The notes below the pieces were generated by a model that searched no databases, had not been told where the DNA came from, and worked only from the letters and a program-made list of their open reading frames with translations. Below are positions 1 to 64,000 of a DNA stretch of 64,000 nucleotides, one piece after another. The stretch spans positions 22,732-86,731 of the forward strand of contig CAZHEV010000013.1 of assembly GCA_964531335.1 (NCBI GenBank), in the 5' to 3' direction. The DNA comes from an uncultured bacterium. GTDB lineage: Bacteria > Eisenbacteria > RBG-16-71-46 > CAZHEV01. How positions within the stretch are numbered: position 1 is the stretch's first letter; every line of letters begins with the position of its first letter. The position numbers and the translations under genes were made by a program.

Positions 1-110
1 TCCACGTCGCAGTCGGCGATTACGGCATTGCGCGACATGGAAGCGAAGGCCGCGACCAGAGATGTCTTTCCCGTGCCGCCCTTACCGCTTATGACAGTGA
101 GCTCTTTCAT
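1..110 (-). CDS. P-loop ATPase, MinD/ParA superfamily (start of gene only; continues beyond window start)
   Basis: Reverse-strand ATG at 110-108 preceded by a GGACGGGGA RBS-like stretch; translation MKELTVISGKGGTGKTSLVAAF carries a Walker A motif (GKGGTGKT). Same family as the adjacent 247-1146 gene. Confidence 0.6.
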   Translation of the reverse strand, partial: MKELTVISGKGGTGKTSLVAAFASMSRNAVIADCDV

Positions 111-246
111 TCCCCGTCCGATCTGCTTTGGGATCTCTCCTGCTTGTTTATAGCCGGGGCCCCGCCGCTTGGCATCGCCCTTTTGCCGGTTAAGGCAACC
201 AGTCCCCGATGGCAGCTTTCCGACCGCGACAAGGGCCCCGGCATTA

Positions 247-1146
247 TCAATGGCTTGGGGCCGGTTCTTTGGCTCGGCCCACGATCTCGCTCAAGAGCTT
301 GAGCATGTTCTCTCGCATCTCCGGAATCTCTTCCGCTATCATCTCTCCCCGGGAATAGGCCTCCGCGATCCGGCGGTCGTTCGGGATCCTCGCCAGGATC
401 GGTATCCCCTCGGAGTCGCAATATTTTTCGGTGTCCCCGTTTCCTATTCCGTCACGGTTGATCACCACGCCGAACGGGACCCCCAGCTTCCTGACCATCT
501 CCACGGCGAGCGTAAGGTCGTTCAGTCCGAAGGGGGTCGGCTCCGTGACCAGCAAGCAGAAGTCGGCTCCCTGCACCGCGGCGATCACCGGGCACGAGGT
601 CCCCGGTGAAGCGTCGATGAGCGTCAGCTCTTTGCCGGAGACTGCTCGCTTGACCGCTTTCACCACCGGCGGAATGATCGACTCGCCTACTTTCAGCCGC
701 CCTCCTACGTACTCGATCTCCCCGGCCCTTCCCTTTTCCACCACGCCCACCTCGCGCGGCTCCTCGACGATCGCATCAATGGGACAGGCTATCGAGCAGC
801 CCCCGCATCCGTGGCATAAGTCGTCGAAGACCACCACGCCGCGCGAATGGACGGCGATCGCGTTGAACCTGCATGCCTCGGCGCAGAGCCCGCACAGGTC
901 GCAGGTCTCTGAATCGACCCTAGGCACCGGTCTGGAGACTCGTGTCGTCCTGTGAATCAAAGGACGCAGGAATAGATGTCCGTTCGGTTCTTCCACGTCA
1001 CAGTCGGCATAGCATGTGGCCACGGGGGCTACATGTGCCAGATTGGTGGCCACCGTGGTCTTTCCTGTACCGCCCTTGCCGCTTGCTATTGCGATGATCA
1101 CCTTCGTGTCTCTTTCCTTCGCGCCGGCGTGCGAAACCTCGCCCAT
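247..1146 (-). CDS. MinD-superfamily P-loop ATPase with inserted 4Fe-4S ferredoxin domain (COG1149-like)
   Basis: 299-aa ORF. Walker A IAIASGKGGTGKTT; two ferredoxin-type cysteine clusters (CDLCGLCAEAC and CHGCGGCSIACP). Exact start uncertain. Confidence 0.8.
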   Translation of the reverse strand: MGEVSHAGAKERDTKVIIAIASGKGGTGKTTVATNLAHVAPVATCYADCDVEEPNGHLFLRPLIHRTTRVSRPVPRVDSETCDLCGLCAEACRFNAIAVHSRGVVVFDDLCHGCGGCSIACPIDAIVEEPREVGVVEKGRAGEIEYVGGRLKVGESIIPPVVKAVKRAVSGKELTLIDASPGTSCPVIAAVQGADFCLLVTEPTPFGLNDLTLAVEMVRKLGVPFGVVINRDGIGNGDTEKYCDSEGIPILARIPNDRRIAEAYSRGEMIAEEIPEMRENMLKLLSEIVGRAKEPAPSH

Positions 1147-1271
1147 GCGGGGATGTCACCGGGGAAGCAACCCCGCTCGCAGGGATGCCCGACTCCGATA
1201 TGTGTGATGCACCCAGTCGAAGAGAAAAGTGCCTGGGTGATAACCTGCGAGCGGGCTGCAACCCCGGCTTA

Positions 1272-1646
1272 TTATGTCTCTCTCGTCATCGGCGTCCCGC
1301 ACTTGGGGCACTCCACCTCGTAGCACGGGACCCCTCGCTCGTGAGTCTTTGTTTCTCCGCAGCTCGGGCAGACGCAGTTACCTCCCGGCCCGAAGCCACC
1401 GCCGCCTCCGCGGCCACCGCCGCCTCCGCCGCCTCTGCCCTGGCCTCCGCCGCCTCCGCCGCTACCGCGGCCACCGCCGCCTCTGCCCTGGCCTCCGCCG
1501 CCACCGCCGCCACCGCGACCGGCACCGCCGCCACCGCCGCCTTGTCCGCGGCCACCACCTGCGCCTCCGCCGCTACCGCGGCCACCGCCTGCGCCTCCGC
1601 CGCCTTGTCCGCGGCCACCACCTGCGCCTCCGCCGCTACCTCTCAT
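1272..1646 (-). CDS. Gly/Arg-rich low-complexity protein with C-terminal CxxC...CxxC zinc ribbon
   Basis: Frame chosen because its C-terminus encodes CVCPSCGETKTHERGVPCYEVECPKCG; its ATG (1646-1644) overlaps the stop of the upstream DUF5320 gene (ATGAGAGGTAG), implying translational coupling. The N-terminal two thirds are GGC/CGG-rich tandem codon repeats, so frame assignment is uncertain. Confidence 0.45.
   Translation of the reverse strand: MRGSGGGAGGGRGQGGGGAGGGRGSGGGAGGGRGQGGGGGGAGRGGGGGGGGQGRGGGGRGSGGGGGGQGRGGGGGGGRGGGGGFGPGGNCVCPSCGETKTHERGVPCYEVECPKCGTPMTRET
1390..1640. repeat. GC-rich tandem codon repeat (GGx/CGx) encoding the Gly/Arg low-complexity region
   Basis: Direct reading: repeated ccgcctccgccgc/ggccaccgcc units, open in several frames on both strands. 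Confidence 0.8.
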
Positions 1647-2109
1647 CTCTAGTCTCCAGTTCTTTTATGCGTCCCTGAAGGGCTTGCATCTCCGTCTCCA
1701 TGTCCTTCCTCACGTCACGGAGGTACTGGAGCTCGTCCTCGCGAGAGGGCGCCTCGTACGGGTCCGGATAACCCGAGGGCGCCTCATACGCCATGGGGTA
1801 ACCAGCGAATCTGGGAAAGCCCCTGAAGCCTCCACGGCCCGCGCCGAAGCCTCCACGGCCCGCGCCGAAGCCTCCACGGCCCGCGCCGAAGCCTCCACCG
1901 CGACCGCGGCCCCATCCGCCGGCGCCTCTTCCTCCACCCCAAACGCGTCCTCTTCCGCCTCCCCACGGCGCGAAGCCCCTGCCGGCTCCTCGCATGGGAT
2001 ATGGCGATGGGCCCGTGGCCTCCCTGGCACTGCGAGGACGGCAAAGCCCGAAGCCCCCTCCAGTCCTCGGGCCCATGCCCAGCGGTCCTGTCCTGTCAAA
2101 TCCCGGCAT
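1636..2109 (-). CDS. DUF5320-like protein (Gly/Arg-rich N-terminus, C-terminal coiled-coil)
   Basis: Internal ATG at 2109-2107 with a strong RBS (GGAGGAGG, 8 nt upstream) preferred over the longer track ORF. MPGFDRTGPLGMGPRTGGGFG... N-terminus and ...EDELQYLRDVRKDMETEMQALQGRIKELE C-terminus match my recollection of DUF5320. Confidence 0.65.
   Translation of the reverse strand: MPGFDRTGPLGMGPRTGGGFGLCRPRSAREATGPSPYPMRGAGRGFAPWGGGRGRVWGGGRGAGGWGRGRGGGFGAGRGGFGAGRGGFGAGRGGFRGFPRFAGYPMAYEAPSGYPDPYEAPSREDELQYLRDVRKDMETEMQALQGRIKELETRDER
1825..1887. repeat. 21-bp perfect tandem repeat x3 (gaagcctccacggcccgcgcc) inside the DUF5320-like gene
   Basis: Direct reading; encodes (GFGAGRG)n on the minus strand. 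Confidence 0.9.
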
Positions 2110-2152
2110 TTCGATTACCTCCTCCAGACGCCGACCTATGAAGCCGACTCTT

Positions 2153-2638
2153 TTAGCTGTTCTGTATTCTTCCGTTTCCTCTAGAGCCGCCTCGGCGGCC
2201 CGATCTTCCAAATCCGCGGCCCGCGCCGTTGCGAGCGCCTCGCCTTCCGGAGCCGTCGTCTTCGCAGCAACGTCCCATCCTTCGCCGCTCCCTCCTGGGT
2301 CCCACAGGCACGAGTCCGCCGCAGAACCCATCCTTCGTAAGCCGGCCGGCGAGGAACGCGTCCAGCACATCGTCGACTTCTCCTATAAGTCCGGGGTAGA
2401 CATCGATGCCGTGGCTCACTATGGAGAAATAATCGGACTGGCGAATTCCACCGCACAACAGAACGTCGACTCCGTCGCCCAGCAGAAGTCCGGCACGGCG
2501 CCATCCCTGAACGTCCTTCACGGATCTTTCCGAACGCTCTTCAACCGATTCGCCGTTCGCGCGAACGAGCAAGATGGCTGGAGCGCTGTCGAACCTCGGG
2601 GACACTCTGTTCCCGAAAATTGGAATGGCGATATTCAT
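2153..2638 (-). CDS. NifB/NifX-type dinitrogenase FeMo-cofactor-binding domain protein with Arg/Gly-rich C-terminal tail
   Basis: Start at internal ATG 2638-2636 (MNIAIPIFGNRVSPRFDSAPAILLV...GVDVLLCGGI...); resembles the NifX/NifB C-terminal-domain family. The tail GRRGARNGAGRGFGRSGRRGGSRG is low complexity. Confidence 0.7.
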   Translation of the reverse strand: MNIAIPIFGNRVSPRFDSAPAILLVRANGESVEERSERSVKDVQGWRRAGLLLGDGVDVLLCGGIRQSDYFSIVSHGIDVYPGLIGEVDDVLDAFLAGRLTKDGFCGGLVPVGPRRERRRMGRCCEDDGSGRRGARNGAGRGFGRSGRRGGSRGNGRIQNS

Positions 2639-2753
2639 ATTGCTACCCTCGTTCCCTAATAAGACGCACGATCCATGCCACTTCCCTTGCACTTATCTAG
2701 CTCTTTGTTTGTCAAGGGATTAAAGGTGCCCGTGGTTTCGGCGCCGCCGAGTA

Positions 2754-2808
2754 AAAGTAGCAATAATGCTACTTTCTCGCATGGTAAAGGTGGCAATCCT
2801 GCTACTTT
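2754..2808. promoter_or_regulatory. Candidate operator: perfect 9-4-9 inverted repeat AAAGTAGCA-ATAA-TGCTACTTT (2754-2775) plus a second half-site copy GCAATCCTGCTACTTT (2793-2808)
   Basis: Direct reading; lies in the divergent intergenic region between the NifX-like operon (minus) and the lyase gene (plus). Confidence 0.35.
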
Positions 2809-3097
2809 GTCGTGAGAGTATTCGATGGCCGGGGTCGGGCGTTGATCGGCGGGGAGCGCGAGAGCCCGCCCGTTCGGTGGCCGTGAAGACGAAAGGATAT
2901 GGGAGGGGACGCGCAGCTCGGCGCAACGGTCCCTTGCGGCCCGCATGTGCGCGGCCGGCCGTTTCAATAACACAAGCGCCGCCCGGGGTCCGAGACCGAA
3001 TGAAGAGCCGGGGTGACTGGGGGGCTACAAGCTGCTATTGTGCTTTGTGGTCGCCGCCCCGCGGGGGGGCAAGAGGTGATAGGAGGGCTTCTAGGAA

Positions 3098-4765
3098 ATG
3101 CATGACTCGGCCAAGTTCTTCATAGACAAGTTCCGGGAACTTATCGCTCTGGCGCCCGCCCTCGGTCGCTATTACGCGCCGAGGCCCTACAGAAACGCCG
3201 CCGTGCGCTTCAGGAACCCCGATTGCGCGATCGGGGACTTCGAGGCGAGATACGATATCGCCGAAAGCACCGGCTTCAACGTCTTCATGTTCCCCTCGAA
3301 CATGATACCGGGTTGCGACCTGCTCTCGGACTCGGGCACCTCCACTATGACTGTCAAGCAATGGGCGGAGATGATTCAGGGCGATGAGGCCTATGGCTCC
3401 AACGAGGGCTTCCAGGAGCTCAAGGATCAGATCGTCGACACCTTCGGGCCGCAGTGGGCACAGCTCAAGTCGGAGAACGAGGTTCTTTTCTTGTTCCATC
3501 AGGGACGCGCCGCCGAGCACGCGATGTTCACATTGCTGGGCGGGGAGCTGGGGCGGCGCGCCGGCGAGGTCGGACCGCTTGCCGGGTCATCTTTCATGAG
3601 CGAGATCCCGGAGGACTTGAGAAAGAGCATAACCGATGAGATCGAGGCCATAGAGAGGCGCATGCACAGAACGGGGGTGGCGGGCAAACAGGTCGAGTTT
3701 TTGATTCCGAGCAACGGCCATTTCGACACCACCCAGGAAAACATAGAGGACAGCTTCATCGTGCCGCTCAACCTGCCCTGCAAGGAGCACATGGCCAAGG
3801 ACGAGGCGTTTCCCTTTCGCGGGAACATGGACATCGACGCGCTCGAGCTGCTCCTGGAACATGCCGGCGATCGCGTTCCTCTCGTCATACTCACGATCAC
3901 CAACAACACGGGCGGAGGCCAGCCCGTGTCCATGGCGAACATAAAGGCCGTGAGCGAGGCGGCGCATGAGCACGGAGTTCCCTTTATCTTCGACGCGTGC
4001 CGGTTCGCCGAGAACGCCTGGTACATCATGGAGCGCGAGGAAGGGTTCCGCGAAAAAGGGATCAGGCACATAGTCCGCGAGATGTTCAGCTACGTGGACG
4101 GATTTCACATAAGCCTCAAGAAAGACGGTCTCGTCAACATGGGCGGCGGGCTGCTCATAAAGCCCGACGGATTGATGGATGAGAAATACCCCGCCCTGAA
4201 GGACAAGCTGACGGACTGGCAGATCATGGTCGAAGGGCATCCCACGTACGGAGGCCTTGCGGGCAGGGACATAAAGGGCGTCGCTGAAGGACTAAGGACG
4301 ATAGTCAGAAGAGAGTACCTCGATCACCGGATAGGCCAGGTCGAAGCCTTCGGCCGAAAGCTAAGCGAGTACGGAATCCCCATAGCGAAGCCCATAGGGG
4401 GACACGCGGTCTACATAGACATAGACGAATTCTTCGACGGCCAGAACGTCAAGGACGAAGACTATAAGGGGATCGCCTTCACCGCGCTGTTGCTCGTGGC
4501 CGGCCACCGCCTCTGCGAGCTCGGGGTGCTTGCCTTCGGCCGCTACGATCCAGAGGCCGGCGTGGAGGTCCCGCCCAGCCCGAGAGTCAACTACGTGCGC
4601 GCCGCCGTTCCGCGATTGGCATACGAGGATCAGGACCTTTTCTCCGTGGCCGAGGCGGTGAGAGTCCTGCACGAGCACCGCGACCGCATACCGGCAATGC
4701 GGATAGTGTACGGCAGGGACCTGACGGTGCGGCACTTCAAGAGCAGGTTCGAGTTCGCGGGCTAG
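3098..4765 (+). CDS. Beta-eliminating lyase, tryptophanase/tyrosine phenol-lyase family (PLP-dependent)
   Basis: 555 aa; RBS AGGAGGG before ATG. Family motifs: DSGTSTM, GNMDIDALELL...TNNTGGGQPVSMANIKAV, DACRFAENAWYIMERE, PLP-lysine context SLKKDGLVNMGGG. Longer than canonical TnaA (N-terminal extension and an internal insert). Substrate not assignable. Confidence 0.85.
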   Translation: MHDSAKFFIDKFRELIALAPALGRYYAPRPYRNAAVRFRNPDCAIGDFEARYDIAESTGFNVFMFPSNMIPGCDLLSDSGTSTMTVKQWAEMIQGDEAYGSNEGFQELKDQIVDTFGPQWAQLKSENEVLFLFHQGRAAEHAMFTLLGGELGRRAGEVGPLAGSSFMSEIPEDLRKSITDEIEAIERRMHRTGVAGKQVEFLIPSNGHFDTTQENIEDSFIVPLNLPCKEHMAKDEAFPFRGNMDIDALELLLEHAGDRVPLVILTITNNTGGGQPVSMANIKAVSEAAHEHGVPFIFDACRFAENAWYIMEREEGFREKGIRHIVREMFSYVDGFHISLKKDGLVNMGGGLLIKPDGLMDEKYPALKDKLTDWQIMVEGHPTYGGLAGRDIKGVAEGLRTIVRREYLDHRIGQVEAFGRKLSEYGIPIAKPIGGHAVYIDIDEFFDGQNVKDEDYKGIAFTALLLVAGHRLCELGVLAFGRYDPEAGVEVPPSPRVNYVRAAVPRLAYEDQDLFSVAEAVRVLHEHRDRIPAMRIVYGRDLTVRHFKSRFEFAG

Positions 4766-5056
4766 GGGCCGCGACGATCGGCCCGGTGCGCATCTGGTGG
4801 CCCCAAAGTCGTTCCTCTAAGGAGCTTATCGGTTGCCTCGACGGCAGGCCCCATCCGCGTATCGCCCTCTGAGAGCGTCGCGCTGGCCGCACCATTCATT
4901 CACGCCGCCCTTATCGCGGCGCCGCTAATTAGCGTGTCAAGCTCATGAAAATGGTGTACAATCCGGGCGTAGAGCCGTGGGAAACGCCTAGCGGTCCTTG
5001 GGGCGCGCCACGCGAGCCCCATCGGTTTTCCATTCACGGGTGACGAAGGGAGGCGG

Positions 5057-6106
5057 ATGACGATGGAAAAGGCCAACTTGAACTGGGGAGAGCTCCCCTT
5101 TGGGTACAGGCGTACCGACTGCCACATTGAGTACCGCTTCAGTGACGGCAAATGGGATGATGGGAAACTTGTCGATGACGACAGGCTGGACCTCAGCATC
5201 TCCGCCACCTGCCTGCATTACGGCCAGCAGTGCTTCGAAGGGGCAAAGGTTTTCGAGACCAAGGACGGAAGGGCGCTGGCCTTCAGGATCGAGAAGAACG
5301 CCGAGCGAATGGCGTACTCGGCGAACAAGATCCTGATGGAGCCCTTGCCGGTCGAAAAGTTCGTCGAGGCCGTCTTCAGAGTGGTCGACGCGAACCGCCG
5401 GTTCATCCCTCCGTTCGGCAGCGGAGCGAGCCTCTACGTCAGGCCTTTGTTGATAGGCACCTCGCCTCTGATAGGCGTGAAGCCTTCGACCGAGTACCTC
5501 TTCTTGATCTTCGTAAGCCCCGTCGGGCCGTACTTCAAGACCGGGCTGAAGCCCATCAAGCTGATAGTGGAGGAGTCCTTCGACAGGGCGGCTCCCAACG
5601 GGGTCGGCGACGCCAAGGTGGGCGGCAACTACGCCGCGGGGCTGAGGGCCTCCAGGAAGGCGCAGGAGGCGGGATACACCGAGGTCCTCTATCTCGACGC
5701 GGCGAGGAAGGAGTATCTGGACGAGTCCGGTCCCGCCAACTTCTTCGGAATCACTCCGGACAACAATTACGTAACGCCGGAATCGCCGTCCATCCTGAAG
5801 AGCATCACCAACATGAGCCTTAGGACCCTGGCCGAGGACCTGGGCATGGGGGTGGAGCGGCGGCCCGTGCACGTCAACGAGATATTCTACTTCAAGGAAG
5901 CCGGATGCTGCGGTACCGCGGCCGTCATTACCCCCGTCAAGAGCATCACCTTCAGGGACAGTACTGTAACTTACTGCGAGCGAGACGAGGTAGGCCCGTC
6001 GTCGAAGAAGCTCTATGAAACCTTGACCGGCATTCAAATGGGCGAGGTCGAGGACAAGTACGGATGGACCACCGAGATCCCCGTGGGCTCCAAGGTGGGC
6101 TCCTAG
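5057..6106 (+). CDS. ilvE: Branched-chain amino acid aminotransferase (class IV aminotransferase)
   Basis: 349 aa; RBS GAAGGGAGG; overall resemblance to IlvE (FGTSPLIGV, GDAKVGGNYAAGL, EAGCCGTAAVITPV). Confidence 0.9.
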   Translation: MTMEKANLNWGELPFGYRRTDCHIEYRFSDGKWDDGKLVDDDRLDLSISATCLHYGQQCFEGAKVFETKDGRALAFRIEKNAERMAYSANKILMEPLPVEKFVEAVFRVVDANRRFIPPFGSGASLYVRPLLIGTSPLIGVKPSTEYLFLIFVSPVGPYFKTGLKPIKLIVEESFDRAAPNGVGDAKVGGNYAAGLRASRKAQEAGYTEVLYLDAARKEYLDESGPANFFGITPDNNYVTPESPSILKSITNMSLRTLAEDLGMGVERRPVHVNEIFYFKEAGCCGTAAVITPVKSITFRDSTVTYCERDEVGPSSKKLYETLTGIQMGEVEDKYGWTTEIPVGSKVGS

Positions 6107-6130
6107 GGGGATCCCGCCCAGACACCGCTG

Positions 6131-6159
6131 TTGACATCACACTCGCCCCCGCGCATAAT
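6131..6159 (+). promoter_or_regulatory. Near-consensus sigma70-type promoter TTGACA-17-CATAAT
   Basis: Direct reading: TTGACA at 6131-6136, 17-nt spacer, CATAAT at 6154-6159; about 230 nt upstream of the 6388 gene. Confidence 0.4.
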
Positions 6160-6387
6160 GGCTCCTCGGTTGGGAGGGAATCGCGCGGGGGCGTCCCGCG
6201 TAGACCCTGTTTTCGGCTCGTTAAGCTCGTTTGAGACACATAGACTGGACCCCTCGGCCGCCCCGGATCACTCGTGCCCGGGCAGCCCCGGGCGTCATTC
6301 CCTAAGCTGACAGCAGGCTCCGCCTTACATAGCCATGTGAACAAGCAGTGCTTTGCCGTGTGTCCCTGCAAACTCGGGAGGTAAGCC

Positions 6388-8340
6388 ATGAGACACGTTT
6401 CGGTTGGAAGCCGCTTCGTTTACGCCGTCCTAGCCGGAGCCGTTCTCCTCGGTCTGTGGAGCCGCCCCTGTCAGTCTGATGACTGGAAGGGTCTGGCAAA
6501 GAAAAACTCCTTTTGGGCTGAGCTCAAGCGCGAGCACGGGGCCGCGGCGGGGGCGGTCATGTTGCTCGAGGAGGCCGAGACCCGAGTCAGGATCGAGCGC
6601 GGCTACAGTCAGACCAAGACTTACTACACTTACGTGGCCGCGATCTTGGATCCCGTCGAGGCCTACGAACTGGGCGAGTGGCGGGTTTGGAAGCTGCCAT
6701 CCAGCGCCATCGGTGATATCTCAGCTAATACATATCTAAAGTCAGGCAAGAAAGTCTCGGTTAGATCCGATGACGTTCGCGAGGCCAAGTCGGGCGACGC
6801 TACCGTGTACGAGTTCGCTCTGCCGCACTTCAAAGAGAACTGCATAGTCGAGGTCAAATACTGGATTGCCAATGAGGGCTGGTTCGTGGGTACCGAATGG
6901 CTCTTCGGCGGCAGCCACCCCACGCAGGTCTCGAGGCTGAGGCTCCTGTTTCCGGCGTGGATCGCCGAAATCAGCGCCTCCGATTGGCCCCAGGCATACG
7001 CTGCCAGAAGGGCGGTTCCAAAGCCGAAGTTCGACAGGGAGTTCACGACCGACGGGGACGTGGTGAGCTTCACATGGGAGCTCAAAGACCTGCCCGGAGT
7101 CCGGGAGGAGCCCTATATGCCGCCCGTGCGGGATCTGGTTCCGGCCGTCAAGATCGGGGCGACGCAGAAGGGGTTCCCCTGGGACCAGGCGTGCCGGTGG
7201 TATTTCGAGACCTACCTCATGGAAAGACTCGACCCCAAGCCCGAGATAAAGCAGTTGGCGATGAAGCTGTCCTCCGGAAAGGGCTCTCGAGAGGCCAGGC
7301 TTCGGTCCCTGTACGATTACGTGCGAAAGAACGTGCGGTACACGGACATTCCGCTTACCAAGAGCGGCATCTGTCCGAAGCACCCCGAGACGGTCTTGAG
7401 GAACGCGAACGGAGACTGCAAGGATCAGGCGACCCTGCTCGTAGCCCTGGCCGGGGCGATAGGACTGCCGGCCAAGTGCGCTCTTGTGCGGACCAGGGAC
7501 CTGGGTGAGGTCGAGGAGCGCATCACCGACCTGGGCGCGTTCAACCATATGATCGCGGTGGCCGACTTGGACGGGGCCGAATACTGGCTCGACCCGACCG
7601 CCACGCCCTGCCCGTTCGGCGAGCTGCCCCTCCAGGACCAGGGCGTGCGCGCTTTGGTCATAGATGAAGGCGGCGACTCCGGTTTTCGCACGACGCCGGT
7701 GAGCGGCCCCGGCGATAACAGCACGATGACCTGGACGACGGCGGTGCTGGGGGAGGATGGTTCGATCGAGGCTGAAATACGAATGTGTCCGAAGGGCCAA
7801 CACGCCTCAGGATGGCGACATGTTCTGAGCACGGCGAAGGACGAGGACATACAGAGATACCTCAATTACAGGTGCAAGGGCGCAGAGATCAAGGAGTGGT
7901 CTGCGGAAGGGGGCGAGATGTACGGCGCCGATCTCGAGTTGCGATGCAGCTTCGAGAAAGCCGACTTCGCCACCGTGGCCGAGGACATAATAGTCTTGAA
8001 GCCGGCTGTCTATTCCGAGCCGGACCTATGTAACAGATTCTCAGGCGATCGCAGAGAATACCCCATCAATATGCTGTCAATGGCATGTTGGGTGGATTCG
8101 GTGACGGTCGTGATTCCGGACGGATACGGGATCCAGGAGCCCCCCGAGCCGGTGCGCTTGGAAGGGCCCCTCGGGGAGTTCGAGATGAGCCTGGCCGTTC
8201 ACGGGGACGAGCTCAGATGCTACCGGCGCTTCGAGATCGACACGCTGGTGTGCGGCAAACATCAATACCCCGACCTCAGGGAGTTCCTGGGCCGGATTCG
8301 CAAGTGTTGCGGCAAGGGCATAGTGCTGAAGAAGGTGTGA
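6388..8340 (+). CDS. DUF3857 / transglutaminase-like domain protein with N-terminal signal peptide
   Basis: 650 aa; hydrophobic N-terminus; transglutaminase-core-like Cys region (NGDCKDQATLLVALAGAIGLPA) with downstream His/Asp. Confidence 0.75.
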   Translation: MRHVSVGSRFVYAVLAGAVLLGLWSRPCQSDDWKGLAKKNSFWAELKREHGAAAGAVMLLEEAETRVRIERGYSQTKTYYTYVAAILDPVEAYELGEWRVWKLPSSAIGDISANTYLKSGKKVSVRSDDVREAKSGDATVYEFALPHFKENCIVEVKYWIANEGWFVGTEWLFGGSHPTQVSRLRLLFPAWIAEISASDWPQAYAARRAVPKPKFDREFTTDGDVVSFTWELKDLPGVREEPYMPPVRDLVPAVKIGATQKGFPWDQACRWYFETYLMERLDPKPEIKQLAMKLSSGKGSREARLRSLYDYVRKNVRYTDIPLTKSGICPKHPETVLRNANGDCKDQATLLVALAGAIGLPAKCALVRTRDLGEVEERITDLGAFNHMIAVADLDGAEYWLDPTATPCPFGELPLQDQGVRALVIDEGGDSGFRTTPVSGPGDNSTMTWTTAVLGEDGSIEAEIRMCPKGQHASGWRHVLSTAKDEDIQRYLNYRCKGAEIKEWSAEGGEMYGADLELRCSFEKADFATVAEDIIVLKPAVYSEPDLCNRFSGDRREYPINMLSMACWVDSVTVVIPDGYGIQEPPEPVRLEGPLGEFEMSLAVHGDELRCYRRFEIDTLVCGKHQYPDLREFLGRIRKCCGKGIVLKKV

Positions 8341-8506
8341 CGGCGCGGGGCGCCCTATATCTGCCGGAGATACTGTATCTTCATGAAGTACTGGCGGCTT
8401 GTCTGGGTCCAGCCCCGGCGGCCGTCCTCGGCGATCTTGCGGTGAAATAGGTGTTGAAGAGATCGCCGCCCTCCTGGAAGAAGGGCCGCATGGGAAGGCG
8501 ATGAGA

Positions 8507-9421
8507 TTATCCCCGGTCCCTTGTCTTCTTCAGCTTGTCCTTGGCCTTGGAGAGCGAGCGGGCCCGCCTCTGGATCCCGGCCCAAGGGTCCTCTCTTTGC
8601 GAGAGGCGCCGAAACAGGCTCTTGATATCGTACTTGGCCGAGCTCAGGCCCTTTCCGCCCAGCTCGTCCCAGTCCAGGGGCGTCGCCACCGGCGCGCCCA
8701 CCTTGGCCCGGACCGAGTAAGGCGCGACGCCGCTTTGCGCGTAGGCGTTTCTGTTTACGTCTATGAAGACGCGACCGCCCCTTTTGTTCTTCCTCTGCTC
8801 GGTGGTGCGGTTGTCCGGGTCGAGCTCGACGGCCAGTTCGGCGATGTGGTCCGCGAGCTTGCGCGTCGTGTCGAAAGTCGGACCTCTCCTTATGGGCACG
8901 ACCACGTGCAGTCCGGTAGATCCTGTGGTCATGACGTGCGGCACCAGCCCCGCCTCTTCTACTATCTCCCTCAGGGCCCGCGCGGTCTCGCACGCCGCCT
9001 TGAACCTGTCCCCCGGCGGATCTATGTCGAATATCATCCTGTCGGGGCGGCGGGGCCTATCGTGCTTGCATAGCATCGCGTGAAACGTGATACAGGCCTG
9101 GTCGGCCAGATAGACCAGGTCGGCCGTCTTCTCGCAGACGACGTGCCTTACCGTTCCGCCTTCTTTCTTCAGCGTGACGCCCTTTAGCCACTTGGGGAAG
9201 TAGTCAGATCGCTTCCTCTGGTAGAACTCCTTGCCCCCGAGCCCATCCGGCAGTCTCTGCATCGTGACGGGACGGCCCTTTACGTGATCGAGCATGACGT
9301 CCGCTATCCGGCGGTAGTAGTCGATGAGATCGTCCTTTGTAACGCCTGAGTCCTTGAACAGGACCTTGTCCTCGTTCGATGTCTCGACTGTGATCTTCCC
9401 GAAGGTGTGTTTGCCGGCCAC
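8507..9421 (-). CDS. LigD polymerase (primase-polymerase) domain protein, stand-alone
   Basis: GTG start at 9421 with RBS GAAGGAGG 10 nt upstream; motifs IFDIDP (DxD) and TTGSTGLHVVVPI typical of NHEJ PolDom. Confidence 0.8.
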   Translation of the reverse strand: MAGKHTFGKITVETSNEDKVLFKDSGVTKDDLIDYYRRIADVMLDHVKGRPVTMQRLPDGLGGKEFYQRKRSDYFPKWLKGVTLKKEGGTVRHVVCEKTADLVYLADQACITFHAMLCKHDRPRRPDRMIFDIDPPGDRFKAACETARALREIVEEAGLVPHVMTTGSTGLHVVVPIRRGPTFDTTRKLADHIAELAVELDPDNRTTEQRKNKRGGRVFIDVNRNAYAQSGVAPYSVRAKVGAPVATPLDWDELGGKGLSSAKYDIKSLFRRLSQREDPWAGIQRRARSLSKAKDKLKKTRDRG

Positions 9422-9426
9422 AGTGT

Positions 9427-9840
9427 CTAAGCCTCCTTCACGACTTTCTTGGGGCTCTTGTCCGATCTCAAGCCGAGAAAGCTGGGATGGCGGAGCCTCT
9501 CATCGCCCGTCCACCCGGTGAAGCTGACCTCGGCCACGAGCTTGGGGCTGACCCAGTGCGCGTCGGTGTCCTTGTCGATGCCCTTGTCGAAGGGGCAGGT
9601 CTCGCGCTCGATGGAGCGGAGCCCCTTGACGCCGCTCCGCCTTGCCTCCTTCGTCTGCATCCTGGGCTGTAGCCTCTTGAAGCTCGTGCGCGATCCCTTG
9701 AAGGCCATCACCTCGCCGCCGGCATCTCGGTGGCGTTGTATCGCCGGCGTCTTCGCCGGTCGCGTCGAGGCCCTCGACCCATCGCCGGGCTTCGGGCCCA
9801 TCAGCGGGCAGCCAGGGCCTCGTCGCGGCCCATGAGCCAC
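9427..9840 (-). pseudogene. Remnant of an ATP-dependent DNA ligase (LigD ligase, C-terminal OB-fold only)
   Basis: Only the last part matches ligase (...RETCPFDKGIDKDTDAHWVSPKLVAEVSFTGWTGDERLRHPSFLGLRSDKSPKKV); no adenylation-domain motifs in any frame between 9427 and 9907, and 486 nt is too short for a ligase domain. Frame differs from the PE gene. Confidence 0.5.
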
Positions 9841-9907
9841 CGGCGACCCTCCAGCCCATCGCGGGGAGCCAGTGCCTCCTCGCGGCGGTAACCGGGCTCA
9901 GCGCCGG

Positions 9908-10552
9908 TCAGTTCTTTCCCTCAGCCTCCTCCGCTATCTCCTCTATCGTCTTTCCGCTCAGAACGGACTCAGGCTCCGTGCTCACCGGGTTCCTGCGCGC
10001 GTCCGCGTCGTCGTCCTTCATCTTGATCAGCAGCCAGTTGTTCTCGCCGCCGCCCATCTTCGTCTTGACCAGCGCGTATCCGCCGCGGAGCTTCTTTCCT
10101 TCGAGACGCATTTCTATGCGGCCGTCCTCGAAGCATTTGTCCATGGGGATCTCATCTCCGTCGTCGTCTTCCTTTATGTTCTTGTATCTGCCCGTGTCCC
10201 AGACGAGCACGGTCCCCGCGCCGTAGTTGTCCTCGGGTATCACCCCCTCGAAGTCCGAGTACTCGAGAGGATGATCCTCGGTCAGCACGGCAAGACGCTT
10301 CTCGCGGGGGTCCGTGGACGGCCCCTTGGGCACCGCCCAGGATTTCAAGACGCCCTCTATCTCCAAGCGGAAGTCGTAGTGGAGCCTGCTCGCGTCGTGC
10401 TTCTGGATCACGAAGATGGGCTTACGTCCGGAGCTGCCCTTGGCCGGCTTAGGCCCCCTCTTGCCCGTTGTCCGCCTCTTTTCCTTTCCCGAGGGCTCCG
10501 GGGTCGACTTGAAATCGCGCTTTTTTTGGTACTCCTTGAGTTCCTTGGGCAT
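9908..10552 (-). CDS. LigD 3-prime phosphoesterase (PE) domain protein, stand-alone
   Basis: Internal ATG 10552 (MPKELKEY...); motif FVIQKHDASRLHYDFRLEIEGVLKSWAVPKGPS is the hallmark PE signature. Confidence 0.8.
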   Translation of the reverse strand: MPKELKEYQKKRDFKSTPEPSGKEKRRTTGKRGPKPAKGSSGRKPIFVIQKHDASRLHYDFRLEIEGVLKSWAVPKGPSTDPREKRLAVLTEDHPLEYSDFEGVIPEDNYGAGTVLVWDTGRYKNIKEDDDGDEIPMDKCFEDGRIEMRLEGKKLRGGYALVKTKMGGGENNWLLIKMKDDDADARRNPVSTEPESVLSGKTIEEIAEEAEGKN

Positions 10553-10621
10553 CTTTCGGGCTCCCTTGGCGTGAACGGGTGCTTGCGGCCTACTGATCAA
10601 TGGCCTGCGGCCCGCCCGGGG

Positions 10622-11350
10622 TCAACCCAGATAGTCCAACAGCTTCCGGGCGTCATCGACGGCGTAGGCGTTTTGATCGTTGTCGAAGTAACAGTAGACG
10701 TCCAGCCCCTCTCCGTTCCAGTCCGATATCCTGCGGGCCCACGCGCGCAGCGTGTTGCCGTGATAGCTGCCCTCGTACGCCCCCTCCGGGCCGTGCAGGC
10801 GGACGTACACGAAGTCGGCCGTGACCTCGTGCGGAGTCTCGCGCCTGTTCAGCTCGTAGATGCAAAAGGCCGCGTGGTGATCGGATAGGATCTCGTAAAT
10901 CTGATCGTCCCACCAGCTCTCATCTCGAAACTCGAAGGTGTACCTCGTTCCAGAGGGCAGTGATTTCAAGAAGGCGACGAGCCTCTCGGGGTCCGCTTTC
11001 CAGCGGGGGGGAAGCTGGAAAAGGACGGGGCCCATCTTGCCCTTCAGCCCGGCGGCCTGCGAGAAGAAACGCTCGACCGGCTCCTTTGGGTCCTTGAGCT
11101 TTTTCATGTGGGTGATGTACCGGCCGGCCTTGACGGCGAAGAGGAAGTCCTTCGGCGTGCGCTTTCTCCAGTCCTCGAAGGTCTTCTTCCCCGGCAGATT
11201 GTAGAAGGAGTTGTTTATCTCGGCGGTCTTGAAGTGTCCCCGGTAGTGCTCCAGCCACTTCTTCTGAGGCAGGTCCTCCGGGTAGAAAGGGCCCTGCCAG
11301 TGCTTGTATATCCATCCGGAGGTTCCGATATGGTACTTGCCCTTTGCCAT
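10622..11350 (-). CDS. DUF72 (YecE-like) family protein
   Basis: 242 aa; MAKGKYHIGTSGWIYKHWQGPFYPEDLP...WLEHY...FKTAEINNSFY; RBS GGGAG. Confidence 0.85.
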   Translation of the reverse strand: MAKGKYHIGTSGWIYKHWQGPFYPEDLPQKKWLEHYRGHFKTAEINNSFYNLPGKKTFEDWRKRTPKDFLFAVKAGRYITHMKKLKDPKEPVERFFSQAAGLKGKMGPVLFQLPPRWKADPERLVAFLKSLPSGTRYTFEFRDESWWDDQIYEILSDHHAAFCIYELNRRETPHEVTADFVYVRLHGPEGAYEGSYHGNTLRAWARRISDWNGEGLDVYCYFDNDQNAYAVDDARKLLDYLG

Positions 11351-11474
11351 GATGATCTCCCGGATGTGCGACTCTTCCGGCTGGCTTCCATCCCGGGCAC
11401 AGGCGGCCGCGGGCGTGTAAACGCGGTCGCGGAGCTCGCGCCGGCCCCGTTTTCTGTGACCGGCGTCCGGGAGC

Positions 11475-13004
11475 CTATGAACCCCTCTTGCCGGCCCGGG
11501 TCGTCTTAGCCGCGGTGCCGGAGGATCGCTTTCTGGAAGCAGTGCGCCGCTTTATGTAGAAGTAATAGCTGAGGAATTTCTCCAGAAAGTCGTCGGCCGC
11601 GCCGCTCTTGTCGTTGTACGCCACCGTCTCCTTGCCGATCATGAGCGCCGCGTAGGCCAGCTTGTCCCTGGGCCCGCCTTGCATGTTGTCCCGATAGTCG
11701 CGGTTCAGGGTGTTAACCTGAACGACGCCGTCCGAGAACCTGCTGTGACGCCTGCCGCCTTCTTCAAAGGCCGCCTCCATATAGTTCATTCTCGGGCCTC
11801 TTGGAGTGGGACGATCTCCAGGCTCCTTTGGGGGACTCTCGGGCATCCTGAGCTGGCCCTTCTTTTCCAGCTTGCGTTGCTTAATTGTCTTCTCCGATTT
11901 CTTTCGCCTACGCTTGGCCAATCCGCCCGGCAGCTCCAGGTCGGTGAACTCATCAAGGTCGAGAATCTCCCTGGCGAGCTTGAGCGCGCGCTTCTGGACG
12001 GAGGAGAGCTCTTTCTCCTGCTCTTCCTTCAACCTCATCTCGACCTCGGCCTCGATCTGCGGAGCGTGCCTGTCGAGGAGGCTAAGGAAGGAGATCCAGT
12101 CGTCATTGTCCTCGAAACCGGTGCGAGCGGGCAGCGGTTGAAGGAAATCGGCGTCGATGAAGCCCTTCACGTAGCCTGAGGCGTAGATGCTCTCCTCGAG
12201 GCCGTACGCATCGGCCTGGGAGACGTCGTCAACGATCACCACGCCCGTGTGGCGTATGTTTACCTTCCCCTTTCCTGAGGGATCGAAATAGAGCTCGATG
12301 CCCAAGGACTTCTCCTGCTCGCCGGGTACCGGTATCCGCTCCAGCCCGCCTGCGATTCGAGGGAGGTCGATGACCGACGGCTCGACAACATAGCGATTGC
12401 CGCCCTTCAGAATCTCCACCTCCAGCCACCCCCTTCGGAGATGGCTGTCGAATCGCTCGGCGAAGACCCTGCGGAGCCTCGAAGGATCCAATGGACCCCT
12501 GGGCTTGGTGGGATCCAACTTGAGCTCGGAGATGACGATTCTCTGGCCCGGCGCGGACAGGGATTCCTTCTTCAGCGCGCTGCGGAACTCCGCCTCAGGA
12601 CTCCCCTCCCGCAGGATTACTTTTAGCGTTTCGTCCTCGCCGTCTTTTCTGGACAGAAACGTGCACTTTCGACCGATCTGCTGAAAGCTGAAGATTCCAA
12701 TGCCGAGCTGTCCGATCTGGGGCACCTTGGTGCGCCTCTTTGCGGAGTCGGCCACTCTGTGCAGGGCCGTCTCGAACTCCCCGCGAGCCATTCCATAGGG
12801 ATAATGGATCTGAACGGAGCGCTTGGTCAGGTGAAAGGAGACCCTACAGACGGGGAGGGCGTTGCCGCTCTCGGCGGCCTTGAGGTGCTCGTCGATGGCG
12901 TTGCTTATATGCTCCTTCACGGCGTCGGCGGGGTTGCGGTAGAGCGTCCCCAGCCACTGAAGGGCGTTTGCGACGTTGAGCCTTATCGGCACTCGCTTCG
13001 GCAT
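11475..13004 (-). CDS. GHKL (Hsp90/MutL/MORC-like) ATPase domain protein, function unknown
   Basis: 509 aa; Bergerat-fold boxes: N-box EHISNAIDEH, G2-box GQLGIGIFSF; charged, coiled-coil-like middle (KEEQEKELSSVQKRALKLAREI) and C-terminal region without recognisable motif. Confidence 0.65.
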   Translation of the reverse strand: MPKRVPIRLNVANALQWLGTLYRNPADAVKEHISNAIDEHLKAAESGNALPVCRVSFHLTKRSVQIHYPYGMARGEFETALHRVADSAKRRTKVPQIGQLGIGIFSFQQIGRKCTFLSRKDGEDETLKVILREGSPEAEFRSALKKESLSAPGQRIVISELKLDPTKPRGPLDPSRLRRVFAERFDSHLRRGWLEVEILKGGNRYVVEPSVIDLPRIAGGLERIPVPGEQEKSLGIELYFDPSGKGKVNIRHTGVVIVDDVSQADAYGLEESIYASGYVKGFIDADFLQPLPARTGFEDNDDWISFLSLLDRHAPQIEAEVEMRLKEEQEKELSSVQKRALKLAREILDLDEFTDLELPGGLAKRRRKKSEKTIKQRKLEKKGQLRMPESPPKEPGDRPTPRGPRMNYMEAAFEEGGRRHSRFSDGVVQVNTLNRDYRDNMQGGPRDKLAYAALMIGKETVAYNDKSGAADDFLEKFLSYYFYIKRRTASRKRSSGTAAKTTRAGKRGS

Positions 13005-13024
13005 TCAGGCGTTCCCGTTTCGTA

Positions 13025-13219
13025 CTACTCTGTGTACGCGCTTAGCCGGACCATGATTATCGCGTCCGACTCGCACCTCCAGCCGGCCACCTCGGGTCCG
13101 GCATATTCTCCGAACTCCTCGCTCCAGCTGAAGGCCGTGATATGCGAGCATGTGACCGTGCCTGTCACTTTGTTCTCCACGTAGAATTCATTGTATTTGC
13201 CATAGATAAGAATGCCCAC
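13025..13219 (-). CDS. Small hypothetical protein (64 aa) directly upstream of the GHKL ATPase
   Basis: ORF with coding-like third-position GC bias; stop 20 nt before the GHKL start; no recognisable motif. Confidence 0.3.
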   Translation of the reverse strand: MGILIYGKYNEFYVENKVTGTVTCSHITAFSWSEEFGEYAGPEVAGWRCESDAIIMVRLSAYTE

Positions 13220-13463
13220 AGCACTTAGACTCCATTGTTTCGCGTCCCAGGGTGTGGTTCTGACCGCGCTCGCATGGGGGCCTCCTCATGTTACCCGTCG
13301 GGGCGTGTGGTGTGCTGGATTGGTACCACAGAAAACCGGCGGAATCAAGGGGATGCGCGGTTTTTCGCCGGGCCTGCAACGACGTCTCAACCGGGAAACC
13401 GCAAGAAAAGAGCAGGGCTCCGAGTTAGCCTCGCGGACCCTGCTCCTAGATGTCTTGCTTGAC

Positions 13464-13482
13464 GGGCCGGTGGCTCCGGCCC
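13464..13482 (-). terminator. GC-rich hairpin GGGCCGG-tggct-CCGGCCC just after the TadG-like gene stop
   Basis: Direct reading; 7-bp perfect stem; no U-tract, so terminator function is uncertain. Confidence 0.25.
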
Positions 13483-13499
13483 GTTCTCAGTTGGCGTAT

Positions 13500-14732
13500 C
13501 TACTCCACGAGCCTGGTGAGGAAGACGAAGCCGCCCGAGAAGCCTCCGCCGGTGACGGCGTCCGGATCCACGATCTGTAACAGCCGGCCGTAGACCGTGG
13601 TGGTGTTTTTGCTCCTCATGTCGCTCACAAACCAATGTGAGATCTTGACTATGGTGACAACCTTGTCGGATGAGCCCTGCACGTCCCCCGGGTGGAAGAA
13701 GGCTATGGCGCCGATCCGCGGGCAATATATCGTCTCGTCGTGGCTGTGTCCCTCGATCTTGCCTGTGTCCTCGTTGTAGGAAGAGGTCGGGCATTCGTCG
13801 ATGATGGTTGATGTACCTTGCTTCGTAGGACCCTGCATGTTGCCGTACTCGAGCCGTACCCTGTCACCTATCTGGACCAGGTAGGGGGACTTGTTAATTA
13901 TGAAATTCCTGTAGGCCGCCGCGCCGCTCTGAGGCCTCTCGCCCGTGTAGTAGTCGAGCGGAGGCCACCTCGTCGGGTAGAAGAACCCCGCCGTGAGCGC
14001 ATCCTGCGGAGTTCCCTGCTTGAGCACAAGCTCGAGCCCAGCGTCGTTGAAAGGCGAGGGCGGCCCCGTGCCGTATCCCGTAAGGATCGGATCGTAGAAG
14101 TCGCCCACGTCGTATTTCTTGTTGTTGTTCAGGTCGGCGTAGGGCTCGCCGGGATCCCACTCGCCGTTCTTGTTGAGATCGTCGAAGGGCTCGGGCTCGT
14201 CCCACACGCCGTCGCCGTCGTTATCCTGGAAGCGGTCGGGGAGGATCCACGGGAAGAACCCTCTCGTGCCTCCCGCGCCCACAAGCTGCGCCGTGGCGTC
14301 GGCCGAGACGTCCGCGATGTTGTCCCCGAAAGGCTTGATCAGTCCTATGAAATAAGTGCGAAGCGGGTCCTGGGTCGCCTCGGTCCTGTGGGTTCTGACC
14401 GTGACTTCCACAGCGGACGGAAACGATACGTCGGCTTCCGTAATCTCGACCGCGCCGATAGTGTGCTCTTTGAACGCGTTGTTCAACGCGGCCACCTCGA
14501 TCGCCACGTTCGTCGCGTTATGTTCGCGCTGATTGGAAGTCGTCGCGCCACTGGGCAGTAGCTCGTGCACGGCGGCAAGACACGCCGCGTCGGCGGCGTT
14601 TTGTAGCTGGGTCTTGGTTGTCTGGATCGCAGACATGTCTATGGCAAGCACCGCGGCGCCCATTATGAGGGCCATGGAAACCGCAACCCAGATTACCGCG
14701 ATGCCCCGTTCATCCTTGGCGATCTTTTTCAT
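13500..14732 (-). CDS. TadG-like (Tad/Flp pilus-associated) protein with Asp-rich Ca-binding-like repeats
   Basis: Start ATG 14732 with RBS GGGGGA; N-terminal MKKIAKDERGIAVIWVAVSMALIMGAAVLAIDMS typical of TadE/G-like proteins; DNDGDGVWD / NKNGEWDPGE repeats. Confidence 0.7.
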   Translation of the reverse strand: MKKIAKDERGIAVIWVAVSMALIMGAAVLAIDMSAIQTTKTQLQNAADAACLAAVHELLPSGATTSNQREHNATNVAIEVAALNNAFKEHTIGAVEITEADVSFPSAVEVTVRTHRTEATQDPLRTYFIGLIKPFGDNIADVSADATAQLVGAGGTRGFFPWILPDRFQDNDGDGVWDEPEPFDDLNKNGEWDPGEPYADLNNNKKYDVGDFYDPILTGYGTGPPSPFNDAGLELVLKQGTPQDALTAGFFYPTRWPPLDYYTGERPQSGAAAYRNFIINKSPYLVQIGDRVRLEYGNMQGPTKQGTSTIIDECPTSSYNEDTGKIEGHSHDETIYCPRIGAIAFFHPGDVQGSSDKVVTIVKISHWFVSDMRSKNTTTVYGRLLQIVDPDAVTGGGFSGGFVFLTRLVE

Positions 14733-14847
14733 GACTTGTCCCCCGATCTTTCGATCTCGGGTGTTTCCGCCGTTTTCACGATCCAAGACCCGTCCTTGGA
14801 CAGTGAGCCTCGAAGGCGATCTATTCCTCAAACTCGCAGATCTATGC

Positions 14848-15279
14848 CTATGAAGGTGGACTTCCCGCCTCGTCCTTCATCACACATCTGGCCGACAAAG
14901 GTATGGTTCCGGGGATTATCCCCAGAATAGGCCCCGCAAAGAACTCGAAGTCGTAATTGACCACCACCTCCACCGTGGCCAGCGTGCTGGGAGTGGTCGA
15001 CCACGTCAACTCAATGTCGCCCGAATCGAGCACGATACCGGCCGTGGAAAGGACATCGTTTATCCTTTGATAGACGTCCGTGGTGCCGCTCTTGCCGGTC
15101 ACGGCCATAACCCGGGCGCCCTCCCGGGCCGCCGTGTGCAAAAGATTGCTGTGCCAGAAAATGCGTCCGAAGTCGACGATCCCGAAAAGGACGATGAGAA
15201 GGATTGGCAGCACGAACGCCAACTCGACGACGGTGCTTCCAGAGCGCGAGCGCCTCAATCCGGATACAAACCTCTTCAT
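14848..15279 (-). CDS. TadE-like pilus assembly protein
   Basis: Start ATG 15279 with RBS AGGAGGTG; N-terminus MKRFVSGLRRSRSGSTVVELAFVLPILLIVLFGIVDFGR is the TadE-like motif. Confidence 0.75.
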   Translation of the reverse strand: MKRFVSGLRRSRSGSTVVELAFVLPILLIVLFGIVDFGRIFWHSNLLHTAAREGARVMAVTGKSGTTDVYQRINDVLSTAGIVLDSGDIELTWSTTPSTLATVEVVVNYDFEFFAGPILGIIPGTIPLSARCVMKDEAGSPPS

Positions 15280-15870
15280 GTGAACGCACCTCCTGAAGGC
15301 ACTACCTAAGGTACTCTTCAACAGGTATTACCACGATGCTTAATTATACCACAGCACCCTGTAAACCGACAACTTCGGAGGTTGGGGGGGCCTGCGAGGC
15401 CCCCTGCCGCGCCGTCATCCGGCGGGCTGCATGACCCACTCCCCGACGATCCTATTAGATTGCCGCCTTTGGCGAAAGATGCCGTCCTTCCCACTTTTCC
15501 CCGAGGCGTACCGGGCCCCCGGGGCGCGACCCTGGTGGGGGGCTGTCCGTAAGGCCCTGTCTTCCATAACAATCGGCAGCCATGCCGCCCCTATTTGGGA
15601 AAAGAGTCTTCGGCTATCCGCCCGGGTGGAATCCAGGCTTACTGCGCCCGCCGGGCGGCCTCAAGCGGCAAAAATTAAGCCACCCTGCTCGTTCGCCTGC
15701 CGTGGCGGCCGGTGACGTTTCGGACCTTGGGCAACCCCGGGGCTCAGAAAGTTGCTGAGGCCCCCTCCCTTGCGGCCTCCGGGGACGGATGGTCCGAGCC
15801 CGCCCCGCTTGACACAGGCGCCGACAGAATGGACATCAACCGGCAGTTCTGGCCGGACAGCGGAGACAAG

Positions 15871-16428
15871 CTATCTGAACTTCGCTTTCAGTCTCCCCCA
15901 GGACGATCTCTCGACCGGCACCTCTCCCACGATGACTACGATTCCCCTGCGGGTCGTATGCGGTATCGCGTTGTTGGAGCCGTCCCTGAGCTCGCTTTCT
16001 TCTATCTCCACGTAGGTCTTGCCTTCCGTGATGGCCTTGAAGGTGACCGTGAACAAAACTCCCGGTGTCATCACCACACCTCCAAGTATGGCCCCGCTGA
16101 CCTCGACGGTGCCGGGGCCGAAGGAGGTGTCGGAGTAGAAGAATGTCTCCTCTTCGCACTCCGCTGGCAGCGACCCTTCCTCCACAGAGACAAGCTCCAG
16201 GGAGTCGACGTCGAATGAGAACAAGATATCGTATCCCATAAGCTCGGTGGTATCGTCCTCGACATAGAAATGCAGGCCGAACTCGGTCCCGATGTCGACG
16301 ACGACCGAATCGGCCCGGACCGAGAGCTCCTGAGCCCACGGTGCACTGTGCGGCATGATCAAGCCGGCGGCCAGAAACAGCAATACCAACAACGATCTTG
16401 ACCTATCGAGGAACACGGCGGTCTCCAT
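15871..16428 (-). CDS. Secreted protein, cohesin-like fold suspected
   Basis: 185 aa with signal-peptide-like N-terminus; beta-rich composition; domain call is from memory only. Confidence 0.45.
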   Translation of the reverse strand: METAVFLDRSRSLLVLLFLAAGLIMPHSAPWAQELSVRADSVVVDIGTEFGLHFYVEDDTTELMGYDILFSFDVDSLELVSVEEGSLPAECEEETFFYSDTSFGPGTVEVSGAILGGVVMTPGVLFTVTFKAITEGKTYVEIEESELRDGSNNAIPHTTRRGIVVIVGEVPVERSSWGRLKAKFR

Positions 16429-16434
16429 TCTTGC

Positions 16435-17286
16435 TTACCTTGTCAGTATCAGCTTTCCTTTGAATTCCATCTCCTGTGTCCTCAGGACGGCCACATAGAC
16501 TCCGGCTGACACATTAACGCCGGCGTCGTTCTTCCCGTTCCATGAGAACGTGTTCGTGCCGCTTCCGAGCGGCCCGCGGTAGAGTCTTCTGACCACCCCT
16601 CCGGCGACGGAGCATATGAGGAGCTGTATCGTGTCGCCGGACCTGAGGCCGGCGCCGGTCGGCGGGGTGAAGGTGAGAGTGGCGACGGAATTGAACGGGT
16701 TGGGACGGCACCTGAAAGAGCTGGACGCGGGAATGCCCTCTCCGATTCCCGCCGCGGAGTTGACCCAGATCACAGCCGGGGCCGCCAGATCGACGGAGAG
16801 CTCGTTTCGATCTATGTCGTATACTTCCGCCTCGGCTATGGCTACCGGGCTCGAGCCGTTCTGCACGCCTTCAAAGACGAGAATGTAAAGCTCGCCCGGA
16901 GCCAGGATGAAGCTCCTGTGCCCAAGGACACAGTCCTCCACCCTCAAGCTGTCCGGCGCGATCAGCTCCCAGTTGAAAAAGGTCGAATAGGGGGCGTTCG
17001 CGTAAAGCTCTCCTTCTTCGACGGTAGTGCAGCTCACCACGCTTGGATCGAAGTACAACGTGCAGAACACGCAGCTCAGCGAGTCGACCGCGTCGTCAAC
17101 CACAACGCTCAGGGTGCAGCTTTGGCCCGGAGCGATGCAGGAGCTGGAAGGTTCCAGGGACAGCGTGGGAGAGGCGTCCGAGGCGTGACACCTGCTGGCG
17201 CCTAACACCGCCGTGAAAAGCCAAAGCACAAGGATCACGATCGGTATCCGTGCGAAATCCCCTCTATTTTCCGTCGCGTTTGCCAT
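16435..17286 (-). CDS. Secreted protein with C-terminal FlgD-Ig-like / T9SS-type sorting domain
   Basis: 283 aa; signal peptide; C-terminus CRPNPFNSVATLTF...GVYVAVLRTQEMEFKGKLILTR resembles the Por-secretion tail / FlgD-Ig family. Confidence 0.6.
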   Translation of the reverse strand: MANATENRGDFARIPIVILVLWLFTAVLGASRCHASDASPTLSLEPSSSCIAPGQSCTLSVVVDDAVDSLSCVFCTLYFDPSVVSCTTVEEGELYANAPYSTFFNWELIAPDSLRVEDCVLGHRSFILAPGELYILVFEGVQNGSSPVAIAEAEVYDIDRNELSVDLAAPAVIWVNSAAGIGEGIPASSSFRCRPNPFNSVATLTFTPPTGAGLRSGDTIQLLICSVAGGVVRRLYRGPLGSGTNTFSWNGKNDAGVNVSAGVYVAVLRTQEMEFKGKLILTR

Positions 17287-17567
17287 TGGGCTAACTCCCG
17301 GTACGGTGGCCTATGTTGGGCCCGCCGCCGCTTCATTGACTCCCCGTTGAGCTGACCGCAGACGCGGCGGCTTGCATGGCGCCCGCTACCGCCGCGTCGG
17401 TCCCAACGCGGCGGCCCAGCTGGGCTGGGCGTCAACGCCGTGGAGCCTGCTGCGTCGGCTCCATGGTGGTGGTCCTCACTGTAGCGATCCCACCGCGCCC
17501 GCGCCTCTTCGGCACAGGGCGAGGCGGAGGGCGGCGTGGCCGCCCTCCGCGCTCTCGACGCCTCCCG

Positions 17568-20500
17568 CTAGCGAAGCAGGATCATCTTCCTGGTGGCCGT
17601 GAACTCACCGGCGTCGATGCGGTAGAAGTACACGCCCGCGGGCACTATGGACCCGCCGGCGTCACGGCAGTTCCACTCGACATCGTGCCTTCCGGGGCCT
17701 CTTGTCTCGTCCACGAGCGTCCTCACCAGGCGCCCGCTCACGTCGAAGATGGAGATCGTGACCCGGCCGGCCTTCACTATATCGAAGGCGATGGTGGTCG
17801 CGGGGTTGAACGGGTTGGGATAGTTTTGCATCAGGGCACAGGTCTTGGGCGTGAACCTAGGGCCGAAGTCCTCGGCGCCCTGTATCTGGAAGCTCCTGTT
17901 CCCGATATCCCTGACCTCGATCTCGCCAAGCCTCGGCGAGCCTTCCGCGTCTCCGGCCTTGACGGTTATCCTCGCCACCTCGCCTGAGCTCTTGATCGGC
18001 ACGTTCACTCCCAGGGCCGCCACGCAGATATCCACGACGGACCCTTCTTTGTCGATCGTGCCGAAGAACAGGCTCTCGCCGCCGCCGAATATGCCGCCTC
18101 TTTCGATGGCCTCGATGGCGTCAGTCCCCGCCTCGAAGCTGACCCTGAAGCCTTTCAGGCTCTTGGCCCTGTTGTCGAGCCTGACCGAGAGAACGACATA
18201 TCCCTCCGGAGCGGAGGCATCTTCGATCTCGACTAGCTCGAAGCCGACCAGATCGTCGAGCTGCTCCCCGAACTTGCCCAGCTCAGCCAGCGTGATGGTC
18301 AGGCCCTGCGGGGCCACCTTGCCGTAGATCATGGCGAAGATCATCAGGTCCTCGAAGTTCACCACGTCGTCGGGCAGGGGGATGCCGTAGCTCGAGTTGT
18401 CGTCGGTGGGACCGAAGTCGCACTCGTTGTTCCAGCCGCCTCCTCCCTCGGAGACCGCGAAGGTCGAGGAGAACACGACCAGGTCGCTTGAGTTGACCAT
18501 GCCGTCGTAGGGACTATTGACGTCGCCGAGCCAGTAGCTCGTCGCCCTGTCCGCCGCTCCGGTGTCGAAGGCCGAGTAGTTGCCGGCCAGGTCGTATGAG
18601 AAGGCGGAGAAGTAGTAGATGTCCCTTCCGACCGTTACCGAGTCGTCGTAGGCCTCGGCCGTCACCTGGGCCACGAAGTCGCCCCCCGTCTCGTCGACGG
18701 GGTAGGCTGGGGCGGCCGTCGCGTACTCGGGGTAGTCCGTCCAGCCTGTCCTTCTCAGCTCCACCCCCGCGAAGGTCGCGTCGCCCACGGGGTTGGTCCA
18801 GGTGAGGTGTACCTTGTTGTGACCCGGGGCCGCGGCGAAGTCCGCAGGCGGATCGGGTGCGACGGTGTCCTTGTTGAACTGCCAGCTGTAGGTGTCGGGG
18901 GTGCCCTCGCCGTTCCAGTTTCCGGCATCGTCGGCCACCCTGAAGTAGACGGTGTGGCTGCCCTCGGACAGTCCCGCGAAACCGGGTAGGACCCAGCCGT
19001 CGTCGTTCCACTCGGTCGTGTCGATACCGGTGAACAGCGCGACCCAGCCGTCGGAGTCTATCTGGTACTCGGCCGTGTCGAGGTTTATGTCGTCATCGAA
19101 GCCGAAGTTGCTGAAGACGGGCGCGGTGTTGTACCAGCCGCCCTCCGCCTCGGCTATGGGCTCCATGGTGGGCACGGTGCAGTCTATCCTGACCGACCCG
19201 TTCGTCGAAGAGGTGGTCAGGGGGTTGTTGTCGAGGTCGCGGAGCTTGAAGTCGGTTACGGCGATGTCGCTTATCCCCTCGGCCACCGGGGTCAGCTCGA
19301 CGCTGAACAACACTCCGTTTCCGGTCGCGCCCGCGTCGCCTCCCAGGATGGCGCAGCTCACCTTGTAGGAACCGTCACCGTTGTCTACCGGATAGAACTG
19401 GGTGGTCCCGACGGAGGAAAGATACGAGCCCTCGGTTATGTCCGCGTTCGCCGAAGCGACCGTGGCGACCGCGTTGTCCACCGCAAAGGTCAAGTCGTAC
19501 CCGCGCACCTCTTCGCTCAGCCCGGCCCGCGTTATGACGAAATCGACGGTGACGTGATCGGTGCAGTTCGTGGTGACGTAGTCGGGCACCACGCCGGCAT
19601 GGTTTGTCGATCCCAGCCAGGGGTCGAAGTCGATGTAGTTCGTCACCGAATCGCCCAGGGCGCCTGCGTTGAGCGTCTCGTGCGCCGGGCCCGAGGCGTC
19701 CCCCCACCAGTTGTACTCGCCGTCCACCGTCATGTAGTCGCCGTCGGAGTACATCCCGAAGTTGTTGCCGGAGAGGAGGTTGTAGTTGGCGTCGGCGTTC
19801 GTGAAGATCGCGGTGGTCGGATCGTACGACACGAACCCTATCCCGATCTCGAAGCCCGTCACCTCGTTGCGGTCAACGGAGATGTCCAGGTCGTCGGGCA
19901 GGACGCCGGCCCACGCGATTATCCCGTAGCAGGCGGTGTTGTCGGTGCCGCTGAAGGTCACCACGTTCTCCGTGATGGTCATCGAGTGGGTGGCGGCCGT
20001 GCCGAAAAGCATGCTGCTTGCGCCGCTCTCCGGCTCCTCCAGCGGATCGAACGGCGAGGGCGGCAACTCCACGGGATCGTATATCAGTATCCCGTAGCTT
20101 CCGTCGCCGATGTTCTCGATGGTGAAGTCGTTGTCGCTGACGTTCATGGAGCTCGCCGCGTAGTCGTATATGCCGACCTGCGCGCCGGTCACCGTGTTGC
20201 CGGTAATGTCGAGGCTCGCGTAGTAGCTCAGTATGCTCGACGCCACCCAGCTTGCGCCGTCCCAGCCTATACCCGAGATCGTGTTGTCGTGGACCGTCCC
20301 CGATCCCTGGGCGGCCCAGACCTGCACCCCGTTCTGGGCTGTGACCGTGGTCGTGCCCGCTCCGGTTATGGTGTTGCCGGTCACGTCGACGGTCAGCGGC
20401 GTGTCGGTATCCGCGTTCAGCGCCATGGCGTTTTTCTGGAAATCGACGAAGGTGCAATCCGACACGTTTATGTTCCTGGAGACCGTGTCGTCGTTCCAGC

Positions 20501-21542
20501 TGTACAGCCCCACTCCGTGCTGGGTGCCGCTGAACGGCGTGTCCATGATTCCCGTTATGACGCAGTCATCCACCGTCCCCCCGGCGTTATTGAACGCGAT
20601 GCCGTAGAATCGGTAGTTGTCGTTGCCCTTGCCGGCGCCGTCGACCGTCAGGTGCTCCAGCGTGACATTTGCCGTGTCATGTATGTACACGATGGGATAA
20701 TTGTCTTTGCTCGTTGTGAAGTACTTCGCAAGAACGTCCGGAGAGAGTATGACGCTCGCGCCGCCTCCTCCGCCTCCGGAGACGGTGAGGTCCTTGGTTA
20801 TCTCGACCTGCTCCTCGTAGGTTCCAGCGGCCACCATCACAGTGCCGCCGTCAGCCACAGCGTCCACGCCTTCCTGGACTTTGGCAAAGGCATCGTAATC
20901 CCAGACGTGGCCGTCGTTTGCGCAGCCCGCGCAGTAGTCATCGTCGACGTAGGCCGTGTTGGGCGGGCCCGTGTCTATGCGGATCCTGTCCACGTAGAAG
21001 ACACCCGTGCCGTAATCTTCCGGCTCCAGGACTACGGCGACCGAGGCGACGTTGCCGCTGTTCGCCCAACCCGAGATGTCCATTGAGTAGTAGACCCACT
21101 CATAGGTCTTTGTCGCGTTGGAGATCTTTGGGCCGTCGACGTAGCCGCCCCACTCGTCATAGACCCTGAGGAAAAACTTCTCGCCGGAGTTGCCCAGCGG
21201 ATCGTCGTCCGGATACATGCCCATGAACCTGCACGACACGTTGCTGAAGCCGCTCCAGTCCTGCACCGAGGCGAAGGTCATGGTCACCCCGGTCCAATAG
21301 GGGCTCGCATTGTTGTGATAAGAGATCTTCATCGACTGGGTGCTGACCTCGTAGCCGGGGGTCTTCACGAAGACAGTGTCCTTGGTGTCGGATACCACCC
21401 AGGATGATCTGAGGTCGGCGTCGTCGACGTACGCGTCGAACTCATCGACGTCCTGAATTGCGGCGTCGGCGCCGGCGGGAATAAGGACGCCGGCGAAGAA
21501 GATCACAATCAGCAAAGAACAGATAACTGCAGAGAATCTCAT
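17568..21542 (-). CDS. Large secreted beta-helix repeat protein (1324 aa) with C-terminal FlgD-Ig-like / T9SS-type sorting domain
   Basis: RBS GGGAGG; signal peptide MRFSAVICSLLIVIFFAGVLIPAGADA; parallel beta-helix-like repeats; C-terminus YPNPFNPATTIAFDIV...GVYFYRIDAGEFTATRKMILLR. Confidence 0.75.
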   Translation of the reverse strand: MRFSAVICSLLIVIFFAGVLIPAGADAAIQDVDEFDAYVDDADLRSSWVVSDTKDTVFVKTPGYEVSTQSMKISYHNNASPYWTGVTMTFASVQDWSGFSNVSCRFMGMYPDDDPLGNSGEKFFLRVYDEWGGYVDGPKISNATKTYEWVYYSMDISGWANSGNVASVAVVLEPEDYGTGVFYVDRIRIDTGPPNTAYVDDDYCAGCANDGHVWDYDAFAKVQEGVDAVADGGTVMVAAGTYEEQVEITKDLTVSGGGGGGASVILSPDVLAKYFTTSKDNYPIVYIHDTANVTLEHLTVDGAGKGNDNYRFYGIAFNNAGGTVDDCVITGIMDTPFSGTQHGVGLYSWNDDTVSRNINVSDCTFVDFQKNAMALNADTDTPLTVDVTGNTITGAGTTTVTAQNGVQVWAAQGSGTVHDNTISGIGWDGASWVASSILSYYASLDITGNTVTGAQVGIYDYAASSMNVSDNDFTIENIGDGSYGILIYDPVELPPSPFDPLEEPESGASSMLFGTAATHSMTITENVVTFSGTDNTACYGIIAWAGVLPDDLDISVDRNEVTGFEIGIGFVSYDPTTAIFTNADANYNLLSGNNFGMYSDGDYMTVDGEYNWWGDASGPAHETLNAGALGDSVTNYIDFDPWLGSTNHAGVVPDYVTTNCTDHVTVDFVITRAGLSEEVRGYDLTFAVDNAVATVASANADITEGSYLSSVGTTQFYPVDNGDGSYKVSCAILGGDAGATGNGVLFSVELTPVAEGISDIAVTDFKLRDLDNNPLTTSSTNGSVRIDCTVPTMEPIAEAEGGWYNTAPVFSNFGFDDDINLDTAEYQIDSDGWVALFTGIDTTEWNDDGWVLPGFAGLSEGSHTVYFRVADDAGNWNGEGTPDTYSWQFNKDTVAPDPPADFAAAPGHNKVHLTWTNPVGDATFAGVELRRTGWTDYPEYATAAPAYPVDETGGDFVAQVTAEAYDDSVTVGRDIYYFSAFSYDLAGNYSAFDTGAADRATSYWLGDVNSPYDGMVNSSDLVVFSSTFAVSEGGGGWNNECDFGPTDDNSSYGIPLPDDVVNFEDLMIFAMIYGKVAPQGLTITLAELGKFGEQLDDLVGFELVEIEDASAPEGYVVLSVRLDNRAKSLKGFRVSFEAGTDAIEAIERGGIFGGGESLFFGTIDKEGSVVDICVAALGVNVPIKSSGEVARITVKAGDAEGSPRLGEIEVRDIGNRSFQIQGAEDFGPRFTPKTCALMQNYPNPFNPATTIAFDIVKAGRVTISIFDVSGRLVRTLVDETRGPGRHDVEWNCRDAGGSIVPAGVYFYRIDAGEFTATRKMILLR

Positions 21543-22008
21543 CTGGCCACCTCCCGTTTCGACCCGCGGGCGCGGGTCCGGCCAATGAAAGCAACTCTAC
21601 GTTGCCACCCTCGTTGTGCACCTACGCTACGATCTGTGAAGTGGATTCAAGGTCCTAACGGCAAGACCTCCTTTCCTCCCGCGTGAGCCGACGCCGCACG
21701 GACGCGGCGGCCGGCATTCAGGCTGACAAGAGTCCCCCCTCCGGGGCCTGAACATGGGAAGGCGAGTCTTTCCCCGGAAAGGGCAAGCTTGCCTGGCACG
21801 AGGGGACAACCCATCCTCATATGATTCTGGGATGTGTTCAATGCAAGCGATTTCGAATAAAAACAATACCACATGCGGGCTCGTTTGTCAACGTATGAAT
21901 TGCGTTTTTCTTGATCAAGCTGCGGATCTTGCGATCAAGTTTGAATTCTTTACCGCGCACTGAGGAGGGGGCAGCCCGCGGAACCGTTCTGAGCCGTCAA
22001 GAAATCGG

Positions 22009-22037
22009 TTGACCCGAGCTTGGCTATTTGGCATAAT
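22009..22037 (+). promoter_or_regulatory. Near-consensus sigma70-type promoter TTGACC-17-CATAAT upstream of arsR
   Basis: Direct reading: TTGACC 22009-22014, CATAAT 22032-22037. Confidence 0.4.
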
Positions 22038-22070
22038 GTCCAAAGACGGGCGCATAGGAGGTCGGTGGCC

Positions 22071-22391
22071 ATGGACAAAAAGACACAGGCGCGTTTCGAG
22101 GCCAGAGCCCAGATCATCAAGGCAATGGCTCACCCCACACGGCTCTTCATCGTGGACGAGCTGTCCCGCCATGAGAGATGCGTGTGCGAGCTGACCGAGA
22201 TGGTCGGCGCCGATGTATCCACAGTATCAAAGCACCTCTCCCTGTTGAGGAACGTGGGCATTGCTGAAGATGAAAAGCGCGGCTCCCAAGTCTTCTACAA
22301 GTTGAAGATGCCTTGCGTCCTGAACTTCTTCTCCTGCGTGGAGTCGGTGTTGGATTCAAGGGCCAAGGAGTGGGCGAAGCTTGCCAGGTAG
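22071..22391 (+). CDS. arsR: ArsR/SmtB-family metalloregulator with CVC metal(loid)-binding motif
   Basis: Start ATG 22071 with RBS GGAGG; HTH region with HERCVCELTEMVGADVSTVSKHLSLLRNVGI (Cys-Val-Cys as in As(III)-sensing ArsR). Confidence 0.8.
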   Translation: MDKKTQARFEARAQIIKAMAHPTRLFIVDELSRHERCVCELTEMVGADVSTVSKHLSLLRNVGIAEDEKRGSQVFYKLKMPCVLNFFSCVESVLDSRAKEWAKLAR

Positions 22392-22509
22392 AGGCTCTTT
22401 TTTTCGGCGGACATCTGGCGATTCAGCCAAGAAACCAAAGGTTGAGCGCGAACATGAGACACGAGCCGAACTCATTTGCTCAAAGGGATATTCGGAGAAG
22501 ATCACAACT

Positions 22510-22818
22510 GTGAAGAATCGGAGGAAATTCGCCCGGCCGGCGGGGATCTTCCTGGTTGTGTACTTCCTTCCCTTGGGAAACGTGAAGGTTGAAAACGCCA
22601 TCCTCGAGGCTTTCCGGCTTCTGCAGTGGTATGCGATTCACCACACCCTCGCCTGCGTGGTCCCGGCCCTGTCGCTTCTCAGCCTGTTGGTTGTCTGCAA
22701 GGTCCTGGGCGGCCGGAAGACCCTTGTCTTCTCGGTGCTGACGGTAGTGAACTCTTGTTGGCTGTCTGTTTGGAATGTTCGCCTGGCAGAGAACCAGACG
22801 AAACCGCTGGGGTTATAG
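22510..22818 (+). CDS. Small hydrophobic protein (possible permease fragment)
   Basis: In-frame GTG 22510 with GGAG 12 nt upstream; the longer track ORF starts at a TTG overlapping arsR; hydrophobic segments; no confident family match. Confidence 0.3.
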   Translation: MKNRRKFARPAGIFLVVYFLPLGNVKVENAILEAFRLLQWYAIHHTLACVVPALSLLSLLVVCKVLGGRKTLVFSVLTVVNSCWLSVWNVRLAENQTKPLGL

Positions 22819-22840
22819 CTTTGGAAAGGACAAACCACCA

Positions 22841-23071
22841 ATGAAGACCATTCAAATCCTGGGCACCGGCTGTCCCAAGTGCAACCAACTGGAAGAAAAC
22901 GCCAGGAAGGCCGTAGAGCAATCAGGCGCAGGGTACGACATCAAGAAGATCACCGACTTGAAGGAGATCATGAAGTTCGGGGTCATGATAACTCCCACGC
23001 TCGCGATCGACGGTCAGGTCAAGGCGTCCGGGAAGGTGCTGTCGGTTGATGAGATTCTGGAGCTCTTGTAG
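22841..23071 (+). CDS. Small thioredoxin-fold protein (redox-active disulfide protein, TM0996/MTH895-like)
   Basis: 76 aa from ATG 22841: MKTIQILGTGCPKCNQLEENARKAV... CPxC active site. Confidence 0.75.
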   Translation: MKTIQILGTGCPKCNQLEENARKAVEQSGAGYDIKKITDLKEIMKFGVMITPTLAIDGQVKASGKVLSVDEILELL

Positions 23072-23179
23072 CGGCATCAGTACGAACGACCGATCGAAGC
23101 CGTCTTGTTCAAGGATAGTGGATTTCACGGTTGCGCCGGCCCGCCGGTGGAGCCCCTGTATAAGGAGAGACCACGTCAA

Positions 23180-23971
23180 ATGGTCAGGATACGCCTGCAT
23201 GTTATACGTAAGAAGCGAGCCCACGCGACCGAGCTTCTTCTGAGCGCCCTTCTTCTCGCCTTCGGCGTCGGGCTCTTTCTCGAGCTCACTTGGCCGGCCT
23301 TGGCCGAAGCGAGAACAGGCGGGCCGCGCCCCATGTCGATGAACATGCAGGAGCCGTTGGATCAGAATGCAGGGCCTGAGAGCTCCGGCCCGATCGCGAT
23401 CGGTTCGGACGCCCGCTCGGCGCCATCTGACACGTCGAGCCAATTCGCCGCGGACAGGGCCGCGCGTGCGGGCTCTCCCGACAGCCTGAACGAGGCGGCA
23501 ACCGATCCGGAGGTGAAGCCAGGGCCTCCCGACAGCCTGGTCGCCCTCTACTTTCACCGTACTCTGCGGTGTGAGGACTGTCTCCTGATGGAGATCTACA
23601 TCAGGGACGTTCTGGAGAGTGACTACCTGGACCCTTTGCTGGAGGGAACACTGCGCTGGCGCTCTCTCGACTACGAGCAGCCTGAGCACGCCGGCAGCGC
23701 CGAAAAGTACCAATTCGGAGGTCCCGCCCTTGTCCTTTCCCATTGGTCGGGGGGTAGGGAAGCCTTGTGGGCGAGAATGGACGAAATATGGCAGTGGGTC
23801 GACTACCCGGATGCCGTGGCGGACATGCTTCGTGCTCAATTGCGCGAATGCCTGGCCGGGACCTGCCGGCACGATGAATTCCACATGCCCGACGCCGGTG
23901 ACGCGCGGGCTCCGGGAGATACCACGCGGGGATCGCAAGAGAGGACGGGAACGGACAATGACCAAAGGTAG
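23180..23971 (+). CDS. Hypothetical membrane-anchored protein with CxxC motif
   Basis: ATG 23180 preceded by AAGGAGAG; N-terminal hydrophobic anchor; motif YFHRTLRCEDCLLMEIY; no family recognised. Confidence 0.45.
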   Translation: MVRIRLHVIRKKRAHATELLLSALLLAFGVGLFLELTWPALAEARTGGPRPMSMNMQEPLDQNAGPESSGPIAIGSDARSAPSDTSSQFAADRAARAGSPDSLNEAATDPEVKPGPPDSLVALYFHRTLRCEDCLLMEIYIRDVLESDYLDPLLEGTLRWRSLDYEQPEHAGSAEKYQFGGPALVLSHWSGGREALWARMDEIWQWVDYPDAVADMLRAQLRECLAGTCRHDEFHMPDAGDARAPGDTTRGSQERTGTDNDQR

Positions 23972-24401
23972 AAGGATAGCGGTAGTCGGGCTCGTCCTGG
24001 CCGCCGTCGTTGTGGCGTTTGTAATGAAGGAGGCCCGCCGGGACAGCGGGGGCTCCGAACCCGGCAGGACAGCCGGCAATGCGGCGGGCGCCGTCGCGAA
24101 GCCTGAGACCCTTCCCCGGCTTGTCGACCTCGGGCGAAACCAATGCATCCCGTGCAAGATGATGGCTCCGATTCTCGAGGAGCTGAAGAATGAGTATGCC
24201 GAACGGTTCGTGGTCGAGGTGATAGACGTCGGGGAGCATCGGGACGCCGCCGCGAAGTACGGCATAAGAGTGATACCGACCCAGATCTTCTTCGACGCCT
24301 CCGGCGACGAGCGGTTTCGACATGAAGGCTTCATGTCCAAGGAGGACATACTGGCCAAGTGGGAGGAGCTCGGGATCGACGTGAAACTTGAAGACTCATG
24401 A
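23958..24401 (+). CDS. Membrane-anchored thioredoxin-family protein (TlpA-like)
   Basis: ATG 23958 (overlaps upstream gene); N-terminal TM; thioredoxin-like CIPC active-site context. Confidence 0.7.
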   Translation: MTKGRRIAVVGLVLAAVVVAFVMKEARRDSGGSEPGRTAGNAAGAVAKPETLPRLVDLGRNQCIPCKMMAPILEELKNEYAERFVVEVIDVGEHRDAAAKYGIRVIPTQIFFDASGDERFRHEGFMSKEDILAKWEELGIDVKLEDS

Positions 24402-24419
24402 GACGGAGTGGAATTACCG

Positions 24420-25118
24420 ATGGAGAATCTCTTTAACAGTCTGACGGACGCCGTTCAAAGCTCCGCTCCCGTGGCCTTGGCGGCGTCGTTCGTTTGGGGA
24501 ATCTTGAGCATCCTGCTGAGCCCCTGCCACTTGTCCAGTATCCCGCTCATCGTGGCTTTCATGGGCGAGCACGGGGACAGGTCCGGCGGACGAGCTCTCA
24601 GGATATCCACGATGTTTGCGCTGGGGATTCTCGTGACGATAGGCATCATCGGCGTGATCACCGCGATGATGGGCCGGATGCTGGGCGACGTGGGCCCTTA
24701 CATTAATTACCTCCTGGCGCTCATCTTCTTTCTGCTGGGCCTTCACTTCCTCGGGGTCATACCCATGCCCTGGTCCGGCGGCGGTCCGAGGGCATCCGCG
24801 AAGCGGGGCGTCTGGGCGGCGTTCGTTCTGGGCCTGGTCTTCGGCGTGGGCGTGGGGCCGTGCACCTTCGCGTACATGGCCCCCATGTTGGGCGTGACGT
24901 TCAAGGTGGCGGCGGAGAGCTGGCTGTTCGGGGTGGCGCTTCTCTTGCTATACGGCGTGGGTCACTGTTCCGTGATTGTCTTGGCGGGCACTTCGGCGGA
25001 GATGGTGCAGCGCTACCTCAACTGGACCGAGGCCTCCCGGGGCGCAGTGATGCTGCGTCAGGCTTGCGGAATTCTCGTGATCCTAGGAGGAGTATACCTG
25101 ATATACACGGCGCCGTGA
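24420..25118 (+). CDS. ccdA: Cytochrome c biogenesis / thiol-disulfide transporter CcdA (DsbD transmembrane domain family)
   Basis: Polytopic membrane protein with the two conserved Cys (LLSPCHLSSIPL and GVGPCTFAYMAPM) characteristic of CcdA/DsbD. Confidence 0.8.
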   Translation: MENLFNSLTDAVQSSAPVALAASFVWGILSILLSPCHLSSIPLIVAFMGEHGDRSGGRALRISTMFALGILVTIGIIGVITAMMGRMLGDVGPYINYLLALIFFLLGLHFLGVIPMPWSGGGPRASAKRGVWAAFVLGLVFGVGVGPCTFAYMAPMLGVTFKVAAESWLFGVALLLLYGVGHCSVIVLAGTSAEMVQRYLNWTEASRGAVMLRQACGILVILGGVYLIYTAP

Positions 25119-25188
25119 GGTCGGGCCTCACGGAAACGGCATGTCGTTGCGCGACCGGGCACGGCGGCCTGCGATTCAGGAGAAGAAC

Positions 25189-25602
25189 ATGGAGGATACA
25201 AGCCGAGAGACCATCAGAGGGAAACAATACGATCTTGTGTTCGCCTGCTCCGGCGCATGCGACGTGGGACTAATCGCCGATGGGGCGGCCCGTTTGCTCA
25301 CGGAAGAGAGGATTGCGTCCATGTGCTGCATCGCTGCAATCGGCGCGGGAGTGCCGGACATCGTGGAAAAGGCACAGGCCGCACGGCGGATGGTCGCCAT
25401 CGACGGGTGCTCAAGCGAGTGCTCGAGGAAGATCCTGGAGAAGGCGGGATTCGAGGGGTTCGCTCACATTCAGCTTGAATCGTTCGGCATGGAGAAAGGC
25501 AAGACGCCGGCAGGCCGCGAAAAGATGCAAAGAGTGAAGGGTCTCGCCGCGTTGGAGCTTGCCCCCGGCGCGGGACGGCCACCGGGGTGCTGCTGCTCCT
25601 GA
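25189..25602 (+). CDS. DGC-domain putative zinc-binding protein
   Basis: ATG 25189 with RBS AGGAG; motifs FACSGACDVG, AIDGCSSECS, C-terminal PPGCCCS. Confidence 0.7.
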   Translation: MEDTSRETIRGKQYDLVFACSGACDVGLIADGAARLLTEERIASMCCIAAIGAGVPDIVEKAQAARRMVAIDGCSSECSRKILEKAGFEGFAHIQLESFGMEKGKTPAGREKMQRVKGLAALELAPGAGRPPGCCCS

Positions 25603-25682
25603 GCGTGAGTTGCGGCATGTGGCCCGACGGCAATCTCTAAGGTGTGGGAGAAGACGAACCGCCGGCGGAGGGACGGAAGGTA

Positions 25683-26945
25683 ATGAAGGACGGCAAGAAC
25701 TGGAAAGCGACTGCCCTGCTGTCAACGATCGTGTTGATTTCGATCACGCTGATCGCCTGGATAACGGGCTACTGGGTGCTGACCGCCCTGCCAATAGGCT
25801 TTCTATTCGGGTTCTTCCTGGAGAAGGCCGATCTCTGCGGCTCATCGGCTTTCAGCGAGGCCTTCATGATGAAGGACTGGAGAAAGCTCCAGGGCATATG
25901 GGTCGTGGCGGTGGCGAGCATGCTGGGCTTCGCGCTCTTGTCGGGGCTGGGCTTGGTGAAGCTCAATCCCAAGCCGCTGCTCTGGGCGAGTTACATCGTC
26001 GGCGGCCTAGTGTTCGGGATCGGCATGGTCCTGGCCGGCGGATGCGTAAGCGGCAGCCTCTACAAGACCGGGCAGGGGAATCTCAATTCCATGGCCGCTC
26101 TCGTTGGAATCCCGCTGGGCGTGGCGGCGGTCGAGTACGGGCCGCTCAACGGCATCCACAAGGCCCTCAGAAGCCTGGTTGTCAATAACAGCGACGGAAG
26201 CTCGGTCACCCTCAGCTCAGTGACGGGGCTGCCCTACTGGTCGCTGGCTCTTATCATCGCCGCAATCACCGTTGGGACGGCCCTCCACTTGAGGCGCACT
26301 TCCAGGAAGAGCAAAGCTATGCCGGATGCCAAACCCGGCGACATGCCTTTCTTGACGAGGGCCATTGCAAGACCTTGGAAGCCCTGGCAGGCGGGAATAC
26401 TGATCGGCATCCTTGCTTCTTTTGCCTACCTGTCCTCGGCGGCCAGCGGAAGAAATTATCCCTTTGGAGTCACGCACGGACCGATGCACGTCAACCTGTT
26501 GATTACCGAAACCTCTTTGACCCATATCTACGCTCCCAAGCCCAGCCCGCCGGTCGCCGCGGCCGCTGAACGGGAGCAGCCAAGCCGGACGCCCGCCGGC
26601 GCGCAAGCAGGAGCGGCAAAGGCCAAGCACGAGGGCTCCAAGAAAGTCTCATGGTGGCTGATCCTTGAAGTTTGCGCCCTGGTTCTGGGCTCCTTTGTGA
26701 GCGCGCGGCTCTCGGGAAGGGCCAGGCTGTCTCCCAAACCCCCGGAGCAGACCGTGGTCGCCTTCTTCGGCGGCCTGATGGTCGGCACCGGAGCCGCCAT
26801 AGCCGGAGGCTGCGTCGTGGGAAATATTATGAGCGGCCTCGCCCTTATGAGCGTGGGCAACGTGATCTTCGCGGTGGTTGTTCTGGTTGCCAATTGGGGC
26901 ACCACGTACTTTTACATGATGGGGCGGCAGCTCCCCGTGAGGTAG
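25683..26945 (+). CDS. YeeE/YedE-family sulfur-compound (thiosulfate-type) transporter
   Basis: Two repeats each carrying the hallmark GGC motif (VLAGGCVSGSLYK and AIAGGCVVGNIMS); polytopic membrane protein. Confidence 0.85.
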   Translation: MKDGKNWKATALLSTIVLISITLIAWITGYWVLTALPIGFLFGFFLEKADLCGSSAFSEAFMMKDWRKLQGIWVVAVASMLGFALLSGLGLVKLNPKPLLWASYIVGGLVFGIGMVLAGGCVSGSLYKTGQGNLNSMAALVGIPLGVAAVEYGPLNGIHKALRSLVVNNSDGSSVTLSSVTGLPYWSLALIIAAITVGTALHLRRTSRKSKAMPDAKPGDMPFLTRAIARPWKPWQAGILIGILASFAYLSSAASGRNYPFGVTHGPMHVNLLITETSLTHIYAPKPSPPVAAAAEREQPSRTPAGAQAGAAKAKHEGSKKVSWWLILEVCALVLGSFVSARLSGRARLSPKPPEQTVVAFFGGLMVGTGAAIAGGCVVGNIMSGLALMSVGNVIFAVVVLVANWGTTYFYMMGRQLPVR

Positions 26946-26951
26946 AGACGA

Positions 26952-28262
26952 GTGAATGGCGAGTGGGTTGTCGTGATCCTCATCGTCCTGAGTCTATTCG
27001 TCGTTCAGCCATCCACCGCGCAAGAGTCAGACGCGGATTCCTCCCATTCGCGCATCGAGCTGCGATCGCATTCCGGACAGGTGAAGGTCCGCTTGGGCGC
27101 GGAATTCAACTTCGACTACCTCGGTTTCGACCGCGGCGAACAAAGCATCCCCGGTGTCGGAGCGCAGGAAAACGACTTCATGGTGAAACGGGGCAGGATA
27201 TACCTGGCCGGGAGCCTGCACCGTCAAATCGACTTCAAGATCAAGGCGGGCCTGGAGCTTGAAGGCACGCCGCTCATCGACGCGTACGCCGCACTCCACT
27301 TGCCCTGGGGGATCGACGTGCGCGCGGGGCAGCTAAAGGTCCCCTTCAGCGAGGAGCGCCTGCGAAGCTTCTCTCGGCAGCCCTTCATGGAGCGCGGACT
27401 GGCCCACGGCCTCGCGCTGCGCAGAAGCCAGGGAGTCTATTTCTCAGGCCGGCCCGGGCGTGGAGGGGTTCGTGTCGACCTCGGCACGGTGACGGGAGAG
27501 AGCCTCCACGAGCACAGTACGGATGATGAGTTCGAGTACGTAGGTAGGGTTGCGCTTGTACTCGATCAGATCTTCGCCGGATTTCCCGGGGCCGGTGCAG
27601 TGCGTGCGGCTGCGGCCCGGGGCGGGCGCCGTCCTGAGAGGGGGCCGACGAATTCTTTCTTCGGAAAAACGATGAACGGGCTGGAGTTCTTCACCCCCGT
27701 GCCTGTAAGCGGCCTGCGCACCCGCTACGAGGCGGACGTCGAGTTTCAAAGGCGGTGGTTGTGGGTCGCCGCGGAGTGGATGGGCGTGGAGGAAGAGCGA
27801 AACGGTGTGGCGGTCCGGCTTGACACCGACGGCGATGGGATTGCGGATGATAGCGTGGTCCGCGATCTCAATCCGCTGCTCGAGCGCGGGTGGATGGCTT
27901 ACGCGGTATTCATGCTCACCGGAGAAGACGCCGACGATTGGGTGGTTCCGAAGCGCAGGAGTGGCGCCCTGAGCCTAGCTCTAAGATACAGCACCGTCGT
28001 TTTTGATTCACAGCAGGACCGGATTCGCGCGGGAACGCCCGGCCTTTCCGGAGTCGAGGTCAGCGACGCGTCAGAGGCACTGGGCCGTCCCAACATCGAC
28101 GAAAGCGTGAACGACCTTTACGTAGGCTTGAACTGGTACGTTGCATCTGGCGTGTTTGTGCAGACCGCGGCCGTGTGGCAGTGGTTCGAGTACTCATCGC
28201 CGTATGGCGGGGGCGACCGCTCAGACGTCAATTACCGGGCGAGGATGGGCGTGGTATTCTAG
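26952..28262 (+). CDS. Outer-membrane porin, OprO/OprP (phosphate-selective porin) like
   Basis: GTG start; signal peptide ...VVQPSTAQE; beta-barrel-like composition; C-terminal aromatic residue (F). Confidence 0.65.
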   Translation: MNGEWVVVILIVLSLFVVQPSTAQESDADSSHSRIELRSHSGQVKVRLGAEFNFDYLGFDRGEQSIPGVGAQENDFMVKRGRIYLAGSLHRQIDFKIKAGLELEGTPLIDAYAALHLPWGIDVRAGQLKVPFSEERLRSFSRQPFMERGLAHGLALRRSQGVYFSGRPGRGGVRVDLGTVTGESLHEHSTDDEFEYVGRVALVLDQIFAGFPGAGAVRAAAARGGRRPERGPTNSFFGKTMNGLEFFTPVPVSGLRTRYEADVEFQRRWLWVAAEWMGVEEERNGVAVRLDTDGDGIADDSVVRDLNPLLERGWMAYAVFMLTGEDADDWVVPKRRSGALSLALRYSTVVFDSQQDRIRAGTPGLSGVEVSDASEALGRPNIDESVNDLYVGLNWYVASGVFVQTAAVWQWFEYSSPYGGGDRSDVNYRARMGVVF

Positions 28263-28446
28263 AGTTCCATGACGGCATCATCACGATCCGCGTCCTCTGC
28301 CACAACGGCCCGCTCTTGCTCGAAGACAAGTGTATCCGCTGCGGACTGTGCGCGTCGGCGCAGGCGCTACGACTTCAACCACGGAACCGGGTCCTTGCGC
28401 AGCGGGCACCATCCATAACCGGGATTGTCGACAAATCACGGGCCCC

Positions 28447-29124
28447 TTACTTCCGGCGATTTTCCGGGCTGTTGGCACGGCATTCAGGCAGGACACCCAA
28501 ACACCCCGCCAGTGCCAGTAGGTATTTGTCTCGGGTGCTCTCATGGATGCTGCTCGTGAACGCGCCGAGCCAGGGGAACAGATAACTGTCTTCAAAGTGA
28601 CATTGACGAAGTATCAGGCGTTCCCCCTCCGCCGTGTCGCCGCCGTCCAGCGTCCCACAGGCCCTTTCCAGCAAATGACCGCTGAACTCCAACTCGACGG
28701 CAAGGTGGTCCGGAAGCTCGCACTGTTGCTCTGAGATGACCAGCCCTTCTTCCTCATACAGACGCTCGACCTGCCGGGTCGTGTCGCCGTAGATGTGCCG
28801 GCCCGGCTCCAGGTAGACTGAACCATAAGGAGGCGACGGGACGGACGCCGGGCCGATGAACTGCCGGGTGTAGGCTACCTGCAGGTCCTCCCGTGATCGG
28901 GATTTCAACTCGGATTGCAAGGCCTCAATTGCGACGGTGTCCGGGACTCCAAGCGATTGAACCGCCCGGCGGAGTCTGGGAACAAGCTCCGCGCTCAGGA
29001 AATCCTCAGGCTCAGGAAGGCAACACAACGCGGATAGAATCAGCCTGATTTCGGCATGCTCGCGCAAGTTCGCGCTCAGCGCCGCCATGTTTCGGGATCG
29101 TTCACAAAAAGGTTCATTGATCAT
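28447..29124 (-). CDS. TorD/DmsD-family redox-enzyme maturation chaperone (ArrD-like)
   Basis: YTRQFIGP...PPYGSVYLE...ELPDHLAVELEF motifs typical of TorD-like chaperones; start could be 29124 or 29088. Confidence 0.75.
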   Translation of the reverse strand: MINEPFCERSRNMAALSANLREHAEIRLILSALCCLPEPEDFLSAELVPRLRRAVQSLGVPDTVAIEALQSELKSRSREDLQVAYTRQFIGPASVPSPPYGSVYLEPGRHIYGDTTRQVERLYEEEGLVISEQQCELPDHLAVELEFSGHLLERACGTLDGGDTAEGERLILRQCHFEDSYLFPWLGAFTSSIHESTRDKYLLALAGCLGVLPECRANSPENRRK

Positions 29125-29151
29125 AGGGACTTACAATCCGGTTCACCACGA

Positions 29152-29916
29152 TCACGCGTTCTTTCGACCGGAGAACTCGCCTACGTAGTAAACATTCGGC
29201 TCCGTGCCCGCGTCTTCCCGCAGCCTGAATGCCTTCTGACGCTTCATAGCCTCCCGGACTTCCGCTTTTGGGTCATCGAGATCACCGAAGATCCTCGCGC
29301 CCGCCGGGCAAGCCTCGACACATCGCGGAGCCTCTCTCAGCTCGACACGATGGGCGCACAGGATACATTTTTCAACGACGTCCGCGCGCCGCACGTTGTC
29401 ATAGTCGGGATGACGGTACAGCGTTCTGTGCGGCGGTGTTTGCCGCGATAAGCCGGCTACCTCCGCACCCGACGAAGTACCGCCGGGGATGACTTCCCTC
29501 TTGCCGGAGTACAGGGCATGAGCCACGCCGTTTTCATTGAAGCTGATCACGCTGTACTGTCTACCCTCGTCATCGACATCAAGAGCGCTGTAGGGACACG
29601 CTTCCTGGCACGACTGGCAGCCGATACAGCGCTCGTCGTTGTGCATGGTTATCCCGTCCGGCGTCTTGAACATTGCCTTTGGCGTGACCGGACACGCCTC
29701 GACACAAGCCGCCCTGCTGCAGTGGTTGCAGAGAACCGGCATGGTCGTGTACTTGACATCGGGAAATGTGCCCTCTTGAGTGATCAGGAAATCAGCCCAA
29801 TTGAATGTCTGCCCGTTCGCACGATCGCCCGTGTTGTTCTCCGTCTTACAGGCGATGGCGCACGCCCCGCAGCCGACGCATTTGTGGAGATCTATAACCA
29901 TTCCGTACTGGGCCAT
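29152..29916 (-). CDS. Molybdoenzyme iron-sulfur subunit with four 4Fe-4S clusters (ArrB/PsrB/DmsB-like)
   Basis: ATG 29916 with RBS GGAGG 9 nt upstream; four Cys clusters (CVGCGACAIAC, CNHCSRAACVEACP, CIGCQSCQEACP, CILCAH...CVEACP). Confidence 0.85.
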   Translation of the reverse strand: MAQYGMVIDLHKCVGCGACAIACKTENNTGDRANGQTFNWADFLITQEGTFPDVKYTTMPVLCNHCSRAACVEACPVTPKAMFKTPDGITMHNDERCIGCQSCQEACPYSALDVDDEGRQYSVISFNENGVAHALYSGKREVIPGGTSSGAEVAGLSRQTPPHRTLYRHPDYDNVRRADVVEKCILCAHRVELREAPRCVEACPAGARIFGDLDDPKAEVREAMKRQKAFRLREDAGTEPNVYYVGEFSGRKNA

Positions 29917-29944
29917 GGCGTCCATCCTCCAATTGAAGCGCGTG

Positions 29945-32470
29945 TCAGATCTTCTCGATCTTTACGCCGGTAAAGCCTCCATTGCGAGCCGTGCTCCCGG
30001 AAAGGCGGTCATAATCGGCCGGCATTATTTCGTTGTTGTTCACTCCCCTGGGGATCTTGCCGAACTCAGCCGAGGCAAAGCGGCCGTAAGCCCAATGCCC
30101 CTGCCCGTAGCACTTGGTCGCCACTCCAGGGGGTATCCCTTCCCAGGGTTTCGCTTTTATCTCAAAACTGCCGGTCACCGAGGATACGAGAACCCTGTCT
30201 CCATGGTTGATTCCCAGCCGAGCCGCATCTTTGGGGTTCATCTTCAGCACGTCGTCCCAGCTCTCATCGCCGGGATCGACCTTCTTCATCTCGTGGTACC
30301 AGGTTGTGTTTTGGCTGCGCCCTTCTCTGTTGAGCCGTGATTTGTGATCCAGGAATACGAACGGGTACTCTTCGACATCGCCCCATCGGAAGGGTGGTTC
30401 GTAGTGCGGAACAAAGGCCTGCTCACCACGCGCCGTGTACTTACAGCTCTCAAGGATGTCATCCACGCTCGTCGCATGCTTGTCGGCGTGGGCCTGGAGA
30501 GCCTTCTTGAGCGTTTCGCTGTAGAACTCGAATCTGTGCGTCTCGGTCTTGAACTTTCCCCAACGCTTCTTGTAAGGATATGGGTCTGAATTCCACATCC
30601 CGCGCTTCCTGAGCTCGTCCCAGCCTGCGATGCCGTCGCCATCGTGACCCGCGGCGTCCATCCAAAGCGGGGACAAGTAATACTTGGTTGAATAGAGCGC
30701 GAACTCCCGCTCGTTTGACGGCGACTTGCCGGTGTCCACGTCTTTGAACTCCTGCTTGAAGTAGTCCAGGAGATTCGGGAATCCCCTCGCCGCCAGACGT
30801 TCGGCGATCAGATACGGTATCTCCGTCTCGTCGATCTTGACGTTCCAGAGGGGATCAACAACGGGCTGAAGCAATGAGGCGTATGCGAAACGGTTTTGTT
30901 TGCCTTTGACCCATCCCCATTTTTCGAAAGTAGTCATTGCACACGGCAAGACGATGTCCGCAAACATCGTCATTTCCGAGGCGTTGGTCGTTAGATGCAC
31001 AAAGAACGGGATCTTCCGCATCGCCCTCTCCCAACGCCGGGCACCGGTACACGAAAAGGGAAAATTGCACATATAACCGATCGCAAGCTTGATATCATAT
31101 GGATCTTCTTCAAGGATCCCGGTTGCGGCATTGTTGGTCACGACACCGCCGCCCGGCTTTCCTTCCTTGAGAGAAGGGAATTCCTTATAGCCGCGCTGGT
31201 CGATCTTCTTGTGCTTCAGCTTTGCGAGGTCGTCCAGGTAAGCGTCGATTTTGGGCATCTTGAGAACCGGGACATGGGCCTTGTCCATCGTACCGCCCTC
31301 GTTGTCAACGGAGCCCAGCAGACCATTCAGCGCGTGAATGGCCATTGCTGCATAGCTTCCGCGGACCTGCATGCAGGAACCCGGGCCGAGCCAGACGGCG
31401 ACATTCGGCGAAGCGTGCCCGAGACCACGCGCGACACGTCTGATCTGATCGGCGGACACTCCGGTGACTCCCTCGGCCCACTTCGCGGACCGGTCCTTCA
31501 ACTCGATGTTCCACCATGCCGCGAGCCCGTGGGTGTGATTCTCCGTAAATAGAACCTCATCTACGGTCTCTCCCGGCTTGAAACGGTTCTTTTCATCGTT
31601 GAAATCGCCGACGAACTCCCGGTTCCAAGCGCCGTTTACAAGAATCTCATGCGCCAGAGCCACTGCCAGCGCCCCATCCTCGCCGGGCTTTACCGGAAGC
31701 CATTCTTGAGCTTTGATGGCTGAGGTGTGAAGTCTCGGATCGACGACCGCCAGTGTTCCGCGGTCAACCACCCCGTGAAGTCTCTTTATGGCAGCAGGCA
31801 CCATTCTGTTCGAAGCGACGGGGTCGCACCCCCAGACAAGAAGGTACGCGCACTTGTCGAGATCGTAGTCGCGGTAGTCCCAGAGTCCCTCCGTAAAATA
31901 AGGGCCGAATTTCTCGGCTTCGGCGCAGATTGCACTGTGTGAGATGTTATTCGGCGATCCGATAATCTTGGTCATCGCTTCGTAGATCACGTCACGCATG
32001 TAAGTGTATCTTCCCCGCAGCAGCAGGTACTTATGCGCCTCACCCGACCGCCGTAGTGAGAGAATCCGCTCCGCTATGGTATCCAGCGCCTCGTCCCAAG
32101 TGATGGCAACGAACCGCGGGTCCTCACCGCGACCCTTATTCGGGTTCGTGCGCTTCAAGGGGGCCTTTACGCGATCAGGGTCATAGACTTGCTGCAGTCC
32201 AATGTGGCCACGAGGGCAGCAGACACCATCGTTCTGCTTCGAGTGCCGGTTTCCCTGTACCTTGACGGCCCGGCCATTCTGAACGAAGACCTCGAGCGGG
32301 CACCAAGTCGTGCACCCCTGGCACGTAGTGGGTATCCACTCACCAGCCGCTTCTTCCACACGAAAACTCTTTTTCACCGAAGCCAGCGCGTTCAGGCGGA
32401 AACCACCCGTCGTCAACAACGCGCCGGCGGCGGCGGCGGACTTGAGGAAGTCACGCCTCCGAATCCGCAT
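29945..32470 (-). CDS. Molybdopterin oxidoreductase catalytic subunit, DMSO-reductase family, Tat-exported (ArrA/ArxA/PsrA-like)
   Basis: ATG 32470 with RBS GGAGG; twin-arginine signal MRIRRRDFLKSAAAAGA; N-terminal Fe-S motif CQGCTTWC...C (C-x2-C-x3-C-x26-C). Substrate not assignable from sequence alone. Confidence 0.85.
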   Translation of the reverse strand: MRIRRRDFLKSAAAAGALLTTGGFRLNALASVKKSFRVEEAAGEWIPTTCQGCTTWCPLEVFVQNGRAVKVQGNRHSKQNDGVCCPRGHIGLQQVYDPDRVKAPLKRTNPNKGRGEDPRFVAITWDEALDTIAERILSLRRSGEAHKYLLLRGRYTYMRDVIYEAMTKIIGSPNNISHSAICAEAEKFGPYFTEGLWDYRDYDLDKCAYLLVWGCDPVASNRMVPAAIKRLHGVVDRGTLAVVDPRLHTSAIKAQEWLPVKPGEDGALAVALAHEILVNGAWNREFVGDFNDEKNRFKPGETVDEVLFTENHTHGLAAWWNIELKDRSAKWAEGVTGVSADQIRRVARGLGHASPNVAVWLGPGSCMQVRGSYAAMAIHALNGLLGSVDNEGGTMDKAHVPVLKMPKIDAYLDDLAKLKHKKIDQRGYKEFPSLKEGKPGGGVVTNNAATGILEEDPYDIKLAIGYMCNFPFSCTGARRWERAMRKIPFFVHLTTNASEMTMFADIVLPCAMTTFEKWGWVKGKQNRFAYASLLQPVVDPLWNVKIDETEIPYLIAERLAARGFPNLLDYFKQEFKDVDTGKSPSNEREFALYSTKYYLSPLWMDAAGHDGDGIAGWDELRKRGMWNSDPYPYKKRWGKFKTETHRFEFYSETLKKALQAHADKHATSVDDILESCKYTARGEQAFVPHYEPPFRWGDVEEYPFVFLDHKSRLNREGRSQNTTWYHEMKKVDPGDESWDDVLKMNPKDAARLGINHGDRVLVSSVTGSFEIKAKPWEGIPPGVATKCYGQGHWAYGRFASAEFGKIPRGVNNNEIMPADYDRLSGSTARNGGFTGVKIEKI

Positions 32471-32513
32471 AGCAACCTCCAAGGGGGCATGTCATTGTGC
32501 TTGGCATCGAAGC

Positions 32514-33023
32514 TCAACGCTCATCGCCGACCTGGCTGTCTCGATGCTCCGACCATCCGCAACATTCCCCGTCTGTCTCACGGCAGTCCGGGCTCCCTGG
32601 TTCAAGCGCCGGGGGCAACGATTCCGGATCTCCCAGGTCGGCAATGGTGATCTCGCGCGCGGCCGAATAGAAAGCGTCTCTGGCTCGGCCCCAGGCGCGA
32701 TCAAACTTGCACGGATTCTGCTCCGTACAGTCACCCAATCCGAGTCGGCATCCAGTCTCTCCATGCAAATGCTCAATGCCTTCTATCACTTCCAGTAGAG
32801 AGATCTTGTGCGGAGGCCGGGCCAGCCCGTAGCCTCCGGTGAAGCCCCGCTTTGAAGTGACAAATCCCAGGTCTCTGAGGGAATGAAGGATCTTGGCCAA
32901 ATACGGGCGTGGCACGTTAGCGCAAGCCGCGAGTTCCTCCCGTTTCCGCAAAGGCCCTATACAGAACGCCAGGCAACGTAGAGCCCTGATGGCATAGACC
33001 GAGGAGTTCGATAGTCCGAACAT
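32514..33023 (-). CDS. Rrf2-family (IscR/NsrR-like) Fe-S transcriptional regulator
   Basis: ATG 33023 with RBS AAAGGAG; MFGLSNSSVYAIRALRCLA N-terminus; three-Cys cluster CRLGLGDCTEQNPC. Confidence 0.8.
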   Translation of the reverse strand: MFGLSNSSVYAIRALRCLAFCIGPLRKREELAACANVPRPYLAKILHSLRDLGFVTSKRGFTGGYGLARPPHKISLLEVIEGIEHLHGETGCRLGLGDCTEQNPCKFDRAWGRARDAFYSAAREITIADLGDPESLPPALEPGSPDCRETDGECCGWSEHRDSQVGDER

Positions 33024-33061
33024 TTTTGACTCCTTTCCGTGTGAACCTAGCATTTATGACC

Positions 33062-33071
33062 TTGATATCAA
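33062..33071. promoter_or_regulatory. Perfect 10-bp palindrome TTGATATCAA in the Rrf2 upstream region
   Basis: Direct reading; AT-rich divergent promoter region. Confidence 0.3.
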
Positions 33072-33401
33072 CTATTTTCTTGATTTACATATCTAAAAAG
33101 CGATGAAAGGCGGCGCCGCCGGTTGCCTGACGAACCGGCCGGCACTTTCTTCCCGGCCTTCCGGCCCGACCGGGGCCGACCCGGCACCCCACTCGCATCG
33201 ACGGGATGCCCCCACCGTCCACCCTGGAACTCTGTGCGAGAAGACCGACGGGCGGGGAACCAGGAGCGCCTGATCTGAGTGCAGGGGGTGGTCCGCTGGG
33301 CCAAACCCAAAGGGCCATCAGTCTGAATCCCACAGTGCTGGTCACACTTCTGGGGTCATTCCGCGCGGGGCGCGGTGCCTCTGCGCGGTGCCTTTTTTCT
33401 C

Positions 33402-33450
33402 TTGACCGGGATGCAGGGCCTCTGCTATAATTCGATATGTGTGCACATAT
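33402..33450 (+). promoter_or_regulatory. Promoter TTGACC-18-TATAAT followed by a perfect inverted repeat ATATGTG-TG-CACATAT (candidate ArsR operator)
   Basis: Direct reading: TTGACC 33402-33407, TATAAT 33426-33431, palindrome 33435-33450, RBS GGAG 33451-33454, ATG 33463. Confidence 0.45.
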
Positions 33451-33462
33451 GGAGACTGACTT

Positions 33463-33909
33463 ATGCGCGATTTCATGACCATAGCGAAGGCACTCTCGGA
33501 TCAGAACCGGATCAGGATGCTCATGGCGCTCTCCGGGGGTGAGCTCTGCGTGTGCCAGATCACGGAGCTCGTGGGCCGGTCTCCTTCTACCGTATCCAAG
33601 CATATGTCCATTCTGAGGCAGGCGGGTCTTGTTGAAGGAAGAAAGGTCGGCCGTTGGGTCTATTACAAACACCCGGATCGCGACGTTCCCGACCTTGTGC
33701 GCGGCACTCTGAAGTGGGTGCGCAGCTCCCTGGCGGAAGATCCGCATATACTCGCGGATGTGAAACGCCTTGAGGAGGTCTTGAAGCTCGATCCCGAGGT
33801 TTTGTGCCGAGGGCAGAGCATGACGTGTCAATCCTCTCCCGGACGATCATCGGCGAAGGCCGGGACCCGAAAGCGCGGGGTAGATCGCGCGCTCAAGCGC
33901 GCGGGATGA
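33463..33909 (+). CDS. arsR: ArsR/SmtB-family metalloregulator with CVC motif
   Basis: LMALSGGELCVCQITELVGRSPSTVSKHMSILRQAGLV; Cys-Val-Cys as in As(III)-responsive ArsR. Confidence 0.8.
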   Translation: MRDFMTIAKALSDQNRIRMLMALSGGELCVCQITELVGRSPSTVSKHMSILRQAGLVEGRKVGRWVYYKHPDRDVPDLVRGTLKWVRSSLAEDPHILADVKRLEEVLKLDPEVLCRGQSMTCQSSPGRSSAKAGTRKRGVDRALKRAG

Positions 33910-34131
33910 TCTGGGCCACCGTGGTATCGGATCGGCCCGGCCACCCGCGGCGGCGGCCCAGCGATGCACACACTGAGCAACGCCACGCAATTGCCGGCAC
34001 CGCGCTGGTGGCCGCGGTTCAGCGGCGGATACCGAACGAAGTTGTGCGGTTGCCGGCGCCGGCATCATCAAGGAGGCATTGCAGGAAACGGCGGCCGACC
34101 TAAACGAACGGGAGCTTGGAGGAGAGGAGCC

Positions 34132-34995
34132 ATGGGAAAGAAACTGTTGTTGGCAGTATCGATTTGCGCTGTAGCCGCGTTCGTCGTGTACGCGGCGGTG
34201 AACATCCGGGGGATGGAACCGGGATCGGCCGGCGCAGCGGCTGATTTGCCACAATCTGCGGGCGTTTCCCGTGAAGGGCCCGCCGCCGCTGCCGGCGAGC
34301 GGCTGGAAGGATCCGGCGACGGCATGGCCGCGCTGAGAGACGCCGCCGAGGAGGATAAGTATGCTTTCGCCTTCTTCTATAAGGACGAGGATGAAGGCAC
34401 GCAGGAGATGAGGGAGTTGTTCGAGACGGCGATGGAGAAGGTCACAGATCGTGCCGAGCACGTGATCCTCAACGCCGCCGACCCTTCGGAGAAGGACATG
34501 ATCGAGAAGTACGGAATTGACCGATCACCCATGCCGTTGGTACTGGCGTTCGCTCCCAACGGTGCACTGACCCGGGGGCTTCCCAGATCCTTCACCGAGG
34601 AGCAGATAATGAGCTGCTTCGTGAGCCCGTGCATGGAAATGTGCCTCAAGGGCGTGCAGGACAGCAGGCTTGTCGCGGTGTGCGTGCAAAACGGCTCAAC
34701 GCGGTTCAACGAGGAGGCGATGGCTGGAGTGCGGGCATTCATGACGGATCCGCGGTTTGCCCGGATGACCGATCTTGTCATGTTGGACCCCAGCGATCCG
34801 GATGAAGCCACGACCTGTAAGAGGTTCAGCGTCGATCCCGACACCGACCAGGCGATAACCCTTCTGCTCGCGCCTCCGGGCAACATCATCGGAAGATTCA
34901 AGGGGGCGACCGACAAGGACGACATGGTCTCCATTCTGACGAGAGCCACGTCCGGCGGATGCGGTCCGGGCAGCGGCTCTGGATGTTGCCCCTAG
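34132..34995 (+). CDS. Hypothetical exported protein with Cys-rich C-terminal tail
   Basis: ATG 34132 with RBS GGAGGAGAGGAG; N-terminal signal/anchor MGKKLLLAVSICAVAAFVVYAAV; C-terminus GGCGPGSGSGCCP; internal CMEMC. Confidence 0.5.
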   Translation: MGKKLLLAVSICAVAAFVVYAAVNIRGMEPGSAGAAADLPQSAGVSREGPAAAAGERLEGSGDGMAALRDAAEEDKYAFAFFYKDEDEGTQEMRELFETAMEKVTDRAEHVILNAADPSEKDMIEKYGIDRSPMPLVLAFAPNGALTRGLPRSFTEEQIMSCFVSPCMEMCLKGVQDSRLVAVCVQNGSTRFNEEAMAGVRAFMTDPRFARMTDLVMLDPSDPDEATTCKRFSVDPDTDQAITLLLAPPGNIIGRFKGATDKDDMVSILTRATSGGCGPGSGSGCCP

Positions 34996-35013
34996 TAGCC
35001 CGGAGGTAACGAA

Positions 35014-36234
35014 GTGAAACTAAGAAAAATCGTCTGGCAGGAGATGTTTCAGCGGAAGTCCCAGCTTGCCACAAGCCTGATCGCCGTGCTTCTCGGCATC
35101 GCCGTGGTCGTCTCCATCAAGAACATCACCTTCTATTCCGAGAAGGCCGTGGCCAGGGAGCTCGACGCCCTGGGCACCAACATTCTCGTCCTGCCCAAGT
35201 CCGCGTCGATACAGGACTACTACAGCGCGGACATGCAGGATGACGAGTTCCCCGAGGAGTACATAACGCGCCTGGCGACCTCCGACCTCCAGGGACTGGA
35301 CAATCTGTCGCCGAAACTGTCCCTGCCGGTGGAGCTCAACGGCGCCGCTTTCACGCTGACGGGGATACTTCCCAAGAATGAGTTCAGCGCAAAGGCCATG
35401 TGGGCGGGCGCGGGCATCTTCTCGCGGCCGGAGGGCTGCGGTCAGATAGCCGGAATGCCGTCGGCCGCGGACCCGCCGGCCAAGGAGACCTTGGTCCGAA
35501 AGAGGGTCATCGACACCCTCGGTGACAATGAAGCCCTCGTGGGCGCCGACGTGGCGGCCCTGTTGGGGGTCGAGGAAGCCGACGAGCTGGCGATTCTGGG
35601 CAGGACATTCTCGGTAACCGCGGTCCTGCCGCAGACCGGCACCGTGGACGATTCCCGTATCTTCGCCCACCTGCACACTGTCCAGAAGCTATCCGGAAAG
35701 GGCCCCGTGGTCAACGCCATCGAGATCGTGGGCTGCTGCAACGAGATATCCGGGGGGCTGGTGCAGAAGATCAACAGGCTTCTTCCCGAAGCGAGAGTCG
35801 TCACGATCACCCAGGTCGTGGACACGCAGATCAAGACGAATCAGATGATGTCCCGGCTATCGATGGTCTTCCTGGCCATCATTGTTGTCGTCGGGGGAGC
35901 GAGCATAGCCAACTACATGTATGCTAACGTGTATGAAAGGCGCCGTGAGATAGGGACACTCATGGCACTGGGCGCGGGGTCCGGGATGATCTTGAAGCTT
36001 TTCCTTTTGAAGGCCCTGGCGATCGGGCTCGCCGGCGGAATCGGCGGTTATGCGCTGGGCACGCTGCTGGCGGTGACCTTGGGGCCGCAGTTCGCGCGCG
36101 TCCCCGTGCTGCCCATGCCGGTTCTTATCGCCTGGGCGCTCGGCATCTCCCTGATTTTGGCCCTCGCGGCGAGCTATCTCCCGGCCAGGCGCGCCGCGCG
36201 CCTTGACCCGTGCGAGACGCTCCAGGAGATGTGA
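35014..36234 (+). CDS. ABC transporter permease, FtsX/MacB-like
   Basis: 406 aa; N-terminal TM, large periplasmic loop, C-terminal TM bundle. Confidence 0.8.
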   Translation: MKLRKIVWQEMFQRKSQLATSLIAVLLGIAVVVSIKNITFYSEKAVARELDALGTNILVLPKSASIQDYYSADMQDDEFPEEYITRLATSDLQGLDNLSPKLSLPVELNGAAFTLTGILPKNEFSAKAMWAGAGIFSRPEGCGQIAGMPSAADPPAKETLVRKRVIDTLGDNEALVGADVAALLGVEEADELAILGRTFSVTAVLPQTGTVDDSRIFAHLHTVQKLSGKGPVVNAIEIVGCCNEISGGLVQKINRLLPEARVVTITQVVDTQIKTNQMMSRLSMVFLAIIVVVGGASIANYMYANVYERRREIGTLMALGAGSGMILKLFLLKALAIGLAGGIGGYALGTLLAVTLGPQFARVPVLPMPVLIAWALGISLILALAASYLPARRAARLDPCETLQEM

Positions 36235-36905
36235 TCTTGATAAAGTTGGAAGGCGTAAGCAAGAGGTACAACCACCGCGGAAGAGCCGTCACGGCGCTTG
36301 ACGAGGCGACTTTCGAGATCTCCAGAGGGGACTTCGTTTCGGTCGTCGGACCCAGCGGAAGCGGCAAGAGCACGTTTCTTCTGATACTGGGCGGCATGCT
36401 TTCCCCGTCGAAAGGGCGGGTTCTATTGGATGGGAGCTCGATTTATGACCTCGCCCAGGACGCACGCGCCAAGCTAAGGAAGACGAGAATCGGCTTCGTG
36501 TTTCAGACCTTCAATCTAGTGCCGTACCTGTCGGCGATGGAAAACGTCCAGATTCCCCTGTTCCTCGCGGGAATGGACGAGCCCGGCCAGAAGGACAGGG
36601 CCGCGGCATTGTTGGGACGAGTGGGCCTCTCGGAGAGGCTTGACCACAAGCCGTCCGAGATGAGCGTTGGCCAGCAGCAGCGCGTGGCTCTCGCAAGGGT
36701 TCTCGCCAACGACCCCGAGGTTGTGCTCGCGGACGAGCCGACGGGCAACCTCGATCCCGAGACCGGGGAGCACGTCCTCGATTTTCTCTGCGAGATCAAC
36801 GCGGAGGGGAAGACGGTCGTCATGGTGACTCATGACCCGCGCGCCGCCGGGAAAGCGAGAACCGGCCTGAGATTGAGCCAAGGCGCGCTGGTGTCCTTGA
36901 GTTAG
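36231..36905 (+). CDS. ABC transporter ATP-binding protein (MacB/LolD-like)
   Basis: GTG 36231 overlapping the upstream stop (GTGA); Walker A GPSGSGKST, signature-like MSVGQQQRVALAR, Walker B VVLADEPT. Confidence 0.85.
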   Translation: MILIKLEGVSKRYNHRGRAVTALDEATFEISRGDFVSVVGPSGSGKSTFLLILGGMLSPSKGRVLLDGSSIYDLAQDARAKLRKTRIGFVFQTFNLVPYLSAMENVQIPLFLAGMDEPGQKDRAAALLGRVGLSERLDHKPSEMSVGQQQRVALARVLANDPEVVLADEPTGNLDPETGEHVLDFLCEINAEGKTVVMVTHDPRAAGKARTGLRLSQGALVSLS

Positions 36906-36926
36906 CGGGTATGTCGCGGAGCGGAT

Positions 36927-38126
36927 ATGTCAGGGCGCAAGAAGAAGGCCGGGTCACAAGCGGGACGTGAGAGGACGAGCCCTCAGAGGGAGAAGGTGAA
37001 GCGCCGCCGAATGACGAAGTTGGCCTTTACACTCTCGACCGTCATCGTCGTAGCGGCGGCGGCATGGATCGCGTTGGGCTCCCGCGGCGAGAAGTCATGG
37101 AGCCCGTCCTCGGCCTCGGAGCTGTTGCAGTCGGCGGCCACGGCGCCGGATGATGCGGAAACAGGCGCTCGGGCCGGCGGAGCCCCGAAGATTGTCTTCT
37201 CGGAGACATCGTACGATTTCGGCACCTTAACCCAGGGGGCTGACGTATCGCACGCTTTCGTCGTGCGCAACGCCGGAGACGCGCCGTTGAAGCTGCTTGA
37301 CGTGGGGGGATCGTGAGGATGCACGGTTGCCGTCCTCACGGAGACGGACATTCCCCCGGGCGGGGAAGGAGCAATCGAGGTCACGTTCAAAACAGGCAAC
37401 AGGAAGGGAAAGCAGAAAAAGAACATCAAGATAGTGTGCAATGATCCTGCGAGCCCCAAGAACGTGCTGGTTGTCACGGCATTCATCCAGGTTGAGTTCG
37501 ATTTCGCGTCCGGCAGCCTCTATTTCGGCAGCGTGCCGAGAAACGAGACGGTGACCAAGAGCGCTTTCATACAGATCCTGGATCCTGACAGGACGGAAAT
37601 CACGGACATAACCACGTCATCCCCCTACGTTGAAGCGAAACGCCTGAAGGATCCCCCGGCGGGACACGAGGGCGAAGTTGAAATCCGGGTGACCATGTCA
37701 CCGGGACTGCCCCCGGGCAGAGTCAATGAGACGGTCACCGTTCGGTCGAACTTGAGCTCCAAGCCCGAGGCCAGGTTGCGTGTGAGCGGGGTAATACTCG
37801 GAGACGTCGAGGTTGCTCCGGACGCGCTTAGATTCTTTTACAGCGAGTCCGAGGGGGCGGAGAATCAACTACCCCCTCAGAAGCTCGAGGTTGTCAATAG
37901 GTCAACCGAGGCGCCACTGAGAATCTTGGAAGTCAAAGATCCTCAAGACAGGCTGGAACTGGAGCTTGAGGCGATCGAAGACGGTCGGAGATACGAGGTA
38001 ACGGCGACATTGAAGAAAGAGGCCCTCGGCGCTCAGGGTGTCGCTACGGGCTTTATTCTCATTACTACCGATAATCCCGAACAGCGGGAAATCACCGTTC
38101 GATATAGTATCATTAGACGGAAATAG
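36927..38126 (+). CDS. DUF1573-repeat protein interrupted by one in-frame TGA (37314-37316) at a conserved Cys position
   Basis: The 36927-37316 and 37434-38126 track ORFs are in the same frame; read-through gives ...KLLDVGGS*GCTVAVLTETDIPPGGEGAIEVTF..., matching the family SCGCT core as I recall it, with TGA where TGC/TGT (Cys) is expected. Confidence 0.6.
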
Positions 38127-38495
38127 TGGGCGCGTGTCGTCATGACTTGGCTTGGAAACTCGAGCACGGCATGGCGATGTCGCAACTTCGCGGCCTCCGG
38201 GGCGGAGGTTGCAACACATAGAGGGTAGTGTTCTGAGTTGGGAGTTTCTGCAATGTCCTTGTGCTGGTTGCCGCGCGGGTCCTGTCGCCGATTATCCCCC
38301 ACCGTCCTCGCGAAGCCTGCGGGCGGTGGGGGGCCCCCTATCGGCGCCACCCGCGCGAAAAATGTACAAGAACTTCCAACTCAGCATACTGGAAGCGACA
38401 AACACCCACAACTCGGCGGCTCCGGGTCGAAGGTTGTAGGGGGAGTACCGTTGGACGCCGAGTGAGCAATCAAGAGACGGAAGGATGTCACAAGG

Positions 38496-38936
38496 ATGCC
38501 ACTGAGAATACTGTTTCTGTGCACCGGGAATTCGTGCCGCAGCCAGATGGCCGAAGGTTGGACGCGACATCTCAAAGGCGACGTGGTGGAGCCGTACTCG
38601 GCCGGGATAGAACCTCGCGGAATCGATCCCCGCGCCGTGACGGTAATGGCGGAGGTCGGCGTGGATATTTCGAGGCAGAGCTCCAAGCACGTTGACGAAT
38701 TCAAAGGCACAGCCTTCGATTTCGTCGTGACCGTCTGCGACCATGCGAGCGAACACTGCCCGATCTTTCCTGGCGATACCCAAGTGGTGCACGTGGGTTT
38801 CGAGGATCCTCCCAAGCTGGCGGAAAACGCCGAGACCGAAGAGGAGGCGCTCGGCCACTACAGGCGCGTCAGAGACGAGATACGGGCATTTGTGCAGACG
38901 CTGCCGGCTGCCTTGGAAGGAGACGGGAGACAATGA
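38496..38936 (+). CDS. arsC: Arsenate reductase, thioredoxin-coupled LMW-PTPase type
   Basis: CX5R motif LFLCTGNSCRSQMAEG and downstream Cys pair VCDHASEHCP. Confidence 0.85.
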   Translation: MPLRILFLCTGNSCRSQMAEGWTRHLKGDVVEPYSAGIEPRGIDPRAVTVMAEVGVDISRQSSKHVDEFKGTAFDFVVTVCDHASEHCPIFPGDTQVVHVGFEDPPKLAENAETEEEALGHYRRVRDEIRAFVQTLPAALEGDGRQ

Positions 38937-39838
38937 AAGACACCGATATAGACCGCGGGAGTGACGGGAGCAGGGACGCCGATATAGACCGCGGGAGTGA
39001 CGGGAGTGAGCGGAAGGACGCGCGCGGCATCGTGCGCGAAGAATACGGCAAGATCGCCCGGCAGGGCGGCTCCTGCTGCGGGCCGTCACCTTGCTGTGGA
39101 GGCGCTTCCGCTGATTCGGTCGCCGCGAAAGTGGGCTACAGCCAAGAAGAGCTCGCCGGGCTGCCGCATGGAGCTAACATGGGGCTCTCCTGCGGGAACC
39201 CGGTCGCGATCGCGTCGCTGCGGCCGGGGGAAGTCGTGCTCGACCTGGGCGCGGGGGGCGGCTTCGACGTGTTCCTTGCAGCCCGCAAGGTGGGCCCTTC
39301 GGGACGCGCCATCGGCGTGGACATGACGCCGGACATGGTGGACAAGGCCCGCCGCAACGCGGAGTCCTTCAGAAGTGCGACGGGGCTCGACAACGTCGAG
39401 TTCCGTCTGGGCGAAATAGAGCACCTGCCCGTGGCGGACGCGTGCATAGACGTGGTAATCTCCAACTGCGTCATCAACCTCTCGCCGGACAAGCCTCAGG
39501 TGTGGGCGGAGATCGCGCGCGTCCTCAAGCCCGGTGGACGGGTATCCGTCTCCGACCTGGCGCTCCTGCGGCCGCTGCCGGACGCGGTGCGTGAGTCGGC
39601 GCAGGCCTTGGTCGGCTGCATGGCGGGGGCCGTGCCGGTGGATGAGACGCGCGAGATGACGCGGGAGGCCGGACTTACAGAGGCCGTCTTTGAAACCAAT
39701 TCCGACTACGTGGATCAGATGGCCGAGTGGTCCGACGCAACCTACCGCGAGATCGCCGCGGGGCTGCCGCCGGGGGCCCGGCCGAGCGACTTCGTGACCA
39801 GCATGAACGTCACGGCGTCCAAGCCCGTTACGGAATAG
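38933..39838 (+). CDS. arsM: Arsenite S-adenosylmethionine methyltransferase
   Basis: ATG overlaps arsC stop (ATGA); SAM-MTase motif [16 protein letters not shown], conserved Cys ([19 protein letters not shown]). Confidence 0.85.
38943..39006. repeat. 36-bp tandem direct repeat x2 at the 5-prime end of arsM (28/28 identical core ccgatatagaccgcgggagtgacgggag)
   Basis: Direct reading; encodes [11 protein letters not shown] twice. Confidence 0.9.
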
Positions 39839-39848
39839 GAGTGCGACG

Positions 39849-41039
39849 ATGGCGACTGAAGCGTGCATCAAGAAGGAGGCCAAGGGCCTCAGCGCGTTTG
39901 AGAGATACCTGACGGCCTGGGTGGCGCTCTGCATCGTGGCGGGGATCGCGCTCGGCAAGGTAGCGCCGGGCGTGGCTACTTTTCTGGACGGGTTGGCGAT
40001 CTACGTCGACGAGGCCCCGGTCGTCTCCATTCCCATCGCCGTCTGCCTGTTCTTCATGATGTACCCCATCATGGTGAAGATCGACTTCGCGGAGGTCCTA
40101 AAGGCCGGCAAGAACGCGAAGCCCGTGGGCCTTACGCTCTTCGTAAACTGGGCGATCAAGCCCTTCACCATGTACGCCATCTCGGTCTTGTTCCTCGGCG
40201 TGCTGTTCCGGGGGCTGATAGGTGCGGACGCCGTGGATCTGGTAAAAATGCCGCTCGGCCTCGACCTGCCCGTGGGGGCGGAGCACGGGGTGGGCAAGGT
40301 CGTGATCGCAGACGGGGTCAGGATGCTCGAGGTGCCGCTGTGGCGCAGCTACCTCGCCGGCTGCATCCTGCTCGGCATCGCGCCCTGCACGGCGATGGTG
40401 CTCGTCTGGGGGTTCCTGGCCAAGGGGAACGACGGCCATACCCTCGTCATGGTGGCGATCAACTCGCTGACAATGCTGTTTCTCTACGGCCCGCTTGGAG
40501 GTTTTCTGCTCGGCGTCGGAAGGCTGCCCGTGCCGTGGCAGGCGCTCCTTCTTTCCATCGGCGTCTATGTCGCGCTGCCGCTCGTGGCCGGATATGCGTC
40601 CAGGAGACTCATCGTTCGCGCCAGGGGAGAGGAGTGGTTCAAGGAGAGATTCCTGCACGTGATGACGCCGGTCACCATCACGGCGCTCCTTGTGACCCTG
40701 GTCTTGCTCTTCTCCTTCAAGGGCGAGACGATCATGTCCAACCCTTTGACGATCCTGTGGATCGCCATCCCGCTTTTCATCCAGACCAACCTGATATTCT
40801 GGATCACCTACGGACTGGCCAGGGGGCTGCGTCTTGAGTACCGTGACGCCGCGCCTTCGGCGATGATCGGAGCCTCGAATCACTTCGAGGTCGCCATCGC
40901 GACGGCGACCATGCTCTTCGGGCTTTCCTCGGGGGCGGCGCTTGCAACCGTGGTCGGGGTGCTCATCGAGGTGCCCGTGATGCTGATGCTGGTCCGGATC
41001 TGCCTTCGCACCAGCGGATGGTTCCGTGCGCCCTCGTGA
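39849..41039 (+). CDS. acr3: Arsenite efflux permease, ACR3 family
   Basis: RBS TAGGAG; polytopic membrane protein; N-terminal [23 protein letters not shown] typical of Acr3. Confidence 0.85.
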
Positions 41040-41555
41040 CCCGTACCCGGGCTAATCGCGGCAGCGCGCCCTGGTGGCCGGAAAGACCGCCGAAGAAGCC
41101 CGAGAGTGATCCGCCGAGAAAGAGATATCTGCGGTCGAATTTGAGATCCCGCACTCGGGGCAGCAGCTCGAACAGTGAGAACGCAAGCATGAGTGCTCCC
41201 ATGACCAGCTTGATAGGGGTGATGACGGCCGTTCGATCCCCCAGCTCATACCTTGCGATTTCTCCGCGATTTCTCCGAAATGGGCCACCCATCCCAGTGC
41301 GGCGGCGCCGGCGAAGGCCGCCGCGACGGCGGGGATGCCGAACCTGGTGACCAGGGACAGGTTCGCGTGCTTTCCCACCACGGCGACTTTGAAGGCGTTG
41401 TTCGCTCCGTGAACCACCGCCGTGGCCCCAACGGCGACTTCGACCGGGAAGAACAGAGCGAATACCGGCAGGAGAAGTGTCCCCAGACCGAACCCGGAGT
41501 ACAGAGTCAGTGCCGAGGCGAAAAACGCGACGGATGCGACCAGTGCCGGCTCCAT
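40963..41555 (-). pseudogene. TauE/SafE (TSUP) family sulfite-exporter-like permease, frameshifted and apparently 3-prime truncated
   Basis: N-terminal half lies in the frame of track ORF 41052-41732 (MEPALVASVAFFASALTLYSGFGLGTLLLP...), C-terminal continuation in the frame of ORF 40963-41292 (RYELGDRTAVITPIKLVMGALMLAF...). The frames are separated by an 11-bp tandem duplication; the 3-prime end overlaps acr3 convergently. Confidence 0.6.
41255..41276. repeat. Exact 11-bp tandem duplication (gcgatttctcc x2) causing the TauE frameshift
   Basis: Direct reading of 41255-41265 and 41266-41276; removing one copy restores ...WVAHFGEIARYELGDRTAVITP... in a single frame. Confidence 0.9.
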
Positions 41556-41572
41556 CTCATCCTCCCAACCGG

Positions 41573-42988
41573 TCAAGCTGCGGGCCAAATCCAGACTACG
41601 AGTACTGAAACGAACAAGATGGAGGAAACCAGGAGCCCGGAACGCGCCGCTGCGAGCGAGTCTGCGGGGATGTCGCGCATCCATCGCGATGCCCGCCACG
41701 CGAGCAGGATCGCCACTGCGAGCATCGCCCATCCGACGGTCGAGAGGCCGAGCAGTCCCGCAGGCATGGCGATTCCGTGGTCTCCGATTTGTCGGAAGGT
41801 TTCCATCCCATTCGGATCGCTAACCGCCAGAGGCAGGTAGCCGCCCCATGAAGCGACTTTGGCTGCGGCCTTTGAGACGTGCGCCGCGGCTACGACCGGA
41901 GCCGCTCCCGTCGCGGCGGCGAGCAGAAGCGTCCGAAGACCGCCGCGGTGGCCCATGAGGTAGCCCAGCAGGGAGACGGCGGCCCACACCAGAATGGGGA
42001 AAATGACAAGGAACCACAAAGCCTCGAACCATCCGAATTCAACCATCGGCAGGAGGGAGTTCAGCCGCTTCGGCACGGCGTGAAATCCGGCGTCGAGCCA
42101 CTTTACTTCTCCTATGACTTCATGCGCCACGAAGCCGAGAGCGACCAGCACGAAAGCGGCCTCGAACGGCAGGAGCAAAGACCTGCGCCGGATCGGCGAG
42201 TCGGATCGCGCAAGACCGAACCCCATGTTGTCGTAGGGACAGACCTTGGCGCATTGGAGGCAGAGCACGCAGCCGTCGGACGGTTTGCGCCGAAAGGGTG
42301 CCAATAGCGACGGGCAGCTTCGCTTGTCAAAGCGGTCGCGGTTCGCGGGACGAATACAATCCTTGGTGCCGCAGGAGTCGCAGAGGGATGGATCGCGGGC
42401 CTCAAGCTGGATCGGGGTGTAGCGGCCGTACACGGAGAGCAGCGCTCCGGCAGGGCAGAAAGCGCGGCAGAATGAGCGGTGATCGCTGAAGACCAGCCCC
42501 GCGACAAACGCCGTAGCTGCCAACAGGAGAAGAAAGATCGACGTGTAGTGCGGCATTCTATGGATGGAGAATCCCGCGACCAGAAGTTGGAGCAGGAGGT
42601 AGATGGTTACGATAATCCAGCCGGCCCGCAGGAACCTCCCCAGCCGTGGGCGCGGCCGTCCGGCTCTGCCGGCGATGGCGTTGCCGATCCGGTTGACCAT
42701 CTCCAATGGACAGACCGTGCACCAAGCCCGTCCAAAACCCAACGCAATCGCGATCATCAGCGGCCACCAAAGCCCCCAGACGACCAGAGTGGTGAGGTTC
42801 GTCTTTCGCAGGGTCAGCAGCTCATCGTCCTTCATGCCGGTACCGATGCCCAGTCCGTTTATTGCCAACAAGGCGACCGCGACCAGGGCAAGCGCTTGCA
42901 TCGTCACCGGAAACGCAGCGGACATGAGAAAGCGGCGCACAGGCTTCCATCTTAAGACGTCGAATCTCACTTGGGATTTTTCGGTCAT
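41573..42988 (-). CDS. Polytopic membrane 4Fe-4S binding protein (NapH/MauN-like polyferredoxin)
   Basis: ATG 42988; multiple TM segments plus Cys clusters (CTVCP, CRAFCPAG, CDSCGTKDC, CVLCLQCAKVCP). Confidence 0.65.
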   Translation of the reverse strand: MTEKSQVRFDVLRWKPVRRFLMSAAFPVTMQALALVAVALLAINGLGIGTGMKDDELLTLRKTNLTTLVVWGLWWPLMIAIALGFGRAWCTVCPLEMVNRIGNAIAGRAGRPRPRLGRFLRAGWIIVTIYLLLQLLVAGFSIHRMPHYTSIFLLLLAATAFVAGLVFSDHRSFCRAFCPAGALLSVYGRYTPIQLEARDPSLCDSCGTKDCIRPANRDRFDKRSCPSLLAPFRRKPSDGCVLCLQCAKVCPYDNMGFGLARSDSPIRRRSLLLPFEAAFVLVALGFVAHEVIGEVKWLDAGFHAVPKRLNSLLPMVEFGWFEALWFLVIFPILVWAAVSLLGYLMGHRGGLRTLLLAAATGAAPVVAAAHVSKAAAKVASWGGYLPLAVSDPNGMETFRQIGDHGIAMPAGLLGLSTVGWAMLAVAILLAWRASRWMRDIPADSLAAARSGLLVSSILFVSVLVVWIWPAA

Positions 42989-43241
42989 TGTCCGTACCGT
43001 CCGCCGTCTTCTCCGAGCACTATCTCGCGGTGGAGCTCCTCGATCTGTGCGCGCAGGTGGGCGAGCACTTTCCGGCCGTTCTCGGTCGGCGAATATTTCC
43101 TCCTGGCTCGCAGGCCGCTTCCGGGGTCGGTCTTGCACTTGATCCAGCCGCGATCTTCCTGACCACCAAGCTCGTCGAATCGTTCCCCGGCCTGGACTTC
43201 TCCCTTGCCGGGCCGGGCATGTCCCAGGGCTGCCGGCTTTC

Positions 43242-44387
43242 TCATGGGCGCCCTGGGCCGGCGAGGCTCTTCCACGCCTTGCTCAACAGTACCACCGCTT
43301 GGCGGACATCGTCGCTCGTCGTCGCCCGACCGAGTGAGAGGCGAACGGAGCCGAGCGCGTCCTCGGCGGTGAGGCCCATGGCAAGTAGCACCGCCGAGGG
43401 AGCCTCCCCGCCCTCGTGGCACGCCGAGCCCGTCGACGCGGCGAGCCCCGGGGCGCCGCCGAGCACGGCGCTGCCGCGCACGCCGGGAAACGTCACGTTC
43501 AGAGTGTTGGGCAGCCCCAGCGCCTCGTGGCCGTTGAGCGCGATACCCGGGATTTTTGCCCGCAATAGCAACAATAGCTCGTCCCGCAGAGCCCGGGCCC
43601 GCGCCGATTCCTTCGCCAGAGACCTGATCGCAATCTCGCATGCCGCGCCGAGCCCGACTATCGATGCCACGTTCTCGGTGCCCGGCCGCAGGCCTCGCTC
43701 GTGACCGGCGCCGCGCAGCACCGGCTCCACGGTCACCCCATCGCGGACGTACAGCGCCCCGACGCCCTTCGGGGCGTAGAGCTTGTGTCCTGCGATGGAC
43801 AGGAGGTCCACGCCGAGTTCATCCACTTGTACGTCGATCTTGCCCACTGACTGGGCCGCGTCGGTGTGCAGCAGGGATCCGGCGTCGTGAACCGCTCGCC
43901 TCACCTCGGCGATCGGCTGGAGCGTGCCGGTCTCGTTGTTGGCGTGCATCAGCGTAACGAGAACGGTCTCCTCGGTCAGTGCCCGGCGCACATCCTCCTC
44001 TCGGACACGTCCGGTCTCGTCGACCCCCAGCCAGGTGACTGCCAAGCCGCTTCGTTCGAGCAGCCTGCAGGGGTTAGCAGTCGCCGGATGCTCGACGACC
44101 GAAGTGACGATGTGCTTCCTGTCCGGGCGGGAGGCCGCCGCACCCCGGATCGCGAGGTTGTTCGCCTCGGTGCCGCCCGACGTGAACACGATCTCGGCGG
44201 GCGCGGCGCCGATGAGCGAGGCGACGCGCGCCCGCGCGGCCTCGACCGCTTCGTGCGCCCGTCGTCCGTACGCGTGACCGCTCGACGGGTTGCCGAAGTG
44301 CTCCCGCAGGTACGGCAGCATCTCGTCCACGACCTCGGGCAGGAGCGGAGTGGACGCGTTGTGATCGAGGTAGATGGGATCGCTCAT
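43242..44387 (-). CDS. Cysteine desulfurase (NifS/IscS family, PLP-dependent)
   Basis: ATG 44387 with RBS AGAGGGGGA; MSDPIYLDHNASTPLLPEVV...TSGGTEANN..., PLP-Lys context SIAGHKLYAPKG, active-site Cys region STGSACH. Confidence 0.85.
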   Translation of the reverse strand: MSDPIYLDHNASTPLLPEVVDEMLPYLREHFGNPSSGHAYGRRAHEAVEAARARVASLIGAAPAEIVFTSGGTEANNLAIRGAAASRPDRKHIVTSVVEHPATANPCRLLERSGLAVTWLGVDETGRVREEDVRRALTEETVLVTLMHANNETGTLQPIAEVRRAVHDAGSLLHTDAAQSVGKIDVQVDELGVDLLSIAGHKLYAPKGVGALYVRDGVTVEPVLRGAGHERGLRPGTENVASIVGLGAACEIAIRSLAKESARARALRDELLLLLRAKIPGIALNGHEALGLPNTLNVTFPGVRGSAVLGGAPGLAASTGSACHEGGEAPSAVLLAMGLTAEDALGSVRLSLGRATTSDDVRQAVVLLSKAWKSLAGPGRP

Positions 44388-44553
44388 GACTCCCCCTCTT
44401 GCGATGTTCTCTTGTATGCAGCGGCCGCGACGAACGCGGCGCCGGGCGTGATGGTGGCAGCCGGCATGTGATCGAGCGGCGCGGAACGGCGCCGCCCGTC
44501 GCGAGCCCGCGTGTCGCGCCGGCACGCGTACGTCCTCGGGAGCATCGCCTGCA

Positions 44554-45765
44554 TCACAGCCCGGTCGCGAGCTGCACGGTCACCACGAGGTGATCCTGCA
44601 GCGCCGCCGCGCTAGGGTCTCCTTCCCGCTGCCCTACGTAGGTGCCTTCCACACTGAGCTTGTTGGCGTGGCCCGAGAAGAAGTAGTTCAAGCCGAGGCC
44701 GCCGACATGAGTGTTGTGGTCGCTGTCATCGACGTGAATCAACTCGTAACGCGCGAAGGGCTGAAGCCGACCGGGTCCGACTTCGCCCGATATAAGGTAG
44801 CCGCCCCTGAAAGACACGACGTCGGCCTCGGTCCCGGGGGAGAGGGCCGTGAAGTTGACGGTGCCGGGAGCGCCGCGGATGTTAATGTAGGACCCAACCA
44901 GCGTCAATCCTCCTCCGCCGCCGATGGGCCGGTCGTAGTGGACGTCGGCGGTCCATGAGAAATAGTCGTCTTCGCCTGTATCGAAGGTGAGCTGCTGGGA
45001 GTCAAAGCCGCCGCCGATTGATAGGACCTGCCGTTTGCCGAGGTAGGTGCCCTGGTTGAACCAGCCGGTCTCGGGCTCCAAAAGAGACAGGCTCAAGCGC
45101 CCCGCGATGCGAGGGGCGCCGCCGGGATTGCGGGTCTCGTCGTCCACGCCGTCGGCGACCATGAGGCGATACTGCGCGAGCCCGCCCTCGATGTTTCCCC
45201 ACAGTGTGGCGCCGTCATCGCGGCCGACCGTGCTCGGGTAGAAGATCCCCCCGCGATATCCGCCCTGAATCCAGTCCAGATCGGTGGTGAGGAGCGCCTT
45301 GGTCGAGGTCGTTCCGTAGTTTCGAGTGAAGGGGATGTACATCCGCCCGACCTGGAGCTGCATCGCGCCCTCAAGGAGTTTGACGTAGACCCATCCGTCT
45401 CGAAGTGCGAGCCCGGTGCCAAGGCCCACGCCGGGTTTGTCCAGGCCCCTCTGTCCGAAACGGTCCCCGGCGATGTGGACGAAGAAACCGTACCAGGGGG
45501 TCGCCGTGCCGTTCACGGACAGGTACACTCGCCGCAGCAAGAAGTCGTGGAGATCCTGATCCGCGTCGCCGTCCGATGCGTCCTGTACGTACTGGTACCA
45601 TCCCTGCGCCCACAGACCGATGCTCAATGAGCGGTCTCCGTCGCGATATATCTCCTCTGCAAAAGCGGCGCCGGAGGCACCGAGCGCCAGTAGAACGGCC
45701 AGACCTGCCGCGACGGGCACGGTCCTCGACTTGCGGCTGCGAAATGTTTGTCTTGGTCTGCCCAT
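44554..45765 (-). CDS. Putative outer-membrane beta-barrel / porin-like protein
   Basis: ATG 45765 with RBS GGAGGA; signal peptide ...AAGLAVLLALGASGAAFA; Gly/Tyr/Thr-rich beta-like composition. Family not resolved. Confidence 0.45.
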   Translation of the reverse strand: MGRPRQTFRSRKSRTVPVAAGLAVLLALGASGAAFAEEIYRDGDRSLSIGLWAQGWYQYVQDASDGDADQDLHDFLLRRVYLSVNGTATPWYGFFVHIAGDRFGQRGLDKPGVGLGTGLALRDGWVYVKLLEGAMQLQVGRMYIPFTRNYGTTSTKALLTTDLDWIQGGYRGGIFYPSTVGRDDGATLWGNIEGGLAQYRLMVADGVDDETRNPGGAPRIAGRLSLSLLEPETGWFNQGTYLGKRQVLSIGGGFDSQQLTFDTGEDDYFSWTADVHYDRPIGGGGGLTLVGSYINIRGAPGTVNFTALSPGTEADVVSFRGGYLISGEVGPGRLQPFARYELIHVDDSDHNTHVGGLGLNYFFSGHANKLSVEGTYVGQREGDPSAAALQDHLVVTVQLATGL

Positions 45766-45778
45766 GCTCGATCCTCCG

Positions 45779-46132
45779 TCAAAACACCAGGATTCGGTCG
45801 GCCCACAGGGTCCACTCGGTAAGCTGGTCGAGGGATCCGCGTTTCGTTCCCTCGGCGAGATCGTCGAGCGCGAGGCCGCGGGCGTCCATACAATTGGCGC
45901 AGACACCGATCTCGCCCTTCTTGTTGCTGACCGCGCGCAGCATGCGCTCGAGGTTGTAATACCCGTTGGGGGTCTGCTGCCCGGCCCTGGCGCAACTTGC
46001 CGCGTCGCCCATGAGGAAGACGCGGACCTCTTCTCCCTCGCGCTTGACGAGGGAGCCCGCCAGGCGCAGGCCGTTGTAGCTCCGTTCAGTGCCGTAGGGC
46101 GCGTCGTTCAGAATAAAGAGGGTTTTGCTCAT
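45779..46132 (-). CDS. DsrE/DsrF-like sulfur-relay family protein
   Basis: 117 aa; MSKTLFILNDAPYGTERSYNGLRLAGSL...FLMGDAASCA pattern. Confidence 0.7.
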   Translation of the reverse strand: MSKTLFILNDAPYGTERSYNGLRLAGSLVKREGEEVRVFLMGDAASCARAGQQTPNGYYNLERMLRAVSNKKGEIGVCANCMDARGLALDDLAEGTKRGSLDQLTEWTLWADRILVF

Positions 46133-46812
46133 GATTGGTCCTCGATAGCATTGGTTTCGACGGCCAGACCGCGGGCGCGCCAGTCGGTCACTCCCTCCTC
46201 CATTCGGATGGCGTAAAAGCCTTTTTCGCGAAGCGCCTCGACGGCCTGCACGGATAGCACGCAGTAGGGCCCCCGGCAGTAGGCGACGATGTCTTTATCC
46301 TTGGGAAGCTCGGCCAATCTGGATTCAAGCTCCGTCAGGGGAATCGATATCGCTCCCGGGATGTGGCCTGCGCTGTACTCCTCGACGGGCCGCACGTCGA
46401 TTACCGTGACGCTCTTGCTTCGAACGCGCTCTATCAGTTGCGCGCGATCGACGGCCTCGAGTCCTTCCCGACCGTCGAGGAAGCGACGAGTGATCTGTTC
46501 GATGTCGGCGAGCCGCTTCTCTGCAAGGAGGCGCATGCTTCGGAAAAAGTCACATACCGCCAAGTCGGCGATCTTATAGGTGACGTAGAGTCCCTCCTTG
46601 CGGCCCTCGATGAGGCTTGCTCCACGCAGGACGTGCAGATGGCGGGAGGCGTTGGCGACCGTCAGGCCGGATTCTTTGGCCAGCGCCTCGACGGTCCTCG
46701 GGCCCTGGCAGATAAGATCCAGCAGCTCCAGCCGTTTGGGGCTGGAGACGGCCCTTCCGATCCGCGAAAACTGCTCGTAGATATCGTCTTTGAAGCGCCT
46801 GTTGGGGTTCAT
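46129..46812 (-). CDS. ArsR-family HTH regulator fused to a rhodanese domain (BigR-like persulfide-sensor candidate)
   Basis: N-terminal wHTH (LELLDLICQGPRTVEALAKESGLTVANASRHLHVL), C-terminal rhodanese with active-site loop AYCRGPYC. Confidence 0.8.
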   Translation of the reverse strand: MNPNRRFKDDIYEQFSRIGRAVSSPKRLELLDLICQGPRTVEALAKESGLTVANASRHLHVLRGASLIEGRKEGLYVTYKIADLAVCDFFRSMRLLAEKRLADIEQITRRFLDGREGLEAVDRAQLIERVRSKSVTVIDVRPVEEYSAGHIPGAISIPLTELESRLAELPKDKDIVAYCRGPYCVLSVQAVEALREKGFYAIRMEEGVTDWRARGLAVETNAIEDQS

Positions 46813-46852
46813 GGTAGCCCTTTCTTCTTGTGCTACTCAAGCGAATAAGCAA

Positions 46853-46881
46853 GTAATAGAATAATCTGGCGTCCGTGTCAA
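46853..46881 (-). promoter_or_regulatory. Minus-strand sigma70-type promoter TTGACA-17-TATTAC upstream of the ArsR-rhodanese operon
   Basis: Direct reading of the reverse complement: TTGACA (46881-46876), 17-nt spacer, TATTAC (46858-46853); about 40 nt upstream of ATG 46812. Confidence 0.35.
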
Positions 46882-46963
46882 GACGAAAGATGGTTGTTGC
46901 TGGGAACGCTTGTTCCTCATCTTTTTTCGCCGCACCCGCGCGAACACCTTCGGTCTCAGGGCG

Positions 46964-49900
46964 TTACCTGATAGCCCGGGAGCCGGCATCCCTTTCCTTA
47001 CCGAACATCCTGTAGATGGCGGGCATTAGAATCAGGGTGAGTGCGTTCGCTGAGAGCACTCCCCCGATCACGACTGTGGCGAGCGGGCGCTGCACCTCAG
47101 CCCCAACGCCGGTGTTCAACGCCATCGGAAGGAACCCCAGGCTGGCGACCAGCGTCGTCATGAGAACCGGTCTCAGGCGCAAAAGGGCGCTTTCCTCGAT
47201 CGCCCGCTCGATGGGAAGACCGTCGGCGATCATTCGCTGCATGGTGGAGACGAGTACCAAGCCGGCGAGCATGGCGACCCCGGAGACCGCGACGAATCCC
47301 ACGCCGGCCGACACTGTAAAGGGCATCCCGCGGATCCACAGCGACAGGAGCCCTCCAAGGGTTGCGAAGGGGGCGCCCGTGAAGATGAGCAGCGCGTCCC
47401 GCAGGGATCCCGTACTCGTGTAGAGGAGGAAGAGGATCAGGAGGAGCGCCAGCGGTACGACGATCATCAGGCGATGGCGCGCCCTCTCCATGTGTTCGAA
47501 CTGTCCGGCGAATGCCATGTAGTATCCCGCGGGGAGTTCGACCTCACGATCGAGCCGCTTCCGCGCCTCACCGACAAAGCCACCCACGTCGCGTCCCCTT
47601 ACGTTGCACTGCACGACGATCCGCCTCCTTTGCCACTCGCGCGTGATTGTCGACGGCCCTTCGACCTGCCGGATGCGCGCGAGCTGTTCGAGGGGAATGC
47701 GCCCGCCGGCCGCCGTTGGGATGAGGATCCGCCGCACCGCGTCAGGATCGCTTCGGTATCGCTCCGGCAGTCGCACCGCGAGATCGAAGCGTCGCTGACC
47801 TTCGCGTATCTCCCCGACGGTCACGCCGCCTATAGCCTCCACGACTTCGAGAACATGCTGTGCCGCGACGCCGTGGCGCCCTACGGCATCTTGATCGACT
47901 TGGATTTCGATTACGGGCTGGCCCGTGATCTGTTCCACGTACACGTCGGCCGCCCCGCGAATGCCGCCGATGACGGCGCCCACCTCCGCGGCTTTTTCTC
48001 GAAGGATGTCGAGATCGTCGCCGAAGATCTTTATCCCCACGTCCGTGCGAATCCCGGCGATCATTTCATTCACCCGCATCTCGATCGGTTGCGTGAAGAT
48101 GAGGCGCATCCCGGGCAAACCGGAGAGCTCCAGGCTCATGAGCTCGACCAGTGCCTCTTGGCTGCCGGCTCTCGTCCACTCGCCCCTCGGGGCCAGCGTG
48201 ATGAAGACATCGGAGAGCTCTATCCCCATGGGGTCCGTCGCCACCTCCGCCGTGCCCGTGCGGACCCACACGTCGCGAACCTCGTCGGGGTGCTTCTCGA
48301 GGATTATCTTCTCGATCCGGCCGCCGTAGCGAACGGACTCCTCCAGGGAGATCCCGGACAGCCGGACCGTGTTTATCACAATCCCACCCTCGGAGAGGCG
48401 CGGAAGGAATTCCGAGCCTATTCGCGTGGCGAGGACCGCCCCACAAGCGAGCAGCAGAAGCGCTCCGGCCAGGACGCGCCGACGGCGCCTGATCGCATAG
48501 CGAACCACCGGGCCATAGATGCTTTTTGTGGCGCGAGCGATTCTGTTCTCCTTGGCCTCCGTACGATTCCGCAGTACGAGGCTCGCCAAAACAGGCATGA
48601 GGGTGAGCGAGAGAACCAGCGAGCCGGCGAGCGCGAAAAGCAGAGTGAGGGCCATAGGTCTGAAGAGCCTTCCCTCCACGCCTTCGAGTGTCAGGACCGG
48701 CAGGAAGACGATGGCAATGATCAGCTCTCCGTACATCGTGGGTTTGCGGACTTCAGTGGCGGCCTCGCGGACGGTGTCGATCACCGAACGGCGGCCTTCA
48801 TGATGAGCCAGGCGCCGGACGCAGTTCTCGACCGAGATTACCGAGCTGTCCACGATGAGGCCGAAGTCTATGGCACCGAGACTCATAAGGCTCCCCGCGA
48901 TGCCGAACTTGACCATGCCGTTAACCGCAAAAAGCATGGACAGTGGAATCGCCGCCGCGACGATGAGCCCGGCGCGTAGGTTGCCCAGGAGAACAAAGAG
49001 CACGGCGATGACCAGGAGCGCTCCCACTAGCAAGTTCTCCTCTACGGTATGGAGGACTTTGTCGACGAGGTCCGTTCGCTCGTACAGGGGTTTCACCTCG
49101 ACTCCCTCCGGGAGCGTCTCCCGGATCTCCGCCATTCGCTCGCGGAGGCGTGAAGTCACCTCGTGACTGTTCTCCCCCATCAGCATGAAGGCGAGCCCCA
49201 GCACCACCTCCCCACGCCCGTTGGCTGTGACCGCGCCTCGGCGAATCTCATGCCCCTCGCGCACCTCGGCAACGTCTCGGACGCGGATCGGCACTCCGTC
49301 CTCGGCCGTGATGAAGATGTTCCCGATCTCCCGGAGATCCGTCGTCAGACCGATGCCCTGGACCAGGTTCATCTCGCCCGCCTGCGCGATGTATCCGCCT
49401 CCGACAACCAGGTTGTTCTTCTCAAGCGCTCGAAGCACGTCGTCCAGCGTCATGTCGTATTTCACGAGGCGCACGGGATCGGCAAGTACGTGGAACTGTT
49501 TTCGCTTTCCTCCCCACGTATTGACCTCGGCCACCCCCGGAACCGATTGCAGCCGCGGCTTGATGACCCACTCGTGCAGCGTCGTGAGCTCCATGAGGGT
49601 GTGGCTCTCGCTTGTTACCACGTAGTGATAGATCTCCCCAAGCCCCGTGGCTACGGGGCCCATCTCCGGGTTAGGGGTCCCGTCGGGAATCTCCACCGTC
49701 TGCAGGCGCTCCATGATGAGCTGCCGCGCGAAGTAGATGTCGACGTCCTCTTCAAAGGTGACCGTCACCTGGGACAGACCGAATTTCGAGATCGACCGCA
49801 CTCCCTCCAGTCCCGGTAGGCCGGCGATCGCCCGCTCGACGGGGAAGGTGATCTGTTGCTCGATTTCCATGGGCGATAGTGCCGGCGCCGTAGTGTTGAT

Positions 49901-50044
49901 CTGCACCTGCACCGGAGTGGTGTCCGGGAAAGCATCGATCGGCAATCGGAACAACGTCCTGACGCTTACCGCAGCCAAGACGACGGTCAAAACTATGACC
50001 AGAAATCGGTGGTTCAGAGACCACGAAATAATCGCGCTTATCAC
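46964..50044 (-). CDS. RND efflux permease, heavy-metal-efflux (CzcA/CusA) family
   Basis: 1026 aa; GTG start with RBS GAGGAG; 12-TM RND architecture; N-terminus MISAIISWSLNHRFLVIVLTVVLAAVSV...AFPD typical of HME-RND. Confidence 0.9.
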   Translation of the reverse strand: MISAIISWSLNHRFLVIVLTVVLAAVSVRTLFRLPIDAFPDTTPVQVQINTTAPALSPMEIEQQITFPVERAIAGLPGLEGVRSISKFGLSQVTVTFEEDVDIYFARQLIMERLQTVEIPDGTPNPEMGPVATGLGEIYHYVVTSESHTLMELTTLHEWVIKPRLQSVPGVAEVNTWGGKRKQFHVLADPVRLVKYDMTLDDVLRALEKNNLVVGGGYIAQAGEMNLVQGIGLTTDLREIGNIFITAEDGVPIRVRDVAEVREGHEIRRGAVTANGRGEVVLGLAFMLMGENSHEVTSRLRERMAEIRETLPEGVEVKPLYERTDLVDKVLHTVEENLLVGALLVIAVLFVLLGNLRAGLIVAAAIPLSMLFAVNGMVKFGIAGSLMSLGAIDFGLIVDSSVISVENCVRRLAHHEGRRSVIDTVREAATEVRKPTMYGELIIAIVFLPVLTLEGVEGRLFRPMALTLLFALAGSLVLSLTLMPVLASLVLRNRTEAKENRIARATKSIYGPVVRYAIRRRRRVLAGALLLLACGAVLATRIGSEFLPRLSEGGIVINTVRLSGISLEESVRYGGRIEKIILEKHPDEVRDVWVRTGTAEVATDPMGIELSDVFITLAPRGEWTRAGSQEALVELMSLELSGLPGMRLIFTQPIEMRVNEMIAGIRTDVGIKIFGDDLDILREKAAEVGAVIGGIRGAADVYVEQITGQPVIEIQVDQDAVGRHGVAAQHVLEVVEAIGGVTVGEIREGQRRFDLAVRLPERYRSDPDAVRRILIPTAAGGRIPLEQLARIRQVEGPSTITREWQRRRIVVQCNVRGRDVGGFVGEARKRLDREVELPAGYYMAFAGQFEHMERARHRLMIVVPLALLLILFLLYTSTGSLRDALLIFTGAPFATLGGLLSLWIRGMPFTVSAGVGFVAVSGVAMLAGLVLVSTMQRMIADGLPIERAIEESALLRLRPVLMTTLVASLGFLPMALNTGVGAEVQRPLATVVIGGVLSANALTLILMPAIYRMFGKERDAGSRAIR

Positions 50045-50056
50045 GGGATCTCCTCT

Positions 50057-51613
50057 CTACGCACCGGGATCCACTTCGCAGCAGCCCGCGCCGATACTCC
50101 CCTTGAGGATTTCCGTCTTTAGAAGAAAGCTTCCCTGTGTAACGACCTCTTCGCCGGTCTTGAGCCCGCTGAGAACCTCATAAAACCTCCCCGCCGCCGA
50201 GCCGAGGTGAACCTTGCGAGGTTCGTACAGCATCTCGGATTTCTTCACGAAAACCACGTTGCAGCAGCCCTCCCACTGCACCGCCGTTTCAGGCACCACA
50301 AGCGCCTCGTGCCGGTCGTGTACCGAGACAATCGCTTTCGCGAACATGTTCGCGCGAAGGGCTCCGTCGCTGTTGTCCAGCAGGACCCGGGCCCTAAGCG
50401 TTCGAGTGTGTGGGTCCATCTGAGTGCTCACCCATGTAATCTCCCCGGCGAATGCCTCTCCGGGGAGCTCGTCCACGCGCAGGACGACCGCTTGCCTCTC
50501 ACGGACCTCGCGAACCTCGGACTCGTACACGTCGAGGAGCGCCCACATTCCGGAGACGTCCGCAATCGAATAAAGCGTTTTCGACGGCTCCACAACCTCG
50601 CCCACGACGGCGTCTCGTCCCACCACGACGCCTGAGAACGACGCGGTGAGGGTGTAACGGGCGCTCGTGTCTCCGGTCCGCGCGACTTCGTCGACCTGTC
50701 TCTCCGACAGACCAAGACTGAGCAGCTCTTGCCGGGTCTTTGAAAGCGCAATGCGGCTCTCGGCGAGTCTCCCCTCTGCTTCAAGGACGTCCCTCTCGGT
50801 CGATACACCCCGACCGAGGAGATTGCTCTCCCTTGAGTGATTTTTCTCCCATTGATAAACGGCGCTTGCCGACTGAAGGTAGGCGGCCTTCGCCGCGCCG
50901 AGAACCGCGGAGGTCACCGTCACCAGCGCATCACCTCGTTCCACTCGGTCGCCCAGGTCCCTGTGAATATCCGCGATAACGCCCGGGACCTGAGACGAGA
51001 GCCGGGCGTAGCGGTTGCCGTCATAGGCCACCACCGCGTTACACTCAACTGTCTTTGTAATCGGCCGGCGTTCGACCCTGGCGAACTCCAGCCCCGCGTC
51101 CCGGGCGATGTCCGGAGTTTCGAAACGCACGACGAGGTCTTGCGTTGAGCAGGAGACCGAAGGTGGCTTTCGGCTCCGTGGGAGATCTTCGTACTCGGAC
51201 GTTGAATCGAACGGCGCGGCGGCCGGCGCTGACGCGTCCGAGGACTCTGTTGGACCGCTCTCTTCCTTCTTCTCAGGAGCAAGCTCCGGGTTGCAGATGT
51301 AACACTGAGATTCCGGGCGATCGTGCCCTCCGCACCAGTCGCCGGTCGCCTTGAACGCGGGAATGAGCGCCGGATTGCACTGATAGCAGAGGGCCTCGGG
51401 AACGCCATGCTCACTGCAGTGTCCCAGCTTCTCGATCAAGCTCGGGTCGCAGAAGGGACATTGGGCCTCGGCGATCTGGTGCTCATCACAGAACGCGCCG
51501 GCCTCACCTCTCGCCTTTCCGCCGCCGTCCTCATCGCCTCGGTCACAGCCGGTGCCGGACCATCCGATTACTATCACCAATAGCGCAGTCATGATACGTG
51601 CACGTGTCATCAT
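50057..51613 (-). CDS. RND efflux periplasmic adaptor (CzcB/CusB-like) with N-terminal Cys/His-rich metal-binding repeats
   Basis: Start overlaps upstream stop (ATGATGA) with RBS AAGGAGGG; three N-terminal modules (C..H...CPFCDP / HCSEH...CYQCNP / WCGGH...CYICNP); membrane-fusion-protein core downstream. Confidence 0.8.
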   Translation of the reverse strand: MMTRARIMTALLVIVIGWSGTGCDRGDEDGGGKARGEAGAFCDEHQIAEAQCPFCDPSLIEKLGHCSEHGVPEALCYQCNPALIPAFKATGDWCGGHDRPESQCYICNPELAPEKKEESGPTESSDASAPAAAPFDSTSEYEDLPRSRKPPSVSCSTQDLVVRFETPDIARDAGLEFARVERRPITKTVECNAVVAYDGNRYARLSSQVPGVIADIHRDLGDRVERGDALVTVTSAVLGAAKAAYLQSASAVYQWEKNHSRESNLLGRGVSTERDVLEAEGRLAESRIALSKTRQELLSLGLSERQVDEVARTGDTSARYTLTASFSGVVVGRDAVVGEVVEPSKTLYSIADVSGMWALLDVYESEVREVRERQAVVLRVDELPGEAFAGEITWVSTQMDPHTRTLRARVLLDNSDGALRANMFAKAIVSVHDRHEALVVPETAVQWEGCCNVVFVKKSEMLYEPRKVHLGSAAGRFYEVLSGLKTGEEVVTQGSFLLKTEILKGSIGAGCCEVDPGA

Positions 51614-52944
51614 AGCCCTCCTTGCTCATCGTAGGGACCGCGTCCCACGAGGCTCATGAGCTCGGCTTCGGCGGCGCCGAGATCCCTCTTAAGCTCCAGA
51701 CCTCTCAGGCGCATCTCGGCGAGCGTTCGTTGTGCGTCGATCAGGTCCAGGAACGGGAGGCGTCCGGCGCGGTATCCTTCCAGCGCCTGCTCCATGCCTA
51801 TCTCGGCGGCAGGCTCCATTCTGTCTCGGGAGATCTCGAGCTGCTCTCCCGTGGTAAGGAATTGCCGGAATGCGACCGCCAACTCGGCAACGAGGCCGCT
51901 CTTCACAGACCTCTCGTCTTGCTCCGCCAGCGAGACCAAGGACCGGCGCTCCGTGACTTCCCCCTGCTTGCGATTGAACACCGGAAGCGGTAGGGCGACC
52001 CCCGCTTCAACAAATCCTTCGTCGGATGCTCCAAACCGCCCGTATGAAAAGAAGAGGTTCAGGTCTGGAACACGGGCGGCCTTGGCGACGCGAAGGGTTG
52101 CCTGGGCGGCCAATACACGTTGTCTGCTTTCCAGAATCGCGGGATGTGTCTTGAGGAGCTCAGCGGTGGCCTCCTCGACGTCCCACTCCACGAGCGGGGG
52201 CTCGAGCCTGCCGCCAAGTCGATCAGGCGGTATCCGCAGGCCCCCAAGGAGCGCGGCGAGTTCTGCTGCCGCTCTTGCCCGGCCCGCCGCCAGTCGCCGC
52301 CGTTCCATTTCGAGCTCGTATACTTCCAGAAGCGCCTTGGTCACCTGGGATTCCGGGACGGCACGGAGATCAAAGCGTGCTTCGGCAATCGCGCGCGTGT
52401 CATTCGCCACGCTCAGAAGCTTCTTGAGCTCCAAGTCCGCCTCATTAAAGAAAAGTAGCTCGACCCAGAGTGTGTGAGCCTGCCTGAAAACCTCTCTTCG
52501 CGTCCGCGCGAGCGCGTGGTACGTTGCTTCCCGATCGGCCATGGCCGCGGCTCGGGCCGCGCCGCGGCGTCCGCTTATGATGAGAGGCTGGGCGAACTTA
52601 AGCTTGTCCTTCCGGTCCCCGCGGTCTTCGAGTGAAACCTCTTCGGCCGCAAGCTCAATGGAAGGGTTTGGATAAACACCGGCCTGCCTGACTCGTCCTT
52701 CGGTTGCCTGTACTCCGCTCCGAGCGGCGGCAATCGCCGGGCTGGTTAGATCGGCAAGCTGAAGCAGGTCGGCAAGCCCGACCGTCTCCTTTTCAAGGAT
52801 TAATCGGACCTCGTCTTGGATGCCGCGCGCCTTGCGGTCAACATCATCCTTGTCGGCCCCCACGTCACCTGTTTGGTCCCCTCTGGCGGCCGTGGCGACG
52901 AGGAGCAGGAAAAAGAACAGAAATACAGGTTGCTTCTTGGCCAT
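51610..52944 (-). CDS. Outer-membrane efflux protein (TolC/CzcC family)
   Basis: ATG 52944 with RBS GGAGGG; signal peptide MAKKQPVFLFFFLLLVATAARG; TolC-like repeats. Confidence 0.8.
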   Translation of the reverse strand: MAKKQPVFLFFFLLLVATAARGDQTGDVGADKDDVDRKARGIQDEVRLILEKETVGLADLLQLADLTSPAIAAARSGVQATEGRVRQAGVYPNPSIELAAEEVSLEDRGDRKDKLKFAQPLIISGRRGAARAAAMADREATYHALARTRREVFRQAHTLWVELLFFNEADLELKKLLSVANDTRAIAEARFDLRAVPESQVTKALLEVYELEMERRRLAAGRARAAAELAALLGGLRIPPDRLGGRLEPPLVEWDVEEATAELLKTHPAILESRQRVLAAQATLRVAKAARVPDLNLFFSYGRFGASDEGFVEAGVALPLPVFNRKQGEVTERRSLVSLAEQDERSVKSGLVAELAVAFRQFLTTGEQLEISRDRMEPAAEIGMEQALEGYRAGRLPFLDLIDAQRTLAEMRLRGLELKRDLGAAEAELMSLVGRGPYDEQGGL

Positions 52945-53031
52945 GCGGAATCCCTCCATAGCAAGACCCACGCGCCGGACGTCTATCCGGTCGCTTCAGG
53001 GCTCAACGCTGTCATAACGAGAAGGAGAGAT

Positions 53032-53409
53032 TCAGGAACGTGGAGGGTGGTAGATCCCGTCGGGGGTCACAGAAGAAAAGTCTTCGCGGCATTGGGGCAT
53101 GGAGCTTGAAAAGCGGTTTATGCAGCCCAGATCAACCAGTTGCGCTCCTTGTACGAAAACCATCCCAAGGCAGCATGGCAAGGGACAATCGTCGCAATTG
53201 TTCGGACAGCAGCCATCTTCGAGCGGCAGCCCGGTTCCATCCGCCGGCACGGCGGGGCACCGTTCGTCCGGGGCACAGCAAGGGATGTCACTACTATCCT
53301 GATCAAGGCCGGGACTCCGGCCGCTCAGGACGGCTGAAGGAAGCAAAGCCACTACCAGCGAAACGGCGATCACTGCGGCAAGTGGGCTACATTTTCGTGC
53401 TACCGGCAT
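53032..53409 (-). CDS. Small secreted Cys-rich protein (putative periplasmic metal-binding)
   Basis: ATG 53409 with RBS GAGGG; signal peptide; mature part has about 12 Cys including CC pairs (IPCCAPDERCP, DGCCPNNCDDCPLPCC). Confidence 0.45.
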   Translation of the reverse strand: MPVARKCSPLAAVIAVSLVVALLPSAVLSGRSPGLDQDSSDIPCCAPDERCPAVPADGTGLPLEDGCCPNNCDDCPLPCCLGMVFVQGAQLVDLGCINRFSSSMPQCREDFSSVTPDGIYHPPRS

Positions 53410-53927
53410 CGTGCCCTCGTGGACATGCGGATTCAAGTTCTCCTGAGTCAGTGGAACCATCAGGCCTCAACGTCTTACTATACCCCTCAGATGGGACTTT
53501 ATGCAAGCCTTAAACACGTGGGTACCATCGAGGTTCCAGAGCGGAGGATTGCAACGCCATGGGGCCACGAGTGCGCCTTTATTGTCTAGGCGTTGTTCGT
53601 TGCCTCAGAGTAGAAATTGTCGCTGCTAACACGTGCGTACTGTGGCTCTTCTTCGGCGTGAGATCCCGAGGAAGCCGGCGACACCGTCTTCGATCCCGCG
53701 GACAGGTTGCAGTCGGTGTAGATAGTCAGTTGCCCTGGGCCCGTCCCACGGCGCCCGCAGCTCCCCTCGATGAGCCTCTTCACAAAGCCATGTCGGTGAT
53801 TAGACAGGGCTTTGACGCCGATTCCGGCGACTGTCCCAGGTCTGAGGTAGGACGTTGTTCGCATTGAGACAATCCGGCTCCACGAGGAAGATCCGCTGAT
53901 CGAGTAAGCCTCCATCGCAGTCTTGCG

Positions 53928-53956
53928 TTGACATCAGACACATGGGGTACTAAAGT
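53928..53956 (+). promoter_or_regulatory. Sigma70-type promoter TTGACA-17-TAAAGT upstream of the third arsR-family gene
   Basis: Direct reading: TTGACA 53928-53933, TAAAGT 53951-53956; RBS AAGGAG precedes GTG 53989. Confidence 0.4.
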
Positions 53957-53988
53957 ATCCGCGTGGATGCTTAACTTAAGGAGCCTAC

Positions 53989-54327
53989 GTGCACGAACCG
54001 GAAAAACTGGCCCGCGTTTTTAAGGTGCTCTCCGTGGAAACGCGGGTTCGCATGATCGATCTGTTGAAGGATCGGTCCCTCTGCGTAAACGCGCTGGCCC
54101 GCGCCTTGGACATCACCCCCGCGGCCGTCTCGCAGCATCTGCGAGTGCTGCGGGACGCGGACGTCGTGACCGCGGACAAGCAGGGTTATTTCGTACACTA
54201 CCGACTGAACGAGACAACGCTGGCTGAGTGGAAAGAGGCAATGAGAAGGCTGCTTGAGATGAACGTCAAGGGGCGTCCCCGCCTCTCGGAGGGAAAAGTG
54301 CATCGGGTCAGGAGGTCACGTTCATAG
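53989..54327 (+). CDS. ArsR/SmtB-family transcriptional regulator (single Cys, no CVC motif)
   Basis: GTG start; wHTH VLSVETRVRMIDLLKDRSLCVNALARALDITPAAVSQHLRVLRDADVV. Confidence 0.8.
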   Translation: MHEPEKLARVFKVLSVETRVRMIDLLKDRSLCVNALARALDITPAAVSQHLRVLRDADVVTADKQGYFVHYRLNETTLAEWKEAMRRLLEMNVKGRPRLSEGKVHRVRRSRS

Positions 54328-54527
54328 CTGGGTCCGGGGCGTCTCACCGGGGAGATGGTCTGCGAGAGTCCCAATCATGAAGGAGTGGGACGCGGATCGA
54401 CTCATGGCGGTTTGACCCCTGGCGCGGCGGACGGGCAATGGAGAATGAGATTAACTCGGGCATTTGATTCATTTGAGTGAGCGGCGCCCGGACGTTCCGA
54501 TGCGCAAAACCAAAAGGCTCGAGTGTG

Positions 54528-55508
54528 ATGAGAGACGATCGTGTCATCGAGGTGTCCGGCCTGGCCAAGCGTTTCGGCGACGTCGTGGCCGTTGACGGCG
54601 TTACCTTCGACGTGCGCCGCGGGGAGCTGTTCGGCTTTCTCGGCCCCAACGGCGCCGGCAAGACGACAACGATCAACATGCTCACGGGGCTGGCGCGCCC
54701 CACCGCGGGTTCGGTCGAGATCGGGGGGATCGACTGCACGTCCGATCCCAGGGCGGCCCAGCGTCTCATCGGCGTGGTCCCGGACGAAAGCAACCTCTAC
54801 CCCGAGCTCACGGGTTTCCAGAACCTGTGTTTCTGCGCGGCGCTGTACGGGCTGGGCAAGACGGAGCGGCGGGCTCGCGCCCGTGAGCTTCTGGACGATT
54901 TCGGCTTGGCCGGGGCTTCGGACCGCAAGTTCGACGGCTACTCCAGGGGCATGAAGCGCAAGCTCACGATCGCCGCGGGGATCATTCACAAGCCGGAGAT
55001 ATTGTTTCTCGACGAACCCACCACGGGGATCGACGTGGCCGGCGCGCGCCAACTGAGGCGGATGATAGCCGAGCTTCACCGGAGGGGGACCACGATCTTC
55101 CTAACCACCCACTATATTGAGGAGGCGGAGCGTCTCTGCGACCGCGTCGCTTTCATCGTGTCCGGTCGCATTGTCCGAATAGACACCGTCGAGCGCCTGG
55201 TCCAGCCGATCCAGGCGAAGCACGTGGTGCAGATCGCCTGCGCGAGCGCGCCGCCGGACGTACAAGGCGACCTCGCCGAGTCATTCTCCGGCCTGGATTT
55301 CTCCCTCGCCGGGCCCGGCCTGATTCGAGTGGAGGCGCACGAGCCCATCCGCGTAGGGCCGCTGATCCGGTTTCTCGAGGACGGGGGGGTCGAGGTCTCA
55401 GAGGCCCGAAGGCTCCGGCCGTCTCTGGAGGACGTCTTCGTGGGGATCACCGGCATCGAGGCCGACGCCATGCGCAGGGAGAAGGAAAGAGCGGGAGGCG
55501 CCCGATGA
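54528..55508 (+). CDS. ABC transporter ATP-binding protein (ABC-2 type)
   Basis: Walker A GPNGAGKTT, signature YSRGMKRKLTIA, Walker B ILFLDEPTTG. Confidence 0.85.
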   Translation: MRDDRVIEVSGLAKRFGDVVAVDGVTFDVRRGELFGFLGPNGAGKTTTINMLTGLARPTAGSVEIGGIDCTSDPRAAQRLIGVVPDESNLYPELTGFQNLCFCAALYGLGKTERRARARELLDDFGLAGASDRKFDGYSRGMKRKLTIAAGIIHKPEILFLDEPTTGIDVAGARQLRRMIAELHRRGTTIFLTTHYIEEAERLCDRVAFIVSGRIVRIDTVERLVQPIQAKHVVQIACASAPPDVQGDLAESFSGLDFSLAGPGLIRVEAHEPIRVGPLIRFLEDGGVEVSEARRLRPSLEDVFVGITGIEADAMRREKERAGGAR

Positions 55509-56242
55509 AGCTCTGGATCGCCTTTTGGAGCATCCTGGGCAAGGACATGCGGACCTACTACCTGAAGCCGCCGAACGTCACGTGGGGGCTCATCTTTCCG
55601 CTGGCGTGGACGGGCATGTTCTTCATCAAGTCCGGAAGCGGTCTGGACAGCATACCGGAAGTGCTTCCGGGCGTGGTGGCGATCTCGGTCCTTTTCGGCA
55701 CGACGTCGGTGCTGGCGGTGACGGTCACTTTCGAGAAGAAGAGCCGCTCTTTCGAGCGGCTGTTGCTGGCGCCGATTCCGCTTGAGCTTCTGATGCTGGC
55801 CAAGACGAGCGGGGCGATTCTCTTCGGCGTTGTCAACGCCTTCGTGCCCGTCATCATGGCGGCCTTTCTCGCGGATCTGTCCCAGGTGTCATGGGCCGCG
55901 TTCGTCGCGGCGGTATTCATGATCGCGGTCGCATCGACCTTTCTGGGCCTTTTCATCGCTGTCGCGGTAAGCGAGGTGTTCGAGGCCCAGACCTTCTCCA
56001 ACTTCTTCCGCTTCCCCATGATCTTCCTGTGCGGGCTGTTCTTCCCGATAGAGAAGCTGCCGGTGTTCTTGAAGCCCCTGTCCTACGCGCTTCCCCTGAC
56101 CTACGGGGCCGACGTGCTGCATGGGGCCGTACACGGCCGGCACACCATGCCCTTTTCGCTCGACCTAGCCGTCCTCGGCGCGTTCTGCGTCGGTCTGTTC
56201 GCGGTGAGCCTGCGCAACATCAAAAGGAGCTGGATTGCCTGA
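55505..56242 (+). CDS. ABC-2 type transporter permease
   Basis: ATG overlaps ATPase stop (ATGA); six predicted TM segments. Confidence 0.8.
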   Translation: MKLWIAFWSILGKDMRTYYLKPPNVTWGLIFPLAWTGMFFIKSGSGLDSIPEVLPGVVAISVLFGTTSVLAVTVTFEKKSRSFERLLLAPIPLELLMLAKTSGAILFGVVNAFVPVIMAAFLADLSQVSWAAFVAAVFMIAVASTFLGLFIAVAVSEVFEAQTFSNFFRFPMIFLCGLFFPIEKLPVFLKPLSYALPLTYGADVLHGAVHGRHTMPFSLDLAVLGAFCVGLFAVSLRNIKRSWIA

Positions 56243-56267
56243 TCGCGCGGCCGGCGATGAATTCTTG

Positions 56268-56783
56268 ATGCAAGCCGCGGGCAGGGGCGATCTGGAGGCT
56301 TTCGAAGAGATCGTCCGGCGCCATCAGGCCTGGGCCTGGAGGGTGGCGTATCGATTTCTCGGGCATGAGGAGGACGCAGCCGACGTGGTCCAGGACTCCT
56401 TTCTGCGGCTTCTCGACGCCGGGAATCGTTATCGGCCCGCCGCTTCGTTCAAGACCTACCTGTATCAAGTCGTCTCCCGCCTCTGCCTGGACAGGGCGAA
56501 AAAGAAACGGCCTGTTTACGTGAAGGAAGTTCCGGAGATTGCAGATCCGAGCCCTCACGCCGATGAAACGATGGTTCAAGATGAAACCGCCGCGGCCGTG
56601 CGGGCCGCCCTCGACGCCCTGCCGCCCAGGCAACGCATGGCCGTTGTACTCAAGTATTACGAAGGGCTGAGCTACACGGATATCGCCGGGGCCATGCGGA
56701 TAACCGTCAAGGCCGCGGAGCGGCTTCTCGCCAACGCGAGACAGAGCCTCCAGTGGTCCTTGGCGCGCCTAAAGGGTGATTAG
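56268..56783 (+). CDS. ECF-subfamily RNA polymerase sigma factor
   Basis: Region 2 (DLEAFEEIVRRHQAWAWRVAYRFLGHEEDAADVVQDSFLRL) and region 4 (LDALPPRQRMAVVLKYYEGLSYTDIAGAM) motifs. Confidence 0.8.
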   Translation: MQAAGRGDLEAFEEIVRRHQAWAWRVAYRFLGHEEDAADVVQDSFLRLLDAGNRYRPAASFKTYLYQVVSRLCLDRAKKKRPVYVKEVPEIADPSPHADETMVQDETAAAVRAALDALPPRQRMAVVLKYYEGLSYTDIAGAMRITVKAAERLLANARQSLQWSLARLKGD

Positions 56784-56946
56784 CCGGAGGGGGGACTCCG
56801 TTTCCGTCGTTCTTCGGTCAGAGGACCTTTCGGTCACAGGATCTTATGGATTCGAGGGGGGAGGCGGATGGAAAACCGGCGATGGGGTGGATTTTTCGCG
56901 GGGGTTTTTCGGGAGTTATTCGTTTAAGGAGTGAGAGGTGATAGCA

Positions 56947-57447
56947 ATGTTCGCTTGTTCCAGACATCGAAAGCGCCTGGGAGCCTACCTGGACGGAGAG
57001 CTCTCGGGGCCCGAACGCGCATCGGTCGAGCGGCACCTGGAGACGTGCGAGTCGTGTCGATCGGTCCTGTCCGGCCTGAAGGAGCTGGGCCCGCTTCTGG
57101 GTGCCTTTGACGCGCCGCCCGTTCCTTCGGGGCTGACCGGGAGGGTGATGGCGGCCGCGGTGCGTCCCGAGCGCGAGGCGACGACGGTGGGCTGGAATCC
57201 GTTGAAATGGTGGCGTATGAGCTCCCGTCCGATGCGTTGGGCGGCCGTCGGCATGCCGGTTGCCGGCCTGATTGTCGGGTTCTTGCTGGGATGGACATCC
57301 GCGCCTCCGACTGAGCCTGCCACGGCCGGCGCACAGCCGGATCCACTGGAAATCTATCAGATTGACTACCTCGGCGACTCACCGGCGGGCTCGCTCGCGG
57401 ACAGTTACCTGGCCCTTGTGGCGGCCGGCGAAGAGGAGGGACGCTGA
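56947..57447 (+). CDS. Anti-sigma factor with zf-HC2 zinc finger and one TM segment
   Basis: N-terminal CSRH...LGAYLDGEL...HLETCESC motif; central hydrophobic segment. Confidence 0.7.
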   Translation: MFACSRHRKRLGAYLDGELSGPERASVERHLETCESCRSVLSGLKELGPLLGAFDAPPVPSGLTGRVMAAAVRPEREATTVGWNPLKWWRMSSRPMRWAAVGMPVAGLIVGFLLGWTSAPPTEPATAGAQPDPLEIYQIDYLGDSPAGSLADSYLALVAAGEEEGR

Positions 57448-57449
57448 CC

Positions 57450-57977
57450 ATGTGGAAGAAGATCGGCCCCTTGATGGTCATGCTCTCGATATCGCTCAAT
57501 GCCGTCTTCGTTGGAACCTGGGTGGTGCAAGCGGCCAGGGAAGGGGGGGGCGGACCGCGAGGGCACGGCCAGGCGTGCGAAGGTGTCTCGTGCCCGTTGC
57601 ATAGAAGCCTCGGCGTCACGGATGAGCAGTGGGGGCGATTGGAGCCTCGCTTGTCCAGGTTTCTGAGCGATTCGGAATCCCTTTGCCGGGATATTCGCCG
57701 CGCTCGCGGCGAGCTGATCGACCTGATGGCATCCGCTCTGCCCGATCGCGACGCGATCAGGGCGAAGCAGGAGGAGATACTCAGCGGCCAGCGCGGGATT
57801 CAGGATATGATAATCGCCCACCTGCTCGCGCAAAAGCGGACGCTCACCGAGGAGCAGCAAGCAAAGCTTTTTCAGATGATAAGAGAGAGATCGGGATGCG
57901 CCGCCGCAGGGGCCATGATGTTCCCCGTCTCTATCCCCGAAGTGGAATCCCGGGCGCCCGGGGAGCCGCGCGACTGA
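57450..57977 (+). CDS. Periplasmic LTxxQ-motif protein (Spy/CpxP/ZraP-like stress or metal sensor)
   Basis: RBS GAGGAGGG; signal peptide; LTEEQQAKLFQMI matches the LTxxQ motif. Confidence 0.6.
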   Translation: MWKKIGPLMVMLSISLNAVFVGTWVVQAAREGGGGPRGHGQACEGVSCPLHRSLGVTDEQWGRLEPRLSRFLSDSESLCRDIRRARGELIDLMASALPDRDAIRAKQEEILSGQRGIQDMIIAHLLAQKRTLTEEQQAKLFQMIRERSGCAAAGAMMFPVSIPEVESRAPGEPRD

Positions 57978-58139
57978 GCGGTGAATCTACCTTGGATAGG
58001 GCTCGGTCTACGCCGAAACCCGTTTTGCCGGGTTGACACCCCACTGTGTTTTCCCGGAGCTCCGTCGTGATCAAGACGTGAAGTTGTGTGAGAGAGCGTG
58101 CTACCGAGGCACGACACCAGACAGAAAGGAGGTGATGTA

Positions 58140-58502
58140 ATGAGAAAATTGTCTGTCTTTCTGATCGTCGCGGCTTTGACCGCGGGAGCCATCTTTGCGG
58201 TCCAGGCTTATTCCGGAAGCGGCGGCGACGCGGCGGTCGGTGCCGACGCGACGGCTTCGGTCCGGAGCGGGGGCGAAGTCACCGCACAGGCGGCGCACTG
58301 CCCGAAGCACGCCGACTGTCCTCGGGACTGTGAGGGTTGTCCGGGGAACTGTGAGGATTGCCCCGGGAACTGCACCAACTGCCCCGATTACGAGGACAAC
58401 GACAACGACGGCCGGTGCGACCATCAGAGGAAATGCCACTCCGCCGATTCGCGGAAGGGATGTTCGGGCCACGCAGGCGGTAGCTGCGGGCGGCACAGTT
58501 AA
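58140..58502 (+). CDS. Small secreted Cys/His-rich protein (putative periplasmic metal-binding)
   Basis: ATG 58140 with RBS AAAGGAGGTG; signal peptide; HCPKHADCPRDCEGCPGNCEDCPGNCTNCP...CDHQRKCH. Confidence 0.5.
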   Translation: MRKLSVFLIVAALTAGAIFAVQAYSGSGGDAAVGADATASVRSGGEVTAQAAHCPKHADCPRDCEGCPGNCEDCPGNCTNCPDYEDNDNDGRCDHQRKCHSADSRKGCSGHAGGSCGRHS

Positions 58503-58699
58503 AGGTCACGAGCGGCCGCGCCGACGGGCCGCCGTGATCGTACGAGGCTAAACGACGGGCACACCTCGGCGAGAAGCCGCGGTGTGCCCGTTCTTCGCCG
58601 CGCGGCGGGCTGTGGACTTGAGGACCGGAAGCTCAATCATGTCGAAGCCCACATGGGGGCCGGATCTTTGTTTGGTGCGCGTTGGGAGAATCAGCCTAG

Positions 58700-60091
58700 A
58701 TGAAAAGCATTGTGATTCTGATGTTGTGCGTCGCATGCGGTGGATGCGCCGTCATGCGTCCCACCGATCCTTACCTTCCCGTAAACTTGCCGGGCCATGC
58801 CACCTCCGCGCGCGCGCAGCCCGAATCGCCCCCCGATTTGCCGGAGGGAGCGATGACACTGCGGCAGGCTGTCGGGATCGCGCTTGCCAATAATCCGGAG
58901 GTCGCCGCGTCGGGCTGGGACGCCGCGGCGGCGGGGGCGCGTTTGGACCAGGCTTTCAGCGAACGGCTGCCCAGGCTGGGCGTGGCCGGCGGGTATTTCC
59001 ATCACCTCGATCCTCAGAGGGTTTTGCCCGTGGGCCAACCGGGCGATCCGGCCATATTGAGCGAAGACGTCGTCACGGGGGACATAGTCCTTTCCATGCC
59101 GCTTTTCACGGCAGGGAGGCTGACGAACCGGGTGAGGGCGGCCGAGCTTCTTCAATCGGCCGCGGACCACCGGCTCGCGCGGTTGCGCGAAGAGCTTGTC
59201 TTCAACGTTTCCAGCCTTTTTTTCGCCATTCTCGCCCAGCGGCACGTCATCGAGTCGCTCGAGTTTTCGAAGCGGGCGCTTGACGAGCACATAGAGCGCG
59301 TTGACGCACTCGTGAAGGCGCGGAAGGCGGCCAGGGTGGATCTGATGCGCGCGGAGGTGCGATTGGCCGACGTCGAGCAGCGTCTTGTCGGAGAGAAAAA
59401 CACGCTGACCGTTCAGCGCCGCGCCCTCATCAATCTCCTCAACCTGCGTGATGATACGGATGAGATCGTGCTGAAGGGAGAGCTGAAGTCTCAGGCGATC
59501 GCGCCTGTCCCGGATCTTGAGACCGCCCTTGCGGCCGCCGGGGGAAAACGGGACGACTATTCGGCCGCGCGGTCGGCTCTCGAGGCGCAAGCGCGGAACG
59601 TGGACGCGGCCAGAGCCGGACGCTGGCCGACGGTTTTCCTTCAAGGCGCCTATGGCCCGCGTTGGGCCGCCGGATCGACTACCGGCTCCGGAGACGAGCT
59701 CGGCGACGTGGGCCGTATCGGCCTGGCCGTGGAAGTGCCGCTTTTCGAAGGCGGAAGAATCGGCGCGGAGGTCCGCGAACGGCGTGCGGAGCTGGCTGCG
59801 GCGCAGAAGAGGCTTCGCAGGCTCGAGCTCCAAGTTCGGCTCGAGGTCGAAACCGCGTTGCTCAATGTGAGCTCTTCTCGGGAGCGCGTGGACGCCATCG
59901 GAAGGGCCATCACACAGGCGCGGGAGAGCCTTCGCATCGAACGCCGGAAGTACGACCTCGGCAGGGGGGCCATTGTGGACGTGCTGGACGCGCAGGCGGC
60001 CCTCTTGGAGACGGAGACCACTTACTACCGGGCGCTGGCCGAGCATCATACGGCGTTCGCCCAACTCAAGCTGGCAATGGGTGAAGAATGA
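58700..60091 (+). CDS. Outer-membrane efflux lipoprotein (TolC/CzcC family)
   Basis: Lipobox-like LMLCVACGGCA; TolC-like repeats. Confidence 0.8.
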   Translation: MKSIVILMLCVACGGCAVMRPTDPYLPVNLPGHATSARAQPESPPDLPEGAMTLRQAVGIALANNPEVAASGWDAAAAGARLDQAFSERLPRLGVAGGYFHHLDPQRVLPVGQPGDPAILSEDVVTGDIVLSMPLFTAGRLTNRVRAAELLQSAADHRLARLREELVFNVSSLFFAILAQRHVIESLEFSKRALDEHIERVDALVKARKAARVDLMRAEVRLADVEQRLVGEKNTLTVQRRALINLLNLRDDTDEIVLKGELKSQAIAPVPDLETALAAAGGKRDDYSAARSALEAQARNVDAARAGRWPTVFLQGAYGPRWAAGSTTGSGDELGDVGRIGLAVEVPLFEGGRIGAEVRERRAELAAAQKRLRRLELQVRLEVETALLNVSSSRERVDAIGRAITQARESLRIERRKYDLGRGAIVDVLDAQAALLETETTYYRALAEHHTAFAQLKLAMGEE

Positions 60092-61386
60092 AAAGACGTA
60101 GCGTACTGATATCTCTGGTCGTCGGCGTGATCGCCGCGTCGGTCTTTTTCCTTTTGCGCGCCGGGCCCTCCGGAGCTCCCGAATCGAGCCAGCCGGCAGG
60201 GCGCAGGAAGACCCCCCAGGTGCGCGTAACCACCGCGTCGAGTGCAACGATATCCCGCGCGTTGGAACTGACGGGCTCGGTGGAGCCTTACCGCGTCGCC
60301 CGACTCGCCTCGCCCGCAGAGGGTCCGGTTATCGATATCCGCGCGCGCGAGGGTGACCGGGTGACGGCCGGGGAGGTACTGCTCTCGATCGGTAGAAAGA
60401 GAGGAATCGACGCGCTGATAGCCTCGCTGCGGGAGGAACTCAAGAAAGATGAGGAGAACCTGCGTCGAACCGAGGCGCTCGTGCAAAGTGAAGCCCTCCC
60501 GGCCGAAGAGCTCGATCAAGCCAGGGCGTCATTCGAGAAGGTCAAGGCGCAATTGGTCAAGGCTGAAGAGGCGGCTCTTGATTACGCGATCGCGGCCCCC
60601 TGGGACGGGGTGGTTTCGCGAGTGATGGTCAAGGACGGCGAGTTCGTGGCGCCACGCGCGGAGTTGCTGGAAATGTACGATCCCGCCAGCCTGGTGATTC
60701 GCGCGGCGGTCCCGGAGAAACACGCCGTCGAGATCATGACCGGCATGCGCGTCAGTGTCATGTTCGACGCGTTTCCGGGGAAAGTGTCGGCGGGCAGCGT
60801 GGCCCGGGTCTATCCCTATCTCGACCCGCGCCTGCGCAGCCGGGCGGTGGAGATAGTGTTGGACCGAGCCATCGACCTTCTGCCCGGCATGTTCGCCAGG
60901 CTGAAGGTGCTTGTAGAGACCGTGGATGACGCCGTCGTCGTGCCGATCGAAGCGGTCGTCTCCACCCCCGGGGGCCCCGTCGTCTTCGTGATGGACGAGG
61001 GCAAGGCATCCCGGCGTTTGGTCAAAACCGGCATAGAGGAAGGCGCCCGCATTCAGATCGTCGAGGGAGTCCGTCCCGGCGAGAAAGTCATCGTCGCAGG
61101 GAACGAAAAGCTCAAGGACGGGGCCGCCGTCAGCATCGCCGGGGAAGCAGGCGAGGATGGGTCCGAAAAGGCGGTCGCGAAGCGCCCCGGGGACGGGATC
61201 AACCCCGGAGGCGGGATCGGTCCCGGTGACGAGATCGGTCCCGGTGACGAGATCGGTCCCGGAGGCGAGATCAGCCCCGGGGACGAGATCGGTCCCGGTG
61301 ACGAGATCAGCCCTGGTGACGAGATCAGCCCTGGTGACGAGATCAGCCCTGGTGACGAGATCGGTCCCGGAGGCGGCCGGCAATGA
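60088..61386 (+). CDS. RND efflux periplasmic adaptor with C-terminal (PGDEI[GS])n repeat tail
   Basis: ATG overlaps upstream stop (ATGA); N-terminal TM, coiled-coil and beta-barrel MFP core; C-terminal tail encoded by about ten 18-bp tandem repeats. Confidence 0.8.
   Translation: MKRRSVLISLVVGVIAASVFFLLRAGPSGAPESSQPAGRRKTPQVRVTTASSATISRALELTGSVEPYRVARLASPAEGPVIDIRAREGDRVTAGEVLLSIGRKRGIDALIASLREELKKDEENLRRTEALVQSEALPAEELDQARASFEKVKAQLVKAEEAALDYAIAAPWDGVVSRVMVKDGEFVAPRAELLEMYDPASLVIRAAVPEKHAVEIMTGMRVSVMFDAFPGKVSAGSVARVYPYLDPRLRSRAVEIVLDRAIDLLPGMFARLKVLVETVDDAVVVPIEAVVSTPGGPVVFVMDEGKASRRLVKTGIEEGARIQIVEGVRPGEKVIVAGNEKLKDGAAVSIAGEAGEDGSEKAVAKRPGDGINPGGGIGPGDEIGPGDEIGPGGEISPGDEIGPGDEISPGDEISPGDEISPGDEIGPGGGRQ
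61189..61368. repeat. 18-bp tandem repeat array (about 10 copies, consensus ggtgacgagatcggtccc) at the 3-prime end of the adaptor gene
   Basis: Direct reading; in-frame, no spacers. Confidence 0.9.
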
Positions 61387-64000
61387 AGATAACCCGTTTC
61401 GCCGTCCACCGCCGGCTGGCCACCGGCGCGATCGTCGTAGCCCTGGTGGTGCTTGGGCTCTACGGCCTGTGGCGGTTGCCGGTGGACTTTCTGCCCAGCG
61501 TCACCTACCCCATGATCAAGGTCCACGTTTGGTGGCGTGGGGCGACGCCGGAGGAGATAGACAAGAGCATCGCCGATCCCATCGAGCGGCAGATGGCCAC
61601 GGTGGACGACCTGGACTTCCTGGAGTCCTCCTCCATCGAGGGCATGTACACCCTTCTAGCCAACTTCAAGTACGGCGTGGACGTGAATGTGGCCTACCAG
61701 GACGCCCTGGCGGCCATGGCCCGTGTGGCGCGCGAGCTGCCGGAGGACATGGAACCGCCGGTGGTCATCAAGGCCGACCCGTCGCAACTCCCCGTCGTGC
61801 AGATGACCGTCAGCAGCGATCAATGGGATTTGGTCGAGCTGCGCAGGTGGGTGGATGAGTGGCTTCAGGATCAGCTCCTGGCCGTGCCTGGCGTGGCCGG
61901 CGCCGAGATCGTGGGTGGACTCAAACGGGAGATCCGCGTGCACCTCGACCCGCGGGCGCTGGAAAAGCACGGTCTGACCCTGCCCGGCGTGCTGAATAGG
62001 CTGAGGGAGGAGAACGTCGAGCAGTTCGCGGGTAGAGTCACCACCGGCCCGAAAGAGATCATCGCTCGGACGATCGGCGAATTCCGAAGCCTGGACGAAA
62101 TCCGCGATATCGTCCTGGCGGGCAGCGGCGCGGCCAAACTCCACCTGCGGGACGTGGCGGACGTCCTGGACGCCGCCGAGGAGGCGCGGGTCATCACGCG
62201 GCTGGACGGCGATCCGTGCGTCAAGCTCAGCGTGCTCAAGCAGGCGGACGCCAACACCGTCGAGGTCGCCGAGGCGGTCAGCCGGCGGATACGGGAGCTC
62301 GGCCCGGTCCTGCCCCAGGGCCTCCTGCTGGGCATGGTCGAGAACCAGGCCGACTACGTGAACGCCGCCCTGGCCGGCGTTCGCAACGCGGCCGTCGAAG
62401 CGGCCGTGCTCCTGATCTTCGTCGTGTACCTGTTTCTGGGCTCCTGGAGACAGGTCCTGGTCATGGCACTGGCGCTGCCCATCACGCTGATACTGAACTT
62501 CGGCCTGATGAACCTGGCCGGTTTCTCGCTCAACATCTTCTCTCTGGGCGGGTTGGTCGTCGCCATCGGCGTGCTGCTGGACAACTCGATCGTCGTAATC
62601 GAGAACATCACGCGCCGGCGGCGCATTAGGCCCGACGAGCCCGTCGACGAAGTGGCGGTGGACGCCACGGCCGAGGTCGGCCCCGCCATCGTGGCGGCCA
62701 CGCTGTCGTTTATGGCCTTGTTCGTGCCGTTCCTGCTGGTGCCGGGATTGACCAGCCTGCTCTTCCGCGAGCTGATCCTCGTCATCGCGGGCATAGTGGT
62801 CATCAGCCTGGTCGTGGCTATATCCGTCACGCCGATGGTCACAGCGACTATCTTGGACAGGCGCTCCTCTGTGACGCGCGCTCCGACGCGCTTCGAGCGG
62901 TTCTTCGACCGAGTGACGGACGGCTACGGCCGGGTGCTGGACCGGGTGCTGCGTGCCAGGCGCCTCGTCATTCCCGCCTTCGGCCTGATTCTTTTGGCAG
63001 CCGTGCTCTCGGTGGGCCGGCTGGGAAGCGAATTTCTGCCGCAGGTCGACGACGGCCGCGTCATGGTCAAGGTGAGGTTGCCCACCGGGGCGTCATTGAC
63101 CGAAACCGACCTGGTGCTGCGGCGGATCGAGCAGGCCATAGCCGGGGACGATCTGATCGAAAGCGCCTTCACTCTTGCCGGCGGCAGGGTGTGGGGCCTT
63201 TACACTTACGAGATAGGCAACGAGGGCGAGATGAACATCCAGCTCGTGCCCCGTTCCAAGCGTAGGCTTTCCACCGACGAGTACATAGCGCGCCTGCGGC
63301 CCATCGTGGGCAAGATTGACGTCCCCGGCGGAAAAACTATGGTGACTCAGATGAAGGTAAAGGGCATCCGTAAACTCGGGGACGCCGACATCGAAGTCAA
63401 GATCAAAGGTCCCGATATCGCTACGCTGTACGGGCTTGCCCGGCGCACGGTGGAGGCCATGAACGAGTTGGAGCATTTCACGAACGTCTATGTATCTATG
63501 GACATGACCAAGCCTGAGTATAAGGTGAGCATCGACCGGACGCGGGCCGCGGAGCTGGGAGTGTCGACTGCCGATGTCGCGGAGACCTTGCGATCGCTCA
63601 TAACCGGCGCGGTGGCCACTCGGTACCGCGAGGGAGACGAGTATTACAACATCCGGGTGATGGTCCCGGAGAGCAAGATCACGTCGCGCGGGGACGTCGA
63701 GAACCTGCCGCTGAGCTGCGCCCAGGGAGGTTACCTGCGGGTCGGGGACGTGGCCGAGGTGGCTCAGGCCGTCGGGCCGGTGGAGATCGTGCGTGAGGAC
63801 CAGGTCAAGCAGGTCATAGTACGCGGCGACGCAGCCGGTGTCAGCGTCGGCAAGGCCCTGGCGGAGCTTCAAGACGCCCTGGCGAAGGAGGGACGGCCGG
63901 TAGGCTACGAGCTCTCCTACGGCGGCCAGGCCCAGATGATGGCTGAGATGAAACGGACCGTTCTCGCCATTCTGGCCTTCGCGGTGTTCTTCTCGTTCAT
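61383..64000 (+). CDS. RND efflux permease (HME/AcrB superfamily), 3-prime truncated by window end
   Basis: Frame from ATG 61383 read open to the window end by manual translation (MKITRFAVHRRLATGAIVVALVVLGLYGLWRLPVDFLPSV...); RND-type TM and periplasmic domain pattern. Confidence 0.85.
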   Translation, partial: MKITRFAVHRRLATGAIVVALVVLGLYGLWRLPVDFLPSVTYPMIKVHVWWRGATPEEIDKSIADPIERQMATVDDLDFLESSSIEGMYTLLANFKYGVDVNVAYQDALAAMARVARELPEDMEPPVVIKADPSQLPVVQMTVSSDQWDLVELRRWVDEWLQDQLLAVPGVAGAEIVGGLKREIRVHLDPRALEKHGLTLPGVLNRLREENVEQFAGRVTTGPKEIIARTIGEFRSLDEIRDIVLAGSGAAKLHLRDVADVLDAAEEARVITRLDGDPCVKLSVLKQADANTVEVAEAVSRRIRELGPVLPQGLLLGMVENQADYVNAALAGVRNAAVEAAVLLIFVVYLFLGSWRQVLVMALALPITLILNFGLMNLAGFSLNIFSLGGLVVAIGVLLDNSIVVIENITRRRRIRPDEPVDEVAVDATAEVGPAIVAATLSFMALFVPFLLVPGLTSLLFRELILVIAGIVVISLVVAISVTPMVTATILDRRSSVTRAPTRFERFFDRVTDGYGRVLDRVLRARRLVIPAFGLILLAAVLSVGRLGSEFLPQVDDGRVMVKVRLPTGASLTETDLVLRRIEQAIAGDDLIESAFTLAGGRVWGLYTYEIGNEGEMNIQLVPRSKRRLSTDEYIARLRPIVGKIDVPGGKTMVTQMKVKGIRKLGDADIEVKIKGPDIATLYGLARRTVEAMNELEHFTNVYVSMDMTKPEYKVSIDRTRAAELGVSTADVAETLRSLITGAVATRYREGDEYYNIRVMVPESKITSRGDVENLPLSCAQGGYLRVGDVAEVAQAVGPVEIVREDQVKQVIVRGDAAGVSVGKALAELQDALAKEGRPVGYELSYGGQAQMMAEMKRTVLAILAFAVFFSF

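What the first reader, a model, noticed from the sequence alone, without database searches (positions are those of the whole stretch)
8507..13219. Co-directional DNA-end-processing cluster: small ORF, GHKL ATPase, DUF72, LigD phosphoesterase, ligase remnant and LigD polymerase, without intact ligase or Ku
Six minus-strand elements with short gaps (20, 124, 21 and 5 nt) combine the two accessory NHEJ activities (PE and PrimPol-type polymerase, both with intact catalytic motifs) with a MutL/MORC-like GHKL ATPase and a DUF72 protein, while the ligase domain is reduced to a fragment and no Ku gene is in the window. This is not a canonical NHEJ locus; it could be a non-canonical end-processing or repair module, or a nucleic-acid-targeting defence module built around a PrimPol and a GHKL ATPase.
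Basis: partly seen in the sequence, partly recalled or inferred. Interest (0 to 1): 0.65.

Follow-up and report, generated by a model that had tools for sequence, protein, structure and literature searches.

The report
Decaying Ku-less split LigD repair operon
A three-gene DNA-repair operon (end-cleaning phosphoesterase, ligase, repair polymerase) whose ligase gene has been gutted by deletions lies next to an unrelated MORC/Hsp90-like ATPase; this is ordinary gene decay plus chance neighbours, not a new repair or defence machine.

Summary
The six minus-strand ORFs are real and at the stated coordinates, but they are not one system. LigD-type PE (10552/10600-9908) and PolDom (9421-8507) are intact. 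Between them lies a dead ligase gene. Only residues ~97-129 and ~264-334 of a ~337-aa LigD-type ligase survive, joined in frame. The KxDG adenylation motif and the middle of the protein (ligase residues ~130-263) are gone. Relatives carry the same genes as an intact split operon PE-Lig-Pol (16 of 81 loci, plus 14 cut Lig-Pol). In 22 of 81 loci PE is followed by Pol with no ligase, and three loci show ligase stubs. Ligase loss from this Ku-less operon is therefore recurrent, and the window shows it in progress. DUF72 recurs beside such operons (7 of 81 loci, p~7e-6) and beside Fpg/Nei, so it is plausibly a repair accessory. However, its closest relative (81% identity) has no LigD genes nearby. 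The 509-aa ATPase belongs to an uncharacterised MORC/SMCHD1/Hsp90-like GHKL family. In 38 other loci it never sits beside LigD modules or DUF72, and it has no PADLOC hit. The 64-aa ORF is a truncated orphan. No Ku or other ligase lies in the 64 kb. The defence-module idea is not supported.

The parts
8507..9421 (-). Stand-alone LigD-type primase-polymerase (PolDom, AEP), 304 aa, intact.
   Evidence: PF21686 E 9e-84 and TIGR02778 above cutoff. Closest solved structure is the Methanocella paludicola NHEJ polymerase 5DMU, E 1e-84. All invariant columns of alignment A2 are kept, including D132, D134, H172 and D221.
9427..9840 (-). Pseudogene remnant of the LigD-type ATP-dependent ligase cistron. 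Window 9717-9628 corresponds to ligase aa ~97-129 (motif III region, GEVMAF...). Window 9630-9433 corresponds to aa ~264-334 (C-terminal end of the OB domain). The two pieces are joined in frame. 9718-9840 is degenerate.
   Evidence: tblastn of intact ligases from related loci. PF04679 matches only positions 31-94 of 94. No PF01068 adenylation domain and no KxDG motif. GC3 is 0.90 in the matched parts; there is no codon periodicity in 9718-9840.
9908..10600 (-). Stand-alone LigD 3'-phosphoesterase (PE), intact. The probable start is ATG 10552 (214 aa) rather than TTG 10600.
   Evidence: PF13298 E 3e-44 and TIGR02777 above cutoff. Closest solved structure is M. paludicola PE 5DMP, E 1e-58; the catalytic His/Asp/Arg/Tyr motifs are conserved against P. 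aeruginosa PE 2LJ6. RBS and start read from the sequence; the Logan gene call gives 214 aa.
10622..11350 (-). DUF72 (YecE-like TIM-barrel) protein, 242 aa. Possible accessory of the PE-Pol pair.
   Evidence: PF01904 E 1e-74. DUF72 lies within 2 kb of LigD modules in 7 of 81 related loci, Fisher p 7e-6. It lies beside Fpg/Nei in L126 and L127. Against linkage: the closest homolog (81% identity, L125) has no LigD genes nearby.
11475..13004 (-). Adjacent but NOT part of the repair unit: 509-aa GHKL ATPase of an uncharacterised MORC/SMCHD1/Hsp90-like family.
13025..13273 (-). Adjacent but NOT part of the unit: the 64-aa ORF (13219-13025) with in-frame upstream homology up to 13273. Probably a 5'-truncated remnant of a rare ~123-aa protein.
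   Evidence: The only credible homolog among 1.84 billion representatives is P0363 (123 aa); its residues 42-123 align to window 13273-13028 (44% identity, E 1e-15), with an in-frame stop just upstream. No copy lies upstream of any other ATPase homolog. A promoter-like site at 13218-13190 overlaps its start.

Best explanation
The core of the region (8507-10600, perhaps with DUF72 up to 11350) is a Ku-less 'split LigD' repair operon. In it the three LigD activities are separate, co-directional genes in the order PE - ligase - polymerase.

In this genome at least two deletions have destroyed the ligase cistron. One removed the 5' end with the adenylation lysine (motif I). The other, in frame, removed the middle of the protein (ligase residues ~130-263). 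PE and Pol remain intact.

Inferred mechanism:
1. PE removes 3'-phosphates or 3'-ribonucleotides.
2. Pol fills short gaps at 5'-phosphate-bearing breaks.
3. Sealing falls to a ligase encoded elsewhere, either housekeeping LigA or another ATP-dependent ligase.
4. DUF72, a TIM barrel related to UV-damage endonuclease, may supply an incision or end-processing step.

The GHKL ATPase and the 64-aa ORF are unrelated neighbours that happen to point the same way.

Shown here: gene identities, ligase decay, recurrence of ligase-less PE-Pol pairs, and lack of any ATPase linkage. Inferred: that PE and Pol still function here, which ligase seals, and the role of DUF72.
For: - An intact comparator exists. 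L007 carries PE(204)-Lig(337)-Pol(307) as three abutting genes, with 57-61% identity to the window's PE and Pol.
- Census of 81 related loci: 16 PE-Lig-Pol (plus 14 Lig-Pol cut at the contig end), 22 PE-Pol with gaps of -8 to 297 nt and no ligase, 1 PE-partial ligase-Pol.
- Ligase stubs also survive in L062 (aa 1-63 plus the C-terminal end), L076 (aa 1-29) and L099 (last ~22 aa). This gives the direction of change: loss.
- PE-Pol and PE-Lig-Pol loci interleave on a Pol NJ tree, so losses are recurrent.
- In one ligase-less lineage (L059 vs L061), dN/dS is 0.24 for PE and 0.145 for Pol. The pair is therefore maintained without an adjacent ligase.
- The window's remnant lacks KxDG and PF01068. 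PE and Pol keep their catalytic motifs.
- Ku lies next to only 1 of 81 such loci, and there is none in the window.
- DUF72, Fpg/Nei and an MBL-fold hydrolase recur next to these operons.
- The ATPase is unlinked.
- Literature: PE and Pol are known as separate operonic genes (PMC4797286). Genomes with PE/POL but no LIG are recorded (PMC7719229). DUF72 resembles UvdE and is enriched near TLS operons (PMC11791011).
Against: - The remnant still has strong codon periodicity (GC3 0.90). The deletions are therefore recent, and intact PE and Pol in this genome could simply not have decayed yet.
- The closest DUF72 homolog (81% identity, L125, from a related organism) has no LigD genes beside it.
- No Pol homolog above 58% identity exists in a 5.8-billion-protein database, although ~80% relatives exist for the neighbouring genes. 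The locus is therefore not conserved in the lineage.
- Only 64 kb of the genome was visible. Whether a Ku, a LigC/LigD ligase or a second complete operon exists elsewhere is unknown.
- No minus-strand terminator-like site lies between the ATPase and Pol, so co-transcription with the ATPase cannot be excluded.
Confidence: 0.65

Rival explanations
1. The whole LigD-type locus is a relic in the course of being lost. Ligase went first, and PE and Pol are no longer under selection and have no role in this organism.
For: - The ligase was destroyed by at least two deletions.
- The remnant still looks freshly coding (GC3 0.90), so the decay is recent and could continue.
- A related organism (L125) has DUF72 without any LigD genes.
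- There is no close Pol ortholog in relatives.
- NHEJ genes are known to be gained and lost sporadically (PMC7719229).
Against: - PE and Pol have no frameshift or stop and keep all invariant residues.
- Ligase-less PE-Pol pairs with tight spacing are common (22 of 81) and under purifying selection in at least one lineage. Loss of the ligase therefore does not imply loss of function of the pair.
Confidence: 0.2
2. One reading: the six co-directional genes form one non-canonical end-processing or anti-phage module, in which the GHKL ATPase works with the PrimPol, PE and DUF72.
For: - The genes are co-directional with short gaps.
- No minus-strand terminator-like hairpin lies inside the block. 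Terminator-like hairpins flank it at 13421-13409 and 8284-8267, and a promoter-like site lies at 13218-13190. These counts are within the shuffle expectation.
- In other genomes the ATPase often sits near toxin-antitoxin genes.
Against: - None of 38 ATPase loci (479 kb) has DUF72, PE, Pol or ligase.
- None of 81 Pol loci has the ATPase.
- No PADLOC hit for any of the five proteins scanned.
- The 64-aa ORF is not conserved with the ATPase.
- In relatives at ~80% identity the ATPase and DUF72 sit in separate contexts.
Confidence: 0.05
3. The truncated ligase is an assembly or binning artefact, for example a collapsed or chimeric join. The real genome would then carry an intact PE-Lig-Pol operon.
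For: - The source is a metagenome-assembled contig.
- The Logan assembly breaks at window 10635-10661, close to the DUF72/PE junction.
Against: - Both assemblies are 100% identical across the PE-remnant-Pol stretch, though they may share the same reads.
- The two surviving pieces are joined in frame inside one ORF.
- Independent loci from other samples show comparable ligase stubs, and many show clean PE-Pol junctions.
Confidence: 0.05

Closest known systems
Archaeo-prokaryotic NHEJ operon of Methanocella paludicola (separate Ku, Lig, Pol and PE genes; structures 5DMU Pol, 5DMP PE; PMC4797286)
   Same: PE and Pol are separate small proteins encoded side by side. They are the closest solved relatives of the window's proteins (E 1e-84 and 1e-58). 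The catalytic motifs are conserved.
   Different: Here the ligase cistron is a deletion remnant, and no Ku gene lies in the 64-kb window. Ku is adjacent in only 1 of 81 related loci.
Fused bacterial LigD of the Pseudomonas aeruginosa type (PE-Lig-Pol in one polypeptide)
   Same: The module order PE, ligase, polymerase is the same. The PE active-site sequence is almost identical (2LJ6 alignment). NCBIfam LigD models match each piece.
   Different: The modules are separate genes, none reaches the full-length LigD cutoffs, and the ligase module is dead.
Mycobacterial LigC / Prim-PolC excision-repair complex (PMC5663958, PMC7442782)
   Same: It is a Ku-independent use of a LigD-like AEP polymerase for short-gap filling together with BER enzymes. 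Relatives of this locus are often flanked by Fpg/Nei glycosylase genes (9 of 81) and by DUF72.
   Different: No LigC-type ligase lies beside the window's Pol, and a PE gene is present. Prim-PolC is a more distant PDB match (5OP0/6SA0, E ~6e-39) than the NHEJ polymerases. No interaction data exist.
MORC / SMCHD1 / Hsp90 branch of GHKL ATPases (for the 509-aa neighbour only)
   Different: Sequence identity is only 13-17%. There is no NCBIfam or PDB sequence hit. The protein is ~500 aa with a disordered basic linker. A subset of the family has an upstream or fused HTH_3 partner. Function is unknown.

Membership tests
Ku-LigD NHEJ system | Ku gene present (usually adjacent to or near ligD) | tested here: not met
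   tblastn with two Ku queries finds nothing in the 64-kb window. One query, from L123, was verified as PF02735 at 4.7e-43. The rest of the genome could not be examined.
Ku-LigD NHEJ system | ATP-dependent ligase module with the adenylation domain (motif I KxDG, motifs III-V) and the OB domain | tested here: not met
   Only ligase aa ~97-129 and ~264-334 survive. There is no PF01068 hit and no KxDG. No other ATP-dependent or NAD-dependent ligase lies in the window.
Ku-LigD NHEJ system | AEP primase-polymerase module with catalytic Asp/His motifs | tested here: met
   PF21686 E 9e-84; TIGR02778 245 bits against a cutoff of 214.7. FDIDPP, GSTGLH and FIDVNRN are conserved.
Ku-LigD NHEJ system | 3'-phosphoesterase module with the His/Asp/Arg/Tyr active site | tested here: met
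   PF13298 E 3e-44; TIGR02777 209.6 bits against a cutoff of 144. QKHDASRLHYDFRLE and EDHPLEY are conserved.
Split LigD operon (PE, Lig and Pol as separate adjacent genes) | Three separate co-directional genes in the order PE-Lig-Pol | tested here: met
   The order and strand match L007 and 15 further loci. The remnant sits exactly where the ligase gene lies.
Split LigD operon (PE, Lig and Pol as separate adjacent genes) | All three cistrons intact | tested here: not met
   The ligase cistron is reduced to a 137-codon ORF, of which ~100 codons are ligase-derived.
Known anti-phage defence systems (PADLOC-DB v2) | At least one protein matching a defence-system model | tested here: not met
   No hit at E <= 0.1 for Pol, PE, DUF72, the ATPase or the 64-aa ORF.
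DUF72 (PF01904, YecE-like) | Full-length match to the family profile | tested here: met
   E 1.2e-74, profile positions 1-215 of 217.
GHKL ATPases, MORC/Hsp90 branch (the 509-aa neighbour) | Bergerat-fold ATP-binding motifs and a GHKL plus S5-like transducer architecture | tested here: met
HtpG/Hsp90 chaperones proper | Sequence-level membership (curated family model) | tested here: not met
   No NCBIfam hit, Pfam gives only a sub-threshold PF13589 hit, and there is no PDB sequence hit.
LigC/Prim-PolC excision-repair apparatus | LigC-type ligase paired with the AEP polymerase, and physical association with BER enzymes | tested here: inconclusive
   No ligase lies beside the Pol in the window. 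Fpg/Nei genes abut related operons in 9 of 81 loci, but none is in the window. Protein interactions cannot be tested here.

The most novel reading that the evidence does not exclude
Ligase-less PE-Pol gene pairs are not broken NHEJ. Often accompanied by DUF72, Fpg/Nei or an MBL-fold hydrolase and almost never by Ku, they would be a widespread, self-standing single-strand-break / base-excision end-healing and gap-filling module. It would hand its product to housekeeping LigA. DUF72 would be its lesion- or end-incising nuclease. The window would then show the transition from the three-gene to the two-gene form.
Probability: 0.3. Interest if true: 0.55.

Novelty: new member of a known kind. Interest (0 to 1): 0.3.

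Why it matters
On its own the locus is an ordinary example of the sporadic gain and loss of LigD-type repair genes.

Two by-products may be useful:

1. In uncultured bacteria the split PE-Lig-Pol operon repeatedly sheds its ligase while keeping PE and Pol, and it is almost never next to Ku. These two enzymes may therefore have a Ku- and LigD-ligase-independent job. Genome censuses currently score such genomes simply as 'NHEJ-minus'.

2. DUF72 is an old domain of unknown function with solved structures. It shows a statistically clear neighbourhood link to LigD modules and to Fpg/Nei. That gives a concrete, testable repair hypothesis for it.

Tried and rejected
- PADLOC and NCBIfam scans of the ATPase and the small ORF returned nothing.
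- A sequence search of the PDB with the ATPase returned nothing.
- PHROGs gave only a marginal hit of unknown function for the ATPase.
- An Rfam scan of the whole window returned nothing.
- The sigma-70 and terminator scan gave counts within shuffle expectation, so it cannot settle transcription units.
- I looked for conserved neighbours of the ATPase that might tie it to repair. The only recurrent partner is an HTH_3 protein in the Dehalococcoidia / candidate-phyla-radiation (Saccharibacteria, Paceibacterota) / Ignavibacteria subset, and it is absent here.
- I considered that the 64-aa ORF is a partner or antitoxin of the ATPase. I rejected this: it is not conserved with the ATPase, and its single real homolog shows it is truncated. 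The two long 'homologs' of the ORF (P0362, P0364) are low-complexity repeat translations and were discarded.
- dN/dS for PE in L060 and L063 came out nonsensical because those PE genes differ by indels from L059 and L061. Only the L059/L061 pair was used.
- The organism could not be named. The cluster look-up returned no names or accessions, and the genome is not among the GTDB representatives hit.
- The Ku query first used was recalled from memory (M. tuberculosis Ku). It was validated only by its hit to L123, which Pfam confirms as Ku.


Full report
**Observation.**

Profile searches confirm their identities:
- 9421-8507 is a LigD primase-polymerase domain protein (PF21686, E 9e-84; TIGR02778 above cutoff).
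- 10600-9908 is a LigD 3'-phosphoesterase (PF13298, E 3e-44; TIGR02777 above cutoff).
- 11350-10622 is DUF72 (PF01904, E 1e-74).
- 13004-11475 gives only a sub-threshold HATPase_c_3 hit.
- 13219-13025 hits nothing.
- In the ORF 9840-9427, only the last ~65 residues match the C-terminal OB region of ATP-dependent ligases.

The quoted gaps hold for the longest ORFs. The PE gene more probably starts at ATG 10552, behind an AAGGGAG ribosome-binding site, which leaves 69 nt after DUF72. The Logan assembly of run SRR7048218 is base-for-base identical from window 1869 to 18343. The odd ligase region is therefore not peculiar to one assembler, although the reads may be the same.

**The ligase remnant.**

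A relative (L007, GCA_975957775.1) has three abutting genes: PE (204 aa), Lig (337 aa) and Pol (307 aa). They are 57-61% identical to the window's PE and Pol. Running that ligase and 20 others against the window by tblastn shows two surviving pieces in a single frame:
- Window 9717-9628 corresponds to ligase residues ~97-129, the motif III region (GEVMAFKGSRTSFKRLQPRMQ).
- Window 9630-9433 corresponds to residues ~264-334, the end of the OB domain.

Residues 1-~96, which include the KxDG adenylation lysine, are gone. So are residues ~130-263, the middle of the protein between motif III and the end of the OB domain. The matched pieces keep a GC3 of 0.90. The first 41 codons of the ORF (9718-9840) show no codon periodicity. 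This is a dead gene produced by at least two fairly recent deletions.

PE and Pol are intact:
- PE keeps QKHDASRLHYDFRLE and EDHPLEY, as in P. aeruginosa LigD PE.
- Pol keeps FDIDPP, GSTGLH and FIDVNRN, and every invariant column of a 30-sequence alignment.
- Their closest solved relatives are the stand-alone Pol and PE of Methanocella paludicola (5DMU, 5DMP; PMC4797286).

No Ku, no other ATP-dependent ligase and no LigA lies in the 64 kb.

**How unusual this is.**

A metagenome scan with a PolDom alignment returned 80 loci. Adding L007 gives the following census of 81 loci:

| Architecture | Loci |
|---|---|
| PE-Lig-Pol | 16 |
| Lig-Pol, cut off upstream by the contig end | 14 |
| PE-Pol, gap of -8 to 297 nt, no ligase | 22 |
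| PE-partial ligase-Pol | 1 |
| Lig-Pol-PE | 3 |
| Pol-PE | 2 |
| Pol alone | 10 |
| Undetermined | 11 |
| Other (PE ~3.7 kb from Pol; Pol on the minus strand) | 2 |

- Ligase stubs survive in L062 (residues 1-63 plus the C-terminal end), L076 (residues 1-29) and L099 (last ~22 residues).
- On a rough NJ tree of Pol, without support values, ligase-less and ligase-containing loci interleave at shallow depth. Examples are L076 with L088/L095, L056 with L054, L093 with L069, and L082 with L072.
- Loss of the ligase cistron is therefore recurrent, and the window shows an intermediate stage of it.
- In one ligase-less lineage (L059 vs L061), dN/dS is 0.24 for PE and 0.145 for Pol. This argues that the pair is maintained without an adjacent ligase.
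- Ku is adjacent in only one of the 81 loci (L123).

**DUF72.**

- DUF72 lies within 2 kb of the LigD modules in 7 of the 81 loci. In five it is directly downstream of Pol on the same strand.
- That is 7 hits in 183 kb of near flank, against 0 in 326 kb of far flank plus 479 kb of ATPase loci (Fisher p 7e-6). Some of these loci are related, so there are fewer independent events.
- Among homologs of the window's DUF72, L126 shows LigA-DUF72-Fpg with PE-Pol 5 kb downstream. L127 shows Fpg-DUF72. L128 shows nothing relevant.
- Fpg/Nei and an MBL-fold hydrolase each abut about nine of the Pol loci.
- DUF72 is a TIM barrel related to UV-damage endonuclease and is enriched near polB2 translesion operons (PMC11791011).
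- No paper in the library mentions DUF72 together with LigD or end joining.
- Against a fixed link: the closest DUF72 (81% identity, L125) has no LigD genes nearby. L125 comes from an organism whose aminotransferase is 87% identical to the window's.
- The best Pol homolog in 5.8 billion proteins is only 58% identical, while the ATPase and DUF72 have ~80% relatives. The LigD-type locus is therefore lineage-specific.

**The ATPase.**

- It belongs to a tight family: 461+ hits, ~500 aa, 44-81% identity.
- The genome scan found 36 loci, all of them MAGs. They span Gemmatimonadota, Acidobacteriota, Armatimonadota, Chloroflexota, Ignavibacteria, Firmicutes, Zixibacteria, Aminicenantes, Saccharibacteria and Paceibacterota. 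This distribution suggests horizontal spread.
- In 38 non-redundant loci (479 kb) no DUF72, PE, Pol, ligase or copy of the 64-aa ORF is present. No Pol locus carries the ATPase.
- Thirteen loci, none from the window's clade, have an abutting or fused HTH_3 partner.
- It has no PADLOC hit.

The ATPase is thus an uncharacterised stand-alone gene. Its position beside DUF72 is a lineage-specific juxtaposition.

**The 64-aa ORF.**

It has one credible homolog among 1.84 billion representatives (P0363, 123 aa). That alignment extends upstream of the GTG start to window 13273 and then meets an in-frame stop. The ORF is therefore a 5'-truncated remnant.

**Transcription.**

- Minus-strand terminator-like hairpins lie only outside the block, at 13421-13409 and 8284-8267.
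- A promoter-like site lies at 13218-13190.
- These counts are within shuffle expectation, so co-transcription is neither shown nor excluded.

**Verdict.**

- The reading as a single end-processing or defence module built around a PrimPol and a GHKL ATPase is not supported.
- What is there is a Ku-less split LigD operon that has just lost its ligase. DUF72 is a plausible accessory, and an unrelated MORC/Hsp90-like ATPase and a gene fragment are neighbours.
- The most interesting surviving idea is that PE-Pol, with or without DUF72 and Fpg, forms a ligase- and Ku-independent end-healing and gap-filling module. I put this at about 0.3.

Noticed in passing
window 11475-13004 (-); loci L001, L003, L004, L009-L044: The 509-aa ATPase defines an uncharacterised MORC/SMCHD1/Hsp90-like GHKL family of ~500 aa. 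It was found only in MAGs, across at least 10 phyla including the candidate-phyla-radiation groups Saccharibacteria and Paceibacterota, at 44-81% identity. It always stands alone and is often near toxin-antitoxin genes. The architecture is N-terminal GHKL domain, middle domain, long helix, basic disordered linker and small C-terminal domain. Some members carry an insertion in the linker (P0096, 592 aa).
   Followed up: partly
L028, L029, L031-L033, L035-L037, L039-L041 (gene ending 0-24 nt before the ATPase start); fused in P0074: In 13 loci (Dehalococcoidia, candidate phyla radiation, Ignavibacteria, Firmicutes, Zixibacteria) a conserved HTH_3 protein abuts the ATPase. Its C-terminal motif reads LLLLLEDELRWFRD...GYISSLLTML..E.KF.RW. 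It is fused to the ATPase in P0074. This looks like a two-gene form of the ATPase system and is absent from the window's clade.
   Followed up: partly
window 13028-13273 (-): The 64-aa ORF is homologous to the C-terminal two thirds of a single 123-aa protein (P0363). The similarity runs upstream of its GTG start to an in-frame stop, so it is a truncated remnant of a very rare small protein. A promoter-like site overlaps its start.
   Followed up: yes
L062 (201-605), L076 (4334-4772), L099 (1729-2024): Other PE-Pol loci keep stubs of the ligase gene between PE and Pol: the first 63 aa plus the C-terminal end, the first 29 aa, and the last ~22 aa. These are independent cases of the decay seen in the window.
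   Followed up: yes
L068, L075, L094, L095, L099, L104, L110, L112, L117; L126, L127: Fpg/Nei-family glycosylase genes repeatedly abut stand-alone LigD-module operons and DUF72 genes. L126 has LigA-DUF72-Fpg, then PE-Pol 5 kb downstream. This hints at a base-excision context rather than double-strand-break repair.
   Followed up: partly
L046, L050, L068, L074, L077, L086, L094, L108, L113: A ~240-aa MBL-fold hydrolase (Lactamase_B_2) recurs next to the PE/Lig/Pol genes. It may be a further nuclease-type accessory.
   Followed up: no
L060 and L063, about 9550-9963: In these marine PE-Pol loci the PE match is much shorter (414 nt, 45% identity) than in their near-identical relatives L059 and L061 (573 nt). 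PE itself may be decaying there.
   Followed up: no
window 10635-10661: The Logan assembly of SRR7048218 breaks into two contigs that overlap by 27 nt, just inside the 3' end of DUF72. This could reflect strain variation or a graph branch at the DUF72/PE junction.
   Followed up: no
L001 (6936-7665) and L125 (10958-11714): In the related organism(s) from JGI sample 3300017991, a HEPN/nucleotidyltransferase pair flanks both the ATPase homolog and the DUF72 homolog, on different contigs. No such pair lies in the window's region.
   Followed up: no
window 13500-21542 (-): Upstream of the ATPase lie Tad/TadE pilus-assembly genes, a cohesin-domain protein, and secreted proteins with FlgD_ig / Por_Secre_tail (T9SS-type) C-terminal domains. 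One of these is a 1324-aa beta-helix protein. Elsewhere the window holds ordinary chromosomal genes: an RND efflux pump, a molybdopterin oxidoreductase, a sulphur transporter and porins.
   Followed up: partly

What the first reader, a model, noticed from the sequence alone, without database searches (positions are those of the whole stretch)
9427..9840. LigD ligase domain reduced to a roughly 80-codon C-terminal remnant between intact PE and Pol genes
The only ligase-like sequence between the PE stop (9908) and the Pol start (9421) is the OB-fold end (HWVSPKLVAEVSFTGWTGDERLRHPSFLGLRSDK). The spacing and order match a PE-Lig-Pol LigD that lost most of its ligase domain by deletion, leaving PE and Pol as separate ORFs (Pol has its own strong RBS).
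Basis: partly seen in the sequence, partly recalled or inferred. Interest (0 to 1): 0.45.

Follow-up and report, generated by a model that had tools for sequence, protein, structure and literature searches.

The report
Decayed ligase gene between NHEJ genes
The DNA-ligase gene in the middle of a three-gene bacterial break-repair operon has been reduced by deletions to a dead fragment while its two neighbour genes remain intact; this is an ordinary pseudogene, of minor interest as a snapshot of how ligase-less versions of the operon arise.

Summary
Between an intact LigD-type phosphoesterase gene (PE, 10552..9908, minus strand) and an intact LigD-type polymerase gene (Pol, 9421..8507) lie 486 nt. 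A relative carries a ~1005-nt ATP-dependent ligase gene there.

The 137-codon ORF 9840..9427 matches Pfam DNA_ligase_A_C over profile positions 31-94 of 94 (E 8e-17).

- **Two pieces, not one.** The remnant is not only a C-terminal piece. A profile of 41 related ligases finds two in-frame pieces: motif III (9723..9634) and the last 65 codons of the OB domain (9624..9430). They are joined by an in-frame loss of ~142 codons. The 5' 184 nt are non-coding-like, 75% GC, and hold a 58-nt tandem repeat. Motifs I, IIIa, IV and V are gone.
- **The genes were probably already separate.** The three closest loci examined carry PE, Lig and Pol as three separate genes, so the deletion probably did not create the separate PE and Pol ORFs.

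A second assembly of the same run is identical. No other ligase and no Ku lie within the ~73 kb inspected. Seventeen of 80 related loci have PE directly next to Pol, so this locus looks like an intermediate of a recurrent ligase loss. Verdict: real, ordinary pseudogene, low interest.

The parts
9908..10552 (-). Intact stand-alone LigD-type 3'-phosphoesterase (PE) gene, 214 aa from the ATG at 10552. The mechanical ORF extends to the TTG at 10600 (230 aa).
   Evidence: PF13298, E 2.9e-44. TIGR02777, 210 bits against a cut-off of 144. The Logan gene call is 214 aa. An SD-like AAGGGAG lies upstream of the ATG.
9724..9907 (-). 184 nt directly after the PE stop, with no ligase homology in any frame. 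GC is 74-75% and there is no codon periodicity. It takes the place of ligase codons ~1-92, including the motif I lysine.
   Evidence: A 41-sequence Lig HMM run with all filters off finds nothing here in six frames. GC by codon position is 0.74/0.74/0.74, against 0.58/0.40/0.83 in PE. The stretch is unique in the window. Its RNA fold is -99.7 kcal/mol, z = -2.34. No Rfam match.
9763..9886 (.). Tandem repeat inside the 184-nt stretch: 58-nt unit, 2.2 copies, 77% matches.
   Evidence: TRF score 141. Direct repeat families D1 and D2 with spacings of 57-58 nt.
9427..9840 (-). 137-codon ORF from the GTG at 9840, with an SD-like GGAGGG at 9852..9847, running through both ligase pieces to the native-position stop TAG at 9429..9427. 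Public gene callers call only the 93-aa part from the ATG at 9708.
   Evidence: It is a singleton cluster with no named members.
9634..9723 (-). Ligase piece A: nucleotidyltransferase motif III and the following SFxRLQxR stretch (Lig profile positions 93-125). The invariant motif III Asp is replaced by Gly (GGEVM for DGEVV).
   Evidence: hmmsearch independent E 1.4e-9. tblastn with three related ligases, E 7e-4 to 5e-5 against the whole window. Columns D94->G and V98->M are 100% conserved in the 41 intact ligases. GC3 is 0.90.
9625..9633 (-). Deletion junction: three codons (G-V-K) stand where relatives have about 142 codons (profile positions 126-267: motifs IIIa, IV, V and the N-terminal half of the OB domain). 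The reading frame is preserved.
   Evidence: Both HMM pieces lie in the same frame, at ORF-frame residues 62-91 and 95-159. The fragment P0002 aligns to both sides of the junction.
9430..9624 (-). Ligase piece B: the last 65 codons of the OB domain, including motif VI (LRHPSFLGLRSDK). It also holds the Pol Shine-Dalgarno sequence in its last codons.
   Evidence: hmmsearch E 1e-26, profile positions 268-332. Pfam PF04679, E 7.9e-17. It equals residues 248-310 of 1VS0. TIGR02779 gives only 58 bits against a cut-off of 227.75. GC3 is 0.92.
8507..9421 (-). Intact stand-alone LigD-type polymerase/primase (Pol) gene, 304 aa, GTG start, with SD AAGGAGG at 9438..9432.
   Evidence: PF21686, E 9.2e-84. 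TIGR02778, 245 bits against a cut-off of 214.7. It is 54-58% identical to stand-alone Pol genes of PE-Lig-Pol operons.

Best explanation
This is the dead remnant of the middle gene of a three-gene NHEJ operon, PE - Lig - Pol, a 'split LigD'.

At least two events destroyed the ligase gene:
1. Its first ~92 codons (start codon and the motif I adenylylation lysine) were lost or replaced by a 184-nt GC-rich, non-coding-like stretch. That stretch later acquired, or already contained, a 58-nt tandem duplication.
2. An internal deletion of about 142 codons removed motifs IIIa, IV, V and the N-terminal half of the OB domain. It happened to keep the reading frame.

What survives is 30 codons around motif III fused to the last 65 codons of the OB domain. 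It cannot adenylylate or seal DNA.

The flanking PE and Pol genes are intact. The Pol ribosome-binding site lies inside the last codons of the remnant, which may be why the 3' end of the ligase gene is the best-preserved part (inferred). The deletion is recent relative to the divergence from the nearest sampled relatives, because the surviving codons still look like coding sequence and are only slightly over-diverged. The locus is a half-way stage towards the tidy PE-Pol arrangement seen in many other bacteria.

Shown: the anatomy, the homology, the loss of motifs, and the intactness of the neighbours. Inferred: the order and nature of the events, the lack of function, and the reason the 3' end is kept.
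For: - **Homology and anatomy.** Only two pieces match a 41-sequence Lig profile, both in one frame, with profile positions 126-267 missing between them and nothing 5' of position 93. tblastn with three related ligases gives the same picture. Pfam, PDB and NCBIfam mapping agree.
- **Ancestral state.** The three closest loci examined have separate PE, Lig (334-337 aa) and Pol genes in the same order, abutting or overlapping. 34 of 80 GTDB loci are PE-Lig-Pol.
- **Non-coding nature of the 5' 184 nt.** GC is 74-75% with no periodicity, against GC3 of 0.90-0.92 in pieces A and B. A 58-nt x 2.2 tandem repeat lies inside it.
- **Relaxed constraint.** 4 of 32 columns that are >=90% conserved are substituted, including the invariant motif III Asp. 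Intact ligases show a median of 0 and a range of 0-3, plus one outlier at 6. Identity to intact ligases is 0.512, against 0.572 +/- 0.053 expected at the same Pol divergence.
- **Not an assembly quirk of one assembler.** Logan contig SRR7048218_79238 is 100% identical across PE-remnant-Pol. No intact allele (about 100% identical in piece B) appears among the proteins of the collection.
- **Recurrence of ligase loss.** 17 loci have PE directly next to Pol, with gaps of -17 to +58 nt or a single open frame. They are scattered over the Pol tree. A second in-frame remnant occurs upstream of Pol in L052.
Against: - The deletion is in frame, the 137-codon ORF has no internal stop, and it has an SD-like GGAGGG 6 nt before its GTG. 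A translated product is therefore not excluded.
- The over-divergence of the surviving codons is only about 1.1 SD. One of the four 'conserved-column' changes (RHPRF to RHPSF) is a natural variant in other ligase lineages.
- The nearest relatives are only 50-58% identical. The ancestral state (split or fused) and the exact deletion end-points are inferred, not observed.
- The Pol tree is a rough neighbour-joining tree without support values.
- No reads were available. Both assemblies probably come from the same run.
Confidence: 0.85

Rival explanations
1. The remnant ORF is kept by selection rather than being neutral debris. It would act as a short translated leader ending 5 nt before the Pol start. 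Ribosomes would then still be delivered to Pol, and transcription of Pol would not suffer polarity after the ligase was lost. Alternatively it might be a small OB-fragment protein with some function of its own.
For: - The deletion preserves the frame up to the native stop, 5 nt upstream of the Pol GTG.
- An SD-like GGAGGG lies 6 nt before the GTG at 9840.
- In relatives the Lig stop and the Pol start overlap or abut, the usual layout of translational coupling.
- Pieces A and B keep GC3 of 0.90-0.92 and near-normal identity.
- The independent remnant in L052 is also in frame and runs into Pol.
Against: - An in-frame outcome has a 1-in-3 chance per event. Two of two is not significant.
- The ORF is a singleton with no relatives of the same make-up.
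- Its N-terminal 39-60 codons have no coding signature.
- Invariant residues are substituted.
- Only about half of an OB barrel remains, which is unlikely to fold alone.
- Pol has a strong SD of its own, and tidy PE-Pol loci do without any such leader.
Confidence: 0.08
2. One reading: the ancestor was a single fused PE-Lig-Pol LigD polypeptide, and the deletion of the ligase domain created the separate PE and Pol ORFs.
For: - Fused LigD proteins in this domain order exist; for example NCBIfam NF004628 covers PE, Lig and Pol in one 870-position model.
- Some related loci have PE and Pol in one open frame (L014, L016, L063).
Against: - All three closest loci examined have three separate genes.
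- Nearly all of the 120 best Pol homologues listed are stand-alone proteins of about 300 aa.
- The PE gene ends, and the Pol gene begins with its SD, at the same relative positions as in the split operons.
- The remnant ends at a stop codon where stand-alone Lig genes end.
Confidence: 0.05
3. Assembly artefact: a full-length ligase gene exists in the organism, but the assembly collapsed or chimerically joined the region.
For: - The 5' stretch contains a 58-nt tandem repeat and is very GC-rich, features that can trouble short-read assembly.
- The source is a metagenome-assembled contig.
Against: - Two different assemblies (the NCBI MAG contig and the Logan contig) agree base for base over 2.3 kb.
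- The internal junction at 9633..9625 is not flanked by long repeats; the best repeats touching it are imperfect ones of 25-26 nt, 72-73% matching.
- No contig encoding an intact allele turns up in the protein search.
- A collapse would not produce substitutions at invariant residues.
Confidence: 0.02

Closest known systems
Split ('non-conventional') bacterial/archaeal NHEJ operons with stand-alone PE, Lig and Pol genes. Examples here are loci L002, L004 and L006. The Methanocella paludicola Ku/Lig/Pol/PE system is a further example (from my own knowledge of Bartlett et al. 2013, not checked here). The category is defined in Sharda et al. 2020, PMC7719229.
   Same: Same gene order PE-Lig-Pol, same stand-alone PE and Pol proteins (54-63% identity), and the same position of the Lig stop next to the Pol start.
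   Different: The ligase gene is reduced from about 1005 nt to two short pieces. Motifs I, IIIa, IV and V are absent. No Ku gene lies in the ~73 kb inspected.
PE-Pol two-gene or fused loci without a ligase. 17 of the 80 related genome loci are of this kind, e.g. L053 (Gemmatimonadota), L014 and L016 (Rubricoccaceae, one open frame) and L059 (Autumnicola).
   Same: The functional content is the same: an intact PE followed by an intact Pol, with no ligase between them. In the rough NJ tree the window's Pol groups next to L053.
   Different: Those loci are tidy, with gaps of -17 to +58 nt or a single ORF. Here 486 nt of ligase debris and repeat remain.
Conventional three-domain LigD (M. tuberculosis Rv0938, P. 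aeruginosa LigD; ligase-domain structures 1VS0 and 6NHZ).
   Same: All three modules are homologous. The remnant aligns to the last 63 residues of the solved ligase domain.
   Different: The modules here are on separate genes, and the ligase module is non-functional.
The ligase remnant upstream of Pol in L052 (uncultured Actinomycetota MAG).
   Same: An independent in-frame internal deletion of a Lig gene directly upstream of an intact Pol (profile positions 128-201 joined to 248-300).
   Different: Different parts are kept (motifs IIIa-IV and the middle of the OB domain), and it lies in a different lineage. It comes from a long-read assembly, so sequence errors are possible.

Membership tests
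ATP-dependent DNA ligase, NHEJ LigD ligase module (TIGR02779 / PF01068 + PF04679) | Scores above the curated family cut-off over the whole module | tested here: not met
   TIGR02779 gives 58 bits against a cut-off of 227.75, and only positions 239-301 of 302 are matched. An intact relative, L004 Lig, scores 314.8.
ATP-dependent DNA ligase, NHEJ LigD ligase module (TIGR02779 / PF01068 + PF04679) | Nucleotidyltransferase motif I (KxDGxR) with the adenylylated lysine | tested here: not met
   There is no match to profile positions 1-92 in any of six frames with all filters off. No PF01068 hit.
ATP-dependent DNA ligase, NHEJ LigD ligase module (TIGR02779 / PF01068 + PF04679) | Motifs IIIa, IV and V of the adenylylation domain | tested here: not met
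   Profile positions 126-267 are replaced by three codons.
ATP-dependent DNA ligase, NHEJ LigD ligase module (TIGR02779 / PF01068 + PF04679) | Motif III (DGExV) intact | tested here: not met
   The motif is present but reads GGEVM. Asp94 and Val98 are 100% conserved in the 41 intact relatives.
ATP-dependent DNA ligase, NHEJ LigD ligase module (TIGR02779 / PF01068 + PF04679) | Complete C-terminal OB domain with motif VI | tested here: inconclusive
   Only PF04679 positions 31-94 of 94 are present, which is the last 65 of about 119 OB codons. Motif VI is present as LRHPSFLGLRSDK, with Arg to Ser at a column that is 93% conserved.
LigD 3'-phosphoesterase (PF13298 / TIGR02777), for the upstream gene | Full-length match above the curated cut-off | tested here: met
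   PF13298 positions 1-107 of 107, E 2.9e-44. TIGR02777, 210 bits against 144.
LigD polymerase/primase (PF21686 / TIGR02778), for the downstream gene | Full-length match above the curated cut-off | tested here: met
   PF21686 positions 1-254 of 254, E 9.2e-84. TIGR02778, 245.2 bits against 214.7.
Complete bacterial NHEJ system (Ku + LigD functions) | A Ku gene and a functional ATP-dependent ligase in the genome | tested here: inconclusive
   None was found in the 64-kb window by tblastn with ligases or by Pfam scans of about 40 long ORFs. None was found in 9 kb beyond the window start either. The rest of the genome is not available.
Conserved family of short OB-fragment proteins | Homologues of similar length and make-up in other genomes | tested here: not met
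   The ORF is a singleton cluster. Two of the three other short PF04679-only ORFs checked are pieces of frameshifted full-length ligase genes in long-read assemblies; the third (L090) shows an OB domain with no adenylylation domain detected upstream, in a visibly fragmented assembly.

The most novel reading that the evidence does not exclude
The in-frame remnant is not neutral debris. It would be maintained as a translated leader ORF that preserves translational coupling, and protection from transcriptional polarity, for the downstream Pol gene after the ligase was lost. In-frame ligase remnants upstream of Pol (here and in L052) would then be a selected, recurrent intermediate on the way from PE-Lig-Pol to PE-Pol operons.
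Probability: 0.08. Interest if true: 0.35.

Novelty: already known. Interest (0 to 1): 0.15.

Why it matters
It matters little on its own. Gene decay and the patchy gain and loss of NHEJ components in bacteria are well documented (Sharda et al. 2020, PMC7719229).

- **Annotation.** The 93-aa 'DNA_ligase_A_C' gene call in the public record should be flagged as a pseudogene fragment. On the evidence of this locus, the organism should not be scored as having a LigD ligase.
- **Evolution.** The locus is a concrete intermediate showing that ligase-less PE-Pol operons, common among relatives, can arise by piecemeal deletion of the middle gene of a PE-Lig-Pol operon.
- **Open question.** What do PE and Pol do without a linked ligase? 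They may work with another ligase, or have a role outside classical NHEJ.

Tried and rejected
1. I looked for frameshifted ligase sequence in the other five frames of 9422-9907, using tblastn at word size 2 and E up to 100, and a 41-sequence HMM with all filters off. Nothing turned up beyond the two in-frame pieces. The gene is deleted, not merely frameshifted.
2. I looked for another ATP-dependent ligase or a Ku gene in the window and in 9 kb beyond its start. None was found. A look-up at the other end failed because the ORF start did not match a called gene.
3. I asked whether the short OB-only ORFs P0003, P0012 and P0018 form a conserved small-protein family. Two are frameshifted full-length ligases in long-read assemblies, and the third comes from a visibly fragmented assembly. 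Rejected.
4. I searched for the 184-nt GC-rich stretch elsewhere in the window and in 90 loci, and against Rfam. It has no copies and no family.
5. The promoter/terminator scan of 8300-11600 gave nothing above shuffled expectation.
6. I tried to obtain the organism's name through cluster members. No names are on record.
7. I considered an AlphaFold model of the 137-aa ORF and did not run it. With an alignment of full ligases it would reproduce the OB fragment whether or not it can fold, so it would not discriminate between the explanations.
8. I did not scan metagenome contigs. The 5.8-billion-protein search had already shown no Pol relative above 58% identity, so a closer locus was unlikely.

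Full report
**What is there.**
On the minus strand the window carries DUF72 (11350..10622), then a LigD-type 3'-phosphoesterase gene, then 486 nt, then a LigD-type polymerase/primase gene.
- PE runs 10552..9908 and encodes 214 aa from the ATG. The mechanical ORF reaches back to the TTG at 10600.
- Pol runs 9421..8507 and encodes 304 aa from a GTG start.
- PE matches PF13298 end to end (E 2.9e-44) and passes TIGR02777 (210 bits, cut-off 144).
- Pol matches PF21686 end to end (E 9.2e-84) and passes TIGR02778 (245 bits, cut-off 214.7).
- In the 486-nt gap, the ORF 9840..9427 (137 codons) matches Pfam DNA_ligase_A_C at profile positions 31-94 of 94 (E 7.9e-17).
- ORF residues 76-136 align with the last 63 residues of the M. 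tuberculosis LigD ligase-domain structures 1VS0 and 6NHZ.

**Anatomy of the remnant.**
I extracted 41 ligase proteins from related loci, built a 334-position profile, and searched all six frames of 9907..9422 with every filter off. Only the frame of the 137-codon ORF matches, in two pieces:
- Piece A, window 9723..9634, covers profile positions 93-125. This is nucleotidyltransferase motif III, DGEVV, and the following SFxRLQxR stretch (independent E 1.4e-9).
- Piece B, window 9624..9430, covers profile positions 268-332. This is the C-terminal half of the OB domain, with motif VI (E 1e-26).

Three codons (G-V-K, 9633..9625) stand in place of profile positions 126-267. tblastn with three individual ligases gives the same two pieces, against the region and against the whole window. 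The metagenomic fragment P0002 aligns to both sides of the junction.

The internal loss of about 142 codons preserved the frame. It removed motifs IIIa, IV and V and the first half of the OB barrel. The motif names and roles come from established knowledge of ATP-dependent ligases.

Nothing in the 184 nt between the PE stop and piece A (9907..9724) resembles ligase positions 1-92, so the start codon and the motif I lysine are gone. NCBIfam TIGR02779 gives the ORF 58 bits against a cut-off of 227.75, whereas an intact relative scores 314.8.

**The 5' 184 nt are not decayed coding sequence of the usual kind.**
- GC is 74-75%, against 60-62% in the neighbouring genes.
- There is no codon-position periodicity (0.74/0.74/0.74 in the ORF frame).
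- Pieces A and B, by contrast, keep the genome's coding signature, with GC3 of 0.90-0.92.
- The stretch holds a 58-nt unit repeated 2.2 times (9763-9886, 77% matches, TRF score 141).
- It has no other copy in the window or in any fetched locus and no Rfam match.
- It folds somewhat better than shuffled controls (-99.7 kcal/mol, z = -2.34).

I cannot say where this sequence came from. The simplest reading is that the 5' end of the gene was deleted or replaced, with a later slippage duplication in DNA that was by then unconstrained.

**What the ancestor looked like.**
- The 120 best Pol homologues listed are almost all stand-alone proteins of about 300 aa; the best non-self hit is 58% identical.
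- The three closest loci I could inspect (L002, L004, L006) each carry PE (201-211 aa), Lig (334-337 aa) and Pol (305-307 aa). These are three separate genes in this order, abutting or overlapping.
- By automated classification, 34 of the 80 loci fetched from species-representative genomes are PE-Lig-Pol, 9 are Lig-Pol and 19 have Pol alone.
- 17 loci have PE directly next to Pol with no ligase (the automated classification counted 16).
- In those PE-Pol loci the gap is -17 to +58 nt, or PE and Pol share one open frame.
- In a rough neighbour-joining tree of Pol, without support values, the PE-Pol loci fall in at least eight separate places among PE-Lig-Pol loci. The window's Pol sits next to a PE-Pol locus, L053.
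- One more locus, L052 from an Actinomycetota MAG, has an independent in-frame ligase remnant (profile positions 128-201 joined to 248-300) directly upstream of Pol.

The separate PE and Pol ORFs, however, are most likely ancestral and not a product of the deletion. The window looks like an untidy intermediate in a loss that has happened repeatedly.

**Is the remnant under constraint?**
- Over the retained columns, the remnant is on average 51.2% identical to the 41 intact ligases. Intact pairs at the same Pol divergence show 57.2 +/- 5.3%.
- The ratio of segment identity to Pol identity is 1.02. Intact loci range from 0.92 to 1.18, with a median of 1.12.
- At columns that are >=90% conserved, the remnant has 4 mismatches in 32: motif III Asp to Gly, Val98 to Met, Glu304 to Gly and Arg315 to Ser. 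In a leave-one-out count, intact ligases have a median of 0 and a range of 0-3, with one outlier at 6.

Together with the preserved GC3 and the absence of stop codons, this points to a fairly recent inactivation with the first signs of relaxed selection. The relatives are distant, so the test has little power to date the event.

**Artefact?**
The Logan assembly of run SRR7048218 contains a contig (L001) that is identical base for base across PE, the remnant and Pol. No protein about 100% identical to piece B but of full length is in the 5.8-billion-protein collection. The junction is not flanked by long repeats. Read-level confirmation was not possible with the tools available.

**A real small protein?**
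The ORF is a singleton cluster with no name. Of the three other short PF04679-only ORFs I checked, two proved to be pieces of frameshifted full-length ligase genes in long-read assemblies. The third (L090) shows only an OB domain upstream of Pol, in a visibly fragmented assembly. The ORF keeps only about half of an OB barrel.

Three facts stop me from excluding translation:
- The frame is preserved up to the native stop, 5 nt before the Pol GTG.
- An SD-like GGAGGG lies 6 nt before the GTG at 9840.
- The Pol SD (AAGGAGG, 9438..9432) lies inside the ORF's last codons.

A role as a coupling leader for Pol is possible but unsupported. I give it about 8%.

**Context.**
No other ATP-dependent ligase and no Ku gene lie in the 64-kb window or in 9 kb beyond its start. 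The rest of the genome is unknown, so I cannot say whether the organism still performs NHEJ with a ligase encoded elsewhere. Sharda et al. 2020 (PMC7719229) already classify genomes with LigD domains on separate proteins as 'non-conventional NHEJ'. [quoted passage not shown] The end state is therefore known.

**Verdict.**
Its only mildly interesting aspect is that it catches the conversion of a PE-Lig-Pol operon into a PE-Pol operon half-way. Interest 0.15.

Noticed in passing
window 9763-9886: A 58-nt unit repeated 2.2 times (77% matches) lies in a 75%-GC, non-periodic stretch right after the PE stop. It is unique in the window, has no Rfam family, and its RNA fold has z = -2.3. Its origin is unexplained.
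   Followed up: partly
window 9562-9590: A 12-nt unit (GTCGATGCCCTT on the + strand) is repeated 2.4 times inside ligase piece B. It encodes the DKGIDKDTD linker before HWVSP, a small in-frame duplication in a variable loop.
   Followed up: no
L052 3624-3995: An independent in-frame ligase remnant (profile positions 128-201 fused to 248-300) lies directly upstream of an intact Pol gene in an uncultured Actinomycetota MAG. It is a long-read assembly, so errors are possible.
   Followed up: partly
L014, L016, L063 (about 3200-4900 in each): PE and Pol lie in one continuous open frame with no ligase domain, that is, a PE-Pol fusion protein. P0096 (528 aa, PF13298 + PF21686) is another example.
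   Followed up: partly
L036 2668-3611: The ligase gene of a Candidatus Sumerlaeota MAG matches the profile in three different frames. It is either a frameshifted pseudogene or carries sequence errors.
   Followed up: no
L090 3328-4288: Only the OB domain (profile positions 214-331) is detectable upstream of Pol, with about 600 nt of unmatched sequence before it. The assembly has many fragmented genes, so this may be error rather than biology.
   Followed up: no
window 11475-13004 (-): A 509-aa ORF next to the DUF72 gene has no Pfam hit at E <= 1e-5. By eye, its N-terminus (…NPADAVKEHISNAIDE…) recalls the N-box of GHKL-type ATPases. This was not tested.
   Followed up: no
window 17568-21542 (-) and 16435-17286 (-): A 1324-aa beta-helix protein carries FlgD_ig and a Por_Secre_tail (T9SS sorting) domain, and a second FlgD_ig protein lies nearby. 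This hints that the contig comes from an FCB-group bacterium. The organism's name could not be retrieved.
   Followed up: no
window 28447-32482 (-): A gene cluster encodes a molybdopterin oxidoreductase (845 aa), a 4Fe-4S subunit (Fer4_11) and a NarJ-like chaperone (Nitrate_red_del). Nearby are an Rrf2 regulator, a sulphur-transport protein, and an ArsR-rhodanese fusion at 46129-46812.
   Followed up: no

What the first reader, a model, noticed from the sequence alone, without database searches (positions are those of the whole stretch)
11475..13004. Stand-alone GHKL (MORC/MutL-like) ATPase with an uncharacterised C-terminal half
Clear Bergerat-fold N-box and G2-box in the first 150 residues, then about 350 residues with a charged coiled-coil and no recognisable domain. 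Prokaryotic MORC-like GHKL ATPases have been linked to restriction and defence contexts; here it sits with a tiny partner ORF and DNA-end enzymes.
Basis: partly seen in the sequence, partly recalled or inferred. Interest (0 to 1): 0.45.

Follow-up and report, generated by a model that had tools for sequence, protein, structure and literature searches.

The report
Orphan Hsp90/MORC-like GHKL ATPase gene
The gene is real and encodes a member of a small, unstudied, horizontally scattered family of Hsp90/MORC-like ATPase proteins that probably clamp DNA, but its "tiny partner" and its DNA-repair neighbours are coincidental.

Summary

After it come one long helix, a basic disordered linker, a family-specific 90-aa C-terminal domain and a basic tail. 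Foldseek's best 50 solved structures are all Hsp90/HtpG/TRAP1.

Motif II is degenerate: the adenine-binding Asp position is Glu in most members and His here. The MORC S5 signature is absent. No defence-system, MutL or HtpG model matches.

The family is small and patchy, found only in uncultured bacteria. It is absent from the phage, plasmid and viral collections searched.

The 64-aa ORF has no homologue anywhere. The LigD/DUF72 adjacency is found in none of 89 related loci. About half of the relatives instead carry a start-overlapping DNA-binding partner, which this window lacks.

Best reading: an ATP-gated dimeric DNA clamp from a mobile accessory or conflict module. The fold is well supported; the function is inferred. 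Moderate interest.

The parts
11475..13004 (-). Complete gene, 509 aa plus stop codon: a GHKL-transducer protein of an uncharacterised family
   Evidence: ORF listing. There are 461 homologues, about 500 aa long and 55-81% identical over more than 95% of the length. GC3 is 0.78, like the neighbouring genes.
12495..13004 (-). GHKL (Bergerat-fold) domain, aa 1-170. Holds the N-box (E31/N35/D38), a degenerate motif II (H67-Y-P-Y-G-M), the G2 box (G98/G101/G103) and T115.
12105..12494 (-). Transducer (S5-type) domain, aa 171-300. Includes the invariant R251-H252 and the near-invariant flexible loop P290-L-P-A-R294-T-G-F-E-E-N300, a candidate gamma-phosphate sensor.
11961..12104 (-).
   Evidence: AF2 predicts helix H301-348 with pLDDT about 78-90.
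11793..11960 (-). Disordered basic linker, aa 349-404 (16 Lys/Arg in 56 residues)
   Evidence: pLDDT below 50 for residues 353-404; charge count. This is the variable region of the family alignment, and the ~590-aa variants carry a ~90-aa insertion here.
11517..11792 (-). Family-specific C-terminal domain, aa 405-496 (three strands then three helices). Invariant polar residues: E410, H420, S421, N431, D436, K458, E459, D465, E475.
11475..11516 (-). Basic C-terminal tail (9 Lys/Arg and no acidic residue in the last 24 aa) plus the stop codon. In 35 of 120 relatives the tail carries an AT-hook-like RGRP/RPRK motif; this copy does not.
   Evidence: Two members give a weak Pfam AT_hook hit.
13005..13499 (-). 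495-nt upstream intergenic region with one sigma-70-like site (13218..13190). It also holds the orphan 64-aa ORF (13025..13219), which is probably not a gene.
   Evidence: Promoter scan: 1 site found against 0.5 expected, so weak evidence. There is no Rfam match in this region. The ORF has no homologue, and its GC1 of 0.48 is below the 0.53-0.61 of the real genes.

Best explanation
The gene encodes a stand-alone member of a small, horizontally dispersed, uncharacterised family of Hsp90/MORC/SMCHD1-like proteins.

Architecture: a GHKL nucleotide-binding domain, a transducer (S5-type) domain, a long helix, a basic disordered linker, a family-specific C-terminal domain and a basic tail.

Proposed mechanism, all inferred from the architecture and from how Hsp90, MORC and MutL work:
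1. The C-terminal domain holds two chains together permanently.
2. ATP binding drives transient dimerisation of the N-terminal GHKL domains, with E31 as general base, N35 binding Mg2+, and R294 or R251 from the transducer sensing the gamma-phosphate.
3. The resulting ring closes around DNA that is held by the basic linker and tail.
4. In about half of the relatives a dedicated DNA-binding partner, translationally coupled to the ATPase gene, directs the clamp to particular DNA. The window copy lacks a partner and would bind DNA by itself.

The module behaves as an accessory or conflict element, for example silencing or sensing foreign DNA, and not as housekeeping or NHEJ machinery.

Shown here: the gene, the fold, the domain layout, the conservation pattern, the phyletic patchiness and the partner genes in relatives. 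Inferred: dimerisation, ATP turnover, DNA binding and the biological role.

For: Catalytic residues: E31, N35, D38, G98, G101 and G103 are invariant in 120 relatives.

DNA link:
- basic linker and tail;
- AT-hook-like tails in 35 of 120 relatives;
- an upstream, same-strand partner with two HTH motifs and a helical domain in 31 of 89 non-redundant loci, whose ORF abuts or overlaps the ATPase start in the loci checked, and which is fused to the ATPase in P0074;
- a different start-overlapping partner (RHH-like region plus an Mrr_N winged helix) in 5 loci;
- one locus with an AIPR-Mrr_N protein upstream.

Accessory and mobile character:
- only 34 loci among 185,579 species genomes, all MAGs from at least 8 phyla;
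- variable flanks;
- toxin-antitoxin modules next to the two closest relatives, AbiEi/AbiEii and HEPN/MNT;
- an integron integrase directly upstream and divergent in 8 Acidobacteria loci.
Against: - No experiment exists, and no defence-system model matches.
- Motif II is degenerate. The Asp position is Glu in 88 relatives, Asp in 18, Ala in 7, His in 2 and Tyr in 2, and it is His in this protein. The first Gly of the motif is an invariant Pro. ATP binding by this copy is therefore uncertain.
- The window shows no partner, no toxin-antitoxin module, no integrase and no tRNA. Its neighbours are metabolic, pilus and surface genes.
- GC3 is fully ameliorated.
- Many relatives lie among ordinary metabolic genes.
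- The invariant polar residues of the C-terminal domain look more like an active or binding site than a simple dimer interface.
- HTH genes upstream of a gene can be mere transcriptional regulators.
Confidence: 0.45

Rival explanations
1. It is a miniaturised Hsp90-like protein chaperone or remodeller that acts on protein clients and not on DNA. The upstream HTH genes in relatives would then be only transcriptional regulators.
Against: - Scores against the Hsp90 model are far below its cut-off (19 bits against 455), and NCBIfam lists no Hsp90/HtpG model for the window protein.
- The middle region is about 130 aa, far smaller than the roughly 250-aa Hsp90 middle domain (the latter figure is established knowledge).
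- All three partner types carry DNA-binding domains, and one partner is fused to the ATPase.
- AT-hook-like tails occur in 35 of 120 relatives.
Confidence: 0.18
2. The GHKL module regulates an effector built into the same chain. The family-specific C-terminal domain would be a new small nuclease or other enzyme, as in paraMORC3 / GHKL-Shedu (VcSduA), where a GHKL ATPase controls a C-terminal nuclease.
For: The C-terminal domain has an unusually dense set of invariant polar residues (E410, H420, S421, N431, D436, K458, E459, D465, E475) and an H/N alternation at position 434. GHKL-nuclease fusions are documented in PMC2292703 and PMC12137116.
Confidence: 0.12
3. It is a nucleotide-independent pseudo-ATPase. 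At least in the window clade, the GHKL fold serves only as a scaffold or DNA-binding platform.
For: The window protein has His at the motif II Asp position, and so does its closest relative P0002; the next closest, P0003, has Tyr. Seven other members have Ala. The first Gly of DxGxG is an invariant Pro. Mutating this Asp abolishes ATP binding in Hsp90 and GyrB (established knowledge, not tested here).
Against: The catalytic Glu, the Mg-binding Asn and the whole G2 box are invariant across 120 sequences that are only about 50-60% identical overall. That is hard to explain without nucleotide chemistry.
Confidence: 0.12
4. It is a functional partner of the adjacent DNA-end-processing genes (DUF72, LigD phosphoesterase, LigD polymerase), forming a repair operon.
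For: The genes share a strand, and only 124 nt separate the ATPase stop from the DUF72 start.
Against: None of 89 non-redundant related loci has LigD, Ku or DUF72 beside the homologue. The two closest relatives have quite different neighbours. The local LigD is itself decayed, with its adenylation domain deleted.
Confidence: 0.04

Closest known systems
Prokaryotic MORC / paraMORC GHKL-S5 ATPases (Iyer, Abhiman & Aravind 2008, PMC2292703)
Hsp90 family (HtpG, TRAP1, GRP94)
   Same: These are the best Foldseek matches over 343-502 alignment columns and the best profile-to-PDB sequence matches for the N-domain. The C-terminal domain resembles the HtpG C-terminal domain. Both have a charged flexible linker.
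   Different: No significant sequence membership (19 bits against a 455-bit cut-off for the relative P0096; no Hsp90/HtpG model listed for the window protein). The middle region is much smaller. The charged linker lies before the C-terminal domain, not between the N and M domains. It has basic or AT-hook-like tails and DNA-binding partners. It is rare and patchy, not universal.
SMCHD1 ATPase module (eukaryotic chromatin silencer)
   Different: There is no SMC-hinge domain, the protein is much smaller, and it is bacterial. The resemblance is fold-level only, at 12% identity.
GHKL-Shedu VcSduA / paraMORC3 (PMC12137116)
   Same: A single-gene module with an N-terminal GHKL domain, a clamp-like middle domain and a C-terminal domain of its own.
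   Different: VcSduA has canonical motifs I-IV and a DUF4263 PD-(D/E)xK nuclease domain. The window protein has neither, and it has no PADLOC match.

Membership tests
GHKL superfamily (Bergerat fold) | Motif I / N-box (ExxxNxxD: catalytic Glu and Mg-binding Asn) | tested here: met
   K30-E31-H-I-S-N35-A-I-D38-E. E31, N35 and D38 are present in 120 of 120 relatives and align to the TRAP1, HtpG and MutL N-boxes.
GHKL superfamily (Bergerat fold) | Motif II / G1 box (DxGxG, with the Asp binding adenine N6) | tested here: not met
   The window sequence is H67-Y68-P69-Y70-G71-M72. Read without a gap, position 67 is the Asp position: Glu 88, Asp 18, Ala 7, His 2, Tyr 2, Thr 1 of 120. The first Gly is Pro in 114 of 120. 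The motif is degenerate in the whole family, and the acidic residue is lost in the window clade.
GHKL superfamily (Bergerat fold) | Motif III / G2 box (GxxGxG) | tested here: met
   G98-Q-L-G101-I-G103, with all three Gly present in 120 of 120.
GHKL superfamily (Bergerat fold) | Three-dimensional Bergerat fold | tested here: met
MORC family sensu Iyer et al. 2008 | GHKL domain followed by an S5-fold domain | tested here: met
MORC family sensu Iyer et al. 2008 | S5-domain signature GhXhhpXXRhl (definition from PMC2292703) | tested here: not met
   A regular-expression search over 120 family members finds 1 match, in P0074, at a position that is not conserved. The window protein has none.
MORC / paraMORC restriction-modification context | Conserved neighbourhood with SF-II helicase, DNA methylase or restriction-fold nuclease (PMC2292703) | tested here: not met
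   Neighbour clustering over 89 non-redundant loci finds only DNA-binding partners, an integron integrase and toxin-antitoxin genes recurring. The window neighbours are DUF72, LigD fragments and a TadG-like pilus gene.
paraMORC1-5 | Family-specific C-terminal extensions (RE-fold nuclease in paraMORC3, TIR in paraMORC4, HxH domain in paraMORC5) or an ExxxH motif in the S5 domain (paraMORC2) | tested here: inconclusive
Hsp90 / HtpG | Sequence membership above curated model thresholds | tested here: not met
   NCBIfam lists no HtpG/Hsp90 model for the window protein at E <= 0.1. The relative P0096 scores 19.4 bits against the PRK14083 cut-off of 455.
Hsp90 / HtpG | N-M-C three-domain architecture with a C-terminal dimerisation domain | tested here: inconclusive
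MutL | MutL equivalog model; C-terminal dimerisation/endonuclease domain | tested here: not met
   13 bits against a cut-off of 693. hhalign against a genuine MutL gives a probability of 4%. No MutL C-terminal domain was found.
Known anti-phage defence systems (PADLOC-DB v2) | A match to any system-component HMM | tested here: not met
   No hit for the window protein or for the relatives P0047 and P0096. For P0074 there are only weak hits, to the HTH model mad1 and to TmtA (E=0.002-0.004).
Integron gene cassette | An attC site (RYYYAAC ... GTTRRRY imperfect inverted repeat) downstream of the ORF | tested here: not met
   A pattern search in 260 nt downstream of 13 Acidobacteria homologues finds none. 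The fold of the window's 124-nt downstream spacer is not significant, z=-1.5. No attC covariance model was available.

The most novel reading that the evidence does not exclude
The family is a bacterial counterpart of the eukaryotic MORC/SMCHD1 silencers. In this reading it is a compact Hsp90-like GHKL clamp that is dimerised at its C-terminus and carries AT-hook-like basic arms. It would load onto particular DNA (foreign, modified or AT-rich), recruited in some lineages by an HTH or Mrr_N partner, and would compact or silence that DNA in an ATP-dependent way without any nuclease. That would be a non-destructive, chromatin-style defence or regulatory mechanism in bacteria.
Probability: 0.15. 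Interest if true: 0.7.

Novelty: new variant of a known kind. Interest (0 to 1): 0.4.

Why it matters
GHKL-transducer ATPases run mismatch repair, topoisomerases, Hsp90 chaperoning and MORC/SMCHD1 gene silencing. The bacterial relatives described so far (MORC and paraMORC) are tied to restriction-type nucleases and helicases.

This family differs in four ways. It has no recognisable nuclease or helicase. Its C-terminal domain is unique to it. Its adenine-binding motif is altered. Its partners are interchangeable small DNA-binding proteins.

If it proves to be an ATP-gated DNA clamp, it would be a minimal, tractable model for how MORC- and Hsp90-like machines engage DNA, and possibly a new nuclease-free conflict module.

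For annotating this window, the practical result is more modest: a real accessory gene of unknown function, not part of the NHEJ cluster, with no small partner protein.

Tried and rejected
- PADLOC: no defence-system model matches.
- tblastn of the protein against 50,697 phage records and 72,556 plasmid records, and a scan of IMG/VR: no relative. There is therefore no evidence that the family is carried by a phage or plasmid.
- The 64-aa ORF as a partner: rejected.
- A LigD/DUF72 functional link: rejected because the adjacency is not conserved.
- The HTH partner of relatives was searched in the whole window by tblastn. The only recurring weak hit, at 44947..45090, lies inside a porin gene, so it is chance.
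- attC sites downstream of homologues next to integron integrases, and downstream of the window gene: none found by pattern or by fold.
- Rfam scan of 10500..14000: one sub-threshold chance match and nothing in the intergenic regions.
- tRNA scan of the whole window: none.
- CapK/CapS (a GHKL-type kinase with a repressor, PMC13373217) was considered as an analogue of the partner-plus-GHKL pair. It was rejected because CapK is an anti-sigma-factor-type kinase without a transducer domain.
- A zincin metalloprotease reading of the C-terminal domain: rejected because there is no HExxH motif and identity is 5%.
- Profile searches of the C-terminal domain against PDB and Pfam found nothing consistent.

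Full report
**1. The observation**

The window holds an ATG-initiated ORF of 509 aa at 11475..13004 on the minus strand. It is a real, conserved gene. An identical protein is on record, and 461 relatives were found at E <= 1e-3. The 120 best are almost all about 500 aa long and 53-81% identical over more than 95% of the length.

Its base composition is like that of its neighbours: GC3 is 0.78 against 0.78-0.86.

- the N-box, K-E31-H-x-S-N35-A-x-D38-E;
- the G2 box, I-G98-x-L-G101-I-G103-x-F-S-F-Q-Q.

Pfam HATPase_c_3 matches residues 26-132 at E=1e-4. That is 22.8 bits, marginally below the 25-bit gathering score. All 31 aligned relatives hit the same model, the best at 6.4e-9.

**2. Anatomy**

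An AF2 model built on 31 family sequences has a mean pLDDT of 74.5. It divides the chain as follows:
- GHKL domain, aa 1-170;
- a beta-rich second domain, aa 171-300;
- one long helix, aa 301-348;
- a disordered linker, aa 349-404, with 16 Lys/Arg in 56 residues;
- a compact C-terminal domain, aa 405-496, of three strands followed by three helices;
- a basic tail.

Foldseek ranks only Hsp90-family chains in its top 50, at E about 1e-12 to 4e-10, over 343-502 alignment columns, with TM 0.28-0.47. The family profile's best PDB sequence hits are the TRAP1 and HtpG N-domains at E=0.005.

A profile of this domain, searched against 1.84 billion representative proteins, finds only 94 sequences. In all of them the domain sits at the C-terminal end of ~480-620-aa proteins or in short fragments. 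So the domain is specific to this small family.

**3. Departures from canonical GHKL and MORC proteins**

Motif II (DxGxG) reads H67-Y-P-Y-G-M. Both HMMER (against TRAP1 and HtpG) and hhalign (against a genuine MutL found in locus L022) place a gap at the Asp. Read without a gap, position 67 is the Asp position.

Across 120 relatives that position is Glu 88, Asp 18, Ala 7, His 2, Tyr 2 and Thr 1. The window protein has His, as does its closest relative P0002, and the next closest, P0003, has Tyr. The first Gly of the motif is Pro in 114 of 120.

The catalytic Glu, the Mg-binding Asn and the G2 box are invariant, so nucleotide chemistry is probably retained in the family. ATP binding by this particular copy remains an open question.

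The MORC-defining S5 signature GhXhhpXXRhl (defined in PMC2292703) is absent. One of 120 sequences matches the pattern, at a position that is not conserved.

No NCBIfam MutL or Hsp90 model comes near its threshold. PADLOC has no match.

**4. Context in the window**

Downstream on the same strand lie:
- DUF72 (10622..11350);
- a LigD phosphoesterase domain (9908..10600);
- a 137-aa ORF that retains only the last ~64 residues of a ligase OB fold (9427..9840);
- a LigD polymerase domain (8507..9421).

Upstream there is a 495-nt spacer, then TadG-like and TadE pilus genes and surface proteins. The window holds no tRNA gene. No integrase or toxin-antitoxin gene was seen among the annotated neighbours.

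The 64-aa ORF in the spacer is an orphan:
- its only database match is itself;
- no related locus encodes anything similar;
- its GC1 is low, at 0.48;
- the only sigma-70-like site of the region lies inside it.

**5. Context elsewhere**

I collected 121 related loci. By the identity of the ATPase they reduce to 89 non-redundant loci.

Nothing resembling LigD, Ku or DUF72 recurs beside the homologue. What does recur is listed here.

- **HTH partner.** A same-strand gene directly upstream encodes one or two HTH motifs plus a conserved C-terminal helical domain. It occurs in 31 non-redundant loci, about half of the 62 loci with at least 800 nt of upstream sequence. Its ORF abuts or overlaps the ATPase start in the loci checked. 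In P0074 it is fused to the ATPase.
- **Second partner type.** A different gene, also overlapping the ATPase start, encodes an RHH-like N-terminus and an Mrr_N-type winged helix. It occurs in 5 loci.
- **AIPR.** One locus (L039) has a 551-aa AIPR-Mrr_N protein ahead of the HTH partner.
- **Integron integrase.** A genuine integron integrase (TIGR02249, 447 bits) lies divergent and directly upstream in 8 Acidobacteria loci. Several copies are reduced to fragments. No attC-like site was found downstream.
- **Toxin-antitoxin and related genes.** These lie nearby in several loci, including both closest relatives: AbiEi/AbiEii in L007 and HEPN/MNT in L002. PIN, MqsA-like and retron-like RT genes occur elsewhere.

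The window clade (the window, L007 and L002) and the Acidobacteria clade lack any partner. tblastn with the partner finds nothing credible in the 64-kb window. The one recurring weak hit lies in a porin gene.

**6. Distribution**

Only 34 loci were found among 185,579 species-representative genomes. All are MAGs, from Acidobacteriota, Gemmatimonadales, Chloroflexota/Dehalococcoidia, Armatimonadota, Saccharibacteria, Firmicutes, Zixibacteria and Aminicenantes.

That scan relies on exact peptide patterns, so it undercounts. Even so, the picture is of a rare, patchily distributed and laterally transferred accessory gene.

No relative occurs in the phage, plasmid or IMG/VR collections. Flanking genes differ from locus to locus and often include ordinary metabolic genes.

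**7. Most likely mechanism (inferred)**

By analogy with Hsp90, MORC and MutL, the protein probably forms a dimer held constitutively through its C-terminal domain. ATP binding would drive transient N-terminal dimerisation, closing a ring.

E31 and N35 are the expected catalytic pair. R294 lies in the invariant flexible loop at the end of the transducer domain, and R251 is also invariant. Either could sense the gamma-phosphate.

Several features point to DNA, not protein, as the substrate:
- the basic disordered linker and tail;
- AT-hook-like RGRP/RPRK tails in 35 of 120 relatives;
- three different types of DNA-binding partner;
- a partner-ATPase fusion.

The neighbourhood themes (toxin-antitoxin genes, integron integrase, Mrr_N, one AIPR locus) and the patchy phylogeny suggest an accessory or conflict function. 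None of this has been shown, and the window copy sits in a non-island context.

**8. Rivals**

- An Hsp90-like protein chaperone. This draws on the strong Foldseek and sequence affinity to Hsp90. The small middle domain and the DNA-binding associations count against it.
- A GHKL-regulated built-in effector, because the C-terminal domain has many invariant polar residues. No nuclease or hydrolase fold was detected.
- A pseudo-ATPase scaffold, because of the degenerate motif II. The invariant catalytic residues argue against it.
- An NHEJ partner. This is effectively refuted by the lack of conservation.

**9. Comparison with what is known, and novelty**

The protein works like a MORC/paraMORC or Hsp90-type GHKL clamp. 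It fails the membership tests for MORC (S5 signature and restriction-modification neighbourhood), MutL, HtpG and every PADLOC system.

I found no paper describing the family in the library. That library is incomplete, so I cannot exclude a description elsewhere.

I rate it a new variant of a known kind. The fold class and the general theme are known. The C-terminal domain, the altered motif II and the DNA-binding partners are distinctive. Interest is moderate, at 0.40.

Noticed in passing
window 8507..10600 (minus strand): The LigD gene is decayed. The phosphoesterase domain (9908..10600) and the polymerase domain (8507..9421) are intact ORFs. Between them only the last ~64 aa of the ligase OB fold survive (9427..9840). 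NCBIfam PRK05972 positions 2-196 and 580-868 of 870 are matched, so roughly 220 aa, including the adenylation domain, have been deleted.
   Followed up: partly
L017, L020, L021, L022, L026, L056, L060, L061 (for example L021 309..1304 minus strand, next to the homologue starting at 1432): In 8 non-redundant Acidobacteria loci an integron integrase (TIGR02249, 447 bits against a cut-off of 265) lies divergent and directly upstream of the GHKL homologue, which is the position of a first cassette. Several of the integrase genes are fragments. A simple RYYYAAC...GTTRRRY search found no attC downstream.
   Followed up: partly
L004 2310..2990; L034 5255..6001; fused in P0074 (aa 1-230): A conserved upstream partner with one or two HTH motifs and a C-terminal helical domain (consensus ..LLLLEDELRWFRD..DIGYISSLLTML.DEDKF.RWL.LTT.RF..F). 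It occurs in 31 of 89 non-redundant loci, and its ORF abuts or overlaps the ATPase start in the loci checked. It is absent from the window.
   Followed up: partly
L043 1961..2440; L044 3177..3662; L048 3315..3995; L051 5017..5562; L052 5334..5804: An alternative partner of about 160 aa, overlapping the ATPase start. It has an RHH-like N-terminus (weak SepA-family hit), a basic linker and a C-terminal Mrr_N-type winged helix. This shows that DNA-binding partners have been exchanged within the family.
   Followed up: partly
L039 3591..5246: A 551-aa AIPR (abortive-infection) protein fused to an Mrr_N domain lies directly upstream of the HTH partner and the GHKL gene. This is the only full-length AIPR association seen.
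   Followed up: no
P0096, P0106, P0115; loci L097-L121 (homologues of about 590 aa): One clade, with identified members from Dehalococcoidia and Saccharibacteria, carries a beta-rich insertion of about 90 aa, possibly Ig-like, inside the basic linker. P0010 and P0161 carry extra C-terminal extensions of about 115-130 aa and unknown type.
   Followed up: no
window 13025..13219 (minus strand) and 13190..13218: The 64-aa ORF is called as a gene on the source contig but has no homologue among 5.8 billion proteins. A sigma-70-like site (TGGGCA-17-TACAAT) lies inside it, about 185 nt upstream of the ATPase start codon.
   Followed up: yes
window 13500..21542 (minus strand): Upstream there is a run of surface and pilus genes: TadG-like, TadE, a cohesin-domain protein, a FlgD_ig protein, and a 1324-aa beta-helix protein with a T9SS C-terminal sorting domain. 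This suggests an FCB-group-like or candidate-phylum host. They are unrelated to the finding.
   Followed up: no
L125 9318..10414: A retron-like pair (HTH gene plus RVT_1 reverse transcriptase) and a DUF4145 gene lie within 5 kb of a ~590-aa homologue, in a run of unannotated small genes that could be a defence island.
   Followed up: no
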